In this document: one piece after another, positions 1 to 64,000 of the stretch
Numbering within the stretch: position 1 is the first letter of the stretch
How the letters are laid out: each line of letters starts with the position of its first letter
Assembly (NCBI GenBank): GCA_963768615.1
Contig: CAVYIE010000005.1
Coordinates: 343,821-407,820 of the forward strand
Source of the DNA: Candidatus Eiseniibacteriota bacterium
GTDB lineage: Bacteria > Eisenbacteria > RBG-16-71-46 > JABDJR01
Direction of reading: 5' to 3'
DNA length: 64,000 nucleotides
Made by a program: the position numbers and the translations under genes
The notes under the pieces: generated by a model
Seen by the model: only the letters and a program-made list of their open reading frames with translations
Told to the model about the DNA's origin: nothing
The model's database searches: none

Positions 1-996
1 CGAAGAATCGGCATCGTCGTCGCGTTGGTGGTGATCCTGATCGTGGTCCTGGTCCTCGTCCTCCGCCCGCGCGGAAAGGGACCGGAGCACGTGGAGCTTC
101 TCTATCCCGGACTCTTCCAGGAGGCGGCGACCGGGGTGTCCCCGGACAGCCTCGGTCCGGCCTGGCCCGAGGATCCCTTCATCGAGGGGGTCCGCGGGGA
201 GTGGCGGACCCTGGGCTTCCGCGACTCCACCGTGTGCGAGGAGATGCTCCGGGAGTGGATGTACCCGGGCGGACGCTCGCCGGTGCGGCTGGTGAACGTG
301 AACCAGAGCGCCACCGGACGCGGGATCGGGCTCCGCGAACGCATGGACCTGGGGGTGAAGTTCCTGGCCCATCCCGGCTGGCGCATGGGCTCCATGCGCT
401 ACTACCCCTGCGCGGCGGCGGTGCTGAACTCGACCGAGAAGAGCGTCCTCGCCTTCCTCGCCGGGCCCCCGGCCCGGACCTTCACCGCGAACATGATGGC
501 CGGCCGGCTGGGCCTTCCCGGCGAGGCGGTGCGGGACGCGGCCTCCGGACTGGCCGGCATCGGGTGGCTGACCGCCTCCGGCCAGGGGGACTCAACCGCC
601 TACACCGTGAACGATCCCGCCATCGCGGGGAGCCCCGCGCTCCAGTACCTGGGCTACCGGCCCGCCCGGGGCCGATCCTTCGACCTGGTTTCCATCGATG
701 CCGCCTTCACCGCCCTGGGGTCCGCGCTCCGCGAGGACCAGGTCACCCTGGAGGGGCCCGACGTCTCCACCGGCCGCATGATCCAGATGGACCTGGTGGC
801 CGGGCGGCTCCGCCGCGGGCGCCCCGGCAGCGCGTGGTCGGCGGTGGTCGCCCCGCCCGGGGTCACCAACGGGCTCTTCGTGAACGAACGCGCCTTCGAG
901 GCCTGGAAGGCGGCCCATCCCGGCGAGGAAATCGCCTTCTCCGGCAACCTGGTCTCGCTCTACCACCGGCTGGTGGAAGGTACGGACGAGCGTTGA
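1..996 (+). CDS. Hypothetical membrane-anchored protein, 5'-partial (frame open to window start). N-terminal hydrophobic helix, then a soluble domain with a winged-HTH-like stretch
   Basis: ORF 25..996 is in frame with codons back to nt 1 without a stop (RRIGIVVALVV...). The Ile/Val/Leu-rich N-terminus looks like a TM helix. The segment VLAFLAGPPARTFTANMMAGRLGLPGEAVRDAASGLAGIGWL resembles a wHTH. Confidence 0.45.
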   Translation, partial: RRIGIVVALVVILIVVLVLVLRPRGKGPEHVELLYPGLFQEAATGVSPDSLGPAWPEDPFIEGVRGEWRTLGFRDSTVCEEMLREWMYPGGRSPVRLVNVNQSATGRGIGLRERMDLGVKFLAHPGWRMGSMRYYPCAAAVLNSTEKSVLAFLAGPPARTFTANMMAGRLGLPGEAVRDAASGLAGIGWLTASGQGDSTAYTVNDPAIAGSPALQYLGYRPARGRSFDLVSIDAAFTALGSALREDQVTLEGPDVSTGRMIQMDLVAGRLRRGRPGSAWSAVVAPPGVTNGLFVNERAFEAWKAAHPGEEIAFSGNLVSLYHRLVEGTDER

Positions 997-1053
997 CGGT
1001 CGGGGCGCCACCGGCCTCCCGGGGCGCCCGGCCCTCCCCTGCTTCTCCGCCCG

Positions 1054-1701
1054 CTAGTCCGAGGCCCCCGCGTAGGCGCGCTTGAGCCCGCCCCAGCTCG
1101 CCCGCTCCACCGGCACCACGTCGGCCACGGTGATCCGGAAGGCGAAGTCGGTGATGGCGTCGGCGGCCCAGGTGGTGTCGCCGTAGGCCCGGCGCCAGGA
1201 ATCCCCCTCGGCGTACCCGGCATCGTCCCCGGAGCCGGCGAGGATGACGTAGGTGCTGGCGGCCTCGGTGCTGGCCGGATCCTCCATGGAGAGCGCGTAG
1301 CTGGAACCCGCCTGGAGCCGGGGGCTGTCGCCGGCGAACGCGAAGACCACCGGATCGTAGCCGTCCACCTGGGTCATGGAGGCGGGGAAGTCCTCGCTGT
1401 AGATGGGTTCGCCGCCGGGCGTCCCGTCCTGCACCGCGTAGAGGGAGAGCCGGAGCGGATGGTCGTGGTCGCTGACGCGCCCCACCCGGAAGGTGGCCGT
1501 CTCCAGCCGGCCGGAGGCGGTGGCGACGAAGGTCTGGCAGCGTGCGTAGGAGAACGAGGTGCCGCCGAATCCGGCGTAGGCGTTGAGCGGGGCGTCGAGA
1601 CCCCACTCCGCGGCGGTGCCGGAGGCGGTGGCGGGGGCGGCGGGAACGAGACCGGCGGCCAGAACGGCGGCCGCGGCGGCGAGCAGGGTGAGGGATCGCA
1701 T
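1054..1701 (-). CDS. Secreted hypothetical protein (216 aa) with cleavable signal peptide and a conserved C-terminal tag ...VADVVPVERASWGGLKRAY
   Basis: Internal ATG at 1701 gives MRSLTLLAAAAAVLAAGLVPAAPATASG (signal peptide). The long upstream extension in the ORF track is Pro/Gly/Arg-rich junk. The C-terminus matches that of the CDS at 11294..12262. Confidence 0.6.
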   Translation of the reverse strand: MRSLTLLAAAAAVLAAGLVPAAPATASGTAAEWGLDAPLNAYAGFGGTSFSYARCQTFVATASGRLETATFRVGRVSDHDHPLRLSLYAVQDGTPGGEPIYSEDFPASMTQVDGYDPVVFAFAGDSPRLQAGSSYALSMEDPASTEAASTYVILAGSGDDAGYAEGDSWRRAYGDTTWAADAITDFAFRITVADVVPVERASWGGLKRAYAGASD

Positions 1702-2440
1702 GAGGGTCTCCTTCAGTCGAGTGGGTGGGGGAGAACGGTCGTCCGTCCACCCGCAATGCGGGAAATCCGGGGGGGATGCGCAGTCCCGGGACCGAGGTTC
1801 GTCCGAGGGCGGCCCTGGGGCAGGTTCCCCGCATCCTGGCTGAAATCCACCACGATGGCAACCCGTTGTGCGGTGGGTGCTTGTGGCGACAGACACCCCG
1901 GGGTGGGGTTCCTTCCCCGGGGACCTGCGGTGCTTTCCCCCGGGAGGGCCGCCGTGCGGGCCGAAGCGGCACCACGCCCCCTGGAATCGCAACCCATTGT
2001 GGGGAGATGATTTGCCCCCCGGGCTCGCCCGTCCGCCCCCGAATGGCACGCCTCCTGCTCTCTCTGATGAGCGTACGCCCTCGCAAGGGGATGCGCCGAG
2101 ACCCGGCGCAGCGGAATCGCCCGCCGGAGTGAGACGTGGAGCCGGCCCTCTCCAGTCCCCCTCCTCCTCCTCGCAAGGTTTCGCGTTTCGCGACGGCGGG
2201 CGGTCCCTTCCCCGCGAGCGGCGACCCGGCTTGGCGGCCGGAAACTGAGACTCCGTGTTCCCCTGACAGCGCCCCTAGGTCCCTTTTTCGGCCGCCAGTT
2301 CTTCGAGAGAGCCCGTCCGTTGCAGCGCGGGGTCCGAACCGGGCCCGGGTGGTCCTCCTCCCCACCCGGGCCCTCTCCTTGCCCCCGGCACGCCCTCCCG
2401 CTCTTGGCCATCCGCCCCGGGGCCTTCCCGGTGTTGTACC

Positions 2441-2545
2441 CGGGTGCGCATTCTTCTTGGTCCACGGCCTTGGATTTCTCTGGATCGGCGGGCGTTCCCC
2501 GTGGAACAACCCTGTGTTCGACTTGGCGCCCGATACGGCCGGTGT
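2441..2545. repeat. Copy 1 of a ~105-bp element containing a GTACCCGGGTGCGC palindromic core and TTGGATTTCTCTGGATCGGCGGGCGTTCC
   Basis: Near-identical second copy at 2786..2890 (about 85% identity by eye). It shares its CCCGGG-centred palindrome with the repeats at 52.3-52.6 kb and a site at 19911. Confidence 0.6.
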
Positions 2546-2585
2546 TTTCGTGCGGTCGCAGCCCTCCCCGCGAACGACGAGGCAA

Positions 2586-2700
2586 TCTGGCCGGCGGCGG
2601 GCCGAAGCGCCGAAGGCGCGAGGGGGCCCCGCGCCGGCCAGAGCGAGCCGGTAGAACGATCCGGCGGATCGTTCCGGCGAGCGCTGCCGAGGAATCGCGG
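2586..2700. repeat. Single reverse-complement copy of the 97-bp tandem-repeat unit found at 51765..52185, including the unit's 3' junction sequence
   Basis: cgcgagggggccccgcgccggccagagcgagccggtagaacgatccggcggatcgttccggcgagcgctgccgaggaatcgcggggcgg is the reverse complement of ccgccccgcgattcctcggcagcgctcgccggaacgatcccccggatcgttctaccggctcgctctggccggcgcgggtccccctcgcg with 2-3 mismatches. Upstream, ggcgggccgaagcgccgaaggcgcg is the reverse complement of the array terminus cgcgccttcggcgcttcggcccgcc. Confidence 0.7.
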
Positions 2701-2785
2701 GGCGGAACGGCCCCGCGAGCGGATCGCGGGCCCGCGATACACAGTGCGAGCGAAGCCCGCGGAGCGGGCCGCGACGGTGCACCGG

Positions 2786-2890
2786 GTTACCCGGGTGCGC
2801 GTTTTTCTTGGCCCCTGACCTTGGATTTCTTTGGATCGGCGGGCGTTCCCTGGGGAGCAGCCCTGAGTTCGAGATGGCGCCCGGCGCCCA
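2786..2890. repeat. Copy 2 of the ~105-bp GTTACCCGGGTGCGC element
   Basis: See 2441..2545. The two copies flank the inverted 97-bp unit. Confidence 0.6.
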
Positions 2891-2913
2891 TCGGCAAGGC
2901 CGCAGCCGCCCCG

Positions 2914-3552
2914 TCAGTCGTCCTCGTCCTCGCCCCGCACCGCTTCCACCCCCTCCCGGACGATGAGCGGCAGCATGACCAGGGCCGCGGCCGGGTCCGC
3001 CCACCACCACCCCCTCCAGGCGTTGAGGGCGAGGCCGGCCAGCAGCGTCCAGGAGAGCCAGCTGCAGACCAGGGTCTCGGTCCCGTCGGCGTAGAGGGAG
3101 CGGCTCCCGAGGCGCCGCGCGGTGCGGCGCTTGGCCAGGCCCAGGACCGGCATCAGCACCGCCGAGAGCGCAGCCACCACGAGCCCCACCACGCTCTCCG
3201 CCGGGGCCTCGTGGACGGCGAGCTTTCGCACCCCCTCGTAGAGCACGTACGCGCTCAGGGCGAGAAGGGTCACCCCCACGATCCACTCCGCCCGGCGCTC
3301 GCTCATGAAGTGGGCGTCGGCGTCGTGCCCCCGGTACTCCTCGTAGAGGCGGAGGAACACCACCACCGAGGCCAGGGTCTCGATCCCGCTGTCCAGACCG
3401 AACCCCACCAGGGCCACGCTGCCGGCGTGGATCCCCGCCACCACCGAGATCACGCCTTCCAGCACGTTGTAGACCGCGGTGGATCCGACCAGGGCGAGCC
3501 CCAGGCGCAGGAGATGACGGCGTCGGGGCTGTCCGGGAGCCTCTGGGGCCAT
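2914..3552 (-). CDS. Cation diffusion facilitator (CDF)-like membrane protein, transmembrane domain only (no C-terminal cytoplasmic domain)
   Basis: 212 aa; six predicted TM segments. Motifs align to the CDF TMD (ALVGFGLDSGIE ~ ALVDSLVDIGAS; HFMSERRAEW ~ HSFGHGKAES; YADGTETL ~ HYQSDVMM), recalled from E. coli FieF. Confidence 0.55.
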   Translation of the reverse strand: MAPEAPGQPRRRHLLRLGLALVGSTAVYNVLEGVISVVAGIHAGSVALVGFGLDSGIETLASVVVFLRLYEEYRGHDADAHFMSERRAEWIVGVTLLALSAYVLYEGVRKLAVHEAPAESVVGLVVAALSAVLMPVLGLAKRRTARRLGSRSLYADGTETLVCSWLSWTLLAGLALNAWRGWWWADPAAALVMLPLIVREGVEAVRGEDEDD

Positions 3553-3717
3553 GGGGGGTCCTTTCCCGAGCGCGCCGCGGCCGGGAGCGGCGCGGGCGAG
3601 GGTTCAGCTTAACAGGCCGGCCCCGGTTGCCCCGGTGATCCGCGGCCCCTAGGATGGAAGAAGCAGGACTCGGCCCCGTCCATCACAAGCAATCAACTCC
3701 CGGATGGAGAGATCATC

Positions 3718-4611
3718 ATGAAGGTGTTCCTGACCGGAGCCAGCGGCTACCTGGGAAGCGCGGTGGTTCATGAGCTCACCCGCGCCGGTCACGAGGTGTC
3801 CGGTCTCGCCCGCTCCACGGCCTCGGCCGACGCGCTCCGCCGCCTGGGCGGACGCCCGGTGGAAGGGAACCTGCGCTCCCCGGAGACCTGGAAGCCGGCG
3901 CTGTCCGGCGCGGACGCGGTGGTCCACCTCGCCGCCGACCACGAGGGCGACACCGCCGCCCTGGACCGCGGGGTGGTGGACCTGGTCCTGGCCGCGGGCC
4001 GGACCGGCGACCGTCCCCGGAGCTTCGTCTACACCTCCGGCTGCTGGATCCTCGGCGATACCGGCGACGCCCCTGCGGCCGAGGACCGGCCGGTGAACCC
4101 TGCCGCCATCTCGGCCTGGCGGGCCCCGCACGAGCGCCTGGTCCTGGAGGGTGCCCGGGAGGGGTTCGCCACCGCGGTGATCCGGCCCGGCATGGTGTAC
4201 GGGGGGAAGCGAGGCCTGGTGGCGCCCCTCTACGGCCAGGCGGAGGCCGAGGGCGCGGTGAGCATCGTGGGCGACGGCGCCAACCGCTGGTCCATGGTCC
4301 ACCGCGACGACCTGGCCATGCTCTACCGGCTCCTGATCGAGAAACCCGGGCGCGGCGTGTTCCACGGAGTGGAGGACGAGCCGATCGTCGTCGGGGAGCT
4401 GGCCCGGCTGATCAGCGAGGCCGCCGGAGCCGGGGGCGCGGTGCGCCGCATTCCCCTGGAGTCGGCCCGGGAGCGGATGGGCCCGGTGGCCGACGCCCTG
4501 GCCCTGGACCAGTTCCTGATCGCCCCGGCCTCCCGGGAGCTGGGCTGGTCCCCTGCCCACGGCACCTTCGCGGAGAGCGTGAGCTCCGCCTACCGGGAAT
4601 TCAAGTCCTGA
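3718..4611 (+). CDS. NAD(P)-binding NmrA-like / atypical SDR epimerase-dehydratase family protein
   Basis: MKVFLTGASGYLGSAVVHEL Rossmann motif (TGxxGxxG). GGAGAGA RBS 8 nt upstream of ATG. Confidence 0.8.
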   Translation: MKVFLTGASGYLGSAVVHELTRAGHEVSGLARSTASADALRRLGGRPVEGNLRSPETWKPALSGADAVVHLAADHEGDTAALDRGVVDLVLAAGRTGDRPRSFVYTSGCWILGDTGDAPAAEDRPVNPAAISAWRAPHERLVLEGAREGFATAVIRPGMVYGGKRGLVAPLYGQAEAEGAVSIVGDGANRWSMVHRDDLAMLYRLLIEKPGRGVFHGVEDEPIVVGELARLISEAAGAGGAVRRIPLESARERMGPVADALALDQFLIAPASRELGWSPAHGTFAESVSSAYREFKS

Positions 4612-4659
4612 CCCGGTAACAAATTACGACCCCGGGATCCGCCGCTTCAATCTTGCCGC

Positions 4660-4740
4660 TTGACCGCCCTACCGCCCGCGGGTAATCTTTTGAACCGTTG
4701 TTCAGATTTTGAATGGTTATTCAAAGGAGTCTCTTTGTCC
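4660..4740 (+). promoter_or_regulatory. Putative sigma70-type promoter (TTGACC-18-TAATCT) followed by two adjacent palindromic operators, TGAACcgttGTTCA (4691-4704) and TTGAATggttATTCAA (4709-4724), immediately upstream of the TetR gene
   Basis: Perfect inverted repeats read directly from the sequence. This is the usual place for a TetR autoregulatory operator. Confidence 0.5.
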
Positions 4741-5397
4741 TCTGATTCCGCCGCCTCCCGCCGCGCCTCGCGCCGTACCGCGGCCCGGAAGAGCCAGCGC
4801 CGGGAGATCCTGGCCGCGGCGCTGGCCCTCTTCGCACGGAACGGATACGAGCGGACCTCGGTCCACGAGGTGGCGAAGCGGGCCGGGTTCAGCGTGGGCC
4901 ATCTCTACAACCTGATCGGCAACAAGCGCGCGCTCTACGATGCGGTGCTGATCCAGGAGGGAGAGGCGCTGCTGGAGGTGGTCCAGCGGGCGACGGCCCC
5001 CGCCGTGGGGCGGGGCCTCGACCGGGCCGACCGGATGATCGACGCCGTGCTCGACTTCTTCGCCGGGCACCGCGACTTCTTCCAGATCTTCCTGAACGAG
5101 ACCGGCGGCGTGCCCGAGACCGCCAACGCGCGGTTCAGCGAGGAGAGCCTCCGGCTGAAGCAGGCCATCGACGAGACCGCCCGCGCCGTGTTCGTCGACG
5201 GCGTGGCCGACGGCAGCTTCGTGGCCGTCGACCCGGACGAGATCCACGGCGTGGTCGGCAACGTGGTCAACGGATTCGTGGTCCGCTGGGTCCTGGCCGG
5301 CGGTCCTGGAGACCTTCGGGACAAGGCGGCGCTCATCCGGCGGATCCTCTGGCGGGGCATCGCCGACGACGACGCATCGAGGAGAAACGCTCAGTGA
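4735..5397 (+). CDS. TetR/AcrR family transcriptional regulator (likely repressor of the downstream RND efflux operon)
   Basis: HTH segment ILAAALALFARNGYERTSVHEVAKRAGFSVGHLYNLIGNKRALY. The tracked ORF start at 4660 coincides with the promoter/operators, so the TTG at 4735 (AAGGAG RBS at 4724-4729) is the more likely start. The stop overlaps the next gene (GTGA). Confidence 0.8.
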   Translation: MSSDSAASRRASRRTAARKSQRREILAAALALFARNGYERTSVHEVAKRAGFSVGHLYNLIGNKRALYDAVLIQEGEALLEVVQRATAPAVGRGLDRADRMIDAVLDFFAGHRDFFQIFLNETGGVPETANARFSEESLRLKQAIDETARAVFVDGVADGSFVAVDPDEIHGVVGNVVNGFVVRWVLAGGPGDLRDKAALIRRILWRGIADDDASRRNAQ

Positions 5398-6824
5398 AAG
5401 CACTCACCTTCCGCCCACCCCGGCGCCCGAGGATCCGGATCCCCGGCCTGCTCGCGCTCCTGGCCCCGATCCTCCTGGCCGCCGGCACCGCCGGCCCTGC
5501 CGGGGCTGCCGGAGCCGCCCCGGGAGACACCGCGGCGGCGGACACCCTGTATCTCTCCGTGGACGGCGCGGTGGACCTGGCCCTGAACCAGGGGGAGGCG
5601 GCCCAGCTCGCGCGCGAGGACGTGCGCATCGCCGAGGCCCAGAAGGGGGTGGTGCTGGCCAACGCCCTTCCCAAGCTGGATTTCAACGCCTCCTACAACC
5701 GCAATCTGAAGAAGCCGGTGATCTTCTTCCCCGACTCCACCGGCGGCTCCCAGTCCATCACCATCGGCGAGGACAACGCCTACCAGGCCACGCTGTCCCT
5801 CCGCCAGCCGCTCTACAGCTCCGGCCGGGTGGGAGCGGCCTACAGCGCCTCCAAGCAGCGGGCCCGGGCGGCGGCTCTGTCCGGCGACGCCGCCGCCTCG
5901 GACATCGCCATGCAGGTGAAGCAGGCCTACTACCAGGCCCTGCTCGCCCGGGCGCAGGTGAGGATCGCCCGGCAGTCCCTGGATCAGGCCCAGCGGCGGC
6001 AGGACGAGATCCAGGCCAAGGTGGACAAGGGGGTGACGGCGCGGTTCGACCTCCTGCGGGCCCAGGTAGAGGTGGCCAACCGGAAGCCGGCCCTGACCCG
6101 GGCCCGGAACGGGGCCGCGGTGGCCCTGGAGGCGCTGAAGCGGGCGGCGGGGCTCCCCCTGGATCGCGGGGTGGCCCTCACCGACACCCTCGGCTACCAG
6201 CCCATGCCGCTTACCCGGGAGGCGGCGGTGGAGGAGGCCCTCGACCACCGGCGTTCCCTGGAGGCGGCCAAGCTCCAGGCCGAGGCGGCCCGGAACCAGC
6301 TGAAGGCCCAGTCGGCCAACGACCTTCCCCTCCTCTACCTGGACGGCAACTACACCTGGCAGGGCCAGACCTCGGACGGGCTCATCCCCGGGAACAAGGA
6401 GACCGCCCAGAGCGCCGCGGTGGGACTGACCCTGACCTGGCCCATCGTGGACGGCTGGGAGAACAGGGCCCGCACCAGGCAGGCGGCGGCCCAGGCCGAG
6501 ATCGCCCGGTTGAACCTGAGACAGCTGGAGGAGGGGATCCGCCTCCAGACGCGGAGCGCCTGGGCCGACGTGCGCTCCATCGCCGAGGAGATCCAGGGGG
6601 TGGAGGAGTCGGTGCGGCTGGCCCGGGAGGCCTATCGGATCGCCGAGGTGCGCTACGACAGCGGCCTCTCCACCCAGCTCGAGCTCCTGGACGCCGAGCT
6701 GGCCCTGACCCAGGCCCGGGTGAACCGGAGCGAGACCCTGTACCGGTACCAGACCGCCCTGGCCCAGCTGGAGAACGTGATGGGACGCGGTCCGGCCCTG
6801 AATGCGACCGGAGGTGAGCGATGA
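5394..6824 (+). CDS. Outer membrane efflux protein (TolC/OMF family)
   Basis: 476 aa, signal peptide. OMF-family outer-membrane efflux channel signature. Translationally coupled to TetR upstream and the MFP downstream. Confidence 0.85.
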   Translation: MKALTFRPPRRPRIRIPGLLALLAPILLAAGTAGPAGAAGAAPGDTAAADTLYLSVDGAVDLALNQGEAAQLAREDVRIAEAQKGVVLANALPKLDFNASYNRNLKKPVIFFPDSTGGSQSITIGEDNAYQATLSLRQPLYSSGRVGAAYSASKQRARAAALSGDAAASDIAMQVKQAYYQALLARAQVRIARQSLDQAQRRQDEIQAKVDKGVTARFDLLRAQVEVANRKPALTRARNGAAVALEALKRAAGLPLDRGVALTDTLGYQPMPLTREAAVEEALDHRRSLEAAKLQAEAARNQLKAQSANDLPLLYLDGNYTWQGQTSDGLIPGNKETAQSAAVGLTLTWPIVDGWENRARTRQAAAQAEIARLNLRQLEEGIRLQTRSAWADVRSIAEEIQGVEESVRLAREAYRIAEVRYDSGLSTQLELLDAELALTQARVNRSETLYRYQTALAQLENVMGRGPALNATGGER

Positions 6825-8026
6825 AGAAGGTGTGGATCGGCGCGGCGGTGGTGGTCCTCGCGGTCCTGGTGTTCCTCCGCATCCAGGCCCGGAGCGAGAA
6901 GGCCCCGGCCCGGGGGATCGAGGAGATCCAGGCCGAGCAGGGGGTGCCGGTGGACGCGGTCACCCTGGCCCGCGACACCCTGGTGGTGACCCGGCAGGTG
7001 GCGGGCAACGTGGAGGGCCGGCGCCAGACCGACGTCAGCGCCGCCGGCGACCGCAAGGTGGACAAGGTCTTCGTGCGGGAGGGCCAACGGGTGGGCCGGG
7101 GGGACCGGCTCATCTCCTACGACATCCGTACCGCCCCCGACGCGGTGGCCCGGCTCCAGCAGAGCCAGGCCGCCTACGACAACGCCCAGCGCCAGGTGAA
7201 CCGGCTCCAGCCCCTCTACGAGCAGGGGGCGATCAGCGAGGCCGATCTGGACAACGCCAGGACCCAGCTCGAGGTGGCCCGGGCCAACCTGCGCGACGCC
7301 CGGCTCCAGGTGGAGGAAGTCTCGCCCATCGACGGCGTGGTCACCCTGGTCGCGGTCACCCCCGGGGAGTCCGTGACCGGAGGCCAGACCGTGGCCCAGG
7401 TGGCCACCCTGGACTCGGTGCGCGTGTCCGCCGAGGTCGCCGCGGATGCGGTGGCCCAGCTGCACACGGGGGCGAAGGTGCGGGTGGTTCCGGGCTCGTC
7501 CTCCGGCACCGAGGTGGAGCACCCCGCGGCCGGCGGCCCCGGGAACCCCGGCTACGAGGGCCGGTTGACCCGGGTCTCCCTGGGCGCCGACCCCGGCACC
7601 CGGCTCTACGAGGTGGAGGCGGTGCTGGCCAACCGGGACCGGAGCTTCCTGCCCGGCCAGTTCGTGACCTTGGCCGTGGTGACCCGGCGGATCGACGACG
7701 CCCTCAGCGTGCCCAGGATCGCCTTCCTCGGCGAGCAGGAGGTGGTGCCGGGGGCGGAGCAGGAGGTGTTCACGGTGGCCGACGGCACCGCCCATCGCCG
7801 CAAGGTCACCCTGGGCGCGGTCAACGAGGACCGGGCCCAGGTCACGGACGGCCTCCAGGCCGGCGACGTGGTGGTGGTGTTCGGGGCCAACCGGCTCCGG
7901 GAGGGGGACAAGGTGCGGTTCCACCGGCTGGACGGGAAGATGATGGAGGCCCCGGCGGCGTCCGGCGCGCCGGCCTCGGGACCCGGATCCCCCCAGGGGA
8001 CCGGTGAAGCGGGGGCCGGCCGGTGA
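6821..8026 (+). CDS. RND efflux membrane fusion protein (HlyD/AcrA family periplasmic adaptor)
   Basis: 401 aa. N-terminal TM/signal. Coiled-coil region (RLQQSQAAYDNAQRQVNRLQPLYEQGAISEADLDNARTQLEVARANL) typical of periplasmic adaptors. 4-nt overlaps on both sides. Confidence 0.85.
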   Translation: MKKVWIGAAVVVLAVLVFLRIQARSEKAPARGIEEIQAEQGVPVDAVTLARDTLVVTRQVAGNVEGRRQTDVSAAGDRKVDKVFVREGQRVGRGDRLISYDIRTAPDAVARLQQSQAAYDNAQRQVNRLQPLYEQGAISEADLDNARTQLEVARANLRDARLQVEEVSPIDGVVTLVAVTPGESVTGGQTVAQVATLDSVRVSAEVAADAVAQLHTGAKVRVVPGSSSGTEVEHPAAGGPGNPGYEGRLTRVSLGADPGTRLYEVEAVLANRDRSFLPGQFVTLAVVTRRIDDALSVPRIAFLGEQEVVPGAEQEVFTVADGTAHRRKVTLGAVNEDRAQVTDGLQAGDVVVVFGANRLREGDKVRFHRLDGKMMEAPAASGAPASGPGSPQGTGEAGAGR

Positions 8027-11000
8027 TCCTCTCCAAGATGGCGGTCCGCCGCCCCGTTCTCACCACCGTGATCGTGCTGATCTTCCTGGTCCTGGGGATC
8101 TTCGCCTACCTGCGGCTGGTGGTGGACCTCTTTCCCAACGTGGAGTTCCCCTACGTCACCGTGACCACGGTGTACCCGGGGGCGGGACCGGAGGAGGTGG
8201 AGAGCCAGGTCACCAAGAAGCTCGAGGACGCGGTCTCGACCCTGGCCAACATCAAGGAGATGACCTCCACCAACATCGAGGGGCTGTCCCTGGTCATCAT
8301 CCAGTTCGAGCTGGGGGTCGATCCCGACCTCGTGGCCATCGACGTCAAGGAGAAGGTGGACGCGGTGGTGAACGACCTGCCCGAAGACACCAAGAAGCCG
8401 GTGGTCGGGAAGTTCGACGTCAACGCGCTCCCCATCATGAACCTGGCCCTGACCGGGCCCCAGTCCGGGCGCGAGCTCTACCGGGTGGCCGACAAGCAGC
8501 TCAAGGACGAGCTCTCCCAGGCGCCGGGGGTGGCGTCGGTGAGCATCGTGGGCGGGAACGAGCGCGAGATCCACGTGGATGTGGACCCCGACAAGCTGGC
8601 CGCCTACGGTCTGGATGCCAACCAGGTGGTCTCGGCCATCGGCCGTGAGAACCTGAGCATCCCCGCCGGCCTGGTCCAGCGTCCCGATCAGGAGTACACG
8701 CTGCGGGTGCTGGGCGAGTTCACCCACCTGAACCAGCTCCGGCGGCTGCCGGTGAACCTGCCCGGGTCGGGACGGACGGTGCGCGTGGAGGACGTGGGCC
8801 GGGTGGTGGACAGCTCGGTGGAGCAGCGGAACCTGGCCGAGGCCGACGGCCGGAGCGCGGTCGCCCTGATCATCCAGAAACGGACCGACGCCAACACCGT
8901 GGAGACCGCCGGCGCGGTACGGAGCCGCGTGGCCGCGCTGAACCGGCAGCTTCCCGAGGGGATGAAGATCGAGGTCATCCGCGACAATTCGACCTTCATC
9001 CGCCAGGCCGTGCACGACGTGCTGGTCAACATCCTCATCGGCATCCTCCTCACCACCATCATCCTGTACCTGTTCCTGCACAACTTCCGCACCACCCTGA
9101 TCGCCGCGGTGGCCATGCCCACCTCCATCATCGCCACTTTCCTGCTCCTGGACTTCGCCGGGTTCACCATCAACGTGATGACCCTGCTCGCCCTGGGCAT
9201 CTCCATCGGGGTCCTGGTCACCAACGCCATCGTGGTCCTGGAGAACATCCAGAGCCACATCGACGTCCACGGGGAGGATCCGCCCACCGCGGCCCAGCGG
9301 GGCACGGACGAGATCGCCATCGCGGTGGCGGCCACCGCCGGTACCAACGTCGTGGTCTTCACTCCCATCGCGTTCATGGGCGGGATCGTGGGCCAGTTCT
9401 TCATCCAGTTCGGGCTCACCGTGGTCTTCGCCACCCTGTTCTCCCTCCTGATCAGCTTCACCCTGACCCCCATGCTGGCGGCCAAGGTCCTGAAGTCCAA
9501 GGAGGAGCAGGAGAAGCGGGTGGCCGGCCACCGGTGGTTCCTGGCCCGCCTGGAAAGGCCGTTTCTCAAGCTGGCCGGATTCTGGGAACAGGGATACCGC
9601 CGGGTGGAGGACGTCTACCGCCGGAGCGTAGCCTGGTCGCTGAAGCATCGGGCCTGGACGCTGGTCATCGTCACCCTGTTGTTCCTGACCAGCTTCGTTC
9701 CCTTCTTCTTCAGGCTGGTGGGGTCCGAGTTCCTCCCCCAGTCGGACGCCGGATTCATCCAGGTGGCGGTCACCCTGCCTGCGGGGAGCACCCTGGAGCA
9801 GACCCACGAGACCCTCACCGAGATCGAGGACATCGCGCGGGAGAGCGTTCCCGAGATCGAGGCCGTCCTCCTCACCGTGGGTGGAGACAACCAGGGGGTG
9901 GAGAAGGGCGACCTCACGATCCGGCTCACTCCCGCCGCCGACCGGAAGCGGGGGATCCAGCAGATCATGAACGATCTCCGCGTGCGTCTGGCCGGCCTTC
10001 CCGCCGCGGACATCCAGGTCCAGGTCGCCTCCCAGTTCGGGAGCGGCCAGCAGGACATCGAGGCCGACGTGCTCGGTCCGGACCTCGACACCATCCGTAC
10101 CATCGCCGACAGCCTCCAGAACGCCATGTCCGCGATCCCGGGACTGGTGGACGTCAGCTCCAGCGCCAAGCCCGGCAAGCCCGAGATCGTCTTCCGCCCC
10201 GACCGGGAAGAGATGTCCGACCGGATGCTGGCCCTGGCCGGGGTGGGGGGCGAGCTGCGCACGCTGTACGAAGGGACGGTGGCCTCCAAGTACCGCGAGG
10301 AGGGGGACGAATACGACATCCGGGTGCGCATGATGCCCTCCGACCGCAGCCGGCTCCAGTCCATCCCCCAGGTGCGCCTTTCGGGATCGAATGGCCTGGT
10401 GCCTCTGGACGCCCTCGGGGACCTGGGCCGCCGGCGGGGCCTGGCCGAGATCACCCGCAAGAACAAGGAGCGCATGGTCTCCGTCGGCGCCAACATCGGC
10501 TCGGGCAGCCTGGTCCAGAAGGTGAACGCCATCCAGGCCCGGGTGGCGGCCATGAACCTTCCCCCCGGCTACCGCGTGGAGTACGCGGGCCAGTACGAGG
10601 ATCTCGGGGACACCTTCGTGCAGATCCTCCAGGCCTTGATCCTGGCCATCGTGCTCACCTACCTGCTCCTGGCCGCGATCCTGGAGTCCTTCGTCCATCC
10701 CTTCACCATCATGTTCACCCTGCCCCTGGGCCTGGTGGGGGTGGTGTGGTCGCTGGTTCTGACCGGAGCCACCATCAACATCTTCTCCCTCATGGCGGTG
10801 GTGATGCTGGTGGGGATCGTGGTCAACAACGCGATCCTCATCCTGGACCTGGCCGGACAGCTCCGCGCCAAGGGGATGAACGCGAGGGAAGCGATCGCCG
10901 AGGCCGCCCCGGGCCGGCTCCGGCCCATCGTGATGACCACCCTGGCCATCCTGGCCGGCATCCTCCCCCAGGCCCTGGGCGGCGCCGGTGCGGCCTACAC

Positions 11001-11148
11001 CGTGGCCATGGCGGTGGTGACCATGGGAGGGATCCTGGCCTCCGGCGCGCTGTCGCTGTACCTGATCCCGGTTCTCTACACCCTGTTCGACCGGCTCACG
11101 GCGCAGGGACGCGCCGACCGGCGGAAGGCGAAGGAGGCCGGCGCCTAG
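8023..11148 (+). CDS. RND multidrug efflux transporter permease (HAE1/AcrB family)
   Basis: 1041 aa, 12-TM RND topology; start may be ATG 8038 (MAVRRPVLTTVIVLIFLVLGIFAY...). Confidence 0.9.
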   Translation: MILSKMAVRRPVLTTVIVLIFLVLGIFAYLRLVVDLFPNVEFPYVTVTTVYPGAGPEEVESQVTKKLEDAVSTLANIKEMTSTNIEGLSLVIIQFELGVDPDLVAIDVKEKVDAVVNDLPEDTKKPVVGKFDVNALPIMNLALTGPQSGRELYRVADKQLKDELSQAPGVASVSIVGGNEREIHVDVDPDKLAAYGLDANQVVSAIGRENLSIPAGLVQRPDQEYTLRVLGEFTHLNQLRRLPVNLPGSGRTVRVEDVGRVVDSSVEQRNLAEADGRSAVALIIQKRTDANTVETAGAVRSRVAALNRQLPEGMKIEVIRDNSTFIRQAVHDVLVNILIGILLTTIILYLFLHNFRTTLIAAVAMPTSIIATFLLLDFAGFTINVMTLLALGISIGVLVTNAIVVLENIQSHIDVHGEDPPTAAQRGTDEIAIAVAATAGTNVVVFTPIAFMGGIVGQFFIQFGLTVVFATLFSLLISFTLTPMLAAKVLKSKEEQEKRVAGHRWFLARLERPFLKLAGFWEQGYRRVEDVYRRSVAWSLKHRAWTLVIVTLLFLTSFVPFFFRLVGSEFLPQSDAGFIQVAVTLPAGSTLEQTHETLTEIEDIARESVPEIEAVLLTVGGDNQGVEKGDLTIRLTPAADRKRGIQQIMNDLRVRLAGLPAADIQVQVASQFGSGQQDIEADVLGPDLDTIRTIADSLQNAMSAIPGLVDVSSSAKPGKPEIVFRPDREEMSDRMLALAGVGGELRTLYEGTVASKYREEGDEYDIRVRMMPSDRSRLQSIPQVRLSGSNGLVPLDALGDLGRRRGLAEITRKNKERMVSVGANIGSGSLVQKVNAIQARVAAMNLPPGYRVEYAGQYEDLGDTFVQILQALILAIVLTYLLLAAILESFVHPFTIMFTLPLGLVGVVWSLVLTGATINIFSLMAVVMLVGIVVNNAILILDLAGQLRAKGMNAREAIAEAAPGRLRPIVMTTLAILAGILPQALGGAGAAYTVAMAVVTMGGILASGALSLYLIPVLYTLFDRLTAQGRADRRKAKEAGA

Positions 11149-11293
11149 ACGGGGGCCCGCTCCCCGACCACCGGGGGCGGGCCGTCCGCAGCAGGAATTG
11201 GCGCTGGGGAATCCGCCCCCGGCGTGCTTTAATGGCGGCACCCCATGCAGGCACCGAACCGGCCGCGCCCCGGCGGCCCAGGGAGGCTCTCCC

Positions 11294-12262
11294 ATGTACC
11301 GGCTCGCCCTCGTGGTCCTCGTCGCCCTCCTCGCCACGGCCCCGGCCTTACCCCGCCCCCTGTCCGCCCAGGAACCGGCCCTGGTCGATCTCTGGCCCAA
11401 CGGGGACGGCACGCAGTGGGAATACGCCTACAGCTACACCGAGGAGGCGTGGCTCGGCGGCTCCAGCGACGCCTCCTTCCCGGTCCGCTACAGCTTCGAC
11501 GGCATGTACCGGCTCCCGGATGGACGTTGGACCCAGAACCTGGCCGTGGCGGTCCCGGTTGTTTCCCCCGTTGCCCGCGAGGGGGCCTCCGCCGCCCCCG
11601 CCTCCCTCGGCGACCCCCTGCTCCGGACCCTGTGGCGGGTGCGCCCCGATCTCCGGCCCGGCCTGCTCCAGCGGGCGGCCGCCCTGGATGCGGGGGACTG
11701 CATCCGCGACGCGGCCCCGAACCTCAATGCCCTCCTCCTCCACGACGCCTGGTTCCTGAAGACGGAGGAAGAGATCGCGGCCTGGGGATGCGACCTCGAC
11801 TCGGGCGCCACCACGCTGAAGCGCTGGTTGTGGCTGACCGCCGACCTAGGCCTCGGCCACACCTTCGGCATGCAGCTCGTTCCCGACCTCGCCGACGACG
11901 TGTTCCTCCACGGAACCCCGGCGGCCTGGGAGGAGGTGTCCACCCTCGCCGGCACCTTCACCGGCTGCCTGCGGGTGGACTACGTGATCGACTACGGCAC
12001 CAGCCTCTGCACCGCGCCGGGGGAGACCGGGACCGGCAGCTACCGGGCCGAGACCCGGGGGTCCGTGTACTACGCCCCGGGGGTGGGACCGGTCTACAGC
12101 ACCGAGGAGTTCCTGCCCTTCCTGGACGTGACCGGCTCCTGCGACATCCCCGCCGAAGGGGTGGGCCAGGTGGCCTCGCGGACCACCCTCGATCTCACCC
12201 TGGTCGACGTGGTCCCGGCCCGGCGCACTTCCTGGGGCGCGCTCAAGTCACGGTACGAGTGA
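11294..12262 (+). CDS. Secreted hypothetical protein (322 aa) with signal peptide and the same C-terminal tag as 1054..1701 (...LVDVVPARRTSWGALKSRYE)
   Basis: Internal ATG 11294 gives MYRLALVVLVALLATAPALPRPLSAQEP (signal peptide). The body is not obviously similar to the 1054..1701 protein, but the last roughly 20 residues are. Confidence 0.6.
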   Translation: MYRLALVVLVALLATAPALPRPLSAQEPALVDLWPNGDGTQWEYAYSYTEEAWLGGSSDASFPVRYSFDGMYRLPDGRWTQNLAVAVPVVSPVAREGASAAPASLGDPLLRTLWRVRPDLRPGLLQRAAALDAGDCIRDAAPNLNALLLHDAWFLKTEEEIAAWGCDLDSGATTLKRWLWLTADLGLGHTFGMQLVPDLADDVFLHGTPAAWEEVSTLAGTFTGCLRVDYVIDYGTSLCTAPGETGTGSYRAETRGSVYYAPGVGPVYSTEEFLPFLDVTGSCDIPAEGVGQVASRTTLDLTLVDVVPARRTSWGALKSRYE

Positions 12263-14104
12263 CGCCGTCTCCGCCCAGCGGAGCCACTCGGCCAGCACGA
12301 CCAGGGTCCAGACCGCCCGGCTGTGGTCCGCGCGCCGGTGGGCATGCTCCTCGAACAGCTCCAGCGCCGCGCTCCGGTCGATGCCGGCCCGCTCCAGGGA
12401 CGGGTCACCCACCCGGTCCCGGGCCCAGTCGTGGAGATCCTCCCGGAGCCATTGGGCCAGGGGAACGGAGAGGCCCCGCTTGCGGCGGCGCACGATCCGG
12501 CGGGGGAGGTACCGCTCGGCGTAACCCTTGAGGAAGTGCTTGGTGGTGAAGCGCCGGACCCGGTCCCGGGGGGCGAGCCGGGCCGCGAACTCCATCACGT
12601 TCCGGTCCAGGTAGGGCGCCCGCAGCTCCAGGGCCGAACTCATGCTCGCGCGGTCGGCCTTGGTCAGGAGTCCCTCGGCCAGGGAGGTCTCCAGGTCGTG
12701 CCGCTGCACCGTGTCCAATAGCCGCGGCAGGGTATCCATCTCCGGTTCGGGGACCGCCACCCCGAGCCGCTCGAGAAGCGCGGGAGGGAGGTTCGAGGTC
12801 CAGAGCAGGTGGCGGTCGCCGCCGGCCATCTCCGCCCCGGCCACGAATTTCTTGAGCAGGAAGGAGATCGAGACCTTCTTGTCGCTCGGGGGCCAGGCCT
12901 CCACCATGCGGCGGACCGGAGCCTTGAACCAGCCGGGCAGGCCCGCGTAGCGCGCGCTCATCAGTGCGCCCAGGTAGGTCGGATAGCCGCCGAAGAGCTC
13001 GTCCGCCCCCTCCCCGACCAGGGCCACCTTGGCGTCCTCGGCCGCCCGGCGGGCCAGAAGGGCGGTGGGAATCCAGGCGGGATCGGCCAGGGGCTCTCCG
13101 ACCCGGGCGATGAGCCGGGGAAGCTCCACCTGGAAGTCCTCCGGCCGCACCCAGACCGGGACCTGGGGCAGCCCCAGGTGGCCGGCCACCGCGGCCGCCG
13201 CATCGCCCTCGTCGTAGGAGGCCTCGGAGAAGCGCAGGGTATAGGCGGGGAAGACGACCTGAGGGCGGACCGTGCGGGCCACCGCGGCCACCAGGGAGGA
13301 GTCGATCCCCCCGCTCAGGAACACCCCGAAGGGCACCTCGTTCTCGGTCTGGTGGAGAAGAACGTCCCGGAGCACCCGGTCGAACTCGTCCGCGGTGGGG
13401 GGCGGGCCCGCGGCGGCTCCCACCGGCCACCGCCACCACCGGTCCACGCGGGCCGTTTCCGAATCGTTTTCGAAGACCACCCGGTGGGCCGGGGGCACCT
13501 TGCGGACCCCGGAGAACGGTGACGCGGGGGCGGTGAAGCTGCCGAAGCGCAGGTACCCGGCCAGCGCCGCCCGGTCCACGGTGAGCGGGTCGAGACCCTT
13601 TCCGACCAGGGCGCAGATCTCGGTGGCGAAGGAGATCGTCTCGCCGCCGCGATGGTAGAAGAGGGGGCGCTCGCCGGCCCGGTCCCGGACCAGCAGCAGC
13701 CGGCGGCGGCGGGGATCGTGGAGGGCGATGGCGAAGGCGCCGGTCAGGGCCTCGGGGAAACGGTCGCCGAGCTCCAGGTAGAGCGCGGGAATGACGGCCA
13801 CGTCGGATTCGCCCCGCACCGCATGACCCCGTCCGGCCAGGAATTCGCGAAGCTCGCGGTGGTTGTCGATCTCGCCGTTGCAGATCACGGTGACGCCGCT
13901 TCCGGGATCGCTCACCGGTTGGGCGCCGCCGTTGAGACCGCGAATGGCCAGGCGGGTGATGCCCAGCACCGCTCCGTCCCGGCCTCCCACCCCGGTCTCG
14001 TCGGGACCCCGGTGGGCGAGGGCGGACATCATTCCCTGGACGCGGGCCCGGTCGCCCGCGACGGCGGGCCCGGCGTACCGGACCACACCGCAGACGCCGC
14101 ACAC
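12248..14104 (-). CDS. asnB: Asparagine synthetase (glutamine-hydrolysing), AsnB family
   Basis: N-terminal MCGVCGVV (Cys2 nucleophile of class-II glutamine amidotransferases), the AsnB-type SGGIDSS PP-loop, and the usual 618-aa length. Confidence 0.85.
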   Translation of the reverse strand: MCGVCGVVRYAGPAVAGDRARVQGMMSALAHRGPDETGVGGRDGAVLGITRLAIRGLNGGAQPVSDPGSGVTVICNGEIDNHRELREFLAGRGHAVRGESDVAVIPALYLELGDRFPEALTGAFAIALHDPRRRRLLLVRDRAGERPLFYHRGGETISFATEICALVGKGLDPLTVDRAALAGYLRFGSFTAPASPFSGVRKVPPAHRVVFENDSETARVDRWWRWPVGAAAGPPPTADEFDRVLRDVLLHQTENEVPFGVFLSGGIDSSLVAAVARTVRPQVVFPAYTLRFSEASYDEGDAAAAVAGHLGLPQVPVWVRPEDFQVELPRLIARVGEPLADPAWIPTALLARRAAEDAKVALVGEGADELFGGYPTYLGALMSARYAGLPGWFKAPVRRMVEAWPPSDKKVSISFLLKKFVAGAEMAGGDRHLLWTSNLPPALLERLGVAVPEPEMDTLPRLLDTVQRHDLETSLAEGLLTKADRASMSSALELRAPYLDRNVMEFAARLAPRDRVRRFTTKHFLKGYAERYLPRRIVRRRKRGLSVPLAQWLREDLHDWARDRVGDPSLERAGIDRSAALELFEEHAHRRADHSRAVWTLVVLAEWLRWAETASLVP

Positions 14105-14105
14105 G

Positions 14106-14966
14106 TCAGGCTCGCGGCTTGGCAGCCACCTCGGCGCATTCCAGGATGCGGTCGAGCCGGAAGTCGCGGTCCTCCTTGCGGAGATGGCAGTAGGCCCGCA
14201 TGTTCATGCCCCGGATGTCCTTGGGGGTGACGCGGCGGCGGGTCTGGCCCCCGCTTCCCCGGTAGGCGATCTCGATGTCGTGATGGGCCTCGATGGCCCG
14301 CCGGATATGCTCGACCACCAGGGAGAAGCTGTTGTCCTCGCCGCGGCCGGGGCCGCCGATGGAGAACTGGTAGGAGGTGCGATAGCCGGGGATGCGGGAG
14401 ATGTCGTCCTGGCCCCGCTTGTGGTACTCGTCCAGGAACTTGCGCAGCACGTGCCAGGCCATGCGGGCGTCGTCCAGCGCCCGGTGGGCGTGGGGCCCCT
14501 CGATGCCCATGCGGTTGGCCAGGATCCCCAGGGTGAACGGGCCGGGATCGTCCTGGGCCCGGGCCAGCTCCAGGGTGTCCATGACCGGGTTCCCGAGCTG
14601 GGTCCGGCCCAGCTTCTCCAGCTTGTACTGGAGGAAGGCCATGTCGAACTCGGCGTTGTGGGCCACGATGATGGCGTCGTCGAAGAGGGGCAGCACGTCC
14701 TCCACCAGGTCCTCGAACCGGGGCTTGCCCTTCAGCATCCCGGAGCTGATGCCGCTGACCTGGGCCGCGGCGGGATCCATCTCCCGCCCGGGGTCCACCA
14801 GCTCGCTGTACTCCCCGACGATCTCGCCTCCCTCCACCCTCACCAGGCCGATCTCCACGATCTCGTCCCCCACCGCCGGGTACAGGCCGGTGGTCTCGAA
14901 GTCGAGAACCGCGAAGGGCTTCTGAAGAAGGGGGTTGGGAAGGGCGCTGAAGAGATCGATGGACAT
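14106..14966 (-). CDS. DnaQ-like DEDDh 3'-5' exonuclease fused to a C-terminal WYL-like domain
   Basis: Exo motifs I (AVLDFETTGL), II (VAHNAEFDMAFL) and III (HRALDDARM). The C-terminal roughly 90 aa (IEIAYRGSGGQTRRRVTPKDIRGMNMRAYCHLRKEDRDFRLDRI) follow the WYL-domain pattern. 2-nt gap to asnB downstream (operon). Confidence 0.7.
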   Translation of the reverse strand: MSIDLFSALPNPLLQKPFAVLDFETTGLYPAVGDEIVEIGLVRVEGGEIVGEYSELVDPGREMDPAAAQVSGISSGMLKGKPRFEDLVEDVLPLFDDAIIVAHNAEFDMAFLQYKLEKLGRTQLGNPVMDTLELARAQDDPGPFTLGILANRMGIEGPHAHRALDDARMAWHVLRKFLDEYHKRGQDDISRIPGYRTSYQFSIGGPGRGEDNSFSLVVEHIRRAIEAHHDIEIAYRGSGGQTRRRVTPKDIRGMNMRAYCHLRKEDRDFRLDRILECAEVAAKPRA

Positions 14967-15112
14967 GAGGGTTTCCTTGGACGTGCAGGACGGGACTTGG
15001 GCGACGTTCCATTCTAGCCCACCGGGGAGGGCGGGGAAAGCCCGGCCCCGCGGCGGCCGGCCGCCCGGGTGGTATACTTCCCGGCCCGGACCCGACCATC
15101 GAGGACCCAGCC

Positions 15113-15496
15113 ATGTTCGAGATCACCAAGACCGCCGAGTTCGCCGCCGCCCACTCCCTGCGGGACTACGACGGCCCCTGCGCCCGGAACCACGGCCACA
15201 ACTACAGGTTGGAGCTGACCGTCCGCGGCGGGGTGCTGGACGACCAGCGCATGCTGATCGACTTCACCGCCCTGGACCGGGTGCTCGGCCCCTTCCTGGA
15301 GCGGGTGGACCATCGCAACCTGAACGAGGTCCCCCCCTTCACCGAGGTGAACCCCACCGCGGAGGCGGTGGCGGCCTGGATCCACGCCGAGCTGGCCCGG
15401 GAGATCGGCGCCGCCTCGGGGGGGCGGGCCCGCCTGACCGCGGTCCGGCTGTGGGAAACTCCCGACGCCTGTGTTACGTATACCCCCGACGACTGA
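15113..15496 (+). CDS. queD: 6-carboxy-5,6,7,8-tetrahydropterin synthase (QueD / PTPS family)
   Basis: 127 aa. CxxxHGH motif context (CARNHGHNYRLE) and QueD-like length. Confidence 0.9.
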   Translation: MFEITKTAEFAAAHSLRDYDGPCARNHGHNYRLELTVRGGVLDDQRMLIDFTALDRVLGPFLERVDHRNLNEVPPFTEVNPTAEAVAAWIHAELAREIGAASGGRARLTAVRLWETPDACVTYTPDD

Positions 15497-15589
15497 CCCG
15501 TCCCCGGATCGGCCCCCCCCGGCATCCCGATCCTCCTGCAATCCCCCGGCCTGACCTGAACCGAGCCGGCTCCCCGAGCCCGCCGGGAG

Positions 15590-16726
15590 ATGAGAGCCAT
15601 GTCGAATCCCCTGCCTCGCCTCCGGCGTCCGGCGCGCGCCGTCCGGCTCCCGGTCCTGGCCGGCGCGCTCCTCGCCCTCGCCGGCTGCGGCGGCGGGGAC
15701 GCCTCGCCGGAAGCCGCCGCCGACACCACCGCCGCCGTCGTGGTCCCGGTGGCCGTCCACGTCCTGGCCGCCGGTCCGGCCACGGCCTCGATCCGGGCCT
15801 GGGGCACGGTGGAGCCGGTCCGCCAGGCCCGCATCCTCTCCGAGGTCTCGGGCCGGGTGGCCTCCACCGGAGCCGGGCTGGGGGACCGGGTGGAGGCGGG
15901 CCGGGTGCTGCTCGAAATCGACCCCGGTCTCCACGATGCCCGGGTCCGTGAATCCGAGGCCTCGACGCGCAGCGCGGCCCTCGCCCTGGAGAAGGCGGAG
16001 CGGGACCTCGACCGCGCCCAGGCCCTCTACGACGAGGGCTCCATTTCCGACAGCGAGCTGGAGGCGGCCCGGACCGCCGGGGCCCAGGCCGAAGCGTCCG
16101 CCGCGTCGGCCGAGGCCTCCCTGGCCCAGGCCCGCAAGAACCTGGCCGCGGCCCGGCTGCGCGCCCCCTTCGCCGGCGAACTGGCCTCGCGGCTCCCCGA
16201 CCCCGGCACCAGCGTGAGCCTCGGCTCGCCCCTGGCCATCCTGGTGGACATCGACCGGGTGCGGGTGGAGGCGGCGGTCTCGGAGGAGGACCTGGCCCAC
16301 GTGGCCCGGGGCGGCGCCGCCACCCTCACCGCCGGCGGGGTGCCGGGCTCTCCCGTCTCCGGCGTCGTGACCGCGGTCGGCCCCCAGGCCGACCCCGAGA
16401 GCGGGCAGTTCCCGGTGGTGATCGAGGCCGAGAACCCGGCCGGCCATCCCCTCCGGGGGGGGATGGTGGTCCGGTGCGAGATCGTCTACGCCAGCTACGA
16501 CTCGATCCCCCTCCTGCCGGTGGACGCCCTCATCGACGCCGAGGGTGAGGACGCCTTCTACGTGGTCCGGAACGGCCGGGCGGAGCGGCGGACGGCCAGT
16601 CTCGGCCCCCGCCGGGACCAGATGGCGGCGGTCCTGGCCGGGGCGGCGGTGGGGGACTCGGTGGTGGTCCTGGGCCAGGTGCGGCTGGCCGACGGGGCGC
16701 CGGTGCGGGTGGAAGAGGTGCGGTGA
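15590..16726 (+). CDS. RND efflux membrane fusion protein (lipoprotein, HlyD family)
   Basis: Signal peptide with lipobox-like LALAGCGG; coiled-coil hairpin and beta-barrel regions; 4-nt overlap with the downstream RND pump. Confidence 0.85.
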   Translation: MRAMSNPLPRLRRPARAVRLPVLAGALLALAGCGGGDASPEAAADTTAAVVVPVAVHVLAAGPATASIRAWGTVEPVRQARILSEVSGRVASTGAGLGDRVEAGRVLLEIDPGLHDARVRESEASTRSAALALEKAERDLDRAQALYDEGSISDSELEAARTAGAQAEASAASAEASLAQARKNLAAARLRAPFAGELASRLPDPGTSVSLGSPLAILVDIDRVRVEAAVSEEDLAHVARGGAATLTAGGVPGSPVSGVVTAVGPQADPESGQFPVVIEAENPAGHPLRGGMVVRCEIVYASYDSIPLLPVDALIDAEGEDAFYVVRNGRAERRTASLGPRRDQMAAVLAGAAVGDSVVVLGQVRLADGAPVRVEEVR

Positions 16727-19700
16727 TGTCGCCCCCCCGCCTCTCCGTCTCCAATCCGGTTCTGGTCAACCTGGTCATGGTGGCCATCGTGGGCTTCGGC
16801 CTCTTCTCCCTGGCCACCCTCCCCCAGGAGCAGATCCCCAACGTCTCCTTCCCCTGGGCCTTCGTGGTGGTGATCGACAACGGGGTGTCCCCCGAGGAGA
16901 TCGAGAAGACCATCACCGTCCCCATGGAGGACGAGCTCCAGAACGTGGACGACCTGAACGCCATGACCTCCATCTCCCGGGAGGGGGGCGCCTTCGTCTG
17001 GCTCAAGTTCGAGACCATGCCCGAGGACGATTTCCAGCTCCGGCTCCAGGACGTGCGGGCGGCGGTCAACAAGGTGAGGCTGCCGGAGAGCGCCGAGGAA
17101 CCCGACGTCTCCCAGTTCAAGACCCAGGATTTCGCCCCCCTGGTCGGCGTGGTCATCACCGGCGACCTTCCCGAGCACCGCATGAAGGAGATCGCCGAGG
17201 ACCTCCGCGACGACATCCTGGACATCCCCAAGGTGTCCCAGGTCCAGATCTCCGGGGTCCGGGAGCGCGAGGTGTGGGTGGAGGCCGATCCCGCCCGGCT
17301 GGAGCGCTTCGGGCTGAGCCTGGAGCAGGTGGCCCTGGCCATCCGGAACAAGCATCTGAACCGGACCGCGGGGGACCTCCGCACCGGCCGCATGGACTAC
17401 CGGGTGCGGACGGTGGGCGAGGCGGAGCAGGTGGCGGAGCTGCGGAACGTGATCGTCCACGCTTCGTCCGGGGGTGCCCTGGTCCGGGTGGGCGACGTGG
17501 CCCGGGTCTCGGACACCTTCCACGAGGAAGAGACCCGCTCCCGCTTCAACGGCAGCCCCTCGGTCACCCTCACCGTGTCCAAGAAGCAGGACGGCCATTC
17601 CATCGGCATCGTGAAGGAGATCAAGGCGCTGGCCGGCACCTACCGGGACACCCGCCTCCCCCCGGGCGCCGGGATCACCTTCACCAACGACTCCTCGGAC
17701 TTCATCCGCGAGATCCTGAGCACCCTCAAGACCAACGCCTGGATGGGCATGCTCCTGGTGGCGGTCTCGCTCTTCCTGTTCCTGGGCTGGCGCCAGGCCG
17801 TGTTCGCGGTGGTGGGGATCCCGGTGGCCCTGGCCCTCACCTTCACCTTCCTGCGTTTCACCGGCAACACCATCAACGGCAGCTCCCTCTTCGGACTGGT
17901 GCTGGTGCTGGGCATGCTCGTCGACGACGCCATCGTGGTCATCGAGAACAGCTTCCGCTACATGGAGCTGGGCATGCCCGCCCGCCAGGCCGCGGTGGTG
18001 GGCACCCGCGAGGTCATGCTGCCCGTCCTCACCTCGGCCGGCACCACCATGGCCGCCTTCCTCCCCCTGATGCTGCTGCCGGGGGTGATCGGCGACTTCA
18101 TGCAGATCATCCCCGCCGTGGTCTCCATGGCCCTCCTGGCCTCGCTCTTCGAGTCCTTCTTCATCCTGCCCTCCCACATCGCGGAATGGAGCGGGCGGCG
18201 GCGGCGGAGCGAACGCCCCCCGGTCGACTTCTCCGGGGTGCGCCATCTCTACCGCCGGCTCCTGGCCCGGGCCATCCGCCGCCGCTACTGGGTGCTGGGG
18301 GCGACCACCCTGCTGCTCCTGGCCACCCTGCCCCTGGCCTTCGCGGTGGGGGTGGACATGTTCGCGGACGAGGAGGTTCCGTTCTTCTTCGTCTACGTGA
18401 CCATGCCCGAGGGCACCCGGCTGGACGCCACCGACGCCGTGCTCACCCGGGTGGAGGCCATCGCCCGGGAGAGCATCCCGGCCGGGGACCTCAAGCACGT
18501 GCGCACCGTGGCCGGCCTCCAGGAGACCGAGGGGGAGTGGATCGTCAAACCCTCGGTGGGCCAGGTGGTGGTGGAGCTCCGGGACAAGGACGAGCGCAGC
18601 TCCGAGGTCGAGGACCTCATGAACCGGATGCGGGACGAGGCGCGGTGGGTGCCGGGGATCGAGTCCCTGGAGTTCCACCGGGTCAGCTCCGGCCCGCCCA
18701 CCGGAGCCCCGGTGGAGGTCAAGGTCCGCGGCGACCACCTGGACGAGCTGAGCGCGACCGCCGAGGAGGTGAAGGCCGCCCTGGCCGGCATCGAGGGGGT
18801 GAAGGACATCCGCGACGACTTTCTCGCCGCCACCCCGGAACTCCGGGTCAAGGTGGACGAGGAGAAGGCGGCCATGTACGGGCTGGACGTGGCCGGGGTG
18901 GCCGCCACCGTCCACGCCGCCTTCCAGGGCCGGGTGGCCACCCAGTTCCTGGAGGGGGACGACGACATCGACGTGCTGGTGCGGCTGGACGAGGCCTCGC
19001 GATCCGAGCGCCGGGACCTGGCCGACCTCACCGTGGTCACCCCCACCGGACGGCGGCTGTACCTGAAGGACGTGGCCGCGATCCGCGAGGAGGCGGGCTA
19101 CGCCACCATCAAGCACGACGAGAAGCGGCGCGCCATCACCGTCACCGCCAACGTGGACAAGGCGGTGGTGACCGGGGTGGAGGCCAACAACCGGCTCATG
19201 GACGCCTGGCCGGCCATCTCGCTCCGCCATCCCGGATACGACCTCCGGTTCGGGGGCGAATTCGAGGAGTTCAAGGAGGCCTTCACCAACCTGGGGCTGC
19301 TGTTCCTGATGGGGGTGGCCATCATGCTGGTGATCATGGCCGCCCAGTTCAACTCCATCACCCAGCCGCTCATCATCTTCATGGCCGTGGTGTTCGCGTT
19401 CTGGGGCGCGGTGCTGGGCCTGTTCCTCATCCGCTCCCCGTTCTCGGTCAACAACCTGTTCGGCCTGGTGGCCCTGGCCGGGGTGGCGGTGAACAACTCC
19501 ATCGTCCTCATCTCCTTCGTGAACACCCTGCGGGAACGGGGCGCGTCGCGACTCCGGGCGGTGCTCCGGGCCGGGAACCTCCGGGTGCGTCCGATCCTGC
19601 TCACCAGCGTGACCACCATCCTGGGCCTGTTGCCCATGGCCCTGGGCCTGGGCGGCTACTCGGAGGTGTGGGGCCCCCTGGCGGTGGTGATGGTGTTCGG

Positions 19701-19872
19701 CCTCACCGCCAGCTCGATTCTGTCGCTGTTCCTGATTCCCTGCCTGTACCTGGGACTGGGGGACCTGAAGCGGGCGACCCTCCGCCGCAGCCTGGCCGAG
19801 GAGCGCCAGCGCTGGCGGGCGCGCACCGCCCGCCGCGCCGAGGTCGCCTCGGTGGACCGGGGGCGGGAGTAG
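16723..19872 (+). CDS. RND efflux transporter permease (AcrB/AcrD/AcrF-like)
   Basis: 1049 aa, RND topology with two large periplasmic loops. No cognate OMF gene is adjacent. Confidence 0.9.
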   Translation: MMSPPRLSVSNPVLVNLVMVAIVGFGLFSLATLPQEQIPNVSFPWAFVVVIDNGVSPEEIEKTITVPMEDELQNVDDLNAMTSISREGGAFVWLKFETMPEDDFQLRLQDVRAAVNKVRLPESAEEPDVSQFKTQDFAPLVGVVITGDLPEHRMKEIAEDLRDDILDIPKVSQVQISGVREREVWVEADPARLERFGLSLEQVALAIRNKHLNRTAGDLRTGRMDYRVRTVGEAEQVAELRNVIVHASSGGALVRVGDVARVSDTFHEEETRSRFNGSPSVTLTVSKKQDGHSIGIVKEIKALAGTYRDTRLPPGAGITFTNDSSDFIREILSTLKTNAWMGMLLVAVSLFLFLGWRQAVFAVVGIPVALALTFTFLRFTGNTINGSSLFGLVLVLGMLVDDAIVVIENSFRYMELGMPARQAAVVGTREVMLPVLTSAGTTMAAFLPLMLLPGVIGDFMQIIPAVVSMALLASLFESFFILPSHIAEWSGRRRRSERPPVDFSGVRHLYRRLLARAIRRRYWVLGATTLLLLATLPLAFAVGVDMFADEEVPFFFVYVTMPEGTRLDATDAVLTRVEAIARESIPAGDLKHVRTVAGLQETEGEWIVKPSVGQVVVELRDKDERSSEVEDLMNRMRDEARWVPGIESLEFHRVSSGPPTGAPVEVKVRGDHLDELSATAEEVKAALAGIEGVKDIRDDFLAATPELRVKVDEEKAAMYGLDVAGVAATVHAAFQGRVATQFLEGDDDIDVLVRLDEASRSERRDLADLTVVTPTGRRLYLKDVAAIREEAGYATIKHDEKRRAITVTANVDKAVVTGVEANNRLMDAWPAISLRHPGYDLRFGGEFEEFKEAFTNLGLLFLMGVAIMLVIMAAQFNSITQPLIIFMAVVFAFWGAVLGLFLIRSPFSVNNLFGLVALAGVAVNNSIVLISFVNTLRERGASRLRAVLRAGNLRVRPILLTSVTTILGLLPMALGLGGYSEVWGPLAVVMVFGLTASSILSLFLIPCLYLGLGDLKRATLRRSLAEERQRWRARTARRAEVASVDRGRE

Positions 19873-20035
19873 CGGGCACGGGTCCGATTCAAGGAAGTCC
19901 GGGGTGGGTGACCAGGAAGAGTGTGCACCCGGGTGCAATTCCGCGGCCGTCACGCGCCGTCCCGCCAGCCCAAAGGCGCCGGCCCCACAAAGGTTACATA
20001 ATCGAGTGCGCCGGCTGGGTTACAATTCCGGAGCC

Positions 20036-20671
20036 ATGAAAGTCACCGAGATCTTCCATTCCATCCAGGGCGAGTCCACCCACGCCGGGCGGCCCTGCAC
20101 CTTCGTGCGGTTGACCGCCTGCGACCTGCGCTGCCGCTGGTGCGACACCGAGTACGCCTTCGGCGAGGGGCACCCCATGGAGCCGGAGGCGATCCTGGCC
20201 GAGGTGGCCGCCCACGGCTGCCGGCTGGTGGAGGTCACCGGCGGCGAGCCGCTGCTCCAGCCCGGGACGCCGGATCTCTGCCGGCGGCTCCTGGATGCCG
20301 GCTACGAGGTGCTGGTGGAGACCGGGGGCCATCACGACGCCTCGGTGCTCCCCGAAGGGGTCAAGACCATCCTCGACGTGAAGTGCCCGGGGAGCGGCGA
20401 GTCCGGGAAGGTCCACTGGCCCAACCTGGACCGCCTTCGCCCCGGGGACGAGGTGAAGTTCGTGATCGCCGACCGGGCCGACTACGTCTGGGCCCGGGGC
20501 GTGGTGCAGGAACGCCGGCTCACCGACCGGGCGCCGGTCCATTTCTCCCCCGTGTTCGGCCGGCTGGATCCCGCCGACCTCGCGGCCTGGATCCTGGAGG
20601 ACGGCCTGGCCGTACGCCTCCAGCTCCAGATCCACAAGCACGTCTGGGAGCCCACCCGCCGGGGGGTGTGA
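20036..20671 (+). CDS. queE: 7-carboxy-7-deazaguanine synthase (radical-SAM QueE)
   Basis: MKVTEIFHSIQGEST...CDLRCRWCDTEY (CxxxCxxC radical-SAM cluster motif in the QueE context). Start is the internal ATG 20036. Confidence 0.9.
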   Translation: MKVTEIFHSIQGESTHAGRPCTFVRLTACDLRCRWCDTEYAFGEGHPMEPEAILAEVAAHGCRLVEVTGGEPLLQPGTPDLCRRLLDAGYEVLVETGGHHDASVLPEGVKTILDVKCPGSGESGKVHWPNLDRLRPGDEVKFVIADRADYVWARGVVQERRLTDRAPVHFSPVFGRLDPADLAAWILEDGLAVRLQLQIHKHVWEPTRRGV

Positions 20672-20672
20672 G

Positions 20673-20697
20673 CCCGGGCCGCGGGCGGCCCGGGCGT
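20673..20697. terminator. GC-rich perfect hairpin (GCCCGGGCCGC-ggg-CGGCCCGGGC) between convergent queE and the MscS gene; possible bidirectional terminator lacking a U-tract
   Basis: Inverted repeat read from the sequence immediately after the queE stop. Confidence 0.35.
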
Positions 20698-20726
20698 CCT
20701 GGAATCCCCCGGAGACCCGGAACCGG

Positions 20727-21566
20727 TCAGGCCGAGGCCTGGGTTTCCTGGAACAGGTGCACGTCGCGCTGGGGGAAGGGGATGTTGCAGCCCGCCGCCT
20801 CCAGCTCCTCCTTGAGCTTGCGGGTGAGATCGAACTTGAGGGTCCAGTAGTCGCCCTTGTTGCACCAGGGGCGGACGACCAGGTTGACGGAGGAATCGGC
20901 CAGCTCGGCCACCGCCACCGTCATCGCCGGCTCCTTCAACACCCGCGGCTCCGCCTCCAGCACGCCGGTGATGGTCTTCACCGCGGTCCCGATGTCGTCG
21001 GTGTAGGCGATCCCCATCACCATGTCCAGGCGCCGGGTGTCGTTGGTGGCGTAGTTCTTGATCGTGTTCCCGTAGACCGCGGAGTTGGGCACGATCACCC
21101 GCACGTTGTCCGGGGTGTTGAGCACGGTGTTGAAGATGTCGATCTCGATCACCGAGCCGGCGCTGCCGCCGGCCTCCACGTAGTCGCCGACCCGGAAGGG
21201 GCGGAAGATGAGGATCATCACCCCGGCGGCGAAGTTGGAGAGGGTGCCTTGGAGGGCCAGGCCGACGGCGAAGGCGGCGGCGCCGATCACGGCGATGATG
21301 GAGGCGGTCTGGATCCCGAAGAGCCCCAGCATCGCCACCACCACGAAGGCCATGACCCCGTAGTAGGCCATCTTGGCCACGAAGGGCACCAGCGTGCTGT
21401 CCACGTTGGTGCGGGTCAGGGCGTGGCGCACCGAGGACCGGATGGCCTTGGCCACCAGCCAGCCGACGAGGAGCAGGGCCAGGGCCCCGATCACCCGCAG
21501 GCCCCAGTGCGTGACCTGGGGGACGACGGCGCCGAGCCAGCCGTTGACGGCGGTGGAATCCGGCAT
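20727..21566 (-). CDS. Small-conductance mechanosensitive channel (MscS family)
   Basis: Start at internal ATG 21566 (MPDSTAVNGW...) with AGGAG RBS. 3 TM helices plus the MscS beta-domain signature (VGDYVEAGGSAGSVIEIDIFNTVLNTPDNVRVIVPNS). Confidence 0.85.
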   Translation of the reverse strand: MPDSTAVNGWLGAVVPQVTHWGLRVIGALALLLVGWLVAKAIRSSVRHALTRTNVDSTLVPFVAKMAYYGVMAFVVVAMLGLFGIQTASIIAVIGAAAFAVGLALQGTLSNFAAGVMILIFRPFRVGDYVEAGGSAGSVIEIDIFNTVLNTPDNVRVIVPNSAVYGNTIKNYATNDTRRLDMVMGIAYTDDIGTAVKTITGVLEAEPRVLKEPAMTVAVAELADSSVNLVVRPWCNKGDYWTLKFDLTRKLKEELEAAGCNIPFPQRDVHLFQETQASA

Positions 21567-21775
21567 GGAGGGAACTCCTTTCTCTTGGGCGAGGGTACCG
21601 ATCGGGTCTTCCCGTAAGGGAGAAGGGCGGGAGCGGGGGCTCCCTGGAACCCTAGCCCCCCAGGGGAGGAACGGGCAACCCGGAGGGCGGGGCAAACCCC
21701 CACCGGCGGCGCGGGACCGGGATGGAAGCGCTATAGTCGACCGGTCCGGAAGCCGATCACCGAAGCGGAGAAGCC

Positions 21776-22318
21776 ATGCACGACGCGAAGCACGACCGGA
21801 CCGGCGCCGGGTTCAGAAACCCCACCCTGCGGGAGATCCTGTGGGGGGCGGCGGTGATCCTGGGCCTGGTGGTGGTGGGACAGGTCGCCCGGGGCCCCTG
21901 GTCGGTGACCGACCGGGACGAGACCCTGCAGAACCGGCTGGTGGATCTCCGGGTGGCGGTGGAGCGCTACCGGGAGGACCACGGGTTCTATCCCGCCTCG
22001 CCCCGGGACTTCAACGCCGCCGGGGACCCGGCGGTGCTGGCCGCCCAGCTCACCGGGTACACCGACGCCCGTGGCGAACCGGTGTCCCGGCCGGACGAAG
22101 CCCACCCCTTCGGCCCCTACCTGTCCCGCATCCCCGCCGAGCCGGTCACCGGCTCCTCCGTCCTCCGGGTGGACACCCGTGACGCATCGCTTCCCTCCCG
22201 GCTGGCCGAGACCATCTCGGCCGGGACCGGCCGCGGGGGCTGGTACTACGAGGCCCGCACCGGCCAGGTGGTGGCCGACCTCGGCCAGGGGTTCCCCGCC
22301 TCCTACGCGCGCCTGTAG
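21776..22318 (+). CDS. Hypothetical protein with type II secretion GspG-like pseudopilin domain; no canonical prepilin (G/FTLIE) leader
   Basis: Single N-terminal TM (ILWGAAVILGLVVVGQVA). LVDLRVAVERYREDHGFYPAS resembles the GspG core. C-terminal GGWYYEARTGQV resembles GspG termini. Confidence 0.45.
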   Translation: MHDAKHDRTGAGFRNPTLREILWGAAVILGLVVVGQVARGPWSVTDRDETLQNRLVDLRVAVERYREDHGFYPASPRDFNAAGDPAVLAAQLTGYTDARGEPVSRPDEAHPFGPYLSRIPAEPVTGSSVLRVDTRDASLPSRLAETISAGTGRGGWYYEARTGQVVADLGQGFPASYARL

Positions 22319-22477
22319 CCGCGGCTCCGGGCGGGCCCGGCCCCCGGGTGGCGATCCGGGCTCCTGTCTGCTATCTTGCGCTCACGCCGGTACTTGCCCG
22401 GGGCCTCGGCGCGGCGCGCACCGCCGCCGGGGGCCCGGCGCGCACCCCGCTCGTCCACCCCCGCCCGCGGAGGACCC

Positions 22478-23752
22478 ATGCGGTTCAAGACCACCGGGAA
22501 CAGTTTCCTGCTTCTTCTCCTGGCCGGAATCGTGGCCGGGATGCTCTGCGGATGGTACTTCGGCGACGCCATGGCCGGCGTGGCCTGGATGGGCACCCTG
22601 TTCCTGAACGCGCTCAAGATGCTCATCGTGCCCCTGGTGGTGTCCTCGATGATCGTGGGCATCGCCAGCATGGGCGACGTGCGGAAGATCGGCCGGGTGG
22701 GGGGGGCCACCTTCCTCTACTACTTCACCACCACCGGCCTGGCCGTGATCCTGGGCGTGATCCTGGTCAACCTGTTCCAGCCCGGGGTGGGCGTGGCCCT
22801 GGGCGGGGGCGCGGTCCCCGACGTGGTGGCGGGGAAGGAGCAGATCGGGTTCACCGACATCCTCCTCTCCCTGGTTTCCTCCAACGTGTTCAGGTCCGCG
22901 GCGGACATGGAGATCCTCCCCCTGATCGTGTTCTCCCTGGTCTTCGGCGGGGTGCTCACCACCCTGGGCGAGGTGGGGAAGCCGGTGCTCCGTTTCTTCG
23001 ACGGCGTGAACGAGGCGCTGATGAAGATGGTGGGGCTGGTGATGTGGCTGGCCCCGATCGGGGTGTTCGGGCTGGTCGCCTCCCGGCTGGGCCAGGCCGG
23101 GGGGGGCGAGGCCTTCTGGGCCGAGATCCTCAAGATCGGCAAGTACTTCATGACCGTGATGGTGGGGCTCACCGTCCACGCGGTGGTGGTCCTGCCCGCC
23201 ATCCTCTTCGCGGTGGCCCGCCGGGACCCCGCCCGCTACGCCCTGGGCATGGCTCCGGCGCTGGGCACCGCCTGGTCCACCGCCTCCTCCTCGGCCACGC
23301 TGCCGGTGACCCTGGAGTGCACCGAGGACCGGAACCGGGTGAGCCGGCGCTCCGGGCTCTTCGTCCTCCCTCTCGGGGCCACCATCAACATGGACGGGAC
23401 GGCACTCTACGAGGCGGTGGCGGCCATCTTCATCGCCCAGGCCATCGGGGTCCACCTCAGCCTGGGCCAGCAGGTGCTGGTGGTGATCACCGCCACCCTG
23501 GCCGCCATCGGCGCCGCCGGCATTCCCCAGGCCGGGCTGGTGACCATGGTCATCGTGCTCAAGGCGGTGGGCCTTCCCCTGGAGGGGATCGGCTTGATCC
23601 TCGCCGTGGACTGGTTCCTGGACCGGTTCCGCACCGCGGTCAACGTGTGGGGCGACTCGGTGGGGGCGGCGGTGATCGACCGCTTTTTCCCCGAGGGCTC
23701 GCTCCCCGGCGAGGACGCCGCCGGGGCGGAACGGGCGGCGACGGGGTCCTGA
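22478..23752 (+). CDS. Dicarboxylate/amino acid:cation symporter (DAACS family, GltP/DctA-like)
   Basis: Start ATG 22478 with GGAGGA RBS. MRFKTTGNSFLLLLLAGIVAGML... with DAACS-family transporter hallmarks (recalled). Confidence 0.85.
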   Translation: MRFKTTGNSFLLLLLAGIVAGMLCGWYFGDAMAGVAWMGTLFLNALKMLIVPLVVSSMIVGIASMGDVRKIGRVGGATFLYYFTTTGLAVILGVILVNLFQPGVGVALGGGAVPDVVAGKEQIGFTDILLSLVSSNVFRSAADMEILPLIVFSLVFGGVLTTLGEVGKPVLRFFDGVNEALMKMVGLVMWLAPIGVFGLVASRLGQAGGGEAFWAEILKIGKYFMTVMVGLTVHAVVVLPAILFAVARRDPARYALGMAPALGTAWSTASSSATLPVTLECTEDRNRVSRRSGLFVLPLGATINMDGTALYEAVAAIFIAQAIGVHLSLGQQVLVVITATLAAIGAAGIPQAGLVTMVIVLKAVGLPLEGIGLILAVDWFLDRFRTAVNVWGDSVGAAVIDRFFPEGSLPGEDAAGAERAATGS

Positions 23753-23762
23753 GCGGGGCCGG

Positions 23763-26700
23763 TCACCGTCCGCCCCCGCCGGCCAGCCGCGTCTCGAACA
23801 CCCGGTAGAGCACCGGCAGCACCAGCAGGGTGAGCACGGTCGAGGTAAGCACGCCCCCGATCACCACCGTGGCCAGGGGGCGCTGGACCTCGGCCCCCGG
23901 GCCGGTGGAGAGGGCCATGGGGAGGAAACCCACCGCGTCGGTGATCGCGGTGGCCAGGACCGGGCGGAGCCGGAGCCGTCCCGCGGTCACCACCGCCTCG
24001 GCCATGCCCATCCCCTCGGCCAGGAGCCTCCGCAGGGTGCTTACCAGCACCTGTCCGTTCAGGACCGCGATGCCGCTGAGGGCGATGAACCCCACCGCCG
24101 CGCTCACGCTGAAGGGAAGCCCCCGCAACCACAACGCCGCCACCCCGCCCACCGCGGCCAGGGGGATCCCGGTGTAGACGACCAGGGCGTCGCCCAGCCG
24201 GCGCAGCGAGAGGAGAAGCAGGAGGAACACCAGACCCAGGGTGAGCGGCACCAGGATCCGGAAGCGGGCGTTGGCGCTCTGCAGGGCCTCGAACTGCCCC
24301 CCGTACTCCACCGTGTAGCCGGCGGGGAAGGCCACCCCGGCCGCGATCCGGCGGCGGGCCTCGTTCACGAAGGAGCCCACGTCCCGCCCCCGGATGTTGC
24401 ACTGGACCACCGTCCGCCGCCGCCCCCACTCCCGGGTGATGGTGGCCGGGGCCTCGGCCGTCTCCACCCCGGCCACCGCGGACAGGGGGAGCAGCAGCCC
24501 GCCGGCGGCGGGCACCACGGTGGCGGCGAAGGCGGCGGGATCGGTGCGCAGCGCTTCCGGCAGGCGCACCACCAGGGGGAAGCGGCGCTGGCCTTCCTGG
24601 ATCTCGCCCACGTGGACGCCCCCCACCGCCTCCACCATCTCCAGCACGTGGGCGGCGGGGACCCCGTTCCGGGCGATGGCGTCCCGGTCCACCGCCACCC
24701 GCAATACCGGCTGGCCGGTGAGCTGCTCCCCGGCCACGTCGGCGGCGCCGGGGATGGAGGCCAGCACCGCCTGGATCTCCTCGCCCAGGCGGACCAGCTC
24801 GTCGAAGTCGTCGCCGAAGACCTTGACCGCGAGGTCGGTCCGGATGCCCGAGGCCATCTCGTTCACCCGCATCTCGATGGGCTGGCTGTAGGCCACGGTC
24901 TGGCCGGGAAGGTCGCCCACCACGGCGTCGATCCGGGCCACCAGGTCCTCCTGGGTGCGGGCCCGGGTCCACTCCTTGCGCGGCTTCAGGGCGAGGAAGA
25001 TGTCGGTGAGCTCCGTTCCCATGGGATCGGTGGCCACCTCCGCCGTTCCCGTCCGGCTCCAGACGTGGGCGATCTCGTCGGGGAAGGCCTCCAGGAGCAT
25101 CCTCTCGATCCGGGTGTTGTAGGCCGTGGATTCGTCCAGGGAGATCCCGGCCAGGCGGACCACGCTCAGGGTGACCGCCCCCTCGCTGAGGCGGGGCACG
25201 AACTCGGAGCCGGTGCGCGCGGCCAGCACCCCGGCCAGGACCAGGAGCGCCCCCGTCCCCGCCAGCACCGCCCGCCGGAACCGGAGCGCGCGGCGAAGCG
25301 CGGGTTCATAGAGCCGGAGGAGGAGCCGGGTGAAGGCGCTCTCGCGAACTTGCGGCCGGCGGGGCAGGAACCAGAGGGAGAGCGCCGGGGTCAGGAACAC
25401 CGCCGTGGCCAGGGCGCCGGCCAGGGCCAGGATCAGGGTCAGGGCCATGGGCCGGAAGAGCTTTCCCTCCACCCCCTGCAGGGCCAGGACCGGCACCAGG
25501 ACCAGGGCGATGATCAGCACCCCGAACACCACCGGCCGGACGACCTCACGGCTGGCCGCGGCCACCGTCTCCTCCCGTTCCTCCGGCTCCAGGTCCCGGC
25601 CCAGGGCCTTCCGCCTCTGGGCCAACCGGCGGAGGTTGTTCTCGGCCATGACCACCGCGCCGTCCACGATGATCCCGAAGTCCATCGCCCCCAGGCTCAG
25701 GAGGCTGGCCGCGATCCCCAGCTCCCGCATCCCCAGGGCGGCCAGGATCAGGGCGAGGGGAATGGTCACCGCGATCACCAGACCCACCCGCACCCCGCCG
25801 AACAGCACCAGCAGGGTGACCACGACCAGGAGCGCGCCCAGGAAGAGGTTGTGCCGCACGGTGCCGATGACGTGGTCCACCAGCTCGGTGCGGTCGTAGA
25901 CCGTCTCCAGCACCACGTCTTCGGGAAGGGCCGACCGGACCTCGGCCACCCGGGCCTTGAGCCTCTCGGTGACCTCCTTGGGGTTCTCACCCATGAGCAT
26001 GAAGCCCAGCCCCAGGACCGCCTCCCCCCGGCCCCCCGCGGTGACCGCGCCGCGGCGGATCTCGTGATCCACGGAGACCTCGGCCACGTCGCGCACCCGG
26101 ACCGGAACCCCGTCGTGGCTCCGCACGGTGACGCCGCCGATCTGGTCCACCGTCTCCAGCCGGCCCACGCCGTGGACCAGCAGGTCCTCCCCGGACACGG
26201 TGAGGCGGCCACCGCCCACGTTGCGGTTGTTCCGTTCCAGCGCCTCCACCACCTCGTCCAGGGTCAGCCCGTAGGCCACCAGCGCCTCCGGGCTCACCGT
26301 GACCTGGTACTGCTTCTCGTAGCCGCCCCAGGAGTTGACCTCGGCCACCCCCGGCACCTTGCGCAGCTCCGGCTTCACCACCCAGTCGTGCAGGGTGCGG
26401 AGCTCGGTGAGGGTCCGGGCGGGGTCCTCCGAGCGCAGCACGTAGTGGAAGATCTCGCCCAGGCCGGTGGCGATGGGGCCCAGCGAGGGAGGGGCGATGC
26501 CCGCGGGCAGCTCCACCGTTCCCAGCCGCTCCATGACCAGCTGCCGCGCGTCCAGGATCGAAGTCCCCTCGGCGAAGGTGGCCACCACCTGGGAGAACCC
26601 GAACTTGGACACCGAGCGCACGTTCCGGAGCCCGGGGAGGCCGGCGATGGCGGTCTCCACCGGGAAGCTCACCTGCCGCTCCACCTCCTCGGGGCCGAGG

Positions 26701-26864
26701 GCCTGGACCACGGTGTTGATCTGGACCTGGACCGGGGTGGTGTCGGGGAAGGCGTCCACCCGGAGCCCGGCCAGGGCCCGCGCTCCCAGGACCGCCAGCA
26801 CCGTGAACACCAGCGCCACCGCCAGCCGGTGGCGCACCGCGACTTCAACCAGACGTTCGAGCAT
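23763..26864 (-). CDS. czcA: Heavy-metal efflux RND transporter (HME-RND, CzcA/CusA family)
   Basis: 1033 aa. [53 protein letters not shown]... matches the CzcA/CusA N-terminus. Confidence 0.88.
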
Positions 26865-26933
26865 GTCGGCTCCTGGATCCGGAGGGGAACGGGGGCGGGA
26901 CCGCCGGACCGCCGGCGGGGGAAACGGCCGGGC

Positions 26934-28286
26934 TCAGTCCGCGCATCCCGCCCCCAAACGCGACTTCTGGAACTCGGACTTGACCAGGAAGCTCCCGGCC
27001 AGCACCACGTCCTCCGCGGGATCGAGGCCGGCGGTGACCGCCACCCGGTCCCCGTCCGCGGGCCGGGCCTCGACCCGGCGCACCTCGAAGAGCCCCGGCT
27101 CGTGCCGCACGAAGACGAAGGGGCGTCCGCCGAAGCGATGGACGGCGCCGCGGGGCACGGTCAGGGCGGTCTCCGCCGCGCCCACCGCCACCCGGGCCTC
27201 CACGAACATCCCGGAACGCAGGGTGCGGTCGGGGTTGGCCACCTCGGCCCGGGCCTCCACCATCCGCGTCCGGGGATCCACCTCGCCCGCGATCCAGGTC
27301 AGGCGGCCGGTCACCGGGGGCCCGTCGAACCCGGAGGGTTGGAGGACCACCTCCTGCCCCGGGCGCAACCGCCCCGCCGAGGCCTCGGGCACCGAGAGCA
27401 CCGCCCACAACCGGTCCAGGTCCGCCACCGCGAACAACGCGCGGCCGGCCTCGACCATCTCTCCCGCCACCGCCTCCCGCGCCACCACGGTGCCGGCGAG
27501 AGGAGCGCGGACGGGAAGCCCGCGAAGATCGGCCCCCTCCCCGGTGAGCGCGGCGAGGTCGGAATCGGCCAGCCCCATCCCCCGCAGGGCGGCTTCGGCC
27601 GCGCGGCGGGCGGCGTGGGCGCGCTCGTGCCGGGCCCGGGCCTCCAGAAGATCCCGCTCCGAGGAGACCCCGTTCTCGAACAGCTCGCTCTCGCGGTCCA
27701 CCGCCCGCTCCGCGGCCAGGTCCTCGGCCCGGGCGGCCAGGAGTTCGGCCTGGACCCCGGCCAGCCGCGGGGAGCGCAGCTCGGCCAGGAGGTCGCCCCG
27801 TTCCACCCGGCGCCCCACGTCCCCGTGCACCGCGGCCAGCACGCCCCCCGCGGCCGCGGTCACCCGCGCGTAGCGGGTCCGGTCGTACTCCAGGCGTCCC
27901 AGCACCACGACCGCGGACCCGGCCGGGCCGAAGCCGGCCCGCCCGGCGGCGATCCCCGCCTTCCCCGCGGACTCGACGGAGGGGAGGCGGATCCGGAGCC
28001 CCTGGCCGGGGAGGAGCCCGTCGGCCAGCTCGGGACGGCAGATGCCGCACTCGGTCTCGGGCAGGTCGTGCTCGACGCAGTAGAGCCCGTCGTGTCCGCC
28101 GTCCGGATCGGCACCGCCCGGCTGGACCGCGGCGTGGCCGTGACCGGCGTGGCCGTCGTGATCGCCGTGGCCGGGGGTTTCGGCGTGGGCGGCGGGGGAC
28201 TGCGGGCCGCCCTCCCCGGCGCACCCGGAAAGGCCGATCCCGGTCGAGAGCAGGAGGAAAACGGCGGCGAAGGTGATTCGGTTCAT
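26934..28286 (-). CDS. czcB: HME-RND membrane fusion protein (CzcB/CusB family) with His/Cys-rich N-terminal metal-binding extension
   Basis: After the signal peptide: ETPGHGDHDGHAGHGHAAVQPGG...LYCVEHDLPETECGICRPEL, followed by adaptor lipoyl and beta-barrel regions. Confidence 0.82.
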   Translation of the reverse strand: MNRITFAAVFLLLSTGIGLSGCAGEGGPQSPAAHAETPGHGDHDGHAGHGHAAVQPGGADPDGGHDGLYCVEHDLPETECGICRPELADGLLPGQGLRIRLPSVESAGKAGIAAGRAGFGPAGSAVVVLGRLEYDRTRYARVTAAAGGVLAAVHGDVGRRVERGDLLAELRSPRLAGVQAELLAARAEDLAAERAVDRESELFENGVSSERDLLEARARHERAHAARRAAEAALRGMGLADSDLAALTGEGADLRGLPVRAPLAGTVVAREAVAGEMVEAGRALFAVADLDRLWAVLSVPEASAGRLRPGQEVVLQPSGFDGPPVTGRLTWIAGEVDPRTRMVEARAEVANPDRTLRSGMFVEARVAVGAAETALTVPRGAVHRFGGRPFVFVRHEPGLFEVRRVEARPADGDRVAVTAGLDPAEDVVLAGSFLVKSEFQKSRLGAGCAD

Positions 28287-29638
28287 GGTCGGGCCTCCTC
28301 GGGCGGGTCGGGGGCGAGCGCGCGGCCCAGCAGGGCCTCCAGGCGGACCAGCGCGCGGTCGTGGTCGATGAGGGCCTCGGCGCGCGCACGCTCCACGTCG
28401 TTCAGCGCCGCCTCGGCCTCGAGTAGATGCAGGACGTCGAACTTGCCCCGGTCGTAACCCAGGCGGGTGCGCTCGGCGGCGGCCCGGGCCCGGGGTACGA
28501 CCTCCTCACGGTAGGCGCGGAGGAGATCGCCGGTGGCGGCGAAGGCGTCCAGCAGTTCGTCCAGTGTGAGGGCCAGGTCCCGACGGGCGGCGGCGGCCGA
28601 GGCCCCGGCGGCGGCGGCGCGGTGGCCGGCGTCCCGGCGGGCGGCGCCCTTGCCGTCGAAGAGGGGAAGGGAGACGCTCAGCCCCGCGGTCACGGCCCAG
28701 TCCGGATCGTCCGGCCGGCGCACGACCCCCAGCTCCGGCTCCACCTCCGGCCACCGTTCGCGACCCAGCCGCCGATGGCGGCGCCGTTCGCGCTCCTGGT
28801 CCCAGCGGGCGAGGAGCACCGCGGGGTGGCGTTCGAGGAGTTCACGCTCGAGGTCCGCGCGGGCGGGCAGCGCCGCCGATTCCCGGAGCGCGGCCGAGAC
28901 CGCGGCCGGGGCCTCGGGATCCGCGCCGCAGAGCCGGGCCAGGCGCCGGCGCGCCCGTTCGACGCCGCGCCCGGCCGCCTCCCGGTCGGCACGCGCCGCG
29001 TGGAGCTGCGCTTCCGCCCGCAGGCGCTCCACGTCCGGCGCCCGTCCGGCCTCGACCTGGCGGACCACCGCCTCCGCGGTCCGAACCGCGGTCTCCAGGA
29101 TGCGGTCCGCGATGCGCAGCCGTTCCCCGGCGGCCAGGAGGTCGTGAACCGACTCCCGGGCCCGGCCCCCCGCGTTCCGCCGCGCCTCGGCGTAGCCGAC
29201 CCGGGCGCCCTGGAGGGCGGCGTCCGCCTCGTCCGCCCGGGCTCCCCGGACCCCGAACAGGTCCACCGGCCACCCCAGGGAGAGGCTTCGCTCGGAGGCG
29301 TCGAGCCCCTCCCCCGGTTCCCAGGCGTCCGCCTCGGCGTGGAGGCGGGGGTTGGCCGGAGCTCCGGCCTGGACCCGGGCCGCGTCGGCGGCCAGTACCC
29401 GCTCCGCCGCCGCCCGCACCTCGGGATCGGCCGCCACCGCGAGGAGGACGGCCCGGTCGCGGTCCACCGAACCGAGCGCGGTGAGCGCGGGTTGGAGCCC
29501 CGCCCCCGGCCCGCCTTCCGGGGCCGGCGGCGGCTCGAGCAGCACCGCCGGCGCGCGGTAACCGGCCCCGCAGGCGGCGGCGAAGAGGGCGAGAACGGCG
29601 AGCGGAAGGGTCCGGCTCGCGCGGACGATGAGGGACAC
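28283..29638 (-). CDS. czcC: Outer membrane efflux protein (CzcC/TolC family) of the heavy-metal RND system
   Basis: 451 aa with signal peptide. Ala/Arg-rich coiled-coil repeats typical of OMF proteins. 4-nt overlap with czcB. Confidence 0.8.
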   Translation of the reverse strand: MSLIVRASRTLPLAVLALFAAACGAGYRAPAVLLEPPPAPEGGPGAGLQPALTALGSVDRDRAVLLAVAADPEVRAAAERVLAADAARVQAGAPANPRLHAEADAWEPGEGLDASERSLSLGWPVDLFGVRGARADEADAALQGARVGYAEARRNAGGRARESVHDLLAAGERLRIADRILETAVRTAEAVVRQVEAGRAPDVERLRAEAQLHAARADREAAGRGVERARRRLARLCGADPEAPAAVSAALRESAALPARADLERELLERHPAVLLARWDQERERRRHRRLGRERWPEVEPELGVVRRPDDPDWAVTAGLSVSLPLFDGKGAARRDAGHRAAAAGASAAAARRDLALTLDELLDAFAATGDLLRAYREEVVPRARAAAERTRLGYDRGKFDVLHLLEAEAALNDVERARAEALIDHDRALVRLEALLGRALAPDPPEEARP

Positions 29639-29751
29639 GGGATCTCTCCTGGGTGAACGGGGTCCCCGCGGAACGCGCGCCGGGGCGCGGGTTCACCGGG
29701 GACGGAGGCGGGCCCTCCGGGGGGCCGGGGGGATCGGGGCCGGGCCCGGTC

Positions 29752-30111
29752 TCAGGAGAGAAGGACGGTGGTGGAAATGTGGGGGGAGAGGGAGAGGGCG
29801 GGAGGCGCGGAGACGGGGAGCCGCGGGGCGCGGGGCGCCGCCCCGGCAACCGCTTGGCCATCCGGGCCTCCGGCGATCGCCGCCCCCGAGGCCCCGGGGG
29901 CCGGGGCGCGGTGGGCCGCGGCCATGGTCTGGCAGGGGCCGCACACCGCCCAGTCGCCGGCCGCCTCCACCTCCGCCCGGCAGCACTCGTCTCCGGGCTC
30001 CCCGGGGCAGCAATCGGCGGCCCAGGCCCCGCACAGGGACCCGGCCATGCCTCCGGGAAGGAGGAGCACGGCCAGCAGGGGCAGGATGAGAAGGTGGAGT
30101 CGTTGCTTCAT
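29752..30111 (-). CDS. Small secreted Cys-rich protein (119 aa), candidate periplasmic metal-binding protein / metallochaperone at the head of the czcCBA operon
   Basis: Signal peptide MKQRLHLLILPLLAVLLLPGGMAG, then CGAWAADCCPGEPGDECCRAEVEAAGDWAVCGPC (7 Cys in 35 aa). Confidence 0.5.
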   Translation of the reverse strand: MKQRLHLLILPLLAVLLLPGGMAGSLCGAWAADCCPGEPGDECCRAEVEAAGDWAVCGPCQTMAAAHRAPAPGASGAAIAGGPDGQAVAGAAPRAPRLPVSAPPALSLSPHISTTVLLS

Positions 30112-30273
30112 GGTGCTTGGGCGCCGGCCCCGGGAGCGACGATCGCGAAGGCCCGGCGTCCGCAGAGTATAACCGATCGGACCGGTCCGGATTCCACCCC
30201 GGGGGCGGCACTCCCCTCCCTGGAGGCGACAATCCCCCCTCGCGCGCAGGAATTCCCGACCGGAGAGCCCGGC

Positions 30274-30852
30274 TCAGCGCCGGCGCAGGCCCTCGACCAG
30301 GAGCAGGATCCGCTCCGGCTCCACCCCGGCCAGGCGGTTCAGACCCAGGGAGAGGAGGGCGGCCCCGAGGACGAAGAAGGCGAGGAGGGTCTCGGGCGGG
30401 TTGCCGGGAACCCGGATCCAGAGCGCAAGCCCGTACAGCGCGGCCGCCACCGGCACCCCGAGCCGGAGGGCGAGGAGCGCCGAGGCGAGGCGCGGCCCGG
30501 CCAGCCGGCCGGCCAGGCTGAGGCCGAACCGGAGGGTGACGGCGGTGAAGCCGAGGGCCAGGACCACCACCGAGAGGAGCATCTCCGCTCCCAGGATCAG
30601 GTTCCAGTCCAGGCCGCCGGGTCCCGGCAGCGCCCAGACCGCCGCCGCCAGCGCCGCCACCGCCGCGGCGAGCACCCCGGCGCGGAGGAGCGCGGCCACC
30701 ACGTGGTCCCGGGTGTTGCGGGCGGCCAGGGCGGCGGGATCGGAAGCCCGGCGGGCCAGGCCCCGGAACGCGGTCACCTGGGCCACGGGGAGCAGGATCA
30801 ACAGCGTCACCACCGCGGTGCGGAGCAGGCGGACGTAGGCTTCATCGGCCAC
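30274..30852 (-). CDS. Hypothetical polytopic membrane protein (Ala/Leu-rich, about 6 TM)
   Basis: ORF downstream of rex on the same strand (42-nt gap). Hydrophobic periodicity suggests TM helices. No recognisable motif; GC-bias artefact not excluded. Confidence 0.4.
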   Translation of the reverse strand: MADEAYVRLLRTAVVTLLILLPVAQVTAFRGLARRASDPAALAARNTRDHVVAALLRAGVLAAAVAALAAAVWALPGPGGLDWNLILGAEMLLSVVVLALGFTAVTLRFGLSLAGRLAGPRLASALLALRLGVPVAAALYGLALWIRVPGNPPETLLAFFVLGAALLSLGLNRLAGVEPERILLLVEGLRRR

Positions 30853-30894
30853 CGGCGGCCCTCCCCGGTCCTCCGGGCGGTTTCGCGGCGGGGG

Positions 30895-31533
30895 TCACTT
30901 GAGCGCGAACGAGAGGCTCTCCAGCTCGATGGCCAGGTTCACGTTCCGCAACCTCACCTCGTCGGGCACGAACAGCTTGCGGGGGGCGAAGTTGAGGATC
31001 CCGGGGATTCCCGCCCGGACCATGAGGTCGGCCACCTCCTGGGCGGCGGCGGCGGGGGTGGTGATGATCCCGATCTGCAGATCCAGGTTCCGGACGTGGC
31101 CGGCGAACTCCTCCACCGGCTGCACCTGCAGCCCGTTCCAGGCCTGGCCGAACTTCTCCGGATCGTTGTCGAACACGGCCAGGATCTCGAACCCCTCCCG
31201 GGCGAACTCCTTGTAGGCGACCAGGGCGTGGGCCAGGTTCCCCGCCCCCACCAGGCATACCCGCCACCGGCGGTCGAGGCCGAGGATGCTCCGGATCTCG
31301 GCCTGGAGCTTGACCACCGAGTAGCCGGTGCCCCGCTTCCCGAAGTGGCCGAACAGCGAGAGGTCCTTCCGGACCTGGGCCGGGGTGGCCCCGGCCCGCC
31401 GGGCCAGGCCGTAGGAGGAGACGGTGGTCTCGCCCTCCCCCCGCAATTCCCCCAGCACCCGGTAGTAGCCGGAGATCCGCCGGACCGCGTAATCGGAGAT
31501 GCGGGGCTCCTCGACGGGCGGCCCCACGCTCAC
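30895..31533 (-). CDS. rex: Redox-sensing transcriptional repressor Rex
   Basis: wHTH segment [35 protein letters not shown] and Rossmann-type NAD(H)-binding motif [13 protein letters not shown]. 4-nt overlap with gyrA. Confidence 0.9.
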
Positions 31534-34109
31534 GCGCCATCCCCGGAGCCGGCCCCATCGTCGTCCCCGTCGTCCTCCCCGTGTTCCCCGGTCGCTCCGG
31601 TCTCCTGTCCCGCGTCCCCGGCGGACTCCGCCGGATCGCCGTCGGGTCCGGCCTCCGCCTCCACGCTGGCCTCGTCCTGCTCGGAGAGGATCCGGGCCAC
31701 GTCGGCCACCGTGTCCTCGTCCTCCAGGTTGATGAGCCGCACCCCCTGGGTGGCCCGGCCCAGCACCGACACGTCCCTGATGGGAAGCCGGATCACGATC
31801 CCGTTCCGGGTGGTGATCATCAGCTCGTCGTCGCTCTTCACCTCGCGGATGGCCAGGAGGTTCCCGATCCGGGCCGAGGGCTTGATGGTGATGATCCCCT
31901 TGCCCCCGCGTCCGGTAAGCCGGTACTCGTCCACCGGACTCCGCTTCCCGTAGCCCCGGTCGGTCACGGCGAGGATCTCGGAGTCGTCGCGCCGGAGCAC
32001 GATCATCCCGATCACCGCGTCGTCGCCGCCGTCCAGGGTCACCCCGCGGACCCCCCGGGCGGTCCTCCCCATGGGCCGGACCGCGTCCTCGGCGAAACGG
32101 ATGGCCTTGCCCTTGGCCTTGGCCAGCACCACCTCCCGGCTCCCGTCGGTCATGGCCACGTCGATGATCTCGTCGTCCTCGGCCAGGCCGATGGCGATGA
32201 TCCCGTCCCGGCGCACGTTGGAGTAGGCGGGGAGCTCGGTCTTCTTGACCTGGCCCTTGCGGGTGGCGAAGAAGAGGAAGTGGTTGGCGTCGAAGTCCTT
32301 GACCGCGGCCACGGACGCGATGCGCTCGCCCGGCCGCAGCATGACCAGGTTCACGATGGCCTTCCCCTTGGCCGTGCGGCCGGCCTGGGGGATCTCGTGC
32401 ACCTTGAGCCAGTACACCCGCCCGGTGTTGGTGAACACCAGCACGTAGGCGTGGGTGGAGGCGATGAACAGGTGCTCGATGAAGTCGTCCTCGCGGGTGG
32501 TCTGGCCGGTCACCCCGCGCCCCCCGCGCCGCTGGCGGCGGTAGGTGTTGACCGGGAGGCGCTTGATGTACCCGAGGTGGCTGATCGAGATGACCATGTC
32601 CTCCTCGGCGATCAGGTCCTCGACCGAGAACTCGCCCTCGGCGGCCTGGATCTCGGTGCGGCGGGCGTCGCCGTACTTGGCCTTCAGGTCCATCATCTCG
32701 CCCTGGATGAGCTCCAGGACCCGCCGCTCGCTGGCCAGGATCTCCTTGTACTCGGCGATCAGCCGCTGCAGCTCGGCGTACTCGGCCTCGATCTTGCCCC
32801 GCTCCAGGCCGGTGAGCCGGGCCAGGCGCATGTCCAGGATGGCCTGGGCCTGGACGTCGGAGAGCTCGAACCGGCCCATCAACGCCGACTTGGCCTCGGC
32901 GGTGTCCTTGCTGGCGCGGATGATCTTGACGATCTCGTCGATGTTGTCGAGGGCGATGAGCAGGCCCTCGAGGATGTGGGCCCGCTTCTCGGCCTGGTCC
33001 AGATCGTAGCGGGTCCGCCGGATGATCACGTCCCGGCGGTGATTGATGAAGTGCTGGACCATCTGGCGCAGGGTCATGGTCTCGGGCCGGCCGTTGACCA
33101 GGGCCAGCAGGTTGGCGCCGAAGGTCTGCTGCATCTGGGTGTGCTTGTAGAGCTGGTTCAGGATGACCTGGCTGGCCGCGTCCCGCTTGAGCTCGATGAC
33201 GATGCGGAGCCCCTGGCGGTCGGACTCGTCGCGGAGGTCGGAGATCCCGCTGATGGCTCCGGAGCGGACCAGGTCGGCGATCTTCTCCAGCAGCGCCGAC
33301 TTGTTGACCATGTAGGGGATCTCGGAGACCACGATCACCTCGCGCCCGGTTTCCAGCACCTCGATGATCGCGCGGGCGCGGACGGTGATCAGCCCCCGCC
33401 CGGTGGTGTAGGCGTTGCGGATCCCCTCGCGGCCCATGATGATGCCGCCGGTGGGGAAGTCGGGCCCGGGAACCAGGGCCAGCATGTCCTCGTCGGTCAG
33501 CTCCGGATTGTCGATGAGTTCGCTCACCGCGTCGCAGATCTCGTTCATGTTGTGGGGGGGGACGTTGGTGGCCATCCCCACCGCGATCCCGGTGGCCCCG
33601 TTGCAGAGCAGGTTGGGAACCCGGCCCGGCAGCACCACCGGCTCCTCGCGCACGTTCTCGTAGTTGGGCCGGAAATCGACCGTCTCCCGCTCGATCTCGG
33701 CCAGGGTCTCCATGCCCACCGCGGCGAGGCGCGCCTCGGTGTACCGCTCCGCCGCGGCGGAGTCGCCGTCGATGCTTCCGAAGTTCCCCTGGCCGTCCAC
33801 CAGCGGGTACCGCATGGAGAACTCCTGGGCCAGACGGACCATGGCGTCGTAGATGGCCGAGGTCCCGTGCGGGTGGTAGTTTCCGTTCACGTCCCCGGTG
33901 ATCTTGGCGCTCTTCCGATAGGGGCGGTCCGGGGCCAGGTTCAGGTCGTTCATCGCGACCAGGATCCGGCGCTGGACCGGCTTCAGCCCGTCCCGGACAT
34001 CGGGCAGGGCGCGGTTGACGATGACCGACATCGAGTAGTCGAGGTACGCGGTGCGCATCTCGTCTTCGATGGCGGCCGGGACCACGCGCTTCCCAGCATC
34101 TTCTGCCAT
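31530..34109 (-). CDS. gyrA: DNA gyrase subunit A
   Basis: [39 protein letters not shown] (active-site Tyr region), the C-terminal beta-pinwheel region (GyrA-box absence/presence not checked) and an acidic tail. Confidence 0.97.
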
Positions 34110-34413
34110 GTTATCTCCTTGGCTCTTAATATTTTACGAGGCTTCGCGGGCGGGGCGCGGCGATCCCGGCCGGGGACCGCGGCGATGGCGTCTCAGGGTG
34201 CACGGTCCGAGGGGAATCGGCCGGGCCCGCGGATGGGTGACCCTCATCCCGAGAGGCGGGTTGCCCTCCTACGCACTTCCCCGAATTATAAGGGTTTAGA
34301 CTATCCGGGACCATTGATTTTCGAGGGCCTCCGCGCCCGTATAATGAACCGCGACCCGGACGGCCCTGCCCCATCCTCCCGCGCCGTCCCGCACCCTGAC
34401 CGAAGGAGATCCC

Positions 34414-34755
34414 ATGGCCGGACTGTCCGCCAAGACCTGCGTCCCCTGCCGGGGCGGAGTGCCTCCCCTGGCCGGGGAGGAGCTCGCCCGGCTCCACCGT
34501 GAGCTGGACCAACACTGGAAGCTCGTCGACGACCACCACCTGGAGAAGAGCTACGCCTTCCCGGACTTCCGGCAGGCCTTCGAGTTCGTGAAGCGGGTGG
34601 GGGAGATGTGCGAGGAGCAGGGCCACCACGGGGACATCCTGCTGGCCTGGGGCCGGGTGACCCTCACCGTGTGGACCCACAAGATCGACGGCCTCACCGA
34701 GAGCGACTTCGTGTGGGCGGCCAAGGCGGAGGACCTGCTCAAAGCGGCAGGGTGA
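34414..34755 (+). CDS. 4a-hydroxytetrahydrobiopterin dehydratase (pterin-4-alpha-carbinolamine dehydratase, PhhB/PCD)
   Basis: 113 aa. HHLEKSYAFPDFRQAFEFVKRVGEMCEEQGHHGDILLAWGRVTLTVWTH matches the PCD signature [EDKH]-x(3)-H-[HN]-P-x(5,6)-[YW]-x(12)-H-D. Candidate TTGATT-19-TATAAT promoter at 34313-34343. Confidence 0.9.
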   Translation: MAGLSAKTCVPCRGGVPPLAGEELARLHRELDQHWKLVDDHHLEKSYAFPDFRQAFEFVKRVGEMCEEQGHHGDILLAWGRVTLTVWTHKIDGLTESDFVWAAKAEDLLKAAG

Positions 34756-35887
34756 GCGACCAGCGGGCGAAGGGCCGGGAGGGCTGGAAGTCGGCGTCCA
34801 GGACCGCGTCGAGGCGAAGGCCCCGCCACACCCAGCCGGCCCCGACGGCGATGGCGGGGTCTCCCAGGGTACGGCTCCGTCTCACCCGGTCGACCCGGTA
34901 GCGGCCGGTCCATTCCTCACTCGTCCGGGTGCGCCGGTCGCCGATCCCGCCCGAGACTCCGGCCCGGACGGTCAGCGTTCCCGCCGCCCGTCGCTCTCCG
35001 GAGAGGAAGAGCCGGGCGGTCAGCTCCTCCTCCGCCCGGTACTCGCGAGTGAACTGATTCCCGGCGGGACTGAACCCGGGGATGCGGTCCTGGGCCCAGC
35101 TGGCCTCCAGGCCCGCCACCAGGTCCTGCCCATCGCCGGAGAGGAACCTCCAGGCCGCCGCCGCCTCTATCCCGCGCTCGACCATCGACCAGGGAGGAGC
35201 GGGTTGTGGGTCCGCTCCCGCGTCCCGGTAGCTCAGCCGGACCGCGGCGAGAAGCCCCGTAGCGGGGGCCAGGGTACGGATTCCCGCCCCCAGCACGTAG
35301 CCGGTCCCGGGGCCCAAGCGCCAGGGTTCGACCCCGGACCCGGTTATCAGGTCGGCCAGGTACCGGGAACGGCCCTCGTAGCGGCCCGGACCGCCGGCCA
35401 CGGTCATCTCCACCGTTCGGCCGGATGCGCTTTCCAGGTGAAGTCCGGCGGCCAGCCTCAGCTCGCGGACCCGGTAGAACCGGCTGTATTCCTCCATGAG
35501 GCGCGTCCCGTCGGACGCGGTCTGCCGGTCCCGGGAAACCAGATCCCGGTATCCCAGGGCCAGACCCCACCGGCCGGCCCCGGCCAGGACCAGGTTCTGG
35601 GTTTCCCCCTGCAGCAGCCATCCGGCGCGGGTTCCGCCGGAGGTGAGAGCCAGGGCGCGGTCCCGGTCCACGACCAGGCCGCCCTCCAGCACCGCCGCCG
35701 CTCCCGGCCAGTCCCGCAGGCCGGACGGGTCGAGGGCCAGATCGGGGGGAAGCCCGCGGCCCTGGAGCGCGGCCATCGAGGCCTCGGCGGGCGGGCGGCC
35801 GAGGGTCAGGAAGAGGACCAGGGCGCCCAGGGCGGGCAGCAGGCCCCGGCCCGCGCCGCCCCGAAGGACCTCTCCCGGCGTCACCAT
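34739..35887 (-). CDS. Putative outer-membrane beta-barrel protein (383 aa), paralogue of the upstream gene
   Basis: Start at internal ATG 35887 (MVTPGEV...), overlapping the upstream gene's stop (ATGGTGA). Has a signal-peptide-like N-terminus. Alternating-hydrophobic strands run to the C-terminus (...FARWSLTLPL). The last 60 aa resemble the upstream paralogue. Confidence 0.55.
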   Translation of the reverse strand: MVTPGEVLRGGAGRGLLPALGALVLFLTLGRPPAEASMAALQGRGLPPDLALDPSGLRDWPGAAAVLEGGLVVDRDRALALTSGGTRAGWLLQGETQNLVLAGAGRWGLALGYRDLVSRDRQTASDGTRLMEEYSRFYRVRELRLAAGLHLESASGRTVEMTVAGGPGRYEGRSRYLADLITGSGVEPWRLGPGTGYVLGAGIRTLAPATGLLAAVRLSYRDAGADPQPAPPWSMVERGIEAAAAWRFLSGDGQDLVAGLEASWAQDRIPGFSPAGNQFTREYRAEEELTARLFLSGERRAAGTLTVRAGVSGGIGDRRTRTSEEWTGRYRVDRVRRSRTLGDPAIAVGAGWVWRGLRLDAVLDADFQPSRPFARWSLTLPL

Positions 35888-37086
35888 GCCAGGCTCGCCG
35901 CCCAGCGGACGAAGGGGTTGTAGAGGTAGACGGTGGACCCCAGGTAGGCGTCCACGGTCACCGCCCGCCAGAGCCATCCCCCACCCAGCACCACCTCGGG
36001 ATCGGCGATGCTCCCTCCCGACTCCCGCCGGATCTGGAACCTGGGAGTCTCCGAGTCCCCGGAGGGAGTCGTCGTCTCCTCCACCGCGAAGCGGATCGGC
36101 CCCCGCACCCCGGCCCGGGCGGTCCACCCGGATCCCAGCCCGGTCTCCAGGGAGGCGAAGACCAGCCCCTGGTAGGTGGTGAGATGAACCTCCCGTGCGG
36201 TGCTGGACACGCTCAACTCGTGGGTGTCGTTCCAGCCGGCGGAGAAGCCGATCACCGCGTCGTCCACGTGCCGGGGATGCAGGCGCCACCCCAGGTCGAG
36301 GGTGGCGCCGCGCCGGCGGGCCCGGAGGCCGGTGATGTTGGTGAAGCGGGGCCGCAGATCCTGGTAGTACGCGGCGGCGGCGAACTGGAAGCCGGGCTCC
36401 GGGGTCACGCTCTGGACCGCGAACTCGCCCCCCAGGCCCTCGCGGGTCGTCCAGCCCAGACGGGTCACGGTGAGCTCGTCGTCCTGGATCTCCACGTCCT
36501 CGTTGGTCCCCTCGGCGTGGACCAGCGTGGCCGCGATCCCGATCTGCACCGCCCGCCCGGACGCGGCACGGTGCGACCAGCCCCCTCCCAGCCGGAAGTC
36601 CCGCTCCCAGTTCTCCTCGTCGCCGGTCTCGTACCGGTAGGCGTCCCCCAGCACGTTCAGGTTCTCGTCCTGGAAGCGTTCGAAGCGGTCCTGGAACCCC
36701 GCGGTGAGGCCCCATCCCCCGGGAAAGGAGACCAGCAGGTTGTGGCTCCGGCCGTCCAGGATGTAGCCGACCCGCGTCCCCGCTCCCCCCAGGGCCATGA
36801 CGAACGCGTTGGCGGGATTGCTGGTGCTGATGCCGGCGATGCTACCGGAGACGAAGGTGGTGTATCCGTTCTGGGCGTACTCCAGGTCCATTCGGGGCTC
36901 GAACCAGGTCCCGGAGCCGGGGAAGGTGCGGAGATTGGAATCGTCCACGGCCAGGAGCCGGGGGAGCGAGCGGCCGTCCAACGCCGAGCGGGAGGCCCGC
37001 GCGGGGGCAACCGGACCGGCGGGGAGCAGGACCAGGGCGGTTAAGGCGGCGGCGGCAAGCCGGCGGGCGCGGCCGGGTCGGTGCAT
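35881..37086 (-). CDS. Putative outer-membrane beta-barrel protein (401 aa) with signal peptide; C-terminal aromatic residue
   Basis: MHRPGRARRLAAAALTALVLLPAGPVAPARA signal. Amphipathic beta-strand pattern. Ends ...YLYNPFVRWAASLAW. Confidence 0.6.
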   Translation of the reverse strand: MHRPGRARRLAAAALTALVLLPAGPVAPARASRSALDGRSLPRLLAVDDSNLRTFPGSGTWFEPRMDLEYAQNGYTTFVSGSIAGISTSNPANAFVMALGGAGTRVGYILDGRSHNLLVSFPGGWGLTAGFQDRFERFQDENLNVLGDAYRYETGDEENWERDFRLGGGWSHRAASGRAVQIGIAATLVHAEGTNEDVEIQDDELTVTRLGWTTREGLGGEFAVQSVTPEPGFQFAAAAYYQDLRPRFTNITGLRARRRGATLDLGWRLHPRHVDDAVIGFSAGWNDTHELSVSSTAREVHLTTYQGLVFASLETGLGSGWTARAGVRGPIRFAVEETTTPSGDSETPRFQIRRESGGSIADPEVVLGGGWLWRAVTVDAYLGSTVYLYNPFVRWAASLAW

Positions 37087-37312
37087 GTGGAATCCCCCTT
37101 CCGCCCCTCCGGACGGCTCGGTGTCCGCGGTCCCGGGACCCCGGCGCGGATGAGGGGGTGCATCCTCGGCGGGATGCCGGTTTGAGAAGCATGGCGCGCG
37201 GCCGGGACCGCGTCCGGAAGTTATACAAGCAGACGGAGGCGGGCACCAGCCCGGAATGACGGCGGCGTGCGAAGCGCGGCCGGGGCCGCACCGGTCCGGG
37301 GGACGGGACCGG

Positions 37313-38305
37313 TCAGACGTGGTTGCGGAGCATCAGCTCCTTGGGGTGGGGATCGAGGTAGATCTGGCCCAGGAGGTAGGCCTGCTTCCGGTCCCGGGCG
37401 TGGTGGCGGAGTAGGGTCAACGGAACCACCAGGGGGATCAGGCCCCGCCGGTAGTCTTCCACCACCTCCACCAGCTCCCGGCGGGCATCGCCGTCCAGGT
37501 CGCGCTTGAAGTACCCCACCATGTGCTGGAGCACGTTGGTGTGCTTGCGGACGGTGGTGCGGCGGGCCATGCCCTCCATGAAGGTGCGGCCGTAGCGATC
37601 CTTGGCCCGGGCCGCGCCCAGCGCCTTGGCCTCGGCGGTGATCCGTCCCAGCTCCCGGTAGTGCGGGGGGCTGTGGGAGAGGAGGAGCAGCTTGTGGGCG
37701 GTGTGGAAGGCCACCAGCCGCCCCACCGAGTAGCGTTCGGCCAGGAAGTCCTTCCACCGCCGGTAGGCGAAGACCCGCTCGATGAAGTTCTCGCGGAGGA
37801 CGGGATCGTGGAGCCGCCCTTCCTCCTCGGTGGGCAGGAGCGGATGGCGGTCCAGGAGCGCCCGGGCGAAGAGCCCGGCCCCCCCCTTGGCCGGCGCGCC
37901 ACCGGCCGGAGGGTAGACCTTAACCCGCTCCATGCCGCAGCTCGGGGAGTTCTTCTTGAGCACGTACCCGCAGAGGTCCAGGGCGTCCAGCCCCGCCACC
38001 CGCCGCCGGGCCCAGGCGTTCATGGCCTCGGTGTGGTCGGTCCCGGTGCGCGTGCCCACCATCCGCGGCGAGGAGACCGCCCCCTCCAGCCGGACCGGCT
38101 CCCGGGGTATCCCCATGCCCAGCTCCACCTCCGGGCACACCGGCACGTAGGCCACGTAGCGGGCCAGGGTTCCGGTGAGGAAGGGATCGCGCTTGTGGCC
38201 GCCGTCGTAGCGGACCGGTTCCCCGAGCAGGCACTGGGAGATGCCGATCCGGATGGGGGCGAGGGGATCGTCGCGCCGGGACGGGAAAACGGTGGGCTCG
38301 GTCAT
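37313..38305 (-). CDS. DUF523 (TudS-like) plus DUF1722 (YbgA-like) fusion protein
   Basis: N-terminal IRIGISQCLLGEPVRYDGGHK...CPEV...SPSCG (DUF523 Cys ligands). C-terminal region matches the DUF1722 pattern. Confidence 0.75.
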   Translation of the reverse strand: MTEPTVFPSRRDDPLAPIRIGISQCLLGEPVRYDGGHKRDPFLTGTLARYVAYVPVCPEVELGMGIPREPVRLEGAVSSPRMVGTRTGTDHTEAMNAWARRRVAGLDALDLCGYVLKKNSPSCGMERVKVYPPAGGAPAKGGAGLFARALLDRHPLLPTEEEGRLHDPVLRENFIERVFAYRRWKDFLAERYSVGRLVAFHTAHKLLLLSHSPPHYRELGRITAEAKALGAARAKDRYGRTFMEGMARRTTVRKHTNVLQHMVGYFKRDLDGDARRELVEVVEDYRRGLIPLVVPLTLLRHHARDRKQAYLLGQIYLDPHPKELMLRNHV

Positions 38306-38356
38306 TCCGTGTCCGCCGCCCGAGACCCCGGCGCGCGGCCGGGGCCCGGGACGGAA

Positions 38357-40285
<1,929 letters not shown>

Positions 40286-40606
40286 CTATTCTCCGGACCG
40301 TCCGGGCCGCTCCGCGGAGCGCCGGGCCGCCGGTTGCAGACGGATGTCGCGGACGATCGGGGACCCCAGTTTCCGGTTCAGGTCCTGGATCATCCGCTGC
40401 TTCAGGTAGGTCAATTCGTTCATCCAGGTCGGGCTGTCCACCTCGACCACCAGCGTCCCTTCGCGGAAGGAGACTGCCCGGGCCCGGGCCGCCACCCGGT
40501 CGCCGACCACTTCCGGCCAGCCTTCCACCGCCTGCCAGCCGGCCATCGGCTCGGACAGGCGCAGCCTGGCGAGCAGGTCCCGCAGGGGACCGCCGATCCT
40601 ATCCAT
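40286..40606 (-). CDS. DUF721-domain protein (DciA-like), in the position between dnaN and gyrB usually occupied by recF
   Basis: 106 aa. GGAAGGAA RBS. Small basic protein; family assignment rests on the usual dnaN-[DUF721]-gyrB context and length. No recF is present. Confidence 0.6.
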   Translation of the reverse strand: MDRIGGPLRDLLARLRLSEPMAGWQAVEGWPEVVGDRVAARARAVSFREGTLVVEVDSPTWMNELTYLKQRMIQDLNRKLGSPIVRDIRLQPAARRSAERPGRSGE

Positions 40607-40669
40607 GCGTTCCTTCCGCTCATACCGCCGGGCGGGCGCTTCCCATCCCGGAGGGTCTCGGGTTCGCGG

Positions 40670-41782
40670 CTAGCCTTCCGGCAGGCGAAGGGGCATGACC
40701 AGGCAGAGGAGATCCTCCTCCTTGCCCTGCCCGTCGGGGACGAAGATGCCGGGGCTGGTGGGAGTGTTGAGCTGCACCGACACCTTCTCCGAATCCATGG
40801 TCCTGAGCGCCTCCAGCAGGTAGGCCGCGTTGTAGCCCACCGACAGGGGATCCCCCGCGTACTCGACGGCCAGGCTCTCCTGGCCCTCGCCGACGTCCGC
40901 GGTGCTCACGCTCAGTTCCACGCGCTCCGGTTTCAGCGCCAGCTTGATCTGGCGGGTCACGCTGTCCGACAGCACCGCCACCCGCCGCAGGGTGGCGATG
41001 AACTCGTCCCGGGGAACCAGGAACTGCTTCGGGTTCTCCTTGGGAATGACCTGCTCGTAGTTGGGGAAATTGCCGTCGATGAGCCGGGAGTAGACCGTGG
41101 TCGGTCCCATCTCGAACACGGCGAAGTTCTTGCTCACGGCCAGGTTCACCGACTCCTGGCCCGAGGCGAGGCGGACCACCTGGTTCAGGGCCTTGGGAGG
41201 GATGATCAGGTCGCGGCCGTCGAGGCCCTTGAAGTCCCCCTTGAAGGCGGCCTTGGCCAGGCGATGGCCGTCGGTGCCGACCATGCGAAGCTCCCCGCCC
41301 TTGAACTGCAGGAGGGCCCCGGTCAGCATCTGCCGGGTCTCGTCGTTCGACACCGCGTAGGTGGTCCGCTTCACCGCCTTCTCCAGGGTCTCGGTGGGCA
41401 GGACGACCATCTTCTCGGCATCGACCTGGGGTAGCTGGGGGAAGTCCTCGGGATCCAGGCCCACGATGGTGAAGGAGCCGTTCCCGCAGGAGAGCTTCAC
41501 CTTGGCGTCCTTGACCGCGACCTTCACGTCGGCGTCCGGCAACTCCCGCACGATCTCTCCCACCCGCTTGGCGGGGATGGTGATGGAGCCGGTCTCGGTC
41601 ACCTCGGCCTCGCCGCGGGTGCGGATCGAGATGTCCAGGTCGGTCGCGACCAGGGTCAGTCCCTCCTTGTCCGCCTCGATGAGGACGTTGGAGAGAATCG
41701 GCAGGGTGCTCTTGGCCGGGACCGCGCTGACCACGATCTGCAGCAGTTCCTGCAAGGACCCCTTGGAAATGGAGAACTTCAT
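40670..41782 (-). CDS. dnaN: DNA polymerase III beta sliding clamp
   Basis: 370 aa. MKFSISKGSLQELLQIVVSAVPAKSTLPILSNVLIEADKEGLTLVATDLD. Confidence 0.96.
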   Translation of the reverse strand: MKFSISKGSLQELLQIVVSAVPAKSTLPILSNVLIEADKEGLTLVATDLDISIRTRGEAEVTETGSITIPAKRVGEIVRELPDADVKVAVKDAKVKLSCGNGSFTIVGLDPEDFPQLPQVDAEKMVVLPTETLEKAVKRTTYAVSNDETRQMLTGALLQFKGGELRMVGTDGHRLAKAAFKGDFKGLDGRDLIIPPKALNQVVRLASGQESVNLAVSKNFAVFEMGPTTVYSRLIDGNFPNYEQVIPKENPKQFLVPRDEFIATLRRVAVLSDSVTRQIKLALKPERVELSVSTADVGEGQESLAVEYAGDPLSVGYNAAYLLEALRTMDSEKVSVQLNTPTSPGIFVPDGQGKEEDLLCLVMPLRLPEG

Positions 41783-42213
41783 CCTCTTTCCCCTTCAAAT
41801 GTCGTATGGGACGGAGATGTGGCTGCGCCGGCGGGTTCGAAGGCGCTGCGCCCCAAAGAAGTCATTATAGTCTCGCCCTCCGCTCCGCCACAAGACTCAA
41901 CTCACCGGTTAAGCGATTACGATCCAGTTAGTTAGCCAGCGCAAAACCCGTTCGGAAGCCGGATTCCCGGGACCTCTCGCCACCCGCCCTGGGGAGAACT
42001 CCCCGGTCTTCTTCTCTGTAGAGATTCAGGTAGTAGCAGTAGTAGGGGCCGAGAAACGGTGGAAAACCGGGGTCCGGGTCGGCAACGCGTTGCCCGGCTT
42101 CAGGTTCTCGCCTCGGGGGATGTTCACGGTTATCCCCAGCACTCCCGGGTGATCCCCAGTCCGCCGGCGCCGCCGGACTTATCCCCCGGTTGTCCACCGT
42201 CTTTCGGTCCCGC
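41783..42213. promoter_or_regulatory. dnaA-dnaN intergenic region with degenerate DnaA boxes (GTTATCCCC at 42128-42136, TTATCCCCC and TTGTCCACC at 42179-42200); likely dnaN promoter / DnaA autoregulatory sites
   Basis: Box-like 9-mers read from the sequence. A 431-bp gap between two same-strand replication genes. Confidence 0.45.
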
Positions 42214-43566
42214 TCAGGACTGGTTCCGGAGCCGCTCGGAGAGTTCCTCCACCCGGTGCCGGAAATCGGAATCCACCTCCATCATCTCCTTCACCCGGTC
42301 GCAGGCGTAGAGCACGGTGGTGTGGTCGCGGCCGCCGAAGGCCTTGCCGATCTCGGTCAACGGCATCTCGGTCAGGGTACGGCACAGGTACATGGCCACC
42401 TGCCGGGGCACCACGATGGCGTTGGTGCGGCGCTTGCCTTTCAGGGCCTCGACCGACACGTGGAAGTGCTGGGCGACCAGCTTCATGATCCCCGGCGCTT
42501 CGGGACGGTTCTCCTTCTCCCGGCGCATGAAGTCCTGGAGGACCTGGTTGGCCAGTTCCACCGTGATGTCGCTCTTCATGAGGGTGGCGAAGGCCACCAG
42601 GCGGACCAGGGAACCTTCCAGCTCGCGGATGTTGGAGCGCACGTTCTCCGCGATCAGGAGCGCCACGTCCTCGGGAAGGTGGATCCCCTCGATTTCGGCC
42701 TTCTTGCCGAGAATGGCCACCCGGGTTTCCAGGTCCGGGGGCTGGAGATCGGCAACCAGGCCCCAGTGGAACCGGCTGACCAGCCGCTCCTCGAGCATGC
42801 GGATCTCCTTGGGGGGGCGGTCGCTGGTGAGCACGATCTGCTTCCGGGCGTCGTAGAGGGCGTTGAAGGTGTGGAAGAACTCCTCCTGGGTGCTCTCCTT
42901 GCCGGCCAGGAACTGGATGTCGTCGATGAGGAGGAGATCCGCGTTGCGGTACTTGTTCTTGAAATCGAGCTGCTTGGACTCCTGGATGGCCCCGATCATC
43001 TCGTTCATGAACTTCTCGCTGGACACGTAGAAGATGCGGCCGCGGGGATTGCGCAGGAGCATGGCGTTGCCGATGGCCTGCATGAGGTGGGTCTTGCCCA
43101 TGCCCACCCCGCCGTAGAGAAAGAGGGGGTTGTAGGACGTGGCCGGATTCTCGGCCACGGCCATGCAGGCGGCGTGGGCGAGCTGGTTGCTCTTGCCCAC
43201 CACGAAGCTGTCGAAGGTGTACTTGGAATCCACCTGGCTCTGATCCTGGTAGACCCGGACCGGTGCCGGGGTCCGGGGCGCCTGGACGTGCGCCTTGGGC
43301 CGGGCCTCGAGAACGGGATCCACCTGGAATCGGATGGTGAGATCGCTGCCGTAGACCGGGACCGCGGCCCGCCGGAGGACGTCCATGAAGTTCTCCGAGA
43401 GCCAGTCGGTCACGAACTGGTTGGGAACGGCGATGGTGAGCACATCGTCTTCGAGGGAGTGGAAGCTGATGGTCTTGAACCAGGTCTCGTAGGTCTGCTC
43501 CTGGACCCGGGAGCGGACTTCCTGGAGGTAGCGTCTCCAGTCCGGGGGAAGGGGTTCGGTTGCCAT
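42214..43566 (-). CDS. dnaA: Chromosomal replication initiator protein DnaA
   Basis: 450 aa. Walker [11 protein letters not shown], Walker [11 protein letters not shown], sensor/box VII, C-terminal DNA-binding domain ([20 protein letters not shown]). Confidence 0.97.
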
Positions 43567-44233
43567 GTGCAGGGCTCCTTCAAGCTGAGTTATCCACAGC
43601 CCGCAGCGCCAGCCGGAGACGCCGCAAGCGGGACCAATTCCGGGATGTTACGGGCAGGGCGGGACTCCGGACGCAAGCCGACCCGGCCCGAGTGGTTTCC
43701 ACAACTGTGGAAATGTCGCTATTCAGCTGTTCTGTATAGACTTAGGACCTTGGCGGGGGCACTTTCCGCACGGGGTTATCCACAGGAGGGTGAAGCACGG
43801 TGGGGAAGGCACGGCTCCTCCGTAAAACCAACTGTGCCAGCAGCTTCGGACGCCGCTAGCCACGGTCAAGGCCCCGGAATCGAGCGTGCGCGCAGAATAG
43901 CACAGCACCCCCCCCGTCACAAGGCGAAAGCGACCCCCTTGCGAAACGGGTTAAGTGCAATCATGACAAGTCGTTCAATCGGTTCACTCAAGTGAAGAAT
44001 AACCCGAAGCCGGGGCTGTGGAAAACCCGGTGGATGAAGGGGATAAATGACAATTGAGATCCAATTTTATCATGGAATTTACCGGCCGCCGGCAGGGGGC
44101 TCCAAAGGCCTTGACGCCCCCCCCTCCGCCTCGTACCCTCTTCCGTCCCGTTCCGTTCCCGGTACTTCGGTGCCGACGGCCGTCCGCCCCCCGGGCGGGC
44201 CGGATCCACACCTCGATCGAAGGGGGTTGTTCG
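43567..44233. other. Chromosomal origin of replication (oriC): DnaA boxes plus AT-rich DNA-unwinding element
   Basis: TTATCCACA at 43590-43598 and 43767-43775. A palindrome of TTTCCACAA and TGTGGAAAT (TTTCCACAACTGTGGAAA) at 43697-43715. TGTGGAAAA at 44008-44016 and GGATCCACA around 44203. A roughly 40-bp AT-rich stretch (gataaatgacaattgagatccaattttatcatggaattt, 44032-44070), which is an outlier in a roughly 70%-GC genome. Sits between dnaA and rpmH. Confidence 0.8.
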
Positions 44234-44371
44234 TTGAAACGCACCTTTCAGCCGCACAATCGCAGACGGAAGAAGAAGCACGGCTTTCGCGCGCGCATGA
44301 AGACCCGCGGGGGTCGCCTCGTTCTCAAGCGGCGGCGCGCCAAGGGCAGGGCCAGGCTCTCCGCTTCGTGA
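44234..44371 (+). CDS. rpmH: 50S ribosomal protein L34
   Basis: TTG start with GGGGG RBS. (M)[43 protein letters not shown]. Confidence 0.9.
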
Positions 44372-44775
44372 CCCCCGGCGGGGTCGATGGGAAGTCTCAC
44401 GACCGGAGCTTTCGTCCTTCGGACCGGCTCCGTCTGAACAGGGAGTTCCAACGGGTCTACCGCGAAGGCCGCAGCGTTCCCGGCGCGCTCCTCGTCCTGT
44501 TCTACCTCACGGCGCCGGACCTTCCCCGGAAAGCGGGGGTGGTGGCCAGCCGCCGGGTCGGTAACGCGGTCCGGCGCAACCGCGCCAAGCGTCTCCTGCG
44601 GGAAGCCTACCGGCACCTCAAGTGGCGCCTTCCCGAACGCGGGGTCCAGCTGGTGCTGGTGGCCCGCCGCGGATGCGGAGACTCCCACCTGGCCGAGGTG
44701 CAGCACGAACTGACCCAGCTGCTCGCGCGCGCCCGGCTCGTCGAACCCGGCTCCCCCGCCCCCGCCTCGGGTTAG
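44368..44775 (+). CDS. rnpA: Ribonuclease P protein component
   Basis: GTG start overlapping the rpmH stop (GTGA). [23 protein letters not shown]...[14 protein letters not shown] is the RnpA signature region. Confidence 0.85.
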
Positions 44776-44784
44776 GATGTTGCA

Positions 44785-45036
44785 GTGAACGTCCACGTCC
44801 GAACATCATCGTCCCCCACCGCCTGGCCCGCCCGGGTCCTGGTGGGATTGATCCGGATCTACCAGACCGTGGTTTCTCCGGTCTTGCCGCCGTCCTGCCG
44901 GTACACCCCGACCTGCTCCAACTACGCCCGCGAGGCGATCGTGCGCTACGGAGCCCGGCGGGGCGGCTGGATGGCGTTTCGCCGCATCCTGCGGTGCCAC
45001 CCCTTTCATCCGGGAGGCTACGACCCGGTGGAGTAG
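44785..45036 (+). CDS. yidD: Membrane protein insertion efficiency factor YidD
   Basis: [31 protein letters not shown] is the conserved YidD core. GTG start. Confidence 0.85.
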
Positions 45037-45069
45037 GCCGGCGACGGCCCGCTCCGGGCAAGGAGTTTC

Positions 45070-46770
45070 ATGGATCGGCGATTCCTGTTGGCGGTGGTCC
45101 TTTCCGCCGTCGTTCTGATCGTCTTCCAGGTCTGGCTGGCCCCGAAGCCGTCGCCCGAGGAACGGGCGCGGATGGCCGCCCGGGCGGACAGCCTGCGGAC
45201 GGCCCAGGCCTCCTCTTCCGGGGTGAGGCGGGCGGCGCCGGATACCGAGGCCTCGGCGGGGACGATCACCGAGCCCGCCACCCCGGCCGGGACCCCCGAA
45301 GCGGCTCCCGGGACCCTGGCCTCCCTGGCCTCGGAGCCCCAGACGACCACGGTGGAGACTCCCCTCTACCGGGCCGAGTTCACCAACCGGGGTGCTCGCC
45401 TGACCTCCTTCAAGCTCCGGAAGTTCGACGACAAGCACAACCTGGACCGGGGGGACCTGGTCCAGCTGGTGCGGCCCGGCGAAGCCGAGTTCGACGTCCG
45501 GCTGGAGACCGAGTCCGGGCTCCGGGACCTCGGGGACGTGCTTTACGGGCTCCAGGAGGAATCCCTGCCCGGGGGCGGGAAGCGGCTCACATACACCGCC
45601 GGTTCATCCGGGGGGATCCGCGTCACCAAGGTCTACACCCTCCCCGCCGACGGCTACATGATCGACCTCCAGGTCTCGGTGCAGGCCGGGGACCAGGCCA
45701 GCGGCTACCGGCTGGGCTGGGACGGGGGGATCCCCCAGGCCGAGGCCAGCGACAAGCAGTACAAGAGCGCGGCCGGGACCATCGTGCTCCTGGGCAAGGA
45801 GCGGGAGACCGAACGCCCCGGGTCCTTCAAGAAGACCTCCGAGAAGGAGCTGGAGGGGAACGTCCGCTGGGCCGGGGTGCGCAACAAGTACTTCATGGCG
45901 GTGATGATCCCGCCTCCCGAGACCTCCAGCCGGGTGATCGCCACCGGAAGCGCGACCGAGAACCTGACCGGGGCGGAGGTGGCCATGCCGCTCCTCCACG
46001 GTTCCGGCACCCACGACTTCAAGGTCTATCTGGGCCCCATGGAGTACGACCACCTGAAGGCCCTCGGCTACGACCTGGACCAGGCCGTGGACCTGGGCTG
46101 GAAGATCTTCCGGCCCATCTCGAAGCTGCTCCTCACCGTGATGGTCTGGATGTACGGCTTCATCCCCAACTACGGCATCGTGATCATCATCATCTCCGCG
46201 GCCACCAAGTTCCTCTTCTATCCGCTCACGCGGACCAGCGTGAAGAGCATGCGGGCCATGCAGCGGATCCAGCCCGAGATGACGGCGATGAAGGAGAAGT
46301 ACAAGGACGATCCCCAGCGCCAGCAGAAGGAGATGATGGTCCTCTACAAGAAGTACAAGGTGAACCCCATGGGGGGATGCCTGCCCATCGTGGTCCAGAT
46401 GCCGGTCTTCTTCGCCCTCTACGCCGTCCTCTCCAACAGCATCGCCATGCGGGGAGCGGACTTCGTGTGGTGGATCAACGACCTGTCCTCCCCCGACACC
46501 ATCGCCACCGTGGGGGGGCTGGCCATCCACGTGCTTCCCTTCCTCCTCTTCCTGACCACGGTGGCCCAGCAGAAGCTCACCCCCACCGGGGGCGACCCGC
46601 GGCAGAAGATGATCGGCTACATGATGCCGGTGGTCATGCTGTTCATCTTCTATTCCTTCCCCGCCGGGCTGAACCTCTACTGGACCGTGAACAACATCCT
46701 CACCGTCGCCCAGCAGTGGGCCATTCACCGCGAGGAGCCGCTGCCCGCCCCGGCGGCGAGCACCGCCTAG
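45070..46770 (+). CDS. yidC: Membrane protein insertase YidC
   Basis: 566 aa. N-terminal TM, large periplasmic domain, and C-terminal 5-TM core (YGIVIIIISAATKFLFYPLTRTSVKSMRAMQRIQPEMTAMKEKYKDDPQRQQKEMMVLYKKYKVNPMGGCLPIVVQMPVFFALY). Confidence 0.95.
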   Translation: MDRRFLLAVVLSAVVLIVFQVWLAPKPSPEERARMAARADSLRTAQASSSGVRRAAPDTEASAGTITEPATPAGTPEAAPGTLASLASEPQTTTVETPLYRAEFTNRGARLTSFKLRKFDDKHNLDRGDLVQLVRPGEAEFDVRLETESGLRDLGDVLYGLQEESLPGGGKRLTYTAGSSGGIRVTKVYTLPADGYMIDLQVSVQAGDQASGYRLGWDGGIPQAEASDKQYKSAAGTIVLLGKERETERPGSFKKTSEKELEGNVRWAGVRNKYFMAVMIPPPETSSRVIATGSATENLTGAEVAMPLLHGSGTHDFKVYLGPMEYDHLKALGYDLDQAVDLGWKIFRPISKLLLTVMVWMYGFIPNYGIVIIIISAATKFLFYPLTRTSVKSMRAMQRIQPEMTAMKEKYKDDPQRQQKEMMVLYKKYKVNPMGGCLPIVVQMPVFFALYAVLSNSIAMRGADFVWWINDLSSPDTIATVGGLAIHVLPFLLFLTTVAQQKLTPTGGDPRQKMIGYMMPVVMLFIFYSFPAGLNLYWTVNNILTVAQQWAIHREEPLPAPAASTA

Positions 46771-46774
46771 CACC

Positions 46775-47461
46775 ATGCACAGGACCATGATCGACAACAA
46801 CGAACCGACGACCGCACGAAGCTTCGAGGGCAACACGGTGGAGGAGGCGGTGGCCGGGGCCCTCCGGGAACTGGAACTCGCCGCCGACGAGGTGGAGGTG
46901 ACGATCCTGGACCGGGGCTCCAAGGGCTTCCTGGGGCTGGGCTCCCGCCCGGCCCGGGTCCGGGTGGAGAGCCGGTCCCGGATCGGTCCCGCGGTCAAGG
47001 AGATGACCGAGACCCTGCTGCGCCTCATGGGGGTGGCGGCCGAGGTCTCGGTGGGCGATGCGGGAGGCGGGGGCGTGGACGTGGACATCCGGAGCGGCGA
47101 GGCCGACGGCCTCCTCATCGGGAGGAAGGGCGAGACCCTGGCCGCCCTCCAGCACGTGCTGACCCGCATGGCCGGCCGGCGGTTCGGGCCCGGCGGCGGC
47201 CCCATCCGGGTGGACGTGGCCGGATACCGTGCCCGCCGGGAGGAACACCTCCGGGAGCTGGCCCGGGGCCTGGCCGAGCGGGTGGAACGCACCGGCCGGC
47301 GGGCCATGACCGAGCCCCTGACCCCGGCCGAGCGCCGGGTGGTGCATCGGGCCCTGGCCGGGCTGGAGGGCGTGGAGACCCACGCCGCCGGCGCGGGGGT
47401 GAACAAGCGGGTGGTCCTTCTCCCCGCCCGCGGGGGCGGGGATGCCGCCCCGGGGTCCTGA
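46775..47461 (+). CDS. jag: Jag/KhpB RNA-binding protein (Jag_N, KH and R3H domains)
   Basis: FEGNTVEEAVAGALRELELAADEVEVTILDRGSKGFLGLGSRPARVRV (Jag_N) and a C-terminal R3H region (MTEPLTPAERRVVHRAL). Confidence 0.9.
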   Translation: MHRTMIDNNEPTTARSFEGNTVEEAVAGALRELELAADEVEVTILDRGSKGFLGLGSRPARVRVESRSRIGPAVKEMTETLLRLMGVAAEVSVGDAGGGGVDVDIRSGEADGLLIGRKGETLAALQHVLTRMAGRRFGPGGGPIRVDVAGYRARREEHLRELARGLAERVERTGRRAMTEPLTPAERRVVHRALAGLEGVETHAAGAGVNKRVVLLPARGGGDAAPGS

Positions 47462-47497
47462 CCGGGACCGGCCCATGACTCGTACCGGGACCGCGCC

Positions 47498-48880
47498 ATG
47501 ATCCGCTCCTCCCTCCAGGACACGGTGGCCGCCCTGGCCACCCCGCCCGGTGCCGGGGCCCTGGCCGTGGTCCGCCTGAGCGGGCCGGACGCGCTGGCGG
47601 TGGCCGACCGGGTGTTCCGGGGACGCCGCCTCCTGGCCTCGCTCCCGGGGTTCCGGGGCGCCCACGGGCGCGTCCACGACGCCGACGGGCCCGCCGATGA
47701 GGTGGTGGCCTGGGTCTATCGTGCCCCGAAGAGCTTCACCGGCGAGGACCTGGTCGAGTTCGCCTGCCACGGTGGGGCGGTGCCGGCGCGCCGGGTGCTG
47801 GCGGCGCTGGCCGGGGCCGGGGCCCGGCCGGCCGAACCGGGCGAGTTCACCCGGCGGGCGTTCCTCAACGGCCGGATGGACCTGGCCCAGGCCGAGGCGG
47901 TGGCGGAGTTGATCGCCGCCCGGGGGCAGCGGGCCCAGGAGCAGGCGCTGGCCCAGCTCGAGGGTGGGCTGTCCCGGCGGGTCCGGGAGCTGGCGGGACA
48001 GGTCCGGGAGGCGCTGGCCCGGATCGAGGCTCATCTGGATTTCGGGGAGGACGTTCCCGAGGCCCCGGACGCGGCGGCGATCGCCGCCGGGCTGGTCCGG
48101 GCCCGGGCCGGACTCAGCCGCCTGGCCGGAAGCCACGCCCCGGCCCGCCGCATCCGGGACGGAATGACGGTCGCCCTCTGCGGCCGGCCCAACGTGGGGA
48201 AATCCTCCCTCCTGAACGCCCTGGTGGGTTCCGACCGCGCCCTGGTCCACGAAAGCCCGGGCACTACCCGGGACGTGGTGGATGCGGTGGTGGAGTGGGC
48301 GGGGATCCCGGTGCGGCTGGTGGACACCGCGGGACTCCGCGAGTCCCCGGACCCGGTGGAACGGGCGGGGGTGGAGCGCAGCCGCCGGGCCCTGGCCGCG
48401 GCGGACCTGGTTCTCTGGGTGACCGACGCGTCCGAGGCTCCGCGGGCCGAGGACGGGGCCGTGGCCGGGAGCCTGGATTTCACCCGGGTCCACCAGGTGC
48501 TGAACAAGGTCGATCTGGGAGTGGTGCACGAAGGGTGGGTGAACGGTTATTCACCCCGGGGCCGGCACCGGACCTCGGCCCGCACCGGCGAGGGCGTGTC
48601 CGGTCTGGTGGACGCGCTGGCCGGGGAACTCACCGCGGAGGTGGTGGATACCCTGGAGGCGGAGACGGTCTGGGTCACGGCCGAGCGCCATGCCCATCTC
48701 CTGGCCGGCGCGGAAGGGAGCCTCGGGGCGGCGATCGGGGTCCTCGAGGCGGGCGAACCGGTGGAGCTGGCCGCGGCCGATCTGCATCGCGCCCTGGATG
48801 CCCTGGCCGCGGTGACCGGGGACCGGGCCGGGTCGGACCTCCTGGACGAGATCTTCCGCCGCTTCTGCATCGGCAAGTAG
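47498..48880 (+). CDS. mnmE: tRNA modification GTPase MnmE (TrmE)
   Basis: G-domain motifs [25 protein letters not shown]-terminal CIGK. Confidence 0.95.
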
Positions 48881-48956
48881 CTCCGGCCCGGGGGCGGGAC
48901 GCCCGCCCGCGGTCTGCCCGGGGCTCATTCCTATAGGTTCTTCGGGGAGTCGGATC

Positions 48957-50957
48957 ATGTCCCTTCGGGATCGCTACGACGTCATCGTGATCGGGGCCGG
49001 GCACGCCGGATGCGAGGCCGCCTCGGCTTCCGCGCGCCTGGGCATGAGCACGCTGCTGCTCACCCTGAACCTGGATCACGTGGCCCAGATGTCCTGCAAC
49101 CCGGCCATCGGCGGGGTGGGCAAGGGCCAGATGGTGCGCGAGATCGACGCCCTGGGCGGACTCATGGGCCGGGCCATCGACGCGACCGGGATCCAGTTCC
49201 GGATGCTGAACCGCAGCAAGGGGCCCGCCGTGCATTCCCCGCGGGCCCAGGCCGACAAGGCGCGCTATCAAAACACGGTGCGGCGGATGGTGGAGTCGAC
49301 CCCGGGCCTGGACCTCCGCCAGGGACAGGTCACCGGGATCCTGATGGAGGGGAACCGGATCGCGGGGGTGGAACTGCAGAGCGGACTGCGGTACGCGTGC
49401 CGGGCCCTCATCATCACCCCGGGGACGTTCCTGAACGGGCTCATCCATCTCGGCGACGCCCACTACCCCGGCGGGCGGAGCGGCGAGATCTCCGCCCCCC
49501 GTCTGGCCGATTCGCTGCGCGCGCAGGGGTTCCGTCTGGGGCGGATGAAGACCGGGACGCCGCCCCGGGTGCACCGGCGGAGCATCGACTTCGGCCGGCT
49601 GGAGATCCAGTACGGCGACGATCCTCCCCAACCCTTCTCCCACTTCACCGGGACGCTGGACGTGGAGCAGGTCACCTGCTGGATCACCCGGACCACCGAG
49701 GCCACCCATGCCGTGATCCGGGAGAACATGCACCGGTCGCCGCTCTACTCGGGGCGGATCCGGGGGGTGGGGCCCCGGTACTGCCCGTCCATCGAGGACA
49801 AGGTGGTGAAGTTCCCCGACCGGAACGCGCACCACATCTGGATCGAACCCGAGGGCCGGGACACCGACGAGATGTACGTGAACGGACTCTCCACCAGCCT
49901 CCCCGAGGAGGTGCAGATGGAGATCCTGGCCACCGTCCCCGGCATGGAAGAGGCGGAGATGCTCCGCCCGGGCTATGCGGTGGAGTACGACTTCGTGTAT
50001 CCCGACCAGCTTCATCCCAGCCTGGAAACCAAGCGGGTGGCCGGGCTGTTCCTGGCCGGACAGATCAACGGCACCACCGGCTACGAGGAGGCGGCGGGGC
50101 AGGGATTGCTGGCCGGGATCAACGCAGCCCTGGGCCTGCGGGGGGAACCGCCGCTGATCCTGAAGCGGTGGGAGGCCTACGTGGGGGTGATGGTGGACGA
50201 CCTGGTGACGCTGGGCACCGAGGAGCCGTACCGCATGTTCACCTCCCAGTCCGAGTACCGGCTTCTGCTCCGGAACGACAACGCGGACGAGCGGCTCATG
50301 GGGCGCGGTGCGGAACTGGGGCTGGTCCCCCCCGGGGACGCCGCCCGCTGGCGGGAGAACCGGGCGCGGATCGCCGCGGAGCGACGGCGCCTGCAATCGG
50401 AGCGGGTGTCGGTGCGCCGGATCGGCGAGGCGCTGCCCGGGCTGGAGGTGCCGGAGTTCGGCGGCGCCACCCTGGAGGAGCTGCTCCGCAGGCCCTCGGT
50501 GAGCTATGCGGACCTGGCCCCCTTCGGGGAGGCGGAGCCGCTGCCCGGGGAGCTGGCCCGGCGGCTGGAGATCGAGGTGAAGTACGAGGGCTACATCCGC
50601 CGGGAGCTGGAGGCGCTGGAACGCCAGCGGGCGATGGAGGACCGACGCCTGCCGGCGGAGTTCTGGTCCTGGAATTTGCGCGGTATTTCCCATGAAGGGC
50701 GGGAAGCATTGCTTCGGGTGCGTCCGGAAAATGTGGGTCAGGCGTCGCGGGTGCGCGGGGTGTCCCCCGCCGACGTGGGAGTGATCCTCGTCCGGTTGGA
50801 GGAGATGCGGCGTTCGGGGAGCGGCAACGGAAACGGACGGGGGCCGGGGTCGGAGGGAGATGGCGCGGCGGCGGCGGGAAGCGAGGCCGGGGATGGTGCC
50901 GGCGGGTCCGCGGAGTTGGTTGACGGTCGCGCCGGTCGCGCGAGCGAGGAGGGTTGA
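48957..50957 (+). CDS. mnmG: tRNA uridine 5-carboxymethylaminomethyl modification enzyme MnmG (GidA), with a roughly 40-aa Gly/Ser/Ala-rich C-terminal tail
   Basis: FAD motif [39 protein letters not shown]. 666 aa; I recall E. coli MnmG as about 629 aa. The tail is [46 protein letters not shown]. Confidence 0.95.
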
Positions 50958-50958
50958 G

Positions 50959-51612
50959 GTGGCCAGAAGCGGAGCGGGAAAGGCAAAAGATAGAAAAGAA
51001 TTTAATTCATGGTTGGGCTTAAAGTTTTCGGAAATATCAGAGGTGGCGCGGGGGCGGCTGCTGGCCTACGGGGACCTGGTGATCGAACGGACGGAAAGCC
51101 TGGGGTTGATCGCCCGCGGAGACGTGCCCCGGTTCTTCATGAGGCACCTCAGGGAAGCTGCGGCGCCGTCTTTGATCGGATATCCTGCTGTGGGGCATAA
51201 GGTTATAGATATTGGAAGCGGGGGTGGGTTGCCGGGAATTCCCCTCTCCATTCTGCGGGAGGATCTCGAAGTCTCGCTCGTCGAGCCGAGGAACCGGAAA
51301 GCGGCTTTCCTGGAGCGGACCGTGCTCCAGCTTGGACTGGGTGCGGCCCACGTGTACATGGCCTCCATCGACGCCCTGGTCCGGTCTCATCCCGACCTGC
51401 GGTTCGACCTGGCCGTTTCCCGGGCGGTCGGCTGGACACCGGCCATGGTGAGCTGCCTGGAAGTGCTGGTCGAGTCGGGGCCCCTGATCCGTTATGGGGA
51501 CCCCGGGTTCAGGCACGAGGGAGTGAAGGTGATCGAGATCGAGAGCGAGACTCCCCGTGCGCTCCAGATATGGCATCGGACGACCTGGAGTGGATTGCCG
51601 GGGGCGCGCTGA
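50959..51612 (+). CDS. rsmG: 16S rRNA (guanine527-N7)-methyltransferase RsmG (GidB)
   Basis: SAM motif VIDIGSGGGLPGIPLSI. About 68 residues lie N-terminal to the motif, as I recall for E. coli RsmG. Start is uncertain: GTG 50959 has a GGAGGG RBS; TTG 51013 is the alternative. The 5' coding end (50985-51045) is unusually AT-rich. Confidence 0.82.
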   Translation: MARSGAGKAKDRKEFNSWLGLKFSEISEVARGRLLAYGDLVIERTESLGLIARGDVPRFFMRHLREAAAPSLIGYPAVGHKVIDIGSGGGLPGIPLSILREDLEVSLVEPRNRKAAFLERTVLQLGLGAAHVYMASIDALVRSHPDLRFDLAVSRAVGWTPAMVSCLEVLVESGPLIRYGDPGFRHEGVKVIEIESETPRALQIWHRTTWSGLPGAR

Positions 51613-51623
51613 GGGTTCGACGA

Positions 51624-51639
51624 CGTTTCACGTGAAACA
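51624..51639. promoter_or_regulatory. parS centromere site (cGTTTCACGTGAAACa, 15/16 to consensus tGTTTCACGTGAAACa)
   Basis: Palindrome read from the sequence 12 bp after the rsmG stop. Confidence 0.8.
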
Positions 51640-51764
51640 TGGGCGCCGATCAGCCGGAAATCATTGTACAAGCAAATCGACTTGTAACCCCCTAGTTGTT
51701 TGTGACGGCTCGGTTCCCTTCTGCGCTGCCGGTGCCCCAGCGCCGCCGCTGACCCACGTTCTTG

Positions 51765-52185
51765 GGGCCGGGCTGCCCCGCGCGGCCGGTCCGCCCCGCA
51801 ATTCCTCGGCAGCGCTCGCCGGAACGATCCCCCGGATCGTTCTACCGGCTCGCTCTGGCCGGCGCGGGTCCCCCTCGCGGGGCCGGTCCGCCCCGCGATT
51901 CCTCGGCAGCGCTCGCCGGAACGATCCCCCGGATCGTTCTACCGGCTCGCTCTGGCCGGCGCGGGTCCCCCTCGCGGGGCCGGTCCGCCCCGCGGTTCCT
52001 CGGCAGCGCTCGCCGGAACGATCCCCCGGATCGTTCTTTCGGCTCGCTCTGGCCGGCGCGGGTCCCCCTCGCGGGGCCGGTCCGCCCCGCGGTTCCTCGG
52101 CAGCGCTCGCCGGAACGATCCCCCGGATCGTTCTTTCGGCTCGCTCTGGCCGGCGCGGGTCCCCCTCGCGCCTTCGGCGCTTCGG
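51765..52185. repeat. Tandem direct repeat array 1: about 4.3 copies of a 97-bp unit (GGGGCCGGTCCGCCCCGCGRTTCCTCGGCAGCGCTCGCCGGAACGATCCCCCGGATCGTTCTWYCGGCTCGCTCTGGCCGGCGCGGGTCCCCCTCGC) with an internal palindrome GAACGATCCcccGGATCGTTC; non-coding
   Basis: Copies of TTCCTCGG... begin at 51801, 51898, 51995 and 52092 (period 97), with only 2-3 variable positions between copies. There are no unique spacers, so this is not CRISPR. Confidence 0.85.
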
Positions 52186-52296
52186 CCCGCCGCCGTCCAG
52201 GTTGCCTCGTCATTCGCGGGGCGGCTGCGGCCTTGCAAGAGAACGCCCTAAGGCGATGCCCGCGTGCACCCTGCATTGTTTGGGCCTCGTTCATCG

Positions 52297-52590
52297 CGGG
52301 GTGGCTGGGGACGGCGGAGGTGTACCCGGGTAAACAAGACGTTCGCAGGACGGCCGGGGCCGGCTGAGGGGTACCCGGGTAAACTCGGCATCGCGGGGCG
52401 GCTGGGGACGGCGGGGGTGTACCCGGGTAAACAAGACGTTCGCAGGACGGCCGGGGCCGGCTGAGGGGTACCCGGGTAAATTCGGCATCGTGGGGCGGCT
52501 GGGGCCAGCGGGGGTGTACCCGGGTAAACCCGGCGTTCGCAGGACGGCCGGGGCCGGCGGGGGTGCACCCGGGTAAACCCGGGGTTGTCG
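52297..52590. repeat. Tandem direct repeat array 2: about 3 copies of a different 97-bp unit, each made of two roughly 48-bp half-units carrying a G(T)GTACCCGGGTAAAC palindromic core
   Basis: TGTACCCGGGTAAACAAGACG at 52321 and 52418 (period 97). The third copy is diverged (...GGGTGCACCCGGGTAAACC). Confidence 0.8.
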
Positions 52591-52886
52591 AGCTTGCGAC
52601 CCGGGGAAGACCGGGGCCGGGGAAGAAGACAGAGCGGTGGGAGGCACAAGCGGAATTGCTTGTATCCTCCTGGGCGCCGGGGGCAGGCGACTGCCGGCAG
52701 CGCCTGGCCTTCGTCATGGCCTCGTACGGGGACCGACCCCTTCCCCCCGAGGGTGGAGACCGGAGCCCATCGCAGTCTGCCAGGACCACCGCCGCACCAT
52801 CTCGCCTCGGTGCCCGGGCCATGGGCCCGGCGAACCCTGCCTCCGTGCCTTCGCTGAACTGCGAGAAGAACCGGTGTGCGCCCCCC

Positions 52887-52902
52887 TGTTTCACGTGAAA
52901 CC
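52887..52902. promoter_or_regulatory. parS centromere site (tGTTTCACGTGAAACc, 15/16)
   Basis: Palindrome read from the sequence, 320 bp upstream of parA. Confidence 0.8.
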
Positions 52903-53225
52903 TCTGGGCGTATCGCTCGGTACTGCGAAAGGCAAGCAAGTAGCCGATGTGGCTCCGGGTAGAAGGCTTTTCGTTGACATGGGCCCCCCCAAGGGAGCAC
53001 CATGAACCAAGTTCGGCGCCCCGATCGCGTGGTGTGCCGGACAGGTCTTGTCAAGACAAGCGCTTATGGAGGGCGACCTTGTTCTTGGCCGTGGCGCCGA
53101 ACTGGACGGCGCTCCCGCCATGCCCGCCCCTCCCTCGCTTGAATTCCCCGGTCCATTCTCACGCCGGAACTGTCTTGTGCCCGCCCGTCCCCCGGCGGAT
53201 CGCCGGCGTGGAGGAATCGGAACGC

Positions 53226-54047
53226 ATGACCCCGCCGGAAAGGAAGCAGACCGTGAGTCGCATGATCGCCATCGCCAACCAGAAGGGGGGCGTGGGGAAG
53301 ACCACCACGACGGTAAACCTGGCCGCGTCCCTGGCCGACCTCGGCCGGAAGGTCCTGGTCCTGGACATGGACCCTCAAGGGAATGCGGGCAGTGGGTTTG
53401 GAATCAACGGAAACGACACCGCCAGAGGCGCTTATGAGGTCTTGACCGGGGAGTGCTCCGTGGCCGAGGCGATCGTCCCCACCGGGGTGAGCGGGGTGGA
53501 TCTGCTGCCCTCGGGGCAGCGGTTGATCGGCGCCGAGGTGGAGCTGGTGGGCGAATCGGAGCGTGAGCTGATCCTGCGCCGAGCGCTGGCCGAACGGCGC
53601 GAGGCCTACGATTACCTCCTCGCCGATTGCCCCCCCTCCCTGGGCCTCCTGACCGTCAACACCCTGACTGCCGCCGACGCGGTCCTTATCCCGATCCAGA
53701 CGGAGTACTACGCGCTCGAGGGGTTGACCCAGCTCCTGAACGCCATCCGGCTGATCCAGCAGTCCTTGAATCCCCCGCTGGAGATCGAGGGGATTCTCCT
53801 CACCATGTACGATTCGCGGCTCAACCTCTCCCAGGAAGTCGCGGCGGAGGCCCGAAAGTACTTCGCGGGACGGGTCTACGAGAGCGTGATCCCGCGCAAC
53901 GTCCGGCTCAGTGAGGCGCCATCCTACGGCATGCCCGTGCTCCAGTACGACAAGGCCTGCGTCGGGTCGCAGAGTTATGTCGGCTTGGCACAAGAGCTTA
54001 TAGCACACGAATCCAACCCGGAAGAGGAGGTGGTGTCTCATGAATAG
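53226..54047 (+). CDS. parA: Chromosome partitioning ATPase ParA (Soj)
   Basis: Deviant Walker A IAIANQKGGVGKTTTTVNLAASLA, then DMDPQGN. Alternative start ATG 53262. 8-nt overlap with parB. Confidence 0.9.
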   Translation: MTPPERKQTVSRMIAIANQKGGVGKTTTTVNLAASLADLGRKVLVLDMDPQGNAGSGFGINGNDTARGAYEVLTGECSVAEAIVPTGVSGVDLLPSGQRLIGAEVELVGESERELILRRALAERREAYDYLLADCPPSLGLLTVNTLTAADAVLIPIQTEYYALEGLTQLLNAIRLIQQSLNPPLEIEGILLTMYDSRLNLSQEVAAEARKYFAGRVYESVIPRNVRLSEAPSYGMPVLQYDKACVGSQSYVGLAQELIAHESNPEEEVVSHE

Positions 54048-54942
54048 AAAGGCCCTGGGCCGAGGACTGGAGGCCCTGATCCCCAGTGCGCCGGAACGCC
54101 GATCGGAGCCGCCGGCCGCCAAGGAGCAGGCTGCCGAGGCGGGCCATGATTCGCCCGGACCCCGCACCGTGTCCTTGGACCGGATTCGCCCCAATCCCTA
54201 TCAGCCCCGGACCCACTTCGACCCGGAAGCGATCGAAGAACTGGCCGAGTCCATCCGCGTCAATGGGCTCATCCAGCCGCTCGTGGTTCGGGATGCCGGA
54301 GAGGGTCGCTTCGAGCTCATCGCCGGGGAGCGGCGCTTCATGGCCTGCCGCCAAGCCGGGCTGACCGACGTGCCGGTGGTGATCCGGTCCGCGAGCCGCA
54401 AGGAGATGCTGGAAGTGGCGCTGGTCGAGAACCTCCAGCGCGAAGACCTGAGTCCGATCGAGGAGGCGGAAGCATTTCAGCGCCTGGCCACGGAATTCGG
54501 CCTCACCCAGGAAGAGGTGGCCGGGCGGGTCGGCCGCAGCCGCACCGCGGTCACCAATTCCCTGCGACTCCTCGGTCTTGAGGAAGAGCTCAAGGAATTG
54601 GTTTCACGTGGAACACTCTCCGCAGGCCATGCACGTGCTCTCCTCGCACTGCCCGAGGGAACTCCCCGTCGCAAGCTCGCGCGCGAGATCGTCCAGAAGG
54701 GCCTTTCCGTGCGGCAGGCCGAACTCAAGGTGCAGGGCGAGAAGCCTCGGGCCAACCGGCCGGCGGCGCGCAAGCGTTCTCATCCTGCCCTGGATGCCTG
54801 GGAAGACCGGCTGCGCACGCGCTTCGGCACGCAGGTCCGCATCGTCGGTGGCACGGGACGGGGGAAACTCGAGATCCACTACTTCAGTGAAGAGGATCTG
54901 GAACGGATCCTCGAGCTGACCGGCGTGAACAGCTATCTCTGA
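54040..54942 (+). CDS. parB: Chromosome partitioning protein ParB (Spo0J)
   Basis: ParB box GERRFMACRQAGL, HTH (EEVAGRVGRSRTAVTNSLRLL), N-terminal MNRKALGRGLEALI. Confidence 0.95.
   Translation: MNRKALGRGLEALIPSAPERRSEPPAAKEQAAEAGHDSPGPRTVSLDRIRPNPYQPRTHFDPEAIEELAESIRVNGLIQPLVVRDAGEGRFELIAGERRFMACRQAGLTDVPVVIRSASRKEMLEVALVENLQREDLSPIEEAEAFQRLATEFGLTQEEVAGRVGRSRTAVTNSLRLLGLEEELKELVSRGTLSAGHARALLALPEGTPRRKLAREIVQKGLSVRQAELKVQGEKPRANRPAARKRSHPALDAWEDRLRTRFGTQVRIVGGTGRGKLEIHYFSEEDLERILELTGVNSYL
54600..54615. promoter_or_regulatory. Degenerate parS site inside parB (gGTTTCACGTGgAACa, 14/16)
   Basis: Read from the sequence. Confidence 0.55.
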
Positions 54943-54953
54943 GATCGACGATC

Positions 54954-55727
54954 ATGAATCCTGCCGAGCCCGGAGGGGCCGGATCGCGGCACATCACGGT
55001 GGTGATCAACCTGCCCCGCCGCCCGCGTCCCGTGGTGCTTTCGATGGCCGCGGGCTGGGCCTGGGTCGGGGGCCTTCTCCTCGTCGCTCTTCTGGGAGCG
55101 GGGGTGGTGGCCGTGGTGACCTATGTTTCCGCCATGAACCGTCTCAAGGACTACCGTTCCCTATCGGTGGAGGTGGAGACCTTGCGACGACAGAACGCCG
55201 CGGTGAAAGAACTGGAAGGGGAGCTCACCCAGCTCCGGGAACTCCAGCAGCAGATGCTGCACCTGGCCGGTATCCCCGCGGCTCTCGAAGCGGCGGATTC
55301 CCTGGGCACCCGGTTGCCCGGGAGTGAGGCGCTGGCCCGGGGGACCGCCGGCGACGTCCTGGTCTTCTGGCCCCTCGACGGCAAGATCATCCGGGGCTTC
55401 GGCGCCGGACATCCGGGGGTAGACATCGGCGCTCCCAGCAAGCGCACCATCGTCTCCGCGGGCGACGGCGAGGTGATCTTCTCCGGCAGGGATCCGAAGC
55501 TCGGCAATCGCATCGTGATCCAGCATTCGGATTCGTTGCGTACGGTCTACGCAAACAACGAGCTGAACCTGGTGGAGAAGGGGAACAGCGTCGGGGCGGG
55601 ACAGGTGATCGCCCTGGTCGGAGCTGGACCCGAAGGGAAGGTGCCGCATCTCCATTTCGAGGTCTGGCAGGGGGATGTGGCGGTCCCTCCCCGGGAGGCG
55701 ATCCCGGAGCTCTTTCCCAACGACTGA
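54954..55727 (+). CDS. M23 family metallopeptidase (LytM domain) with N-terminal TM helix and coiled coil
   Basis: GFGAGHPGVDIGAPSKRTIVSAGDGEVIFSG...GNRIVIQHSDSLRTVYANNELNLVEKGNSVGAGQVIALVGAGPEGKVPHLHFEV (HxxxD...HxH-type M23 motifs). Confidence 0.85.
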   Translation: MNPAEPGGAGSRHITVVINLPRRPRPVVLSMAAGWAWVGGLLLVALLGAGVVAVVTYVSAMNRLKDYRSLSVEVETLRRQNAAVKELEGELTQLRELQQQMLHLAGIPAALEAADSLGTRLPGSEALARGTAGDVLVFWPLDGKIIRGFGAGHPGVDIGAPSKRTIVSAGDGEVIFSGRDPKLGNRIVIQHSDSLRTVYANNELNLVEKGNSVGAGQVIALVGAGPEGKVPHLHFEVWQGDVAVPPREAIPELFPND

Positions 55728-55832
55728 GGGGGAGTCGACGGCCGGGACGAGACGGGGTGGGAGGTGCTTTTCAGGGCACCAACCGCCATGGCCCCCGCGG
55801 GGGCCGGGTTCGTGGGGGATCAGGAGGAGACC

Positions 55833-56288
55833 ATGTTCGGAAACAAGGACAGAGCGGAGACTCCGGCCGTTCCAGCCGGAGGGGGAACACGGGAAAAGCG
55901 CGTGAACAGTGTTCTCGGGGAAGGGGCCACCTTCACCGGCACTCTTCGGGTGGGCGGGACCCTGGTGCTCAACGGGGAGTTCGAAGGGACCCTCACGGTG
56001 GGGGACTCCCTGGTCGTGGGCAAGTCCGGACACATGAAGGCGGATGCCGACGTGCAGACCGCCACCATCGCCGGCCGGGTGGAGGGCCGGATCTTCGCCA
56101 AGGATCGGGTGGAACTGCAGACCGGAGCGCACTTTCGCGGCGATGTGCACGCCAAGTCGTTCGTGATCCAGGACGGCGTCTTCTTCCAGGGCAACTGCTC
56201 CATGGGGGAAGCCCAGCGGGAAAGCCAGGATCCGAAGGATGCCGCCGGCGGATCCAAGCCCGACCTGGGGATCCTCAAACAAACCTGA
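55833..56288 (+). CDS. Bactofilin (DUF583 beta-helical cytoskeletal protein)
   Basis: Start ATG 55833 with AGGAGGA RBS. Repetitive beta-helix windings (GATFTGTLRVGGTLVLNGEFEGTLTVGDSLVVGKSGHMKADADVQTATIAGRVEGRIFAKDRVELQTGAHFRGDVHAKSFVIQDGVFFQGN). Confidence 0.85.
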   Translation: MFGNKDRAETPAVPAGGGTREKRVNSVLGEGATFTGTLRVGGTLVLNGEFEGTLTVGDSLVVGKSGHMKADADVQTATIAGRVEGRIFAKDRVELQTGAHFRGDVHAKSFVIQDGVFFQGNCSMGEAQRESQDPKDAAGGSKPDLGILKQT

Positions 56289-56305
56289 CCGGGCACCGGG
56301 CCGGG

Positions 56306-56334
56306 CTGTGGACAACTGGCCCCGCCTGTGGAAA
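56306..56334 (+). promoter_or_regulatory. Two direct DnaA-box-like 9-mers (TGTGGACAA and TGTGGAAAA, 10-bp spacer) downstream of the bactofilin gene and upstream of a small membrane-protein gene
   Basis: Read from the sequence. Same TGTGGAAA motif as in oriC. Confidence 0.4.
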
Positions 56335-56452
56335 ACTCATAAGGCGCTCATCCAGAACGGGTTACAACTGCATGGTAAGCGCCTGAAGAGTGTCTTATTC
56401 ACATGACAGCGTCCGGCATCGGAGCGGGCGGGTCACCGGAGGGAAAGAGACA

Positions 56453-56689
56453 ATGACCTCAGCGGCCAAGGTGAAGGTCGGTCTGGCGCTCCTCGGGCTG
56501 GTGTTGGTGGTGATCGTCGCTCTCCAGAACAGCCGCCCGGTAACCATCGATGTGCTCTTCTGGAGCGCCACCGTCGATCAGCTCCTGCTCATCCCGATCC
56601 TCTTCGCCGCCGGAGTCGCGGTGGGACTGCTCCTGGCCTGGGGACTGGGCCGGCGCCGGCGGGGCGGCATGGACCACCCCCGAAGCTGA
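56453..56689 (+). CDS. Small membrane protein (78 aa), LapA/DUF1049-like
   Basis: Two TM helices separated by a short loop (VKVGLALLGLVLVVIVALQNSRPVTIDVLFWSATVDQLLLIPILFAAGVAVGLLLAWGLGRRRR). GGAGGGAAAGAG RBS. Confidence 0.6.
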   Translation: MTSAAKVKVGLALLGLVLVVIVALQNSRPVTIDVLFWSATVDQLLLIPILFAAGVAVGLLLAWGLGRRRRGGMDHPRS

Positions 56690-56764
56690 AACGGCCCGGC
56701 GACCCGGCCCGGCGACCCGGCCCGGCGCCTCGGCCCGGCCCGCCCCGCCGCGGTCACGCCGGGA

Positions 56765-58102
56765 TCAGGAAATCGGGTCGGGGGTGGGCAGGGTGGCCAG
56801 GGCATGGGGAACCACCAGGACCCGCGCCCGTTCCCCCAGCGCCTGGCGCAGACGCGCGACCGCGTCCTCCGCGTCCGGGGCGGTCTCCATGCCGCAGTCG
56901 GCGATCACCTCCGGGGCCTCGGAGCCGACCACCAGGGCGCGATAGCGGCTAAGCGCCCGGGCCACCATGAAGGCGCGCTGGCCCCCGGCCCCGAAGCCCT
57001 CCCGCCGCAACCGGTCCAGCACCTCGCCGGGGCTCCGTCCCGCGCGCATCCGGGCCAGGAATTCCTCTTCCCCGGGGCCGCGTCCCGCCCCCTCCTCGCA
57101 GCGGGCGGGCAGGATCACCCACCCGCCGTCGCGGACCACCGGGGCGGGGGCGAAGGCCAGGTAGGTGAGGGCGCGCGAGGCCTGGTACAGATTGGCGTCC
57201 TTCGGCGCGCCGACCCCGGCCAGAACGGCGTCGAAGGGCTCCGGCCCCACCGGCGCCCAGGTCAGCGGGGCCAACCGTCCGGTCAACTCCCTCAGCACCG
57301 CTGCCGGCTCGCCCGCCGCCGCCGCCACCAGCCGGCGCTCGGCGTCCAGGGCCACGTTGAGCACGAAGCCGAGCCGGGCCCGCCGGGCGATCGCCTCCAG
57401 GGCCAGGTGGACCGGGTTGTCCTCCAGCCGGCCCAGGCGGGTGCCGGGGTGCTCGAGGAAGGGGATCCCGTGGAGGACGCCGATGGTCGCCGCCCCCGCA
57501 CAGCCCAGGGCCACCGTCTTGCGCGCGCCGGAGAAGCCGGCGTACTGGTGGGGCTCGACCAGCCCGGTGGCCACCACCAGGTCGGCCTCGGCGATCCGGC
57601 GGTGGATGCGGACCGGCACCTCGGCGGGCAGGGTCATCCCGGCCTCGGATCCCCGGGCGGCCAGTGTCCCCAGGTCCACGTAGTCGCCCGCGACCGCGCC
57701 CTGGGCGTCCTCCACCCGCACCCGGTCGTGCAGCGCGCCGAGCTTGGTGCGCCGCTCCCCGGGGGTTGAGTGCCGGTGCATGCCCAGGGCCACCAGCACC
57801 GTGACCCGGTCCCGCGCCACCCCCGCCGCCTCCAGCTCCCGGAGGAGGAGGGGAATCAGGACGTGATCGGGACAGGGACGGGTGGCGTCGGTGATGGCCA
57901 CCGTCACCGCCATCCCGGGGCGGGCGAGCTCGCGTAACCGAGGCCCAGACACCGGCCGGGCCAGGGCGGCGGCGGCCGATTCTCCCAGCTCTCCGGCGGG
58001 CGGCGGAACCGGTGGGGCGACCCGGGCCACGGTCCACCCGGCGGGGAGGATCCAGGACATGGACCCGGCCCCGTAGGGGACCTCGACGAGATGATCGGGC
58101 AT
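56765..58102 (-). CDS. LarA-like protein (DUF2088 / nickel-dependent lactate racemase family)
   Basis: 446 aa from internal ATG 58102. Length and domain order resemble LarA homologues (assignment from overall resemblance). Confidence 0.65.
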   Translation of the reverse strand: MPDHLVEVPYGAGSMSWILPAGWTVARVAPPVPPPAGELGESAAAALARPVSGPRLRELARPGMAVTVAITDATRPCPDHVLIPLLLRELEAAGVARDRVTVLVALGMHRHSTPGERRTKLGALHDRVRVEDAQGAVAGDYVDLGTLAARGSEAGMTLPAEVPVRIHRRIAEADLVVATGLVEPHQYAGFSGARKTVALGCAGAATIGVLHGIPFLEHPGTRLGRLEDNPVHLALEAIARRARLGFVLNVALDAERRLVAAAAGEPAAVLRELTGRLAPLTWAPVGPEPFDAVLAGVGAPKDANLYQASRALTYLAFAPAPVVRDGGWVILPARCEEGAGRGPGEEEFLARMRAGRSPGEVLDRLRREGFGAGGQRAFMVARALSRYRALVVGSEAPEVIADCGMETAPDAEDAVARLRQALGERARVLVVPHALATLPTPDPIS

Positions 58103-58150
58103 GCCGGGAGCATAGCACCGCGCCCGGTGGCCTCCGGCAGGCGGCCTCCA

Positions 58151-58238
58151 CCCCGCCTCCACCCGGCGCCCGCCCCGCCTGCACCCGGCGCCCACCCCGC
58201 CTCCACCCGGCGCCCGCCCCGCCTGCACCCGGCCGCCC
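58151..58238. repeat. Four tandem 22-bp direct repeats (CCCCGCCTSCACCCGGCGCCCR) in the divergent promoter region between the LarA-like gene and the CDF transporter gene
   Basis: CCCCGCCT begins at 58151, 58173, 58195 and 58217. Confidence 0.7.
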
Positions 58239-58388
58239 CCCTCCGCCGCGCGAACGCCGGCGCCGTCTTCCGCTGACGGCGTCCGCCGCCGATGCTAGGC
58301 TCTGGAGTCGCTTCCCGGACGGTCGGCGCCGGGGACGGGGGGGGGGCCGCCCGCGGGCCGGGGCCGGGGATCGGGCAAGGAGGTCGTT

Positions 58389-59297
58389 TTGTCGCGGAAG
58401 AAGGCGTCGAAGGCGTCGCCCCAGGTCCTGGAGCGCGACCGGCAGGTCGGCCGGGTGCTCTGGATCGTGCTCTTCCTGAACCTCCTGGTGGCGGCCCTCA
58501 AGCTGGTGTTCGGCTTCCTCTCCGGCGCCATCAGCATGATCGCCGACGGCTTCCATTCCACCCTGGACGGCTCCAGCAACATCGTGGGCCTGGTGGGCAT
58601 GAAGGTGGCGGGGAAGGCTCCGGACGAGGAGCATCCCTACGGCCACCGCAAGTTCGAGGCCCTGGCCGCGCTCGGGATCTCGCTCTTCCTCTTCGTCACC
58701 TGCTACGAGATCGTGACCTCGGTCATCGGGCGCCTGCACGAGAGCCATCACGTGGACGCCCGCCCCATCACCTTCGCGGTGATGGTCTTCACCATGGTCG
58801 TCAACTTCTTCGTCACCCGCTACGAGCGGCGGCAAGGGCAAGCGCTCCGCAGCATGATCCTCCTCGCCGATTCCAAGCACACCCAGAGCGACATCTTCGC
58901 CAGCTTCGGGGTGCTGATCTCCCTGGGGGCGGCGGCGCTGAACGTCCAGATCCTGGATCTGGTGGTGGCCCTGGGGATCGCCGGATTCATCGCCTGGTCG
59001 GGTTACACCATCGTGGCCGAGGCCTTCTCCGTGCTCTCCGACGAACAGCGCCTGGACCCGGCGCGGGTGGCGGACATCGCCGCCGGGGTGGAGGGGATCA
59101 GCGAGGCGCACCGGATCCGGAGCCGGGGCCTTCCCGACGACATCCACGTGGATCTCCACGTGCACGTGCCCGCCCAGATGACCATCGGCCAGGCCCATGC
59201 CCTGGGGCACACCGTCTCCAAGCGGATCAAGGAGGACATCGGGGGGGTCACCGACGTGGTGGTCCACGTGGAGCCGGACGAGCCCCACCGGGAGTGA
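58389..59297 (+). CDS. Cation diffusion facilitator family metal efflux transporter (CzcD/FieF-like), full length with C-terminal cytoplasmic domain
   Basis: TTG start with AAGGAGG RBS. TM2 HSTLD and TM5 HTQSD metal-site motifs. C-terminal domain with DIHVDLHVHVPAQMTIGQAHALGHTV. Confidence 0.9.
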   Translation: MSRKKASKASPQVLERDRQVGRVLWIVLFLNLLVAALKLVFGFLSGAISMIADGFHSTLDGSSNIVGLVGMKVAGKAPDEEHPYGHRKFEALAALGISLFLFVTCYEIVTSVIGRLHESHHVDARPITFAVMVFTMVVNFFVTRYERRQGQALRSMILLADSKHTQSDIFASFGVLISLGAAALNVQILDLVVALGIAGFIAWSGYTIVAEAFSVLSDEQRLDPARVADIAAGVEGISEAHRIRSRGLPDDIHVDLHVHVPAQMTIGQAHALGHTVSKRIKEDIGGVTDVVVHVEPDEPHRE

Positions 59298-59692
59298 CGT
59301 CTGCGCCTACCCTCACCCGAAAAAAACGGTTGAGTTTATCCGTTATCGGGTGTAGCGTTCCCCGCCACGATTCAGGTGATTGTTCGGCAATCAGTTAGCC
59401 AGAAATCCGTCCCGGGCCCGCCCCATCTGTTTTGTGGAAATGTGTTTTTCAGGGAACACAAAGGGGTCCGGGAGGTAATAGCGTATGCCGACGCGAAGGG
59501 AGGCCGGCGGGGTTCGCCCCAGGCTCCCGCGTCAACGGGTTTGGGGGCCTACCCTGTGGCATTGGTGCCCTCCGGATGGTGTCGACTTTACTGGCATCTT
59601 AAGTCCGGGCGGCCACGGTGCAGACGGGGGCGGGACCCCCCTTCTTTCCCGGCTCGGTCCGGGAAACGCCCCGGCGCAGACCGGGGCCGTCA

Positions 59693-59750
59693 GCGAGAGA
59701 GACACGCGAGAGACACGCGAGAGAGACACGCGAGACCTCCATCGAGACAG
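59693..59750. repeat. Short imperfect microsatellite (GAGAGAGACACGC / GAGAGACACGC, about 3.5 copies)
   Basis: Read from the sequence within a 600-bp non-coding region. Confidence 0.6.
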
Positions 59751-59800
59751 ACGAGAGCAGACACGGACACGCGCCGGGCTCCCCGCCCGGCCCGGAAATC

Positions 59801-59832
59801 GCCCGCCGACCCCCGGCGGGCGTTTTCTTTTT
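59801..59832 (+). terminator. Rho-independent terminator (GCCCGCCGacccCGGCGGGC plus GTTTTCTTTTT) on the plus strand, followed by a second GC hairpin (CCGGAGGGAGGATCCCTCCGCCGG)
   Basis: Perfect 8-bp stem followed by a T-tract. Lies 500 bp downstream of the nearest plus-strand CDS, suggesting an unannotated plus-strand transcript ends here. Confidence 0.55.
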
Positions 59833-59901
59833 CGCCCGGAGGGAGGATCCCTCCGCCGGGCCGGCCTCCCGCGCCGGGAGGTCCCCCCGGAACGGCCCCG
59901 C

Positions 59902-60741
59902 TCAGCCCAGGGCCGACCGGAACCACTCCACGGTCCGGGTCAGGACCCGGTCCAGGTCCGGCGGGGTGCCGGTGAAGGGGTGGGCGGCCCCGAAGGTGTG
60001 GCCGGCGCCGTTGATGAGCGCCAGCTTCCCCATGCCCGGGGGCAGGGCCCGGGCCAGGCGGTCGGCCTCCATCACGGGCACCGACTCGTCGCGGGTCCCG
60101 TGCACGATGAGGGTGGGGACCCGCATCCTCCCCGCGGCCAGCACCGGGTCGTAGGCCTCGGCGTGGGACTCGATGTCCTCGAGCAGGCCCACCCCGACCC
60201 GGAAGATCTGCCCGGTGCGGGCGTTCTCCACCTCCAGGTACCCCTGCTCGCGCCACCGGCGTATCTGGTCCTCGTCGTACCGGCGGAAGGTGCCCACCGC
60301 CGCCCAGGTGACCAGGGCCCGAACCCGGGGGTCCCGGCTGGCCCGGACCAGCGCCACCCCGCCGCCCCGGCTGTGACCGAGCAGGCCCAGCTTGCGGACG
60401 TCGGCCCCCCCCAGGGGAAGCCGGCGGTTCGACACCGCGTCCAGGATCGCGCCCAGGTCGTCGAGCTGCTTCCCCACCGTATCCGCCTCGAAGCGGTCCA
60501 GCTCGGTGAAGTTCTGGAAGTCCTCGCCGATTCCCGATCCGGAGAAGTTGAAGGTGGCCAGGACCATGCCCGCGGCGGCGAACCGAGCGCCGGTCTCGGG
60601 CCAGAATCCCCAGTCCTTGAAACCCTTGAAGCCGTGGCAGCCGACCACCACCGGCGCCCCCAGGACGTCGTCGGGAAGGTAGAGGTCCCCGTGCAGGGGG
60701 CCGTGGGGAGGCTCGGGAACCTGGAAGGACACCCGCTTCAT
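59902..60741 (-). CDS. Alpha/beta hydrolase (dienelactone hydrolase / esterase-like)
   Basis: 279 aa. Nucleophile elbow GHSRGG, and a C-terminal His in GAGH. Confidence 0.8.
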   Translation of the reverse strand: MKRVSFQVPEPPHGPLHGDLYLPDDVLGAPVVVGCHGFKGFKDWGFWPETGARFAAAGMVLATFNFSGSGIGEDFQNFTELDRFEADTVGKQLDDLGAILDAVSNRRLPLGGADVRKLGLLGHSRGGGVALVRASRDPRVRALVTWAAVGTFRRYDEDQIRRWREQGYLEVENARTGQIFRVGVGLLEDIESHAEAYDPVLAAGRMRVPTLIVHGTRDESVPVMEADRLARALPPGMGKLALINGAGHTFGAAHPFTGTPPDLDRVLTRTVEWFRSALG

Positions 60742-61090
60742 GGCCGGGCCTCCCGGAGGGCGCTGTCTGAGGGGGGGAGCGCGTCCCGAGGCTCCGGCGG
60801 GGGCAAGAAAACGCCGCCACAGCAGACTTGCTGGCCGCTATAGCAAGCCTGCCCGCCGAACGGGGATTCCGACGGTGTGGCGGCAAGGCCAACTGTAGGC
60901 CCGGCCTCCCCCTCGGTCAAGCGGTATGTGAAAAAATGAGAGAACATGGCGATTTGCCTCCCTGGAAGCATGCTAACCGTTGATTCTTGCGGAATGTACA
61001 GTCTCAGCGAGCCGGAGTTTCAGCCCGGCGCGGGGCCCCCCACCGGCCCCTCCGCGGGACCCCTACGGCCCCTCCGCGGGCCGAAACCGG

Positions 61091-62800
<1,710 letters not shown>

Positions 62801-62946
62801 GGACGAGATCCTCCTCCAAGACTGGAACCAAGCGGTCAGTCTATCATTGTCCTCCCGGCCCTTCCGTCCCCGGACGGTCGCGTTGTCCGGGGGCGGGAGA
62901 CGGTGCTAGGTTTCCCGCAGGTCCAACCACCCCAGGAGACCGTTTG

Positions 62947-64000
62947 GTGGATTCACCGCCCTCCGTCCGTCCCGGCGAGGAGGGAGAACCCGCGGCCCAC
63001 GAACACCGGCACCGGCGCATCCTGGCCGTGGTCAACCCGGTGGCCGGGCCCCGAGGCTCCCAGCGCGCCGCCCGAGACCTGCGCGAGCGGGCCTCGCGGC
63101 TCGGCGTGGACCTCGACGTGGTGGAGACCCGGGCCGACTTCGACGGGGCGCAGGCGGTGGACTCGGTGGAGGGACACGCGGGGTACGACTGCTACCTGGT
63201 CCTGGGAGGGGACGGGACGGTGATGGAGGTGGCGGGCGCGGCCATGCGCGACGACCTCCCGCTGGCCATCATCCCCCGGGGAACGGCCAACGCGGTGGCC
63301 TGGCACTTCGGGATCCCCTTCGACGTGGGCCAGGCGCTCAGGGTGGCCATGGACGGCCGCCCCCTCCGGATCGACATGGCCCGCACCGGGGACCGGGACT
63401 TCCTGATCATGGCCGGCCTGGGTTACGACGCCGCGATCATCCGCGACGCCACCCGGAGTCTCAAGCGCCGCTTCGGGTTCCTGGCCTACCTGTACGCCGC
63501 GCTCAAGAACGTCGGCCGCCGCCCCAATACCTTCCGCATCCACCTCGACGACCGCCCCGCCATCCGCGTGCGGGGGGTGAGCGCGGTCGTCACCAACATC
63601 GGCACCCTGGCCGGCAACCTGCGCCTGGTCCGGCAGGTGGATCCCCGGGACGGCCGCCTGGACGTGATCGTGGTCTCGATGCAGAACTTCGGGGACTTCT
63701 TCCGGTTGGTGTTCTGGGGGATCCTGGGCAAGCTGGAGCAGGATCCCCGGGTCCGCTACTACCAGGCCTCGCGCGTGCGCCTGGAGTGCCGTCCCGCCGC
63801 GCCCCTCGAGATCGACGGGGACTCGGTTCCCGAGCCCCACCGGGAGCTGGTCGCCGAGGTCCTGCCCCGGGCCCTCACCCTCATGGTCCCCACCGAGGGG
63901 CGGAGCCGCTTCCCCTGGATGCCGGACGTGACCTGGACCCCCTCGGCCATCAACCTGCCTCGGGGTCCCTTCTCGGGACGCAGCGACCGCAACGCCACCT
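62947..64000 (+). CDS. Diacylglycerol kinase catalytic-domain lipid kinase (YegS/DgkA-like, DAGK_cat), 3'-partial (runs off the window)
   Basis: GTG start with AGGAGA RBS. ILAVVNPVAGPRGS...YLVLGGDGTVMEVAGA...AIIPRGTANAVA is the DAGK_cat signature (GGDGT). No stop before nt 64000. Not in the ORF track because it is unterminated. Confidence 0.8.
   Translation, partial: MDSPPSVRPGEEGEPAAHEHRHRRILAVVNPVAGPRGSQRAARDLRERASRLGVDLDVVETRADFDGAQAVDSVEGHAGYDCYLVLGGDGTVMEVAGAAMRDDLPLAIIPRGTANAVAWHFGIPFDVGQALRVAMDGRPLRIDMARTGDRDFLIMAGLGYDAAIIRDATRSLKRRFGFLAYLYAALKNVGRRPNTFRIHLDDRPAIRVRGVSAVVTNIGTLAGNLRLVRQVDPRDGRLDVIVVSMQNFGDFFRLVFWGILGKLEQDPRVRYYQASRVRLECRPAAPLEIDGDSVPEPHRELVAEVLPRALTLMVPTEGRSRFPWMPDVTWTPSAINLPRGPFSGRSDRNAT

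What the first reader, a model, noticed from the sequence alone, without database searches (positions are those of the whole stretch)
1054..1701. Conserved roughly 20-residue C-terminal tag shared by two otherwise dissimilar secreted proteins
The 216-aa protein here ends ...ITVADVVPVERASWGGLKRAYAGASD. The 322-aa protein at 11294..12262 ends ...LTLVDVVPARRTSWGALKSRYE. Both have cleavable signal peptides and the mature bodies do not align, yet the tail consensus (I/L)T(V/L)xDVVPxxRxSWGxLKxxY is shared. A short conserved C-terminal motif on unrelated secreted cargo is how sorting/anchoring signals look (T9SS CTDs, PEP-CTERM, GlyGly-CTERM and the like). This one matches none of the named families I can recall, so it may mark a lineage-specific export or surface-attachment pathway.
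Basis: seen in the sequence. Interest (0 to 1): 0.5.

Follow-up and report, generated by a model that had tools for sequence, protein, structure and literature searches.

The report
Uncatalogued C-terminal tag on secreted proteins
Two unrelated secreted proteins in this window end in the same 17-residue tail, which also ends hundreds of otherwise unrelated secreted proteins in the uncultured phylum Eisenbacteria and its relatives; this looks like an undescribed protein sorting or anchoring tag whose machinery is unknown.

Summary
Both genes are genuine (GC3 0.93-0.94), have SPase-I signal peptides and do not align outside the tail. A profile built only from independent carriers ranks them first and second of 1,003 window ORFs (E 3e-7 and 2e-5).

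The conserved core is P-[VT]-P-[VAT]-[ER]-x-[ST]-[ST]-W-G-x-[ILV]-K-[AS]-x-Y-R-COOH.
All are MAGs, mostly Candidatus Eisenbacteria.
- The carriers form 76 BLAST-unrelated body clusters.
- About 80% have signal-peptide-like starts, against 28% of other ORFs.
- 19 of 20 occurrences not selected for a stop codon lie within 7 residues of a stop.

No Pfam or NCBIfam model, PDB sequence or paper covers the tail. AF2 places it outside the fold, as a low-confidence linker plus terminal segment. In the protein-2 family, tail and N-terminal lipobox are mutually exclusive. Other carriers share bodies with T9SS-CTD proteins.

The tail lacks the transmembrane helix and Arg cluster of sortase/exosortase-type signals, and it is not a T9SS CTD. 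My best reading is a lineage-specific docking or anchoring tag bound by an unknown envelope partner. The function and machinery are inferred, not shown.

The parts
1054..1701 (-). Protein 1 CDS (215 aa plus stop). Secreted protein with an orphan body and the C-terminal tag.
   Evidence: ORF and translation. GC3 is 0.94. The only database match among 5.8e9 proteins is itself. No Pfam or NCBIfam family passes its cutoff.
1624..1701 (-). Predicted SPase-I signal peptide of protein 1 (residues 1-26, MRSLTLLAAAAAVLAAGLVPAAPATA|S).
   Evidence: Read directly from the sequence: basic n-region, hydrophobic core and an A-x-A-type site. The cleavage site is inferred, not tested.
1057..1119 (-). C-terminal tag of protein 1 (residues 195-215, VVPVERASWGGLKRAYAGASD). 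The core is VVPVERASWGGLKRAY, followed by an atypical 5-residue extension.
   Evidence: Motif coordinates. Scores 20.5 bits, E 1.8e-5, against an independent tag profile. An extension of this length after the Tyr (5 residues) is seen in 3 of 257 tails.
11294..12262 (+). Protein 2 CDS (322 aa plus stop). Secreted protein with a YmcC-like/LolA-like half-barrel body and the C-terminal tag.
   Evidence: ORF. GC3 is 0.93. 21 close homologues all carry the tag. AF2 model has pLDDT 84. Foldseek matches 3fzx and 4fvs at E 2e-5 to 9e-5.
11294..11368 (+). Predicted SPase-I signal peptide of protein 2 (residues 1-25, MYRLALVVLVALLATAPALPRPLSA|Q).
   Evidence: Read from the sequence and from the family alignment, where the conserved mature start LWPNxDG follows shortly after. 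The cleavage site is inferred.
12209..12259 (+). C-terminal tag of protein 2 (residues 306-322, VVPARRTSWGALKSRYE).
   Evidence: Motif coordinates. Scores 26.2 bits, E 2.8e-7, against an independent tag profile. In the AF2 model it lies after the last body strand (295-305), as a low-pLDDT linker 307-312 and a short terminal helix 313-321.

Best explanation
The tail is a portable, lineage-specific C-terminal targeting or anchoring tag of about 17 residues: P-[VT]-P-[VAT]-[ER]-x-[ST]-[ST]-W-G-x-[ILV]-K-[AS]-x-Y-R-COOH. It sits on proteins exported by the Sec pathway in Candidatus Eisenbacteria and related FCB-group lineages.

Proposed mechanism:
1. The protein crosses the inner membrane by Sec and loses its SPase-I signal peptide.
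2. A proline-rich extended linker holds the terminal ten residues away from the folded body.
3. This terminal segment, including its free carboxylate, is bound sequence-specifically by a dedicated envelope protein that has not been identified. Binding is probably as an added beta-strand.
4. Binding tethers or hands over an otherwise soluble protein at the outer membrane or cell surface.

On this reading the tag does the job that an N-terminal lipid anchor or a T9SS C-terminal domain does for homologous cargo.

Shown: the tag exists, is strictly C-terminal, is modular, sits on many unrelated signal-peptide proteins, lies outside the fold and matches no catalogued family.

Inferred: that it sorts or anchors, that a protein partner reads it, that it binds as a strand, and that it probably stays on the mature protein.
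For: Portability: 129 carriers from the first 120 GTDB loci, against 9-35 chance matches expected in the whole collection. 114 of those 129 also fit the consensus at positions the search pattern did not constrain. 125 carriers form 76 unrelated body clusters. An exhaustive HMM search adds 120 representatives, 114 of them with the motif within 8 residues of the C-terminus.

Strict C-terminal position: 19 of 20 occurrences not pre-selected for a stop lie within 0-7 residues of a stop. 81% of tails have exactly one residue after the Tyr.

Secreted cargo: 98/123 carriers have signal-peptide-like starts, against 178/643 other ORFs. Only about 3-6% are true lipoproteins.

Outside the fold: AF2 model of protein 2. 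Nothing is conserved upstream of position -9.

Anchor interchange: in the protein-2 family, all 22 tagged members lack a lipobox, and all 8 untagged members with complete N-termini have one. The body has a lipoprotein-like YmcC/LolA-like fold. Eleven carriers share bodies with T9SS-CTD proteins, best E 1e-37. NHL-propeller carriers resemble ScyF, whose NCBIfam model is named a PEP-CTERM protein.

Read by a protein rather than by lipid: residue-specific conservation of P at -6 (94%, though this position was required by the scan pattern) and of W, G, K and Y. These figures are partly inflated by the search patterns, but the same residues are conserved in the protein-2 family and in the HMM hits. 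The sequence shows strong beta-type alternation (z 17.8) and no excess helical amphipathicity (z 1.6), and its interfacial free energy is only -0.47 kcal/mol.

Retained rather than removed: P0045 has four tandem tags and P0118 has conserved internal tags.
Against: No receptor or processing enzyme was identified. Carriers are scattered in the genome, and no non-cargo neighbour family recurs convincingly. Nothing relevant lies beside either window gene.

AF2 draws the terminal segment as a short helix, not a strand, although at pLDDT of about 50.

The lipobox/tag exclusivity may reflect a single evolutionary event separating two clades. A few carriers have both a lipobox and a tag (L030, P0045, P0118).

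The case for retention rests on two proteins.

All carriers come from uncultured MAGs, so there is no experimental localisation data at all. The two window tails lack the canonical terminal Arg.
Confidence: 0.5

Rival explanations
1. Cleaved sorting signal. The tag is recognised and removed by a dedicated periplasmic or outer-membrane peptidase or transpeptidase, functionally like PorU, sortase or exosortase. The new C-terminus is then attached to a lipid, glycan or cell-wall acceptor.
For: The tag meets five of Haft's seven published attributes of small C-terminal sorting domains: near the C-terminus, several per genome, at least three near-invariant signature residues, signal peptides on carriers, and carriers otherwise unrelated (for the criteria; for the tests). 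Its strict distance from the free C-terminus suits an enzyme active site. A PorU-type sortase homologue lies about 2 kb downstream of four tandem carriers in L037. Carriers share bodies with T9SS-CTD cargo.
Against: There is no transmembrane helix or Arg cluster to present the motif to an intramembrane enzyme; nothing follows the motif. The tandem tags in P0045 and internal tags in P0118 are hard to reconcile with a signal that is removed. The PorU adjacency is a single case, and PorU substrates are folded CTDs of about 80 residues. No candidate enzyme recurs near carriers.
Confidence: 0.25
2. Peptidoglycan tether. The near-invariant Lys in ...K-x-x-Y-R-COOH is the acceptor for an L,D-transpeptidase, as for the C-terminal Lys of Braun's lipoprotein (which ends ...K-Y-R-K); or the basic and aromatic tail binds peptidoglycan non-covalently. 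Either way the cargo is fixed in the cell wall.
For: Lys is 98% conserved next to a Y-R terminus, which resembles the Lpp C-terminus (Lpp sequence from my own knowledge). Some carriers (L030, P0045, P0118) are lipoproteins that also carry one or more tags, which is the architecture of Lpp. Tandem tags suggest binding through avidity.
Against: The Lys is five residues from the end, not terminal. Lys-to-Arg variants exist in otherwise good tags (P0005, P0012, P0117, P0156), so charge rather than the amine may be what matters. The invariant Trp-Gly and the Pro at -6 have no counterpart in Lpp. No L,D-transpeptidase gene was seen near carriers.
Confidence: 0.1
3. Generic membrane-binding amphipathic helix. 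The last ten residues fold into a short in-plane helix that sticks to a periplasmic membrane leaflet without a protein partner, like the C-terminal anchors of E. coli PBP5 and PBP6.
For: AF2 predicts a short terminal helix in protein 2 (residues 313-321) and in the low-confidence protein-1 model. The segment contains Trp, Ile/Leu and Tyr together with Lys and Arg. The tag replaces a lipid anchor in the protein-2 family.
Against: The helical hydrophobic moment is no better than in shuffled sequences (z 1.6). The summed Wimley-White interfacial energy is only -0.47 kcal/mol. Residue-specific invariance (W, G, K, Y and P at -6) is far beyond what lipid binding requires. The AF2 helix has pLDDT of about 50.
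Confidence: 0.08
4. Recognition tag for periplasmic quality control. The free C-terminus is a ligand for a PDZ-domain protease or sensor (DegS/DegP/Prc-like). It would mark the proteins for processing, turnover or stress signalling rather than for localisation.
For: The position relative to the free carboxylate is strict, and the sequence has strand-like alternation. Both fit PDZ-type C-terminal peptide recognition (general knowledge of PDZ domains).
Against: It is hard to see why about 76 or more unrelated families should conserve a degradation or sensing tag. It also does not explain why the tag alternates with lipoboxes and T9SS CTDs on homologous bodies. Tandem and internal copies do not fit strict C-terminal recognition.
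Confidence: 0.05
5. Coincidence or hidden paralogy. The two window proteins merely share a short chance match, or they are diverged paralogues.
For: None beyond the shortness of the motif.
Against: The independent profile gives E 2.8e-7 and 1.8e-5 for these two ORFs, with the next ORF at 6.6 bits. There are hundreds of carriers on unrelated bodies. The bodies do not align.
Confidence: 0.01

Closest known systems
Tripartite C-terminal sorting domains and their sortases (LPXTG/sortase, PEP-CTERM/exosortase, GlyGly-CTERM/rhombosortase, PGF-CTERM/archaeosortase, MYXO-CTERM/myxosortase)
   Same: A short signature at the extreme C-terminus, found several times in one genome, on signal-peptide proteins that share nothing else. 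The same body type (NHL propeller) carries PEP-CTERM in other lineages, as in ScyF.
   Different: There is no hydrophobic transmembrane segment and no Arg-rich cluster after the signature; the protein ends one residue after the motif. No homologous or analogous sorting enzyme was found. No NCBIfam sorting-domain model matches.
Type IX secretion system C-terminal domains (type A TIGR04183, type B TIGR04131)
   Same: A C-terminal signal on Sec-exported cargo in FCB-group bacteria. It co-exists in the same genomes and occurs on homologous bodies.
   Different: T9SS CTDs are folded Ig-like domains of about 70-100 residues. This tag is 17 residues of linker plus a terminal peptide, and has no sequence match to CTD models. 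Carriers are small (median 257 aa, against about 740 aa for neighbouring CTD proteins).
Braun's lipoprotein (Lpp) C-terminal ...K-Y-R-K peptidoglycan-attachment motif
   Same: A basic and aromatic C-terminal end (K..Y-R) on envelope proteins. A few carriers are lipoproteins with the tag at the other end.
   Different: The Lys is internal, not terminal. Trp-Gly and the Pro-rich linker have no Lpp counterpart. Lys-to-Arg variants exist. Most carriers are not lipoproteins.
Secretin S-domain / pilotin system and other short C-terminal docking peptides (for example PDZ ligands such as the OMP YxF tails read by DegS)
   Same: A short, otherwise unstructured C-terminal peptide read by a partner protein. 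In the pilotin case, this lets a non-lipoprotein ride with a lipoprotein to the outer membrane.
   Different: Those peptides are specific to one protein family, whereas this tag is shared by dozens of unrelated families. No partner is known here, and there is no sequence similarity.
C-terminal amphipathic membrane anchors (E. coli PBP5/PBP6)
   Same: A C-terminal segment that keeps a Sec-exported soluble domain at a membrane without a transmembrane helix.
   Different: The tag's helical amphipathicity is no greater than in shuffled controls, and its conservation is residue-specific rather than physicochemical.

Membership tests
Small tripartite C-terminal sorting domains (Haft criteria, 10.1101/2023.06.07.544157) | [quoted passage not shown] | tested here: met
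   148 of 149 motif occurrences in 818 kb of loci lie within 7 residues of a stop, including 19 of the 20 not pre-selected for a stop. 114 of 120 HMM hits lie within 8 residues of the end.
Small tripartite C-terminal sorting domains (Haft criteria, 10.1101/2023.06.07.544157) | [quoted passage not shown] | tested here: met
   Two in this 64 kb window. Five loci come from MAG VAR_78_metabat_282, and six carriers from MAG173-P120, among only the first 120 rows. A full per-genome count was not possible.
Small tripartite C-terminal sorting domains (Haft criteria, 10.1101/2023.06.07.544157) | [quoted passage not shown] | tested here: met
   P at -6 94%, W 100%, G 99%, K 98%, Y 96%. Part of this is imposed by the search patterns, but the same residues are conserved in the protein-2 family and in the HMM hits.
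Small tripartite C-terminal sorting domains (Haft criteria, 10.1101/2023.06.07.544157) | Strongly hydrophobic segment long enough for a transmembrane helix after the signature | tested here: not met
   81% of tails end one residue after the Tyr, and the longest extensions seen are a few polar residues. Protein 1 ends AGASD and protein 2 ends E.
Small tripartite C-terminal sorting domains (Haft criteria, 10.1101/2023.06.07.544157) | Cluster of two to five basic residues at the very end | tested here: not met
   Usually a single terminal Arg (77%), with no cluster. The window proteins end in E and D.
Small tripartite C-terminal sorting domains (Haft criteria, 10.1101/2023.06.07.544157) | Most carriers have an N-terminal signal peptide | tested here: met
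   By a crude hydrophobicity heuristic, 98/123 carriers against 178/643 other ORFs. Several of the 'no' calls are visibly signal peptides.
Small tripartite C-terminal sorting domains (Haft criteria, 10.1101/2023.06.07.544157) | Many carrier pairs share no similarity other than the signal | tested here: met
   125 carriers form 76 clusters at BLASTP E < 1e-5 with tails removed.
Small tripartite C-terminal sorting domains (Haft criteria, 10.1101/2023.06.07.544157) | A cognate sorting enzyme that co-occurs with the signal | not testable with these tools
   This needs phylogenetic profiling over whole genomes. Only 8 kb flanks were available, and no recurrent candidate was seen.
T9SS C-terminal domain (type A/B) | Match to the TIGR04183/TIGR04131-type models, or a folded Ig-like domain of about 70-100 residues at the C-terminus | tested here: not met
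   No NCBIfam or Pfam hit on the window proteins or on canonical carriers. The conserved region is 17 residues. AF2 shows no terminal domain. Classical CTDs are easily recognised in neighbouring genes.
Outer-membrane-protein beta-signal | Last strand of a transmembrane beta-barrel, ending in an aromatic residue | tested here: not met
   The last residue is Arg in 77%. Bodies are soluble folds: a YmcC-like half-barrel and NHL propellers.
Lpp-type peptidoglycan attachment | C-terminal Lys as the cross-linking residue | tested here: not met
   A terminal residue of Lys is rare (RK in 2 of 257). The conserved Lys is five residues from the end, and Lys-to-Arg variants occur.
Type I secretion C-terminal signal | Uncleaved C-terminal signal on proteins that lack an N-terminal signal peptide | tested here: not met
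   Carriers have N-terminal signal peptides.
C-terminal amphipathic membrane-anchor helix (PBP5/6 type) | Helical amphipathicity sufficient for interfacial binding | tested here: not met
   Hydrophobic moment at 100 degrees is 0.389, against 0.371 +/- 0.012 for shuffles (z 1.6). Interfacial free energy is -0.47 kcal/mol. This is a computation only; no binding was measured.

The most novel reading that the evidence does not exclude
The tag is the address label of a protein-sorting or surface-attachment pathway that has not been described, with its own receptor or enzyme. It would operate alongside T9SS in Eisenbacteria and related FCB lineages, and it would handle tens of mostly uncharacterised small secreted proteins per genome. 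It would then be a new architectural class of C-terminal sorting signal: a linker plus a terminal peptide, with no transmembrane helix and no folded domain.
Probability: 0.4. Interest if true: 0.8.

Novelty: new variant of a known kind. Interest (0 to 1): 0.62.

Why it matters
C-terminal sorting signals have repeatedly led to the discovery of new envelope machinery, including sortases, exosortases, rhombosortases, the T9SS sortase PorU and myxosortases. This tag meets the distribution criteria used in those discoveries, but its architecture differs: there is no transmembrane helix and no folded domain. Its reader is therefore unlikely to belong to a known enzyme family.

The tag marks a large secretome. 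About 90% of the carriers sampled have no Pfam domain. They belong to a widespread soil, sediment and groundwater phylum with no cultured member. A simple profile of the tag would annotate hundreds to thousands of hypothetical proteins as envelope or surface cargo. It would also give a handle for phylogenetic profiling to find the partner.

Tried and rejected
- **Indexed homologue searches.** The search with protein 1 found only protein 1 itself. The search with the tail profile found only three gene fragments, because few candidates share enough 5-mers. Two calls were lost to parameter limits.
- **Curated family libraries.** Pfam and NCBIfam gave no hit on the window proteins, on 10 canonical carriers or on 60 carriers. 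The one sub-threshold DUF3551 hit covers the signal peptide of protein 1.
- **Solved structures.** No PDB sequence matched the tail profile.
- **Literature.** Searches for the motif strings and for Eisenbacteria secretion found nothing relevant.
- **Neighbourhood enrichment over 120 loci.** Apart from T9SS-CTD cargo, the only recurrent families are housekeeping ones: ABC ATPase, ClpB, kinases, M16 peptidase and others. No processing enzyme emerged.
- **Exosortase link.** The asparagine synthase abutting protein 2 scores below the XrtA/PEP-CTERM amidotransferase cutoff (354 against 816.9 bits) and passes only the generic AsnB model. I rejected this link.
- **Amphipathic-helix anchor.** Rejected on hydrophobic moment and interfacial energy.
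- **Tag followed by a T9SS CTD.** The one internal occurrence (L004, 81 residues before the stop) is a poor-quality read-through ORF, not a fusion.
- **AF2 of protein 1 alone.** pLDDT was 45.5, so the model could not be used for fold search.
- **Source organism.** The nearest named relative of protein 2 is 43% identical, in a Candidatus Eisenbacteria MAG.
- **Genomic context of untagged protein-2 relatives.** Their lineage could not be determined.
Full report
**1. The observation**

Protein 1 is encoded on the minus strand at 1054-1701 (215 aa). Protein 2 is on the plus strand at 11294-12262 (322 aa). Both have the third-position GC bias of real genes in this 70.7% GC window, at 0.94 and 0.93. 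Both were called as genes in public assemblies.

Their N-termini read as SPase-I signal peptides: MRSLTLLAAAAAVLAAGLVPAAPATA|S and MYRLALVVLVALLATAPALPRPLSA|Q. In the six-frame translation of the whole window, the motif SWG.[LIVM]K..[YF] occurs exactly twice, at these two C-termini. Outside the tail, the two proteins have no significant similarity.

**2. More than chance, and far more than two proteins**

*The two bodies.* Protein 1's body is an orphan: among 5.8 billion sequences it matches only itself. Protein 2 has 21 close homologues (39-48% identity). All of them end ...vPvxx[ST][ST]WGrIKaaYR. Ten more distant homologues of the same body lack the tail.

*Genome scan.* I back-translated the motif as P-x4-[ST]-W-G-x-[LIVMF]-K-x-x-Y-R-stop and scanned the 185,579 GTDB species genomes.
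Chance predicts only about 9-35 matches in the entire collection.
- The loci yield 129 carrier ORFs.
- 114 of them also fit the consensus at positions -7 and -5, which the pattern did not constrain.

*Position in the protein.* I dropped the stop requirement and rescanned the 818 kb of fetched loci. Of 149 occurrences, 148 lie within 0-7 residues of a stop. Of the 20 that the pattern had not pre-selected, 19 are C-terminal. The single exception is a poor-quality read-through ORF.

*Exhaustive HMM search.* A 23-position tail profile was run against 1.84 billion cluster representatives. It found 124 proteins at E <= 1e-3, which is about the most such a short profile can reach. 114 of the 120 new proteins carry the motif within 8 residues of their end.

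*Independent test of the window proteins.* I built a profile from 114 GTDB carriers only, leaving out the window proteins and the protein-2 family. Among all 1,003 six-frame ORFs of the window, it ranks protein 2 first (26.2 bits, E 2.8e-7) and protein 1 second (20.5 bits, E 1.8e-5). The next ORF scores 6.6 bits.

**3. Anatomy of the tag**

A logo from 257 non-identical tails gives a 17-residue core. Positions are numbered from the Trp (position 0).

| Position | Residue(s) | Frequency |
|---|---|---|
| -8 | P | 51% |
| -7 | V/T | 86% |
| -6 | P | 94% |
| -5 | V/A/T | 92% |
| -4 | E/R | 61% |
| -3 | variable | - |
| -2 | T/S | 69% |
| -1 | T/S | 100% |
| 0 | W | 100% |
| +1 | G | 99% |
| +2 | variable | - |
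| +3 | I/L/V | 99% |
| +4 | K | 98% |
| +5 | A/S | 68% |
| +6 | variable | - |
| +7 | Y | 96% |
| +8 | R, then the end of the protein | 77% |

Positions -6, -1, 0, +1, +4, +7 and +8 were partly imposed by my search patterns. The same residues are conserved in the protein-2 family and in the HMM hits, which were not selected that way.

Nothing is conserved upstream of -9, apart from an enrichment of Cys: 52% of tails have one between -22 and -7. In the AF2 model of protein 2 (26-sequence alignment, pLDDT 84) it is the last body strand, residues 295-305. After it come a low-confidence linker at 307-312 and a terminal segment at 313-321, drawn as a short helix at pLDDT of about 50 and not packed on the body.

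The window's two tails are within the family range but atypical at the very end: they finish YE and YAGASD rather than YR.

**4. Who carries it**

*Lineages.* Of the 120 loci:
- 53 are titled Candidatus Eisenbacteria or Eiseniibacteriota.
- 3 are Krumholzibacteria, 2 Latescibacteria, 3 'Fibrobacteraceae' and 1 Effluviviaceae.
- 51 are unclassified 'bacterium'.
- 7 are single hits in other taxa, five of them on contigs of 2-4 kb that may be mis-binned.

All are metagenome-assembled genomes. The closest named relative of protein 2 is 43% identical, in an Eisenbacteria MAG.

*Cargo.*
- With tails removed, 125 carriers fall into 76 clusters that BLAST cannot connect.
- Carriers are small: median 257 aa, against about 740 aa for neighbouring T9SS-CTD proteins.
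- About 80% have a signal-peptide-like start by a crude heuristic, against 28% of other ORFs in the same loci.
- Only about 3-6% are true lipoproteins.
- Only about 6 of 60 full-length carriers have any Pfam domain, mostly NHL propellers plus one beta-helix.

So the cargo is mostly uncharacterised.

**5. Evidence bearing on function**

(a) *Interchange with a lipid anchor.* In the protein-2 family, all 22 tagged members lack a lipobox, and those with complete N-termini have SPase-I signal peptides. All 8 untagged members with complete N-termini have a lipobox Cys. The body resembles YmcC-like and LolA-like half-barrels, including Bacteroides putative lipoproteins (3fzx and 4fvs, E 2e-5 to 9e-5). 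This may be one evolutionary event, so it is suggestive rather than statistical.

(b) *Interchange with the T9SS CTD.* 45 of the 120 loci also encode proteins ending in the classical FlgD-Ig/T9SS-type domain. Eleven carriers, with the tail removed, align significantly with such proteins with the CTD removed; the best is 33% over 347 aa, E 1e-37. NHL-propeller carriers resemble ScyF, whose NCBIfam model is named a PEP-CTERM protein.

(c) *Physical character.* The ten terminal residues are not more amphipathic as a helix than shuffled versions (z 1.6). Their summed interfacial free energy is only -0.47 kcal/mol. They do show very strong beta-type alternation (z 17.8), with one face G-[ILV]-[AS]-Y and the other W-x-K-x-R. 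Together with the residue-specific invariance, this argues for a protein reader rather than lipid. It also fits binding as an added strand that includes the free carboxylate.

(d) *Retention.* One lipoprotein (P0045) ends in four tandem copies of the ten-residue unit. Another (P0118) is a triple repeat of a domain, each copy ending in a conserved tag. That is typical of binding modules, not of signals that are cut off. It rests on only two proteins.

(e) *Context.* Neither window gene has a relevant neighbour.
- The window is the chromosomal origin region (dnaA, dnaN, gyrB, gyrA, yidC, mnmE, mnmG) plus three RND efflux systems.
- The asparagine synthase that overlaps the end of protein 2 is a generic AsnB, not the XrtA-associated amidotransferase.
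- Across the 120 loci, no non-cargo family recurs convincingly.
- In one locus (L037), a truncated PorU-type T9SS sortase homologue (NF033707, E 9e-38) lies about 2 kb downstream of four tandem carriers. This shows that genome has T9SS, but it is a single adjacency.

**6. Best explanation and rivals**

I conclude with high confidence that this is a portable C-terminal tag on Sec-exported proteins, specific to Eisenbacteria and related FCB lineages.

The most likely mechanism (about 0.5) is this. After export and signal-peptide removal, the Pro-rich linker presents the terminal peptide to a dedicated envelope partner. Binding tethers or hands over the cargo at the outer membrane or cell surface. 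This is the same job that a lipid anchor or a T9SS CTD does for homologous bodies.

| Rival | Confidence | Main point for | Main point against |
|---|---|---|---|
| Cleaved sortase-like signal | 0.25 | Meets the Haft distribution criteria | No transmembrane segment; tandem copies exist |
| Lpp-like peptidoglycan tether through the conserved Lys | 0.1 | The K..YR end; some carriers are lipoproteins with a tag | The Lys is internal; K-to-R variants occur |
| Generic amphipathic membrane helix | 0.08 | AF2 draws a short helix | |
| PDZ-protease or sensor ligand | 0.05 | Strict distance from the free C-terminus | Does not explain the interchange with other anchors |
| Chance or paralogy | 0.01 | None beyond the shortness of the motif | Excluded |

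**7. Comparison with what is known**

Haft's published attributes of small C-terminal sorting domains (10.1101/2023.06.07.544157, Methods) give seven tests. Five are met: C-terminal position, several per genome, at least three invariant residues, signal peptides, and unrelated carriers. Two defining architectural features are not met: a transmembrane helix and a terminal Arg cluster. The tag should therefore not be filed with LPXTG, PEP-CTERM, GlyGly-CTERM or MYXO-CTERM.

It is also not:
- a T9SS CTD, because it is too short, is not a folded domain and matches no model;
- an OMP beta-signal;
- a T1SS signal;
- an Lpp-type terminal Lys.

No Pfam or NCBIfam model, PDB sequence or paper in the searchable library covers it.

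**8. Verdict**

The tag is a new architectural variant of a known kind of feature (C-terminal sorting or anchoring signals), with unknown machinery, in an uncultured phylum. Interest is moderate to high. The existence and distribution of the tag are solid, and they would let phylogenetic profiling search for a new envelope pathway. Function, partner and fate of the tag remain inferences.

Noticed in passing
window 1702-2900: About 1.2 kb with no codon periodicity lies between protein 1 and a cation-efflux gene. It contains a 96-nt direct repeat, 85% identical, at 2437-2532 and 2788-2883. There are no other copies in the window or in the fetched loci, and there is no Rfam match anywhere in the window.
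   Followed up: partly
window 31530-50957: The window spans the chromosomal replication-origin neighbourhood: gyrA (31530-34133, -), gyrB (38357-40285, -), a DciA-family gene (40286-40669, -), dnaN (40670-41794, -), dnaA (42214-43647, -), then yidC, jag, mnmE and mnmG on the plus strand (45037-50957). The intergenic stretch 43648-45036 (broken only by one unannotated ORF, 44248-44805, -) is where oriC would be expected.
   Followed up: no
window 4612-11148, 15560-19872, 23763-28505: Three separate RND efflux systems (membrane-fusion protein plus AcrB-type pump) lie within 25 kb. The first follows a TetR regulator. Protein 2 starts 146 bp downstream of the first pump.
   Followed up: no
window 12248-12262: Protein 2 and the convergent asparagine synthase gene (12248-14104, -) overlap by 15 bp at their 3' ends. 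The synthase is a generic AsnB and falls below the cutoff for the XrtA/PEP-CTERM amidotransferase model.
   Followed up: yes
window 14106-15122 (-): An RNase T-type exonuclease domain is fused to a C-terminal WYL domain.
   Followed up: no
P0045 and P0118 (proteins from the exhaustive search): P0045 is a lipoprotein ending in four tandem copies of the ten-residue tag unit. P0118 is a lipoprotein made of three repeats of a domain of about 190 aa, each ending in a conserved tag. The same body family occurs as two adjacent lipoprotein-plus-tag genes in L030.
   Followed up: partly
L037 about 5637-8000 (+): A truncated homologue of the T9SS sortase PorU (NF033707, E 9e-38) lies about 2 kb downstream of four tandem tag-carrying paralogues at L037 62-3405. 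This is a single case.
   Followed up: partly
P0051 (protein from the exhaustive search): This 653-aa 'protein' consists of repeated ASPSSWGRVHRG, RPLPGGEFIEA and LALFLGASSSR units. It looks like a spurious translation of a DNA repeat array, and it hit the tag profile by chance through SSWGRV.
   Followed up: no
L054 (GC 0.27, titled Woesearchaeota) and L059 (titled Kerfeldbacteria, 66 kb contig): Well-formed tags (…TPAVRTSWGKLKTIYR and …PVPIRRTSWGYLKSMYR) occur on contigs assigned to an archaeon and to a CPR bacterium. The causes could be mis-binning or horizontal transfer; this was not resolved.
   Followed up: no

What the first reader, a model, noticed from the sequence alone, without database searches (positions are those of the whole stretch)
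2441..2890. Inverted, rearranged copy of the rsmG-parA repeat material 49 kb away
2586-2700 is the reverse complement of one 97-bp unit of array 1 and includes the same array-terminal junction (CGCGCCTTCGGCGCTTCGGCCCGCC...GTCCAGRTTGCCTCGTCRTTCGCGGGG), so this is a copy of the array end rather than an independent motif. It is flanked on both sides by two copies of a roughly 105-bp element (2441-2545, 2786-2890) carrying GT(T)ACCCGGGTGCGC. That core is related to the GTACCCGGGTAAAC core of array 2. The two loci are in inverted orientation and bracket the whole dnaA/oriC/efflux segment, which makes them substrates for homologous inversion of the origin-proximal 49 kb. Alternatively they are binding sites of one factor placed on either side of the origin. 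The surrounding 1.2 kb (1702-2913) has no credible gene.
Basis: seen in the sequence. Interest (0 to 1): 0.5.

Follow-up and report, generated by a model that had tools for sequence, protein, structure and literature searches.

The report
Inverted copy of origin-region repeat DNA
A 1.2-kb gene-free spacer holds a real, inverted, partly re-duplicated copy of the repeat DNA that sits between the rsmG and parA genes 49 kb away, but it looks like ordinary lineage-specific non-coding repeat DNA, not a demonstrated origin-organising device.

Summary
Window 2541-2754 is the reverse complement of 52038-52247 (about 90% identical). It comprises one full 97-bp unit (U, 3 mismatches to array unit 2), a degenerate partial unit and the array-terminal junction J. 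It lies between two direct copies of a 96-bp element (A 2437-2532, A' 2788-2883; 85%). A 20-nt J fragment recurs after A', so locus 1 is about 1.36 copies of a 351-bp [A-J-U] unit, cut off at the stop codon of a cation-efflux gene.

The spacer has no coding signal and no Rfam match. U+J is strongly self-complementary on both strands (z about -3.4).

New points:
- A third copy of the A head lies at 19884-19943.
- The palindrome TACCCGGGTR occurs only in A, A' and array 2.
- Both arrays lie between two parS sites.
- Three Eisenbacteria-type relatives keep the long parS-bearing rsmG-parA spacer but have no arrays.
- U resembles one relative's rsmG 3' end, which suggests the array arose at locus 2 and locus 1 is the ectopic copy.

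The pair spans oriC asymmetrically (about 41 kb and 8 kb). Inversion or factor binding remains possible but untested, and genome-wide copy number could not be measured. The most likely reading is a BIME-like mosaic of intergenic repeats. Interest is low to moderate.

The parts
2437..2532 (+). Element A, copy 1. The head (2437-2495) carries the palindrome TACCCGGGTG followed by CGCATTCTTCTTGG. The tail is unique to locus 1.
   Evidence: Direct repeat D4 and D1 (96 nt, 85% to 2788-2883). No significant fold (z +1.0 and +1.4).
2541..2620 (-). Copy of the array-terminal junction J. The inner 55 nt are about 95% identical to locus 2 and the outer end is diverged. It contains the GCGCC-TTCG-GCGC hairpin and the 11-bp stem CTGGCCGGCGG/CCGCCGGCCAG formed with the end of U.
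   Evidence: 11 differences in 82 columns versus 52167-52247. Inverted repeat I2.
2621..2717 (-). One complete 97-bp unit U of array 1, with the GGAACGATCC-NCC-GGATCGTTC hairpin. It carries the variants of array units 1-2 (TAC, GAT), not those of the J-adjacent units 3-4.
   Evidence: 96.9% to unit 2. (3, 5, 6 and 6 mismatches to units 2, 1, 3 and 4).
2718..2754 (-). Degenerate partial second U unit.
   Evidence: Gapped alignments.
2788..2883 (+). Element A', the second copy of A, 351 bp downstream of the first.
   Evidence: Confirmed base for base in the independent Logan contig L001.
2894..2913 (-). J' fragment: a 20-nt exact match (GCAAGGCCGCAGCCGCCCCG) to the outer end of J at 52217-52236. 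The second [A-J-U] unit is cut off here, abutting the cation-efflux stop codon (2914-2916).
   Evidence: 100% over 20 nt. Gene call and Pfam PF01545.
19884..19943 (-). Third, partial copy of the A head (GCACCCGGGTGC palindrome plus ACACTCTTCCTGG...GAATCGG). It lies 12 nt after the stop of an AcrB-type RND gene and about 100 nt upstream of a radical-SAM gene.
   Evidence: (73% over 60 nt, E 1e-6), alignment, pattern count, Pfam.
51779..52166 (+). Array 1: four 97-bp U units (1 is close to 2, 3 equals 4). The period is not a multiple of 3.
   Evidence: TRF (4.0 copies, 98% matches). D1..
52167..52247 (+). Junction J at the end of array 1, the source-side counterpart of 2541-2620.
52292..52582 (+). 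Array 2: three 97-bp units, equal to six 48/49-bp sub-repeats. Each sub-repeat carries G(T/G)GTACCCGGGTAAAC. Each 97-bp unit starts with a J-end-like motif CATCGCGGGGYGGCTGGGG. It is the only G4-prone stretch of the two loci.
   Evidence: (D2).
51624..51639 (.). parS site (CGTTTCACGTGAAACA), left of both arrays.
   Evidence: The parS consensus comes from PMC7383237.
52887..52902 (.). parS site (TGTTTCACGTGAAACC), right of both arrays and about 350 nt upstream of the true parA start (about 53253).
43567..44046 (.). Probable oriC (dnaA-rpmH spacer with DnaA boxes at 43590, 43776 and 44017). It lies between the two repeat loci, about 41 kb from locus 1 and about 8 kb from locus 2.

Best explanation
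Locus 1 (2437-2913) is non-coding repeat DNA. It is an ectopic, inverted copy of the end of a lineage-specific repeat complex whose home is the parS-bearing rsmG-parA spacer.

Shown:
- The complex is a mosaic of modules: a palindrome-bearing head (A head / array-2 sub-repeat, core TACCCGGGTR), a junction J, and a 97-bp hairpin-rich unit U.
- At locus 2 the head and U were each amplified in tandem (6 and 4 copies).
- At locus 1 the whole [A-J-U] block was duplicated about 1.36 times.

Inferred:
- The tandem copies arose by replication slippage or unequal crossing-over.
- The distant inverted copy arose by ectopic recombination or template switching at these hairpin-prone sequences.
- The modules behave like the REP/BIME class of intergenic mosaic repeats. 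They sit just after stop codons, are strongly self-complementary as DNA or RNA, and at least the A head is dispersed to a third site.
- The palindrome is the one part likely to be a binding site for a dimeric protein.

As a by-product, the pair forms a 150-210-bp inverted repeat across oriC that could occasionally recombine. Nothing here shows an origin-specific role.
For: Anatomy and homology.

Non-coding:
- Flat GC1/2/3 in all six frames.
- The 97-bp period is not divisible by 3.
- A six-frame translation of all modules finds no predicted protein among 5.8 billion.

Not a known RNA: no Rfam hit at gathering score, and nothing significant at E up to 5.

Self-complementarity: U+J has z -3.35 and -3.47 on the two strands.

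Lineage-specific: relatives L004/L005, L046 and L047 keep mnmG-rsmG-[0.5-1.6 kb spacer with 2-3 parS]-parA-parB-M23-bactofilin. None has a TACCCGGGTA site, and a tandem-repeat scan run on L004 only found no array.

Locus 2 as the source: U aligns to L004's rsmG 3' end plus the downstream sequence. The score is 29, against a maximum of 23 in about 1,700 background windows of the same genomes. This is also the best hit of locus 1 anywhere in the 20-kb L004 locus.

Dispersal: a third A-head copy lies at 19884-19943, again immediately after a stop codon and in the same orientation relative to the upstream gene as A'.

Palindrome restricted to these modules: 8 hits against about 1 expected.

Not an assembly artefact: the independent contigs L001 and L006 are identical.
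Against: - Genome-wide copy number is unknown. Only 64 kb plus about 3 kb could be inspected, so 'dispersed family' rests on three A-head copies and two U/J loci.
- The similarity of U to the rsmG 3' end is seen with one relative only. It is not seen with L046, L047 or the window's own rsmG end, so it may be chance (rough corrected p about 2e-3).
- Classic REPs are shorter, sit in alternating orientation, and come with a RAYT transposase. None of this was shown.
- The position of both arrays exactly between two parS sites, and the co-orientation of the two U/J copies with respect to replication forks, could reflect function rather than accident.
Confidence: 0.55

Rival explanations
1. Protein-binding arrays. 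The TACCCGGGTR palindromes (six at 48/49-bp spacing in array 2, two in A/A', one in the third copy) are operators or centromere-like sites for a dimeric DNA-binding protein. That protein might be a ParB/Noc-type or plasmid-centromere-type protein acting in the ParB nucleation zone and at a few other sites.
For: - The palindrome is confined to the repeat modules and survives in three otherwise unrelated flank contexts.
- Array 2 has the architecture of tandem units that each carry one palindrome, and it lies between two parS sites.
- The same 10-14-bp palindrome TTTACCCGGGTAAA forms tandem arrays at 21-24-bp spacing in unrelated metagenomic genomes, and it flanks a divergent promoter in a 70% GC genome.
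- It resembles the Noc site TATTTCCCGGGAAATA in 10 of 14 central positions (PMC7383237). This is a resemblance only.
Against: - No candidate binding protein was identified. The window encodes one ordinary ParB.
- Relatives with the same par locus lack the palindrome entirely.
- In the marine genome the arrays sit next to unrelated genes and also between convergent genes, which is more like interspersed repeats than a regulon.
- The metagenome hits were selected by the search pattern itself.
Confidence: 0.15
2. Structured RNA. U/J, and perhaps A, are transcribed as 3'-UTR stabiliser or terminator elements, or as small RNAs. Both U/J copies lie downstream of a gene in the same sense (rsmG at locus 2, the cation-efflux gene at locus 1).
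For: - The same sense relative to the upstream gene at both loci (sequence geometry).
- Strong predicted folding of U+J.
- In the RNAalifold consensus, none of the substitutions between the two copies breaks a pair, and two are U-A to U-G changes.
Against: - That consensus is fitted to the two sequences. With a structure taken from one copy alone, the substitutions are not reliably non-disruptive (P 0.003 to 0.70 depending on reference and strand).
- Both strands fold equally well, as expected for DNA palindromes.
- There is no Rfam match.
- No promoter-like sites, and no terminator-like sites within the repeats, were found.
- Single units fold no better than shuffles (z about -1).
Confidence: 0.1
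3. Positioned chromosome-structure elements. These would be a co-oriented pair of GC-rich, hairpin-forming about 214-bp repeats on the two replichores that perturb fork passage or mark an origin-proximal domain. They would be analogous to the E. coli RRS pair flanking Ter, or they would act as a programmed inversion switch of the 49-kb oriC segment.
For: - The inverted orientation on opposite sides of oriC means the same strand is the lagging-strand template at both loci (geometry).
- The size and GC-rich structured nature are similar to the 222-bp RRS (PMC10592627).
- Perfect runs of 35, 29 and 23 nt allow recombination.
Against: - The shared U/J segment has no G-quadruplex potential. G4Hunter 1.5 or above occurs only in array 2, which is not shared.
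- Distances from oriC are unequal (about 41 versus about 8 kb).
- The elements are absent from all three related genomes, whereas RRS are conserved in sequence and position.
- No recombinase gene was seen among the window ORFs scanned. Not every ORF was scanned.
Confidence: 0.07
4. Assembly artefact. The inverted copy would be a chimeric join or mis-placed repeat in a metagenome-assembled contig.
For: The source is a 414,914-bp contig of an uncultured organism. Repeats are where assemblers fail. Logan contig L001 stops at 2701, just where the sequence becomes shared with array 1.
Against: - The locus-1 copy has its own substitutions: 3 private differences in U and 11 in J.
- It is embedded in unique sequence on both sides.
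- Its right part (A', the A'-to-U step, the J' fragment) is reproduced exactly in an independent assembly.
Confidence: 0.03

Closest known systems
REP / BIME elements (repetitive extragenic palindromes clustered into bacterial interspersed mosaic elements; PMC2817692, PMC3333891)
   Same: They are extragenic and placed directly after stop codons. They are built from a few recurring modules combined in mosaics, with tandem amplification of units. They are strongly hairpin-forming, vary between related genomes, and are not protein-coding.
   Different: The units here are longer (97 bp; A head about 60 bp), whereas REPs are 20-40 bp. The repeats are direct rather than alternating in orientation. 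Only 2-3 loci were seen in 64 kb, and copy number per genome is unknown. No RAYT/Y1 transposase was seen.
E. coli Replication Risk Sequences (RRS; PMC10592627)
   Same: Both are a pair of about 220-bp GC-rich, highly structured near-repeats lying on the two replichores in inverted orientation, so each is co-oriented with its fork.
   Different: [quoted passage not shown] Here the pair flanks oriC asymmetrically, has no G4 in the shared part, and is absent from relatives.
Tandem-repeat centromeres and ParB-family sites (parS TGTTTCACGTGAAACA, Noc site TATTTCCCGGGAAATA, PMC7383237; F-plasmid sopC-type arrays, from my own knowledge)
   Same: Array 2 is a tandem array in which each sub-unit carries one short palindrome. 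The palindrome has a CCCGGG centre with T/A-rich arms like the Noc site. It lies within the parS cluster next to parAB.
   Different: The sequence is neither parS nor NBS. No second ParB-family protein is known for this organism. The spacing (48/49 bp) and flanks are unique. Relatives with the same parABS locus lack it.
Segmental inverted duplications that mediate origin-spanning inversions (general bacterial genome rearrangement, from my own knowledge)
   Same: These are inverted homologous segments on opposite sides of oriC. An inversion between them would keep gene orientation relative to replication.
   Different: The homology is short (about 150-210 bp, 91-96%), no inversion variant was observed, and gene order around locus 2 matches a distant relative.

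Membership tests
REP/BIME | Extragenic location, typically just downstream of genes | tested here: met
   The J' fragment abuts the cation-efflux stop codon (2913/2914). The third A head lies 12 nt after the RND gene stop. Arrays begin 167 nt after rsmG. There is no coding signal.
REP/BIME | Short (20-40 bp) imperfect palindromes as the basic unit | tested here: inconclusive
   Palindromes and hairpins are present: a 10-12-bp TACCCGGGTR core and a 9-10-bp stem in U. However, the repeating units are 97 bp or about 60 bp.
REP/BIME | High copy number (more than 100 per genome), dispersed | not testable with these tools
   The source genome is absent from genome contigs and from JGI metagenomes. 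Within 64 kb there are 3 A-head copies and 2 U/J loci.
REP/BIME | Regularly spaced REPs in alternating orientation | tested here: not met
   All tandem copies are direct.
REP/BIME | Associated RAYT (Y1 transposase) gene | not tested
   None was seen among the roughly 28 window ORFs scanned with Pfam. The rest of the genome is unavailable.
MITE | Terminal inverted repeats and target-site duplication bounding the element | tested here: not met
   The inverted-repeat list for 1650-2950 has no arms at the element boundaries. The flanking repeats A and A' are direct and 96 nt long.
parS / Noc-binding site (ParB-family sites) | 16-bp palindrome matching TGTTTCACGTGAAACA (parS) or TATTTCCCGGGAAATA (NBS) | tested here: not met
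   True parS sites are at 51624, 52887 and 54600. The repeat palindrome G(T/G)GTACCCGGGTAAAC differs from both consensus sequences.
E. coli RRS-type elements | G-quadruplex-forming strand on the lagging-strand template | tested here: not met
   The G4Hunter maximum is 0.92 in locus 1. Values of 1.5 or above occur only in array 2.
E. coli RRS-type elements | Conserved sequence and symmetric position in related genomes | tested here: not met
   The elements are absent from L004, L046 and L047. Distances to the DnaA boxes are about 41 and about 8 kb.
Known structured RNA (Rfam 15) | Covariance-model match at gathering score | tested here: not met
   There were 0 matches in the window. Relaxed searches of both loci gave only sub-threshold hits outside the repeats.
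CRISPR array | Short direct repeats separated by unique spacers | tested here: not met
   Units are contiguous head-to-tail with no spacers.

The most novel reading that the evidence does not exclude
The palindrome arrays and the fork-co-oriented, hairpin-rich U/J copies could be functional chromosome-organisation elements of this Eisenbacteria-type lineage. One possibility is loading or roadblock sites for an unrecognised ParB/Noc-like or other palindrome-binding protein that shapes the ParB-parS nucleation zone and marks an origin-proximal domain. Another is a recombination switch that flips the 49-kb oriC segment.
Probability: 0.08. Interest if true: 0.7.

Novelty: new member of a known kind. 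Interest (0 to 1): 0.27.

Why it matters
If it is only repeat DNA, it matters mainly in practice:
- It marks a place where assemblies of this uncultured lineage will break or mis-join.
- It gives a potential recombination substrate across oriC.
- It shows how intergenic repeat mosaics are born, here possibly from the 3' end of rsmG.

If the palindromes bind a protein, the site would gain interest. A tandem array wedged between two parS sites, in a phylum with no cultured members, would be a natural experiment on how ParB loading zones tolerate or use neighbouring nucleoprotein arrays.

Tried and rejected
- Genome-wide count. A scan of 185,579 genomes with the U hairpin 24-mer returned one hit, an intergenic hairpin in an Angelakisella MAG. 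I judged it chance identity of a short stem.
- A JGI metagenome scan with a U 23-mer found nothing.
- Three viral-contig scans (U, array-2 pair, A) found nothing.
- Plasmid database blastn of both loci found no match.
- Proxy search. I concatenated six-frame translations of U, J, array 2 and A to catch spurious ORFs called on other copies. None scored among 8,000 candidates.
- Organism names from cluster look-ups: none were given. The lineage was inferred only from an ENA record name (Eisenbacteria_JABDJR01) and one NCBI name.
- Locus-1 context in relatives. The cation-efflux protein has thousands of 50-66% homologues but no close one, so there was no syntenic comparison.
- The cation-efflux gene at 2914-3552 is not the orthologue of the one near parB in L004. 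The true orthologue is 58389-59297. The rearrangement idea based on it was dropped.
- Homology of A with array-2 units, or of U with array 2 or A, beyond the core: not significant.
- Structure-preserving substitutions: inconclusive.
- Gene conversion between loci, inferred from U being more similar than J (Fisher p 0.012). I rejected this as weak, because the J differences cluster at the outer boundary.
- Intrinsic terminator or sigma-70 promoter in the repeats: none.
- Structured RNA in 1702-2436: no window beyond z -2.4, and that one is a simple 12-bp hairpin.
- A literature search for the palindrome found only cloning primers.
- The Logan look-up for MnmG, to check the left edge of array 1, was not on record.

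Full report
**Setting.** The window is 70.7% G+C. It carries a classical origin region:
- dnaN and dnaA on the minus strand (dnaA 42214-43566);
- DnaA boxes at 43590, 43776 and 44017 in the dnaA-rpmH spacer;
- then yidC, mnmE, mnmG, rsmG (to 51612), parA, parB, an M23 peptidase, a bactofilin, larA, a CDF transporter, a hydrolase and NAD synthase.

The closest available RsmG is only 59% identical. One related contig is labelled Eisenbacteria in its ENA record. The organism is therefore an uncultured, poorly sampled lineage, probably of that candidate phylum. The source contig is 414,914 bp.

**The observation.**
- The repeat finder gives inverted arms 2563-2735 and 52052-52224 (173 nt, 91%). 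Gapped alignment extends the homology to 2541-2754 versus 52038-52247.
- The copy holds one complete 97-bp unit (2621-2717) with 3 mismatches to array unit 2 and 6 to units 3 and 4.
- It also holds a degenerate partial unit (2718-2754) and the junction J (2541-2620). J has 11 differences in 82 columns, mostly at its outer end.
- Two direct copies of a 96-nt element flank it: A at 2437-2532 and A' at 2788-2883 (85% identical, 351 bp apart).
- After A' the 20-mer GCAAGGCCGCAGCCGCCCCG (2894-2913) again matches the outer end of J exactly.
- Locus 1 is therefore best described as about 1.36 tandem copies of a 351-bp block [A-J-U]. The second copy stops at the stop codon of the cation-efflux gene 2914-3552.
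- A separate short-read assembly of run ERR11594398 reproduces 2701-3040 and 1680-2174 without a single difference.

**Locus 2.**
- Array 1 is four 97-bp units at 98% (51779-52166). Array 2 is three 97-bp units, equal to six 48/49-bp sub-repeats (52292-52582).
- Each sub-repeat carries G(T/G)GTACCCGGGTAAAC plus a conserved G-rich 5' flank.
- Each 97-bp unit begins with a motif like the outer end of J.
- The two arrays sit between two parS sites (51624 and 52887). A third parS lies inside parB (54600).
- Alignment with a relative shows that parA really starts near 53253, so the rsmG-parA spacer is 1.64 kb.

**Is it coding or a known RNA?**
- In both spacers GC content is flat over the three codon positions in all six frames (0.69-0.74). 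Neighbouring genes show GC3 of 0.85-0.94, with rsmG lower at 0.73.
- A 97-bp period cannot encode a protein repeat.
- A concatenated six-frame translation of all modules matched nothing among 5.8 billion predicted proteins.
- Rfam gave no match at gathering score, and only sub-threshold hits outside the repeats at relaxed settings.
- No promoter-like sites, and no terminator-like sites within the repeats, were found.
- U+J is much more self-complementary than shuffles on both strands (z -3.35 and -3.47). This is what nested DNA palindromes give.
- Single units and the A element are not more self-complementary than shuffles.
- In an RNAalifold consensus, all substitutions between the two U/J copies avoid breaking pairs. 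The consensus is fitted to the data, however. With a structure taken from one copy alone, the result ranges from P = 0.003 to 0.70. I treat RNA-level selection as unproven.

**How the A element relates to array 2.**
- The palindrome TACCCGGGTA with at most 1 mismatch occurs eight times in the window against about one expected, all in array 2 and A/A'.
- It lies on the same side of J in both loci.
- Outside the core plus a few bases, A is not significantly similar to array-2 units.
- A third, partial copy of the A head turned up at 19884-19943 on the minus strand (73% over 60 nt). It lies 12 nt after the stop codon of an AcrB-type gene. Its orientation relative to that gene is the same as that of A' relative to the cation-efflux gene.
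- The head of A is therefore a dispersed module, not something peculiar to two origin-flanking sites.

**Comparison with relatives.** Three related loci were examined: L004/L005 (59% RsmG identity), L046 (53%) and L047 (48%).
- All keep mnmG-rsmG-spacer-parA-parB-M23-bactofilin, with two or three parS sites in the spacer (L004 and L046 also have one in parB).
- None has the TACCCGGGTA palindrome, and a tandem-repeat scan, run on L004 only, found no array.
- Gene order to the right of locus 2 is colinear with L004 to the end of the window. There is thus no fixed inversion at that junction.
- U aligns to the last 54 nt of L004's rsmG plus about 70 nt downstream, at 75% over the first 55 nt. The local score is 29, against a maximum of 23 in about 1,700 background windows of the same GC-rich genomes.
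- That region is also the best hit of the whole of locus 1 in the 20-kb L004 locus.
- The signal is absent for L046, L047 and the window's own rsmG end, so I regard it as suggestive only.
- If real, it means U was born from the rsmG 3' end at locus 2 and that locus 1 is the secondary, ectopic copy.
- The locus-1 unit carries the variants of array units 1-2 rather than those of the J-adjacent units 3-4. The copy therefore predates the last duplication in the array.

**Searches elsewhere.**
- The genome-collection scan with the U hairpin returned only a short identical hairpin in an Angelakisella MAG, which I judged chance.
- Viral contigs, JGI metagenomes (U 23-mer) and plasmids gave nothing.
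- A metagenome scan for two palindromes 40-56 bp apart returned 39 loci.
- Many of these are tandem arrays of TTTACCCGGGTAAA at 21-24-bp spacing in genomes of 32-70% G+C.
- At least nine dispersed arrays belong to one marine genome, next to unrelated genes and also between convergent genes.
- Two sites bracket a divergent promoter region in a 70% G+C genome.
- This shows the palindrome is used repeatedly in nature, either as a protein site or as a repeat core. The hits were selected by the pattern, though, and say nothing direct about this window.
- The palindrome resembles the Noc site TATTTCCCGGGAAATA (PMC7383237) but is neither that nor parS.

**Interpretation.**
- The best-supported reading is a lineage-specific mosaic of intergenic repeat modules. 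It was amplified in tandem at its home in the rsmG-parA spacer and copied once, inverted, to a spacer 49 kb away, where it was again partly duplicated.
- In kind this is closest to REP/BIME-type repeats (PMC2817692, PMC3333891). It fails several of their defining features: unit length, alternating orientation, and any known RAYT. The decisive feature, genome-wide abundance, could not be tested.
- The inverted pair spans oriC asymmetrically (about 41 kb and about 8 kb). It has perfect runs of 35, 29 and 23 nt, so recombination between the copies is possible but unobserved.
- The comparison with the E. coli RRS pair (PMC10592627) holds for size, GC-rich structure and co-orientation with the forks. 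It fails on G-quadruplex content, symmetry and conservation.
- The palindromes are the only part with a hint of sequence-specific function.

**Verdict.** The functional proposals (inversion substrate, origin-flanking factor sites) remain untested and are somewhat weakened by the third copy and by absence from relatives. Novelty: a new member of a known kind (intergenic mosaic repeats or segmental duplication). Interest is about 0.27. The chance that this is a functional origin-domain or ParB-zone element is about 8%.

Noticed in passing
window 19884-19943 (- strand): A third, partial copy of the A-element head (GCACCCGGGTGC palindrome plus ACACTCTTCCTGG...GAATCGG). It lies 12 nt after the stop of the RND transporter gene 16723-19872 and about 100 nt upstream of a radical-SAM gene starting at 20036.
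   Followed up: yes
window 51624-51639, 52887-52902, 54600-54615: Three parS sites. Two bracket the repeat arrays and one lies inside parB. Relatives L004 and L046 show the same pattern of 2-3 parS in the rsmG-parA spacer plus one in parB; L047 has two spacer sites and none detected in parB.
   Followed up: yes
window 51667-51689 and 52647-52668; L004 11021-11044: A palindrome CACAAGC-N6-GCTTGTA lies next to parS and is conserved between the window (two copies, one on each side of the arrays) and a relative with 59% RsmG identity. It may be an operator or other functional site of the par region.
   Followed up: partly
window 52947-53252: The long parA ORF (366 aa) is probably over-extended. 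Alignment with L004 places the real start at about 53253 (GTG) or 53262 (ATG). A block conserved with L004 (...AAGCGCTTATGGAGGGCG, 53018-53075) lies upstream and could be the parA promoter region.
   Followed up: partly
window 56307-56403: Three one-mismatch DnaA-box-like 9-mers lie within 100 bp downstream of the bactofilin gene, away from the main box cluster at 43590-44025.
   Followed up: no
window 58144-58247, 56692-56739, 59693-59735: Further short tandem repeats near larA and the CDF gene: 22 bp x 4.3, 13 bp x 3.7 and 13 bp x 3.5. They are unrelated in sequence to the finding.
   Followed up: no
window 2341-2373: A perfect 12-bp stem hairpin GGGCCCGGGTGG-N9-CCACCCGGGCCC in the gene-free spacer. 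It is the only stretch of 1702-2436 that folds better than shuffles (z -2.4 on the minus strand).
   Followed up: partly
window 1858-1869 and 1989-2000; L004 11271-11282: The 12-mer GCAACCCRTTGT occurs twice in the locus-1 spacer and once in the relative's rsmG-parA spacer. It is not significant on its own (9 of 100 shuffles reach 2 hits).
   Followed up: partly
L007-L045 (metagenome loci), e.g. L037 1477-1551, L027 199-340, L007 5237-5319: Tandem arrays of 3-6 copies of the 14-bp palindrome TTTACCCGGGTAAA at 21-24-bp spacing in unrelated genomes (32-70% G+C). At least 9 dispersed intergenic arrays belong to one marine genome (ENA ORCT01/ORCU01). Their function is unknown.
   Followed up: partly
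L003 3551-3584 (Angelakisella MAG): A perfect intergenic hairpin TTGCCGGAACGATCC-GCC-GGATCGTTCCGGCAA shares 24 nt with the hairpin of unit U. I judged it a chance identity of a short stem.
   Followed up: partly
L006 (Logan contig), end at window about 2174: The independent short-read contig stops at 2174 after CCTCCTCCTCCTCGC, which is not at any repeat found here. The cause could be a coverage gap or population variation in the spacer.
   Followed up: no

What the first reader, a model, noticed from the sequence alone, without database searches (positions are those of the whole stretch)
12248..14966. DEDDh exonuclease-WYL fusion co-transcribed with an AsnB-type amidotransferase
The 286-aa protein at 14106..14966 has all three DnaQ/DEDDh exonuclease motifs, then a C-terminal roughly 90-aa segment that fits the WYL ligand-sensing domain pattern (I.Y....T.R.V.P......AYCHLR...R.FRLDRI; the W-Y-L triad itself is N-M-R here). 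Its stop is 2 nt from the start of a 618-aa class-II glutamine amidotransferase / asparagine-synthetase gene, so the two are almost certainly one operon. It sits between an efflux operon and queD, not in a nucleotide-metabolism context. I know WYL domains chiefly as ligand sensors on regulators and helicases of defence or DNA-damage systems; I am not aware of a characterised fusion to a proof-reading-type nuclease. An AsnB paralogue as the partner is unexplained. It could be a small-molecule-gated nuclease, which would be a defence or signalling module, or simply a DNA-repair exonuclease with a regulatory domain.
Basis: partly seen in the sequence, partly recalled or inferred. Interest (0 to 1): 0.6.

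Follow-up and report, generated by a model that had tools for sequence, protein, structure and literature searches.

The report
Exonuclease-WYL fusion; AsnB neighbour is incidental
The gene really encodes a proofreading-type 3'-5' exonuclease fused to a WYL nucleic-acid-binding domain, but it belongs to a large, already catalogued and still uncharacterised chromosomal family, and its tight link to the asparagine-synthetase-like gene occurs only in this genome, so it is not a two-gene module.

Summary
ORF 14106..14966(-) has a complete DEDDh exonuclease domain (Pfam RNase_T, E=1e-31) and a true C-terminal WYL domain. The WYL call rests on Pfam (32 bits, cut-off 21.8), a profile match to PafBC (E=5.5e-20) and a predicted Sm-like fold whose best PDB matches are CapW, PafBC, BrxR and DriD. 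An AsnB-type amidotransferase gene starts 1 nt after its stop.

The "module" interpretation is not supported. None of about 8 close lineages (67-85% identity) and none of 9 distant lineages has AsnB next to the exonuclease. The closest AsnB homologues, in three lineages and at least two phyla, instead lie 1 nt downstream of a PMT-type glycosyltransferase. The neighbour conserved in the close clade is queD, head to head.

Contexts elsewhere are mixed and not defence islands. No full-length copy was found in 50,697 phage or 72,556 plasmid records. The window is origin-proximal chromosome (mnmG-rsmG-parA-parB).

The fusion was listed in 2014 (Makarova et al.) but I found no characterisation.

Most likely function: a stand-alone 3'-5' ssDNA exonuclease whose WYL domain binds single-stranded DNA, as a tether or a switch. 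AsnB is a lineage-specific passenger on its transcript. Interest is modest.

The parts
14106..14966 (-). exo-WYL gene (286 aa): DEDDh 3'-5' exonuclease fused to a C-terminal WYL domain
   Evidence: ORF; Pfam RNase_T and WYL. 119 of the top 120 homologues carry the same C-terminal region. The full-length AF2 model has pLDDT 86 and pTM 0.76.
14448..14909 (-). DEDDh/DnaQ-like exonuclease domain (residues 20-173); catalytic D22, E24, D108, H161, D166
   Evidence: Pfam RNase_T E=1.1e-31. Catalytic residues are invariant in A1. phmmer: T. maritima PolC exonuclease domain 2p1j E=2.2e-35; also epsilon, DinG-exo and ExoX. Foldseek: PolC 9qpc/9qrn first, epsilon 2ido TMt 0.86 at rmsd 1.8, 2p1j 41% identity.
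14328..14447 (-). Inter-domain linker (residues 174-213), partly low-confidence
   Evidence: pLDDT falls to about 53 around residues 201-210. Length varies between clades.
14130..14327 (-). WYL (Sm-like) domain, residues 214-279: helix plus five strands. Invariant Y235 (beta1), R244, C260, F269-R270-x-D272-R273 (beta4/beta5 loop)
   Evidence: Pfam and PADLOC WYL hits. Profile against PDB. Fold search. Conserved columns. The equivalent residues are essential in PafBC (PMC6789036).
14967..15112 (.). Divergent queD / exo-WYL intergenic region. It holds the promoter-like pair TTTCCC (15034..15039) - 17 nt - TAGAAT (15011..15016) and the Shine-Dalgarno-like AAGGAA (14973..14978), all on the - strand
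   Evidence: Sequence. The GTTTCC...CTA(G/A)(A/G)AT pattern and the AAAGGA ribosome-binding site align in 4 orthologous upstream regions. The consensus sigma-70 scan found nothing, so the promoter is inferred, not shown.
14104..14108 (-). Stop/start junction TGA-c-G(TG): one base between the exo-WYL stop and the AsnB GTG start
   Evidence: The same TGA-N-(G/A)TG-TGC-GG junction follows the PMT gene in L092 and L093.
12248..14104 (-). AsnB-type glutamine amidotransferase / asparagine-synthetase-family gene (618 aa). It is adjacent to exo-WYL only in this lineage and is not part of a conserved exo-WYL system
   Evidence: Pfam and NCBIfam. N-terminal MCG and the PP-loop FLSGGIDSS are visible in the translation. 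Homologues share 55-69% identity across phyla. It is PMT-linked elsewhere.
11198..12262 (+). Uncharacterised secreted-looking ORF (354 aa as the longest ORF; called as 322 aa from MYRLALVV... in L090). It is convergent with AsnB, with a 15-nt overlap. Together with AsnB it is the extra DNA relative to the orthologous loci
   Evidence: No Pfam, NCBIfam or PADLOC hit. Gene call. Absent from all other loci.
15113..15496 (+). queD (6-carboxytetrahydropterin synthase): the neighbour that is actually conserved, head to head, in the close clade
   Evidence: PTPS E=5.7e-39; TIGR03367 92.8 bits against a cut-off of 89.25. Found upstream of exo-WYL in L001, L003, L085, L087, L101, L102, L103, L104 and L106.

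Best explanation
ORF 14106..14966(-) is a member of a large bacterial family of roughly 270-290 aa stand-alone enzymes. An N-terminal DnaQ/PolC-type DEDDh 3'-5' exonuclease is joined by a short linker to a single WYL (Sm-like) domain.

Shown:
- Both domains are present, and the catalytic residues and the WYL ligand-site residues are intact.
- The family has a constant architecture.
- Members are chromosomal and usually flanked by unrelated genes.

Inferred mechanism: the WYL domain binds single-stranded nucleic acid, most likely ssDNA, through the conserved beta1 Tyr and the beta4/beta5 F-R-x-x-R loop. It then either tethers the nuclease to 3' ssDNA tails, as the WYL domain of T. elfii Pif1 helps its helicase, or acts as an ssDNA-responsive switch, as in DriD, PafBC and CapW. 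The enzyme would trim or degrade ssDNA 3' ends during DNA repair or maintenance.

The AsnB gene is not a functional partner. In this lineage a block carrying AsnB and a secreted-protein ORF sits between exo-WYL and the neighbouring efflux operon. AsnB is therefore probably read from the exo-WYL promoter and translationally coupled to it, but it belongs to a separate, widely conserved family whose usual upstream partner is a PMT-type (GT-C) glycosyltransferase.
For: Domains and residues.

Nearest sequence and structure relatives of the nuclease are DNA exonucleases. T. maritima PolC exonuclease domain: phmmer E=2.2e-35, and 41% identity in the Foldseek alignment. Pol III epsilon: TMt 0.86. Also DinG-exo and ExoX.

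WYL ligand-site residues are conserved: Y235, R244, F269, R270 and R273 are invariant. The same positions are essential in PafBC (PMC6789036). By their spacing they appear to correspond to the ssDNA-contacting Tyr and Arg residues of DriD (PMC9186387). The WYL domain of Pif1 binds ssDNA and stimulates the helicase (cited in PMC6789036).

Family size and constancy: 119 of 120 top hits have both domains. About 136 of the best 150 representatives at 50% identity are full-length at 260-330 aa, and the 150th still scores E=1e-64.

AsnB is not linked:
- No AsnB lies within the sequenced flanks of any other exo-WYL locus.
- The orthologous blocks TetR-OEP-MFP-RND | exo-WYL | queD in L085 and L001 lack AsnB and the ORF.
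- PMT lies 1 nt upstream of AsnB in L092, L093 and L094-96.

The gene has its own conserved promoter-like and RBS elements.

It is not mobile: mnmG-rsmG-parA-parB lie in the window, and there is no full-length phage, plasmid or viral-structure match.
Against: - No biochemical data exist for any family member, so substrate (DNA or RNA) and the role of the WYL domain are inferred by homology.
- This clade has lost the WYL-triplet Tyr, which matters in PafBC and contacts a phosphate in DriD, so binding may be weaker or different.
- Characterised WYL proteins use additional elements (linker, WCX or dimer domain) for ssDNA binding, and these are absent here.
- No LexA-box-like palindrome or other DNA-damage signal was seen upstream.
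- The neighbours conserved in the clade are queD and queE, which are RNA-modification genes, not repair genes.
- The 1-nt coupling to AsnB does mean the two are probably co-expressed in this organism, so a local, recently acquired functional tie cannot be excluded.
Confidence: 0.6

Rival explanations
1. RNA-directed enzyme. The protein is a 3'-5' exoribonuclease (RNase T / oligoribonuclease-like) whose Sm-like WYL domain binds single-stranded RNA. It would act in tRNA or small-RNA 3'-end trimming or turnover. That would fit its conserved head-to-head position with the tRNA-modification genes queD and queE.
For: - Makarova et al. 2014 labelled the fused domain a '3'->5' exoRNase' (PMC4012209).
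- The Pfam family is RNase_T, and the DEDDh clan includes RNases; ERI-1/3'hExo and RNase T appear lower in the fold list.
- The WYL fold is Sm-like, and Hfq appears among the fold hits.
- Per Mueller et al. 2019, WYL-domain proteins stimulate RNA cleavage by Cas13d (PMC6789036).
- queD is adjacent in 9 of 9 close lineages with upstream sequence, with queE beside it in several.
Against: - The best matches by a wide margin are DNA proofreading or repair exonucleases: PolC-exo E=2.2e-35, DinG-exo, epsilon and ExoX. RNase T first appears at Foldseek rank 39.
- DriD prefers ssDNA over ssRNA (PMC9186387).
- The queD link is absent from all 9 distant lineages, and other genes (Omp85, GT87) can sit between the two. 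It may simply be inherited synteny.
Confidence: 0.2
2. First reader's main idea. exo-WYL plus AsnB form a functional two-gene defence or signalling module, with a nuclease gated by a small molecule (perhaps one made or modified by the amidotransferase).
For: - A 1-nt stop/start spacing on the same strand.
- PADLOC domain-level hits to a cas-associated DEDDh, to cas-associated WYL models and to the candidate system PDC-S48.
- One distant homologue (L005) lies next to a restriction-modification pair.
Against: - The pair is seen only in this organism (window and L090). It is absent from about 8 close and 9 distant lineages.
- AsnB's conserved partner is a PMT glycosyltransferase.
- The PDC-S48 match covers only 166 of 512 profile positions.
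- AsnB has no PADLOC hit.
- No phage or plasmid copies were found.
- The locus is in a core, origin-proximal region.
- The WYL ligands reported in the papers read here are ssDNA, plus weaker ssRNA binding, not small molecules.
Confidence: 0.04
3. Replicative proofreading subunit. The protein is this lineage's DnaQ (Pol III epsilon) equivalent, as JGI annotations suggest, with the WYL domain replacing the epsilon C-terminal alpha-binding tail.
For: - Annotated 'DNA polymerase III epsilon subunit' by JGI for many homologues.
- Fold nearly identical to E. coli epsilon (TMt 0.86, rmsd 1.8).
- TIGR00573 'dnaq' subfamily-domain model passed (101 bits against a cut-off of 71.5).
Against: - The epsilon equivalog models are far below cut-off: TIGR01406 107 bits against 222.7; NF004316 107.2 against 196.
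- The region after the nuclease is a WYL domain, not the epsilon clamp-binding and alpha-binding segment. That E. coli epsilon carries such a segment is my own knowledge.
- The gene is never seen next to replication genes in the sampled loci.
Confidence: 0.08

Closest known systems
Bacterial Pif1 helicases with a C-terminal WYL domain (Thermotoga elfii Pif1; PDB 8bnv/8bns 'AAA ATPase' chains)
   Same: An enzyme acting on DNA carries a single C-terminal WYL domain without HTH or WCX. The WYL profile of this family hits 8bnv at E=1.2e-13, with the same Y...R...C...FR(L/I)DRI pattern. In Pif1 the WYL domain binds ssDNA and stimulates the enzyme (cited in PMC6789036). This is the best analogy for how the protein works.
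   Different: The catalytic module is a DEDDh exonuclease rather than an SF1B helicase. No biochemical data exist for the exonuclease fusion.
wHTH-WYL-WCX transcription factors (PafBC, DriD, CapW, BrxR)
   Same: Homologous WYL domain: profile E down to 5.5e-20, and these are the top Foldseek hits (TMq 0.72-0.80). The beta1 Tyr and beta4/beta5 F-R-x-x-R residues needed for PafBC function are conserved, as, by spacing, are the DriD ssDNA-contact Tyr and Arg residues.
   Different: No HTH, no WCX or dimerisation domain, and no transcription-factor role. The output is a fused nuclease. This clade lacks the WYL-triplet Tyr.
DnaQ-family DEDDh DNA exonucleases (PolC exonuclease domain, Pol III epsilon, DinG N-terminal exonuclease, ExoX)
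   Same: Same fold and the same five catalytic residues: 41% identity to the T. maritima PolC exonuclease domain in the Foldseek alignment, and rmsd 1.8 A to epsilon.
   Different: It is stand-alone, not part of a polymerase or helicase. It carries a WYL domain in place of the epsilon C-terminal tail. It falls below all NCBIfam equivalog cut-offs.
'WYL + 3'->5' exoRNase' architecture listed by Makarova, Anantharaman, Grishin, Koonin & Aravind 2014 (PMC4012209)
   Same: Apparently the same domain combination. That paper also describes the conservation pattern seen here, basic residues plus a frequent Cys (compare R244, C260, R270, R273).
   Different: It is only a catalogue entry, in a supplementary file I could not inspect. 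There it is interpreted in a defence and ligand-sensing frame, which the contexts found here do not support.
AsnB-family amidotransferases encoded downstream of PMT/ArnT-like GT-C glycosyltransferases (L092, L093, L094)
   Same: The window AsnB is 61-69% identical to these and has the same TGA-N-(G/A)TG-TGC junction to the upstream gene.
   Different: In the window the upstream gene is exo-WYL, not a PMT gene. No PMT homologue exists in the 64 kb.

Membership tests
DEDDh / DnaQ-like 3'-5' exonuclease superfamily (Pfam RNase_T PF00929) | Profile match above the curated cut-off | tested here: met
   111 bits against a cut-off of 24, E=1.1e-31, residues 20-173.
DEDDh / DnaQ-like 3'-5' exonuclease superfamily (Pfam RNase_T PF00929) | Exo I D-x-E, Exo II D, Exo III H-x4-D catalytic residues | tested here: met
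   D22, E24, D108, H161 and D166 are invariant in 19 homologues.
DEDDh / DnaQ-like 3'-5' exonuclease superfamily (Pfam RNase_T PF00929) | RNase H-like exonuclease fold | tested here: met
   AF2 model with pLDDT 86. Foldseek to E. coli epsilon 2ido gives TMt 0.86, rmsd 1.8 A.
DEDDh / DnaQ-like 3'-5' exonuclease superfamily (Pfam RNase_T PF00929) | Metal-dependent 3'-5' exonuclease activity | not testable with these tools
   Needs a nuclease assay.
WYL domain (PF13280; Sm-like fold) | Profile match above the curated cut-off | tested here: met
   32.1 bits against 21.8. PADLOC WYL models at 8.9e-11 and 6.6e-8. Family profile against the PafBC WYL domain, E=5.5e-20.
WYL domain (PF13280; Sm-like fold) | N-terminal helix plus a five-stranded bent beta-sheet (Sm-like / SH3-like barrel) | tested here: met
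   Model elements H5-23, E27-33, E36-48, E51-56, E61-66, E70-75. The top 28 PDB hits are WYL domains, followed by Hfq.
WYL domain (PF13280; Sm-like fold) | Conserved basic residues plus a frequent Cys lining the ligand groove; beta1 Tyr and the beta4/beta5 F-R-x-x-R loop | tested here: met
   Y235, R244, C260, F269, R270 and R273 are invariant. Pattern as described in PMC4012209 and PMC6789036.
WYL domain (PF13280; Sm-like fold) | Eponymous W-Y-L triplet (Tyr on beta3) | tested here: not met
   The window clade has a 4-residue deletion (GMN----MRAYC). Distant family members keep Y-L. The triplet is known to be poorly conserved family-wide (PMC4012209), so this does not exclude membership.
WYL domain (PF13280; Sm-like fold) | Binds single-stranded nucleic acid | not testable with these tools
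   Needs EMSA or fluorescence polarisation with ssDNA and ssRNA.
wHTH-WYL-WCX regulators (PafBC / DriD / CapW / BrxR) | N-terminal winged HTH DNA-binding domain and C-terminal WCX or dimerisation domain | tested here: not met
   No HTH or WCX hit. The protein ends 7 residues after the WYL domain, and its N-terminus is the exonuclease.
DNA polymerase III epsilon subunit (DnaQ proper) | Equivalog model above cut-off, with the C-terminal alpha-binding segment | tested here: not met
   TIGR01406 scores 107 against 222.7; NF004316 scores 107.2 against 196. The C-terminus is a WYL domain.
PADLOC candidate defence system PDC-S48 | Full-length match to the 512-position (or 411-position) model | tested here: not met
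   Only profile positions 17-182 of 512, the exonuclease domain, are matched.
Conserved exo-WYL / AsnB operon (the proposed module) | Adjacency of the two genes in independent lineages | tested here: not met
   None of about 8 close lineages with at least 1.3 kb of downstream sequence (L001, L003, L085/L100, L087, L102-L105) and none of 9 distant lineages has it. AsnB tblastn hits occur only in L090 (same organism) and in the PMT-linked loci.
Asparagine synthase (glutamine-hydrolysing), AsnB family (TIGR01536) | Model above cut-off; N-terminal nucleophile Cys2; PP-loop SGGxDS | tested here: met
   343 bits against 267. M-C-G start. FLSGGIDSS in the translation.
Asparagine synthase (glutamine-hydrolysing), AsnB family (TIGR01536) | Actually makes asparagine, i.e. 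is the housekeeping asnB of the genome | not testable with these tools
   Only 64 kb is available, with one AsnB in the window. The PMT linkage of its closest relatives suggests a possible envelope-related amidation role instead; this is inference.
XrtA/PEP-CTERM system amidotransferase (TIGR03108) | Model above cut-off | tested here: not met
   354 bits against a cut-off of 816.9.

The most novel reading that the evidence does not exclude
The WYL domain is not just a tether but an allosteric ssDNA (or damaged-nucleic-acid) sensor that switches the fused exonuclease on. That would make this widespread family the first example of a WYL domain directly gating a nuclease, and a LexA-independent, post-translational DNA-damage effector. 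A more speculative variant: the strictly conserved head-to-head arrangement with queD/queE in this clade reflects a functional tie to 7-deazaguanine (queuosine or preQ0) metabolism of nucleic acids.
Probability: 0.2. Interest if true: 0.55.

Novelty: new member of a known kind. Interest (0 to 1): 0.3.

Why it matters
WYL domains have recently been shown to be ssDNA sensors in regulators of the DNA-damage response and of phage defence. Almost all of that work is on HTH-containing transcription factors. This exonuclease-WYL family has hundreds of clusters at 50% identity and a fixed architecture, spans phyla including Chloroflexota, Thermodesulfobacteriota and Eisenbacteria, and lies on chromosomes. 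It is a simple system for asking whether a WYL domain can directly control an enzyme.

For annotation, two cautions follow. A 1-nt gene junction is not evidence of a functional module. These proteins should also not be called 'DNA polymerase III epsilon subunit'.

The by-product may interest envelope biologists more than the original finding does: a PMT-type glycosyltransferase and an AsnB-like amidotransferase form a tightly coupled pair that is conserved across phyla.

Tried and rejected
1. Conserved exo-WYL/AsnB operon. I looked from both sides, using look-up of encoding contigs on five exo-WYL homologues with retrievable contigs and three AsnB homologues, a genome scan and a metagenome scan. 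It was rejected.
2. Defence-island context. PADLOC gave only domain-level hits. Neighbours of 9 distant homologues were scanned with Pfam; only L005 sits by an R-M pair. Phage, plasmid and viral-structure searches found only the exonuclease domain.
Only 6 of 80 loci were full-length exo-WYL, and no close relative was returned.
4. Exact look-up of the window's exo-WYL protein (P0001) and of P0074 found no record. The rest of the 415-kb source contig could therefore not be read, and the question 'only asnB in the genome?' stays open.
5. I looked for a LexA-box-like palindrome, a riboswitch or a shared regulatory element in the queD/exo-WYL intergenic region. Only promoter-like and RBS-like conservation was seen. 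There were no Rfam hits in the whole window and no tRNAs. The consensus sigma-70/terminator scan was uninformative in this 71% GC DNA.
6. Literature. No paper in the searchable library characterises an exonuclease-WYL fusion. The main text and held supplements of Mueller et al. 2019 do not list it.
7. The afdb50 fold library was unavailable.
8. Foreign origin of the insert. GC3 of AsnB (0.908) and the adjacent ORF (0.913) is slightly below that of the neighbours (0.94-0.97). This is too weak to call horizontal transfer.

Full report
**What is there.**

The window has about 71% GC. On the minus strand, ORF 14106..14966 encodes a 286-aa protein and ORF 12248..14104 a 618-aa protein. The junction reads GCC-TGA-c-GTG-TGC-GGC. 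One base separates the stop of the first gene from the GTG start of the second, and the second product begins M-C-G.

The first protein matches two Pfam families:
- RNase_T (PF00929), residues 20-173, E=1.1e-31.
- WYL (PF13280), residues 218-276, E=1.2e-7, 32.1 bits against a gathering score of 21.8.

The second protein matches GATase_6/GATase_7 plus Asn_synthase (E=3.6e-77). It passes the NCBIfam asparagine-synthase model TIGR01536 (343 bits against 267). It fails the XrtA/PEP-CTERM amidotransferase model (354 against 817).

queD lies head to head at 15113..15496. An RND efflux operon (TetR-OEP-MFP-RND, 4660..11148) lies on the other side. Between that operon and AsnB sits an unannotatable ORF with a signal-peptide-like start (11198..12262).

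**Is the WYL call solid?**

Yes, on three independent lines.

1. Sequence conservation. In an alignment of 19 homologues at 35-85% identity, the nuclease residues D22, E24, D108, H161 and D166 are invariant. So are Y235, R244, C260, F269, R270 and R273 in the C-terminal part.
2. Profile search. A profile built only from the C-terminal roughly 82 residues of 28 family members hits the WYL domains of solved structures:
   - PafBC, E=5.5e-20
   - a Pif1-like chain (8bnv), E=1.2e-13
   - PafC, CapW, BrxR and DriD
3. Predicted fold. AlphaFold2 models of the whole protein (pLDDT 86, pTM 0.76) and of the C-terminus alone (pLDDT 84) give one helix followed by five strands. The Foldseek PDB hits of the isolated C-terminus are, in order, CapW, PafBC, BrxR and DriD, and only then Hfq.

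The conserved residues match what the literature says about the ligand site. Makarova et al. 2014 describe conserved basic residues plus a frequent Cys (PMC4012209). Mueller et al. 2019 show that the beta1 Tyr and the beta4/beta5 Phe and two Arg are needed for PafBC function (PMC6789036).

One canonical element is missing. The Tyr of the W-Y-L triplet is removed in this clade by a 4-residue deletion. More distant family members keep Y-L.

**What kind of nuclease?**

The nearest sequence and fold relatives are DNA exonucleases:
- T. maritima PolC exonuclease domain (phmmer E=2.2e-35; 41% identity in the Foldseek alignment)
- PolC
- a Streptococcus DnaQ domain
- the S. aureus DinG N-terminal exonuclease
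- E. coli epsilon (TM 0.86, rmsd 1.8 A)
- ExoX

RNases of the same clan rank far lower. All NCBIfam equivalog models, including those for Pol III epsilon, are well below cut-off. The protein is therefore not epsilon proper.

**How common is the fusion?**

Very common.
- 119 of the 120 best database hits carry the same C-terminal region.
- In an exhaustive profile search of 1.84 billion representatives at 50% identity, about 136 of the best 150 are full-length two-domain proteins of roughly 260-330 aa. The 150th still scores E=1e-64.
- Named sources include Candidatus Eisenbacteria (67% identity, probably the window's phylum), Anaerolineae, Chloroflexia, Candidatus Leptofilum and Thermodesulfobacteriota. 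The genome scan adds Myxococcota, Chlorobiaceae and Armatimonadota.
- All carry generic names ('exonuclease domain-containing protein', 'WYL domain-containing protein', 'DNA polymerase III epsilon').

Makarova et al. 2014 already list WYL combined with a '3'->5' exoRNase' among WYL architectures. I found no paper that characterises such a protein.

**Is AsnB a partner?**

No.

From the exo-WYL side:
- I obtained loci for close orthologues at 85% (L085/L086, L100), 80% (L001/L002 and L087-L089), 75% (L101), 72% (L106), 71% (L003/L004), 69% (L102, L103) and 67% (L104, L105).
- I also obtained nine distant lineages: L005, L006, L007, L029, L037, L053, L091, L097 and one more.
- tblastn with the window AsnB against all 179 fetched loci hits only L090 and the loci fetched with AsnB itself. 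L090 is a short contig that appears to come from the same organism (exo-WYL fragment 100% and AsnB 99.8% identical).
- The closest loci keep the same large-scale order as the window: TetR-OEP-MFP-RND, then exo-WYL, then queD and a second MFP-RND pair. In them the exo-WYL stop is followed directly by the convergent RND gene. Compared with them, the window carries about 2.9 kb of extra DNA holding AsnB and the secreted-protein ORF.

From the AsnB side:
- The family is highly conserved, at 55-69% identity across Gemmatimonadota, Acidobacteriota, Verrucomicrobiota and Methylobacter.
- In three lineages AsnB lies exactly 1 nt downstream of a 569-575-aa PMT/PMT_2 (GT-C) glycosyltransferase gene. These are two at 68-69% identity, one from the same assembly as an exo-WYL orthologue, and a Gemmatimonadales one at 61%.
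- The junction TGA-N-(G/A)TG-TGC-GG is the same as in the window.
- There is no PMT homologue and no second AsnB in the 64 kb.

The simplest reading is that AsnB, a gene that depends on translational coupling to whatever lies upstream, has been relocated or duplicated behind exo-WYL in this lineage. The two are probably co-expressed here. That co-expression is a local accident, not a system.

**What is conserved next to exo-WYL?**

In the close clade the conserved neighbour is queD. It lies head to head in every lineage for which upstream sequence exists: L001, L003, L085, L087, L101, L102, L103, L104 and L106. queE is often beside it. Two lineages have another gene (Omp85 or GT87) inserted between the two.

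The region immediately upstream of exo-WYL keeps a TTTCCC-N17-TA(G/A)(A/G)AT pattern and an AAAGGA ribosome-binding site in four lineages. So the gene has its own promoter-like signals.

The queD link disappears in all distant lineages. Their neighbours are unrelated to one another:
- a methyltransferase and a CfrBI-like R-M pair
- YjeF
- GH3 and MoaA
- glycosyltransferases
- shikimate kinase
- a PolB-exo-like exonuclease
- PCMT and AMMECR1
- a PMT_2 gene

This is the pattern of a stand-alone housekeeping-type gene, not of a defence island. Three further results agree:
- No phage record (of 50,697) and no plasmid record (of 72,556) holds a match covering 80% or more of the protein. No predicted viral structure matches beyond the exonuclease domain.
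- The window also carries mnmG-rsmG-parA-parB, so it is origin-proximal core chromosome.
- PADLOC hits are to domain models, and only to the first third of the candidate system PDC-S48.

**Mechanism proposed.**

Shown: an intact DEDDh active site of the DNA-proofreading type; an intact WYL nucleic-acid-binding surface, minus the triplet Tyr; and a fixed two-domain architecture with a short linker.

Established elsewhere:
- The WYL domains of DriD, CapW and PafBC bind ssDNA with little sequence specificity, through the beta1 Tyr and the Arg residues of beta2 and the beta4/beta5 loop (PMC9186387; PMC11662680; PMC11804915).
- The WYL domain of T. elfii Pif1 binds ssDNA and stimulates the helicase (cited in PMC6789036).

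Inferred: in exo-WYL the WYL domain holds single-stranded DNA. It either increases the affinity or processivity of the nuclease on 3' tails, or makes the nuclease responsive to ssDNA that accumulates after damage. I put this at about 0.6.

The main rival, at about 0.2, is an RNA-directed enzyme. This fits the Sm-like fold, the 2014 'exoRNase' label and the queD/queE neighbourhood. It is disfavoured by the much stronger similarity to DNA exonucleases.

**Novelty and verdict.**

The eye-catching part, a nuclease-sensor fusion wired to an amidotransferase, dissolves on comparison with relatives.

What remains is one more member of a widespread, catalogued but biochemically untouched family. The label is 'new member of a known kind', and interest is about 0.3. 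The residual interest lies in the family as a test case for direct enzyme control by a WYL domain.

Two by-products are also worth noting: the cross-phylum PMT-AsnB gene pair, and the clade-wide queD/exo-WYL head-to-head arrangement.

Noticed in passing
L092:4272-7863, L093:4272-7842, L094:3290-6866 (and L095, L096): A 569-575-aa PMT/PMT_2 (GT-C, ArnT-like) glycosyltransferase gene is followed after exactly 1 nt by the AsnB-family gene. This holds in two Eisenbacteria-like lineages and in Gemmatimonadales. It looks like a tightly coupled, cross-phylum gene pair of unknown function, possibly in envelope glycoconjugate amidation.
   Followed up: partly
window 14967-15496; L001, L003, L085, L087, L101-L104, L106: queD lies head to head with exo-WYL in all nine close lineages with upstream sequence, often with queE beside it. 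The downstream flanks differ, and other genes (Omp85, GT87) can be inserted between the two. The link is absent in the distant lineages. No preQ1 riboswitch was found in the window.
   Followed up: partly
window 48957-54942: mnmG (gidA)-like ORF (inferred from size and position only, not scanned), rsmG (gidB), parA and parB in a row. This suggests that the window lies next to the chromosomal replication origin.
   Followed up: partly
window 4660-11148 and 15590-19872: Two separate RND efflux systems flank the locus: TetR-OEP-MFP-RND on one side, MFP-RND between queD and queE on the other. The same arrangement is kept in the orthologous locus L085.
   Followed up: partly
window 11198-12262 (+): ORF with a signal-peptide-like start (MYRLALVVLVALLATAPALP...) and no hit in Pfam, NCBIfam or PADLOC. 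Its 3' end overlaps that of AsnB by 15 nt. It is present only in this organism among the loci fetched, and its GC3 (0.913), like that of AsnB (0.908), is slightly below its neighbours' (0.94-0.97).
   Followed up: partly
L037:3855-5338 (uncultured Chlorobiaceae): A PolB-exo2-like predicted 3'-5' exonuclease gene sits directly upstream of the exo-WYL gene and slightly overlaps it. That puts two different exonucleases in tandem.
   Followed up: no
L005:7977-11315 (Chloroflexia MAG): In this one lineage the exo-WYL gene is convergent with a CfrBI-like restriction endonuclease and an N4/N6 DNA methyltransferase. It is the only defence-type neighbour seen.
   Followed up: no
proteins P0280, P0301 (442-446 aa); P0241, P0320, P0347 (1045-1631 aa): Some family representatives are exo-WYL with about 160 extra C-terminal residues. 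A few very long proteins contain several exonuclease-like stretches. These are architecture variants that might hint at function.
   Followed up: no
window 14190-14215 (residues about 251-259 of exo-WYL): The window's clade has a 4-residue deletion in the beta2/beta3 hairpin that removes the Tyr of the W-Y-L triplet. In PafBC and DriD that Tyr contributes to function or to phosphate contact. More distant family members retain Y-L.
   Followed up: partly
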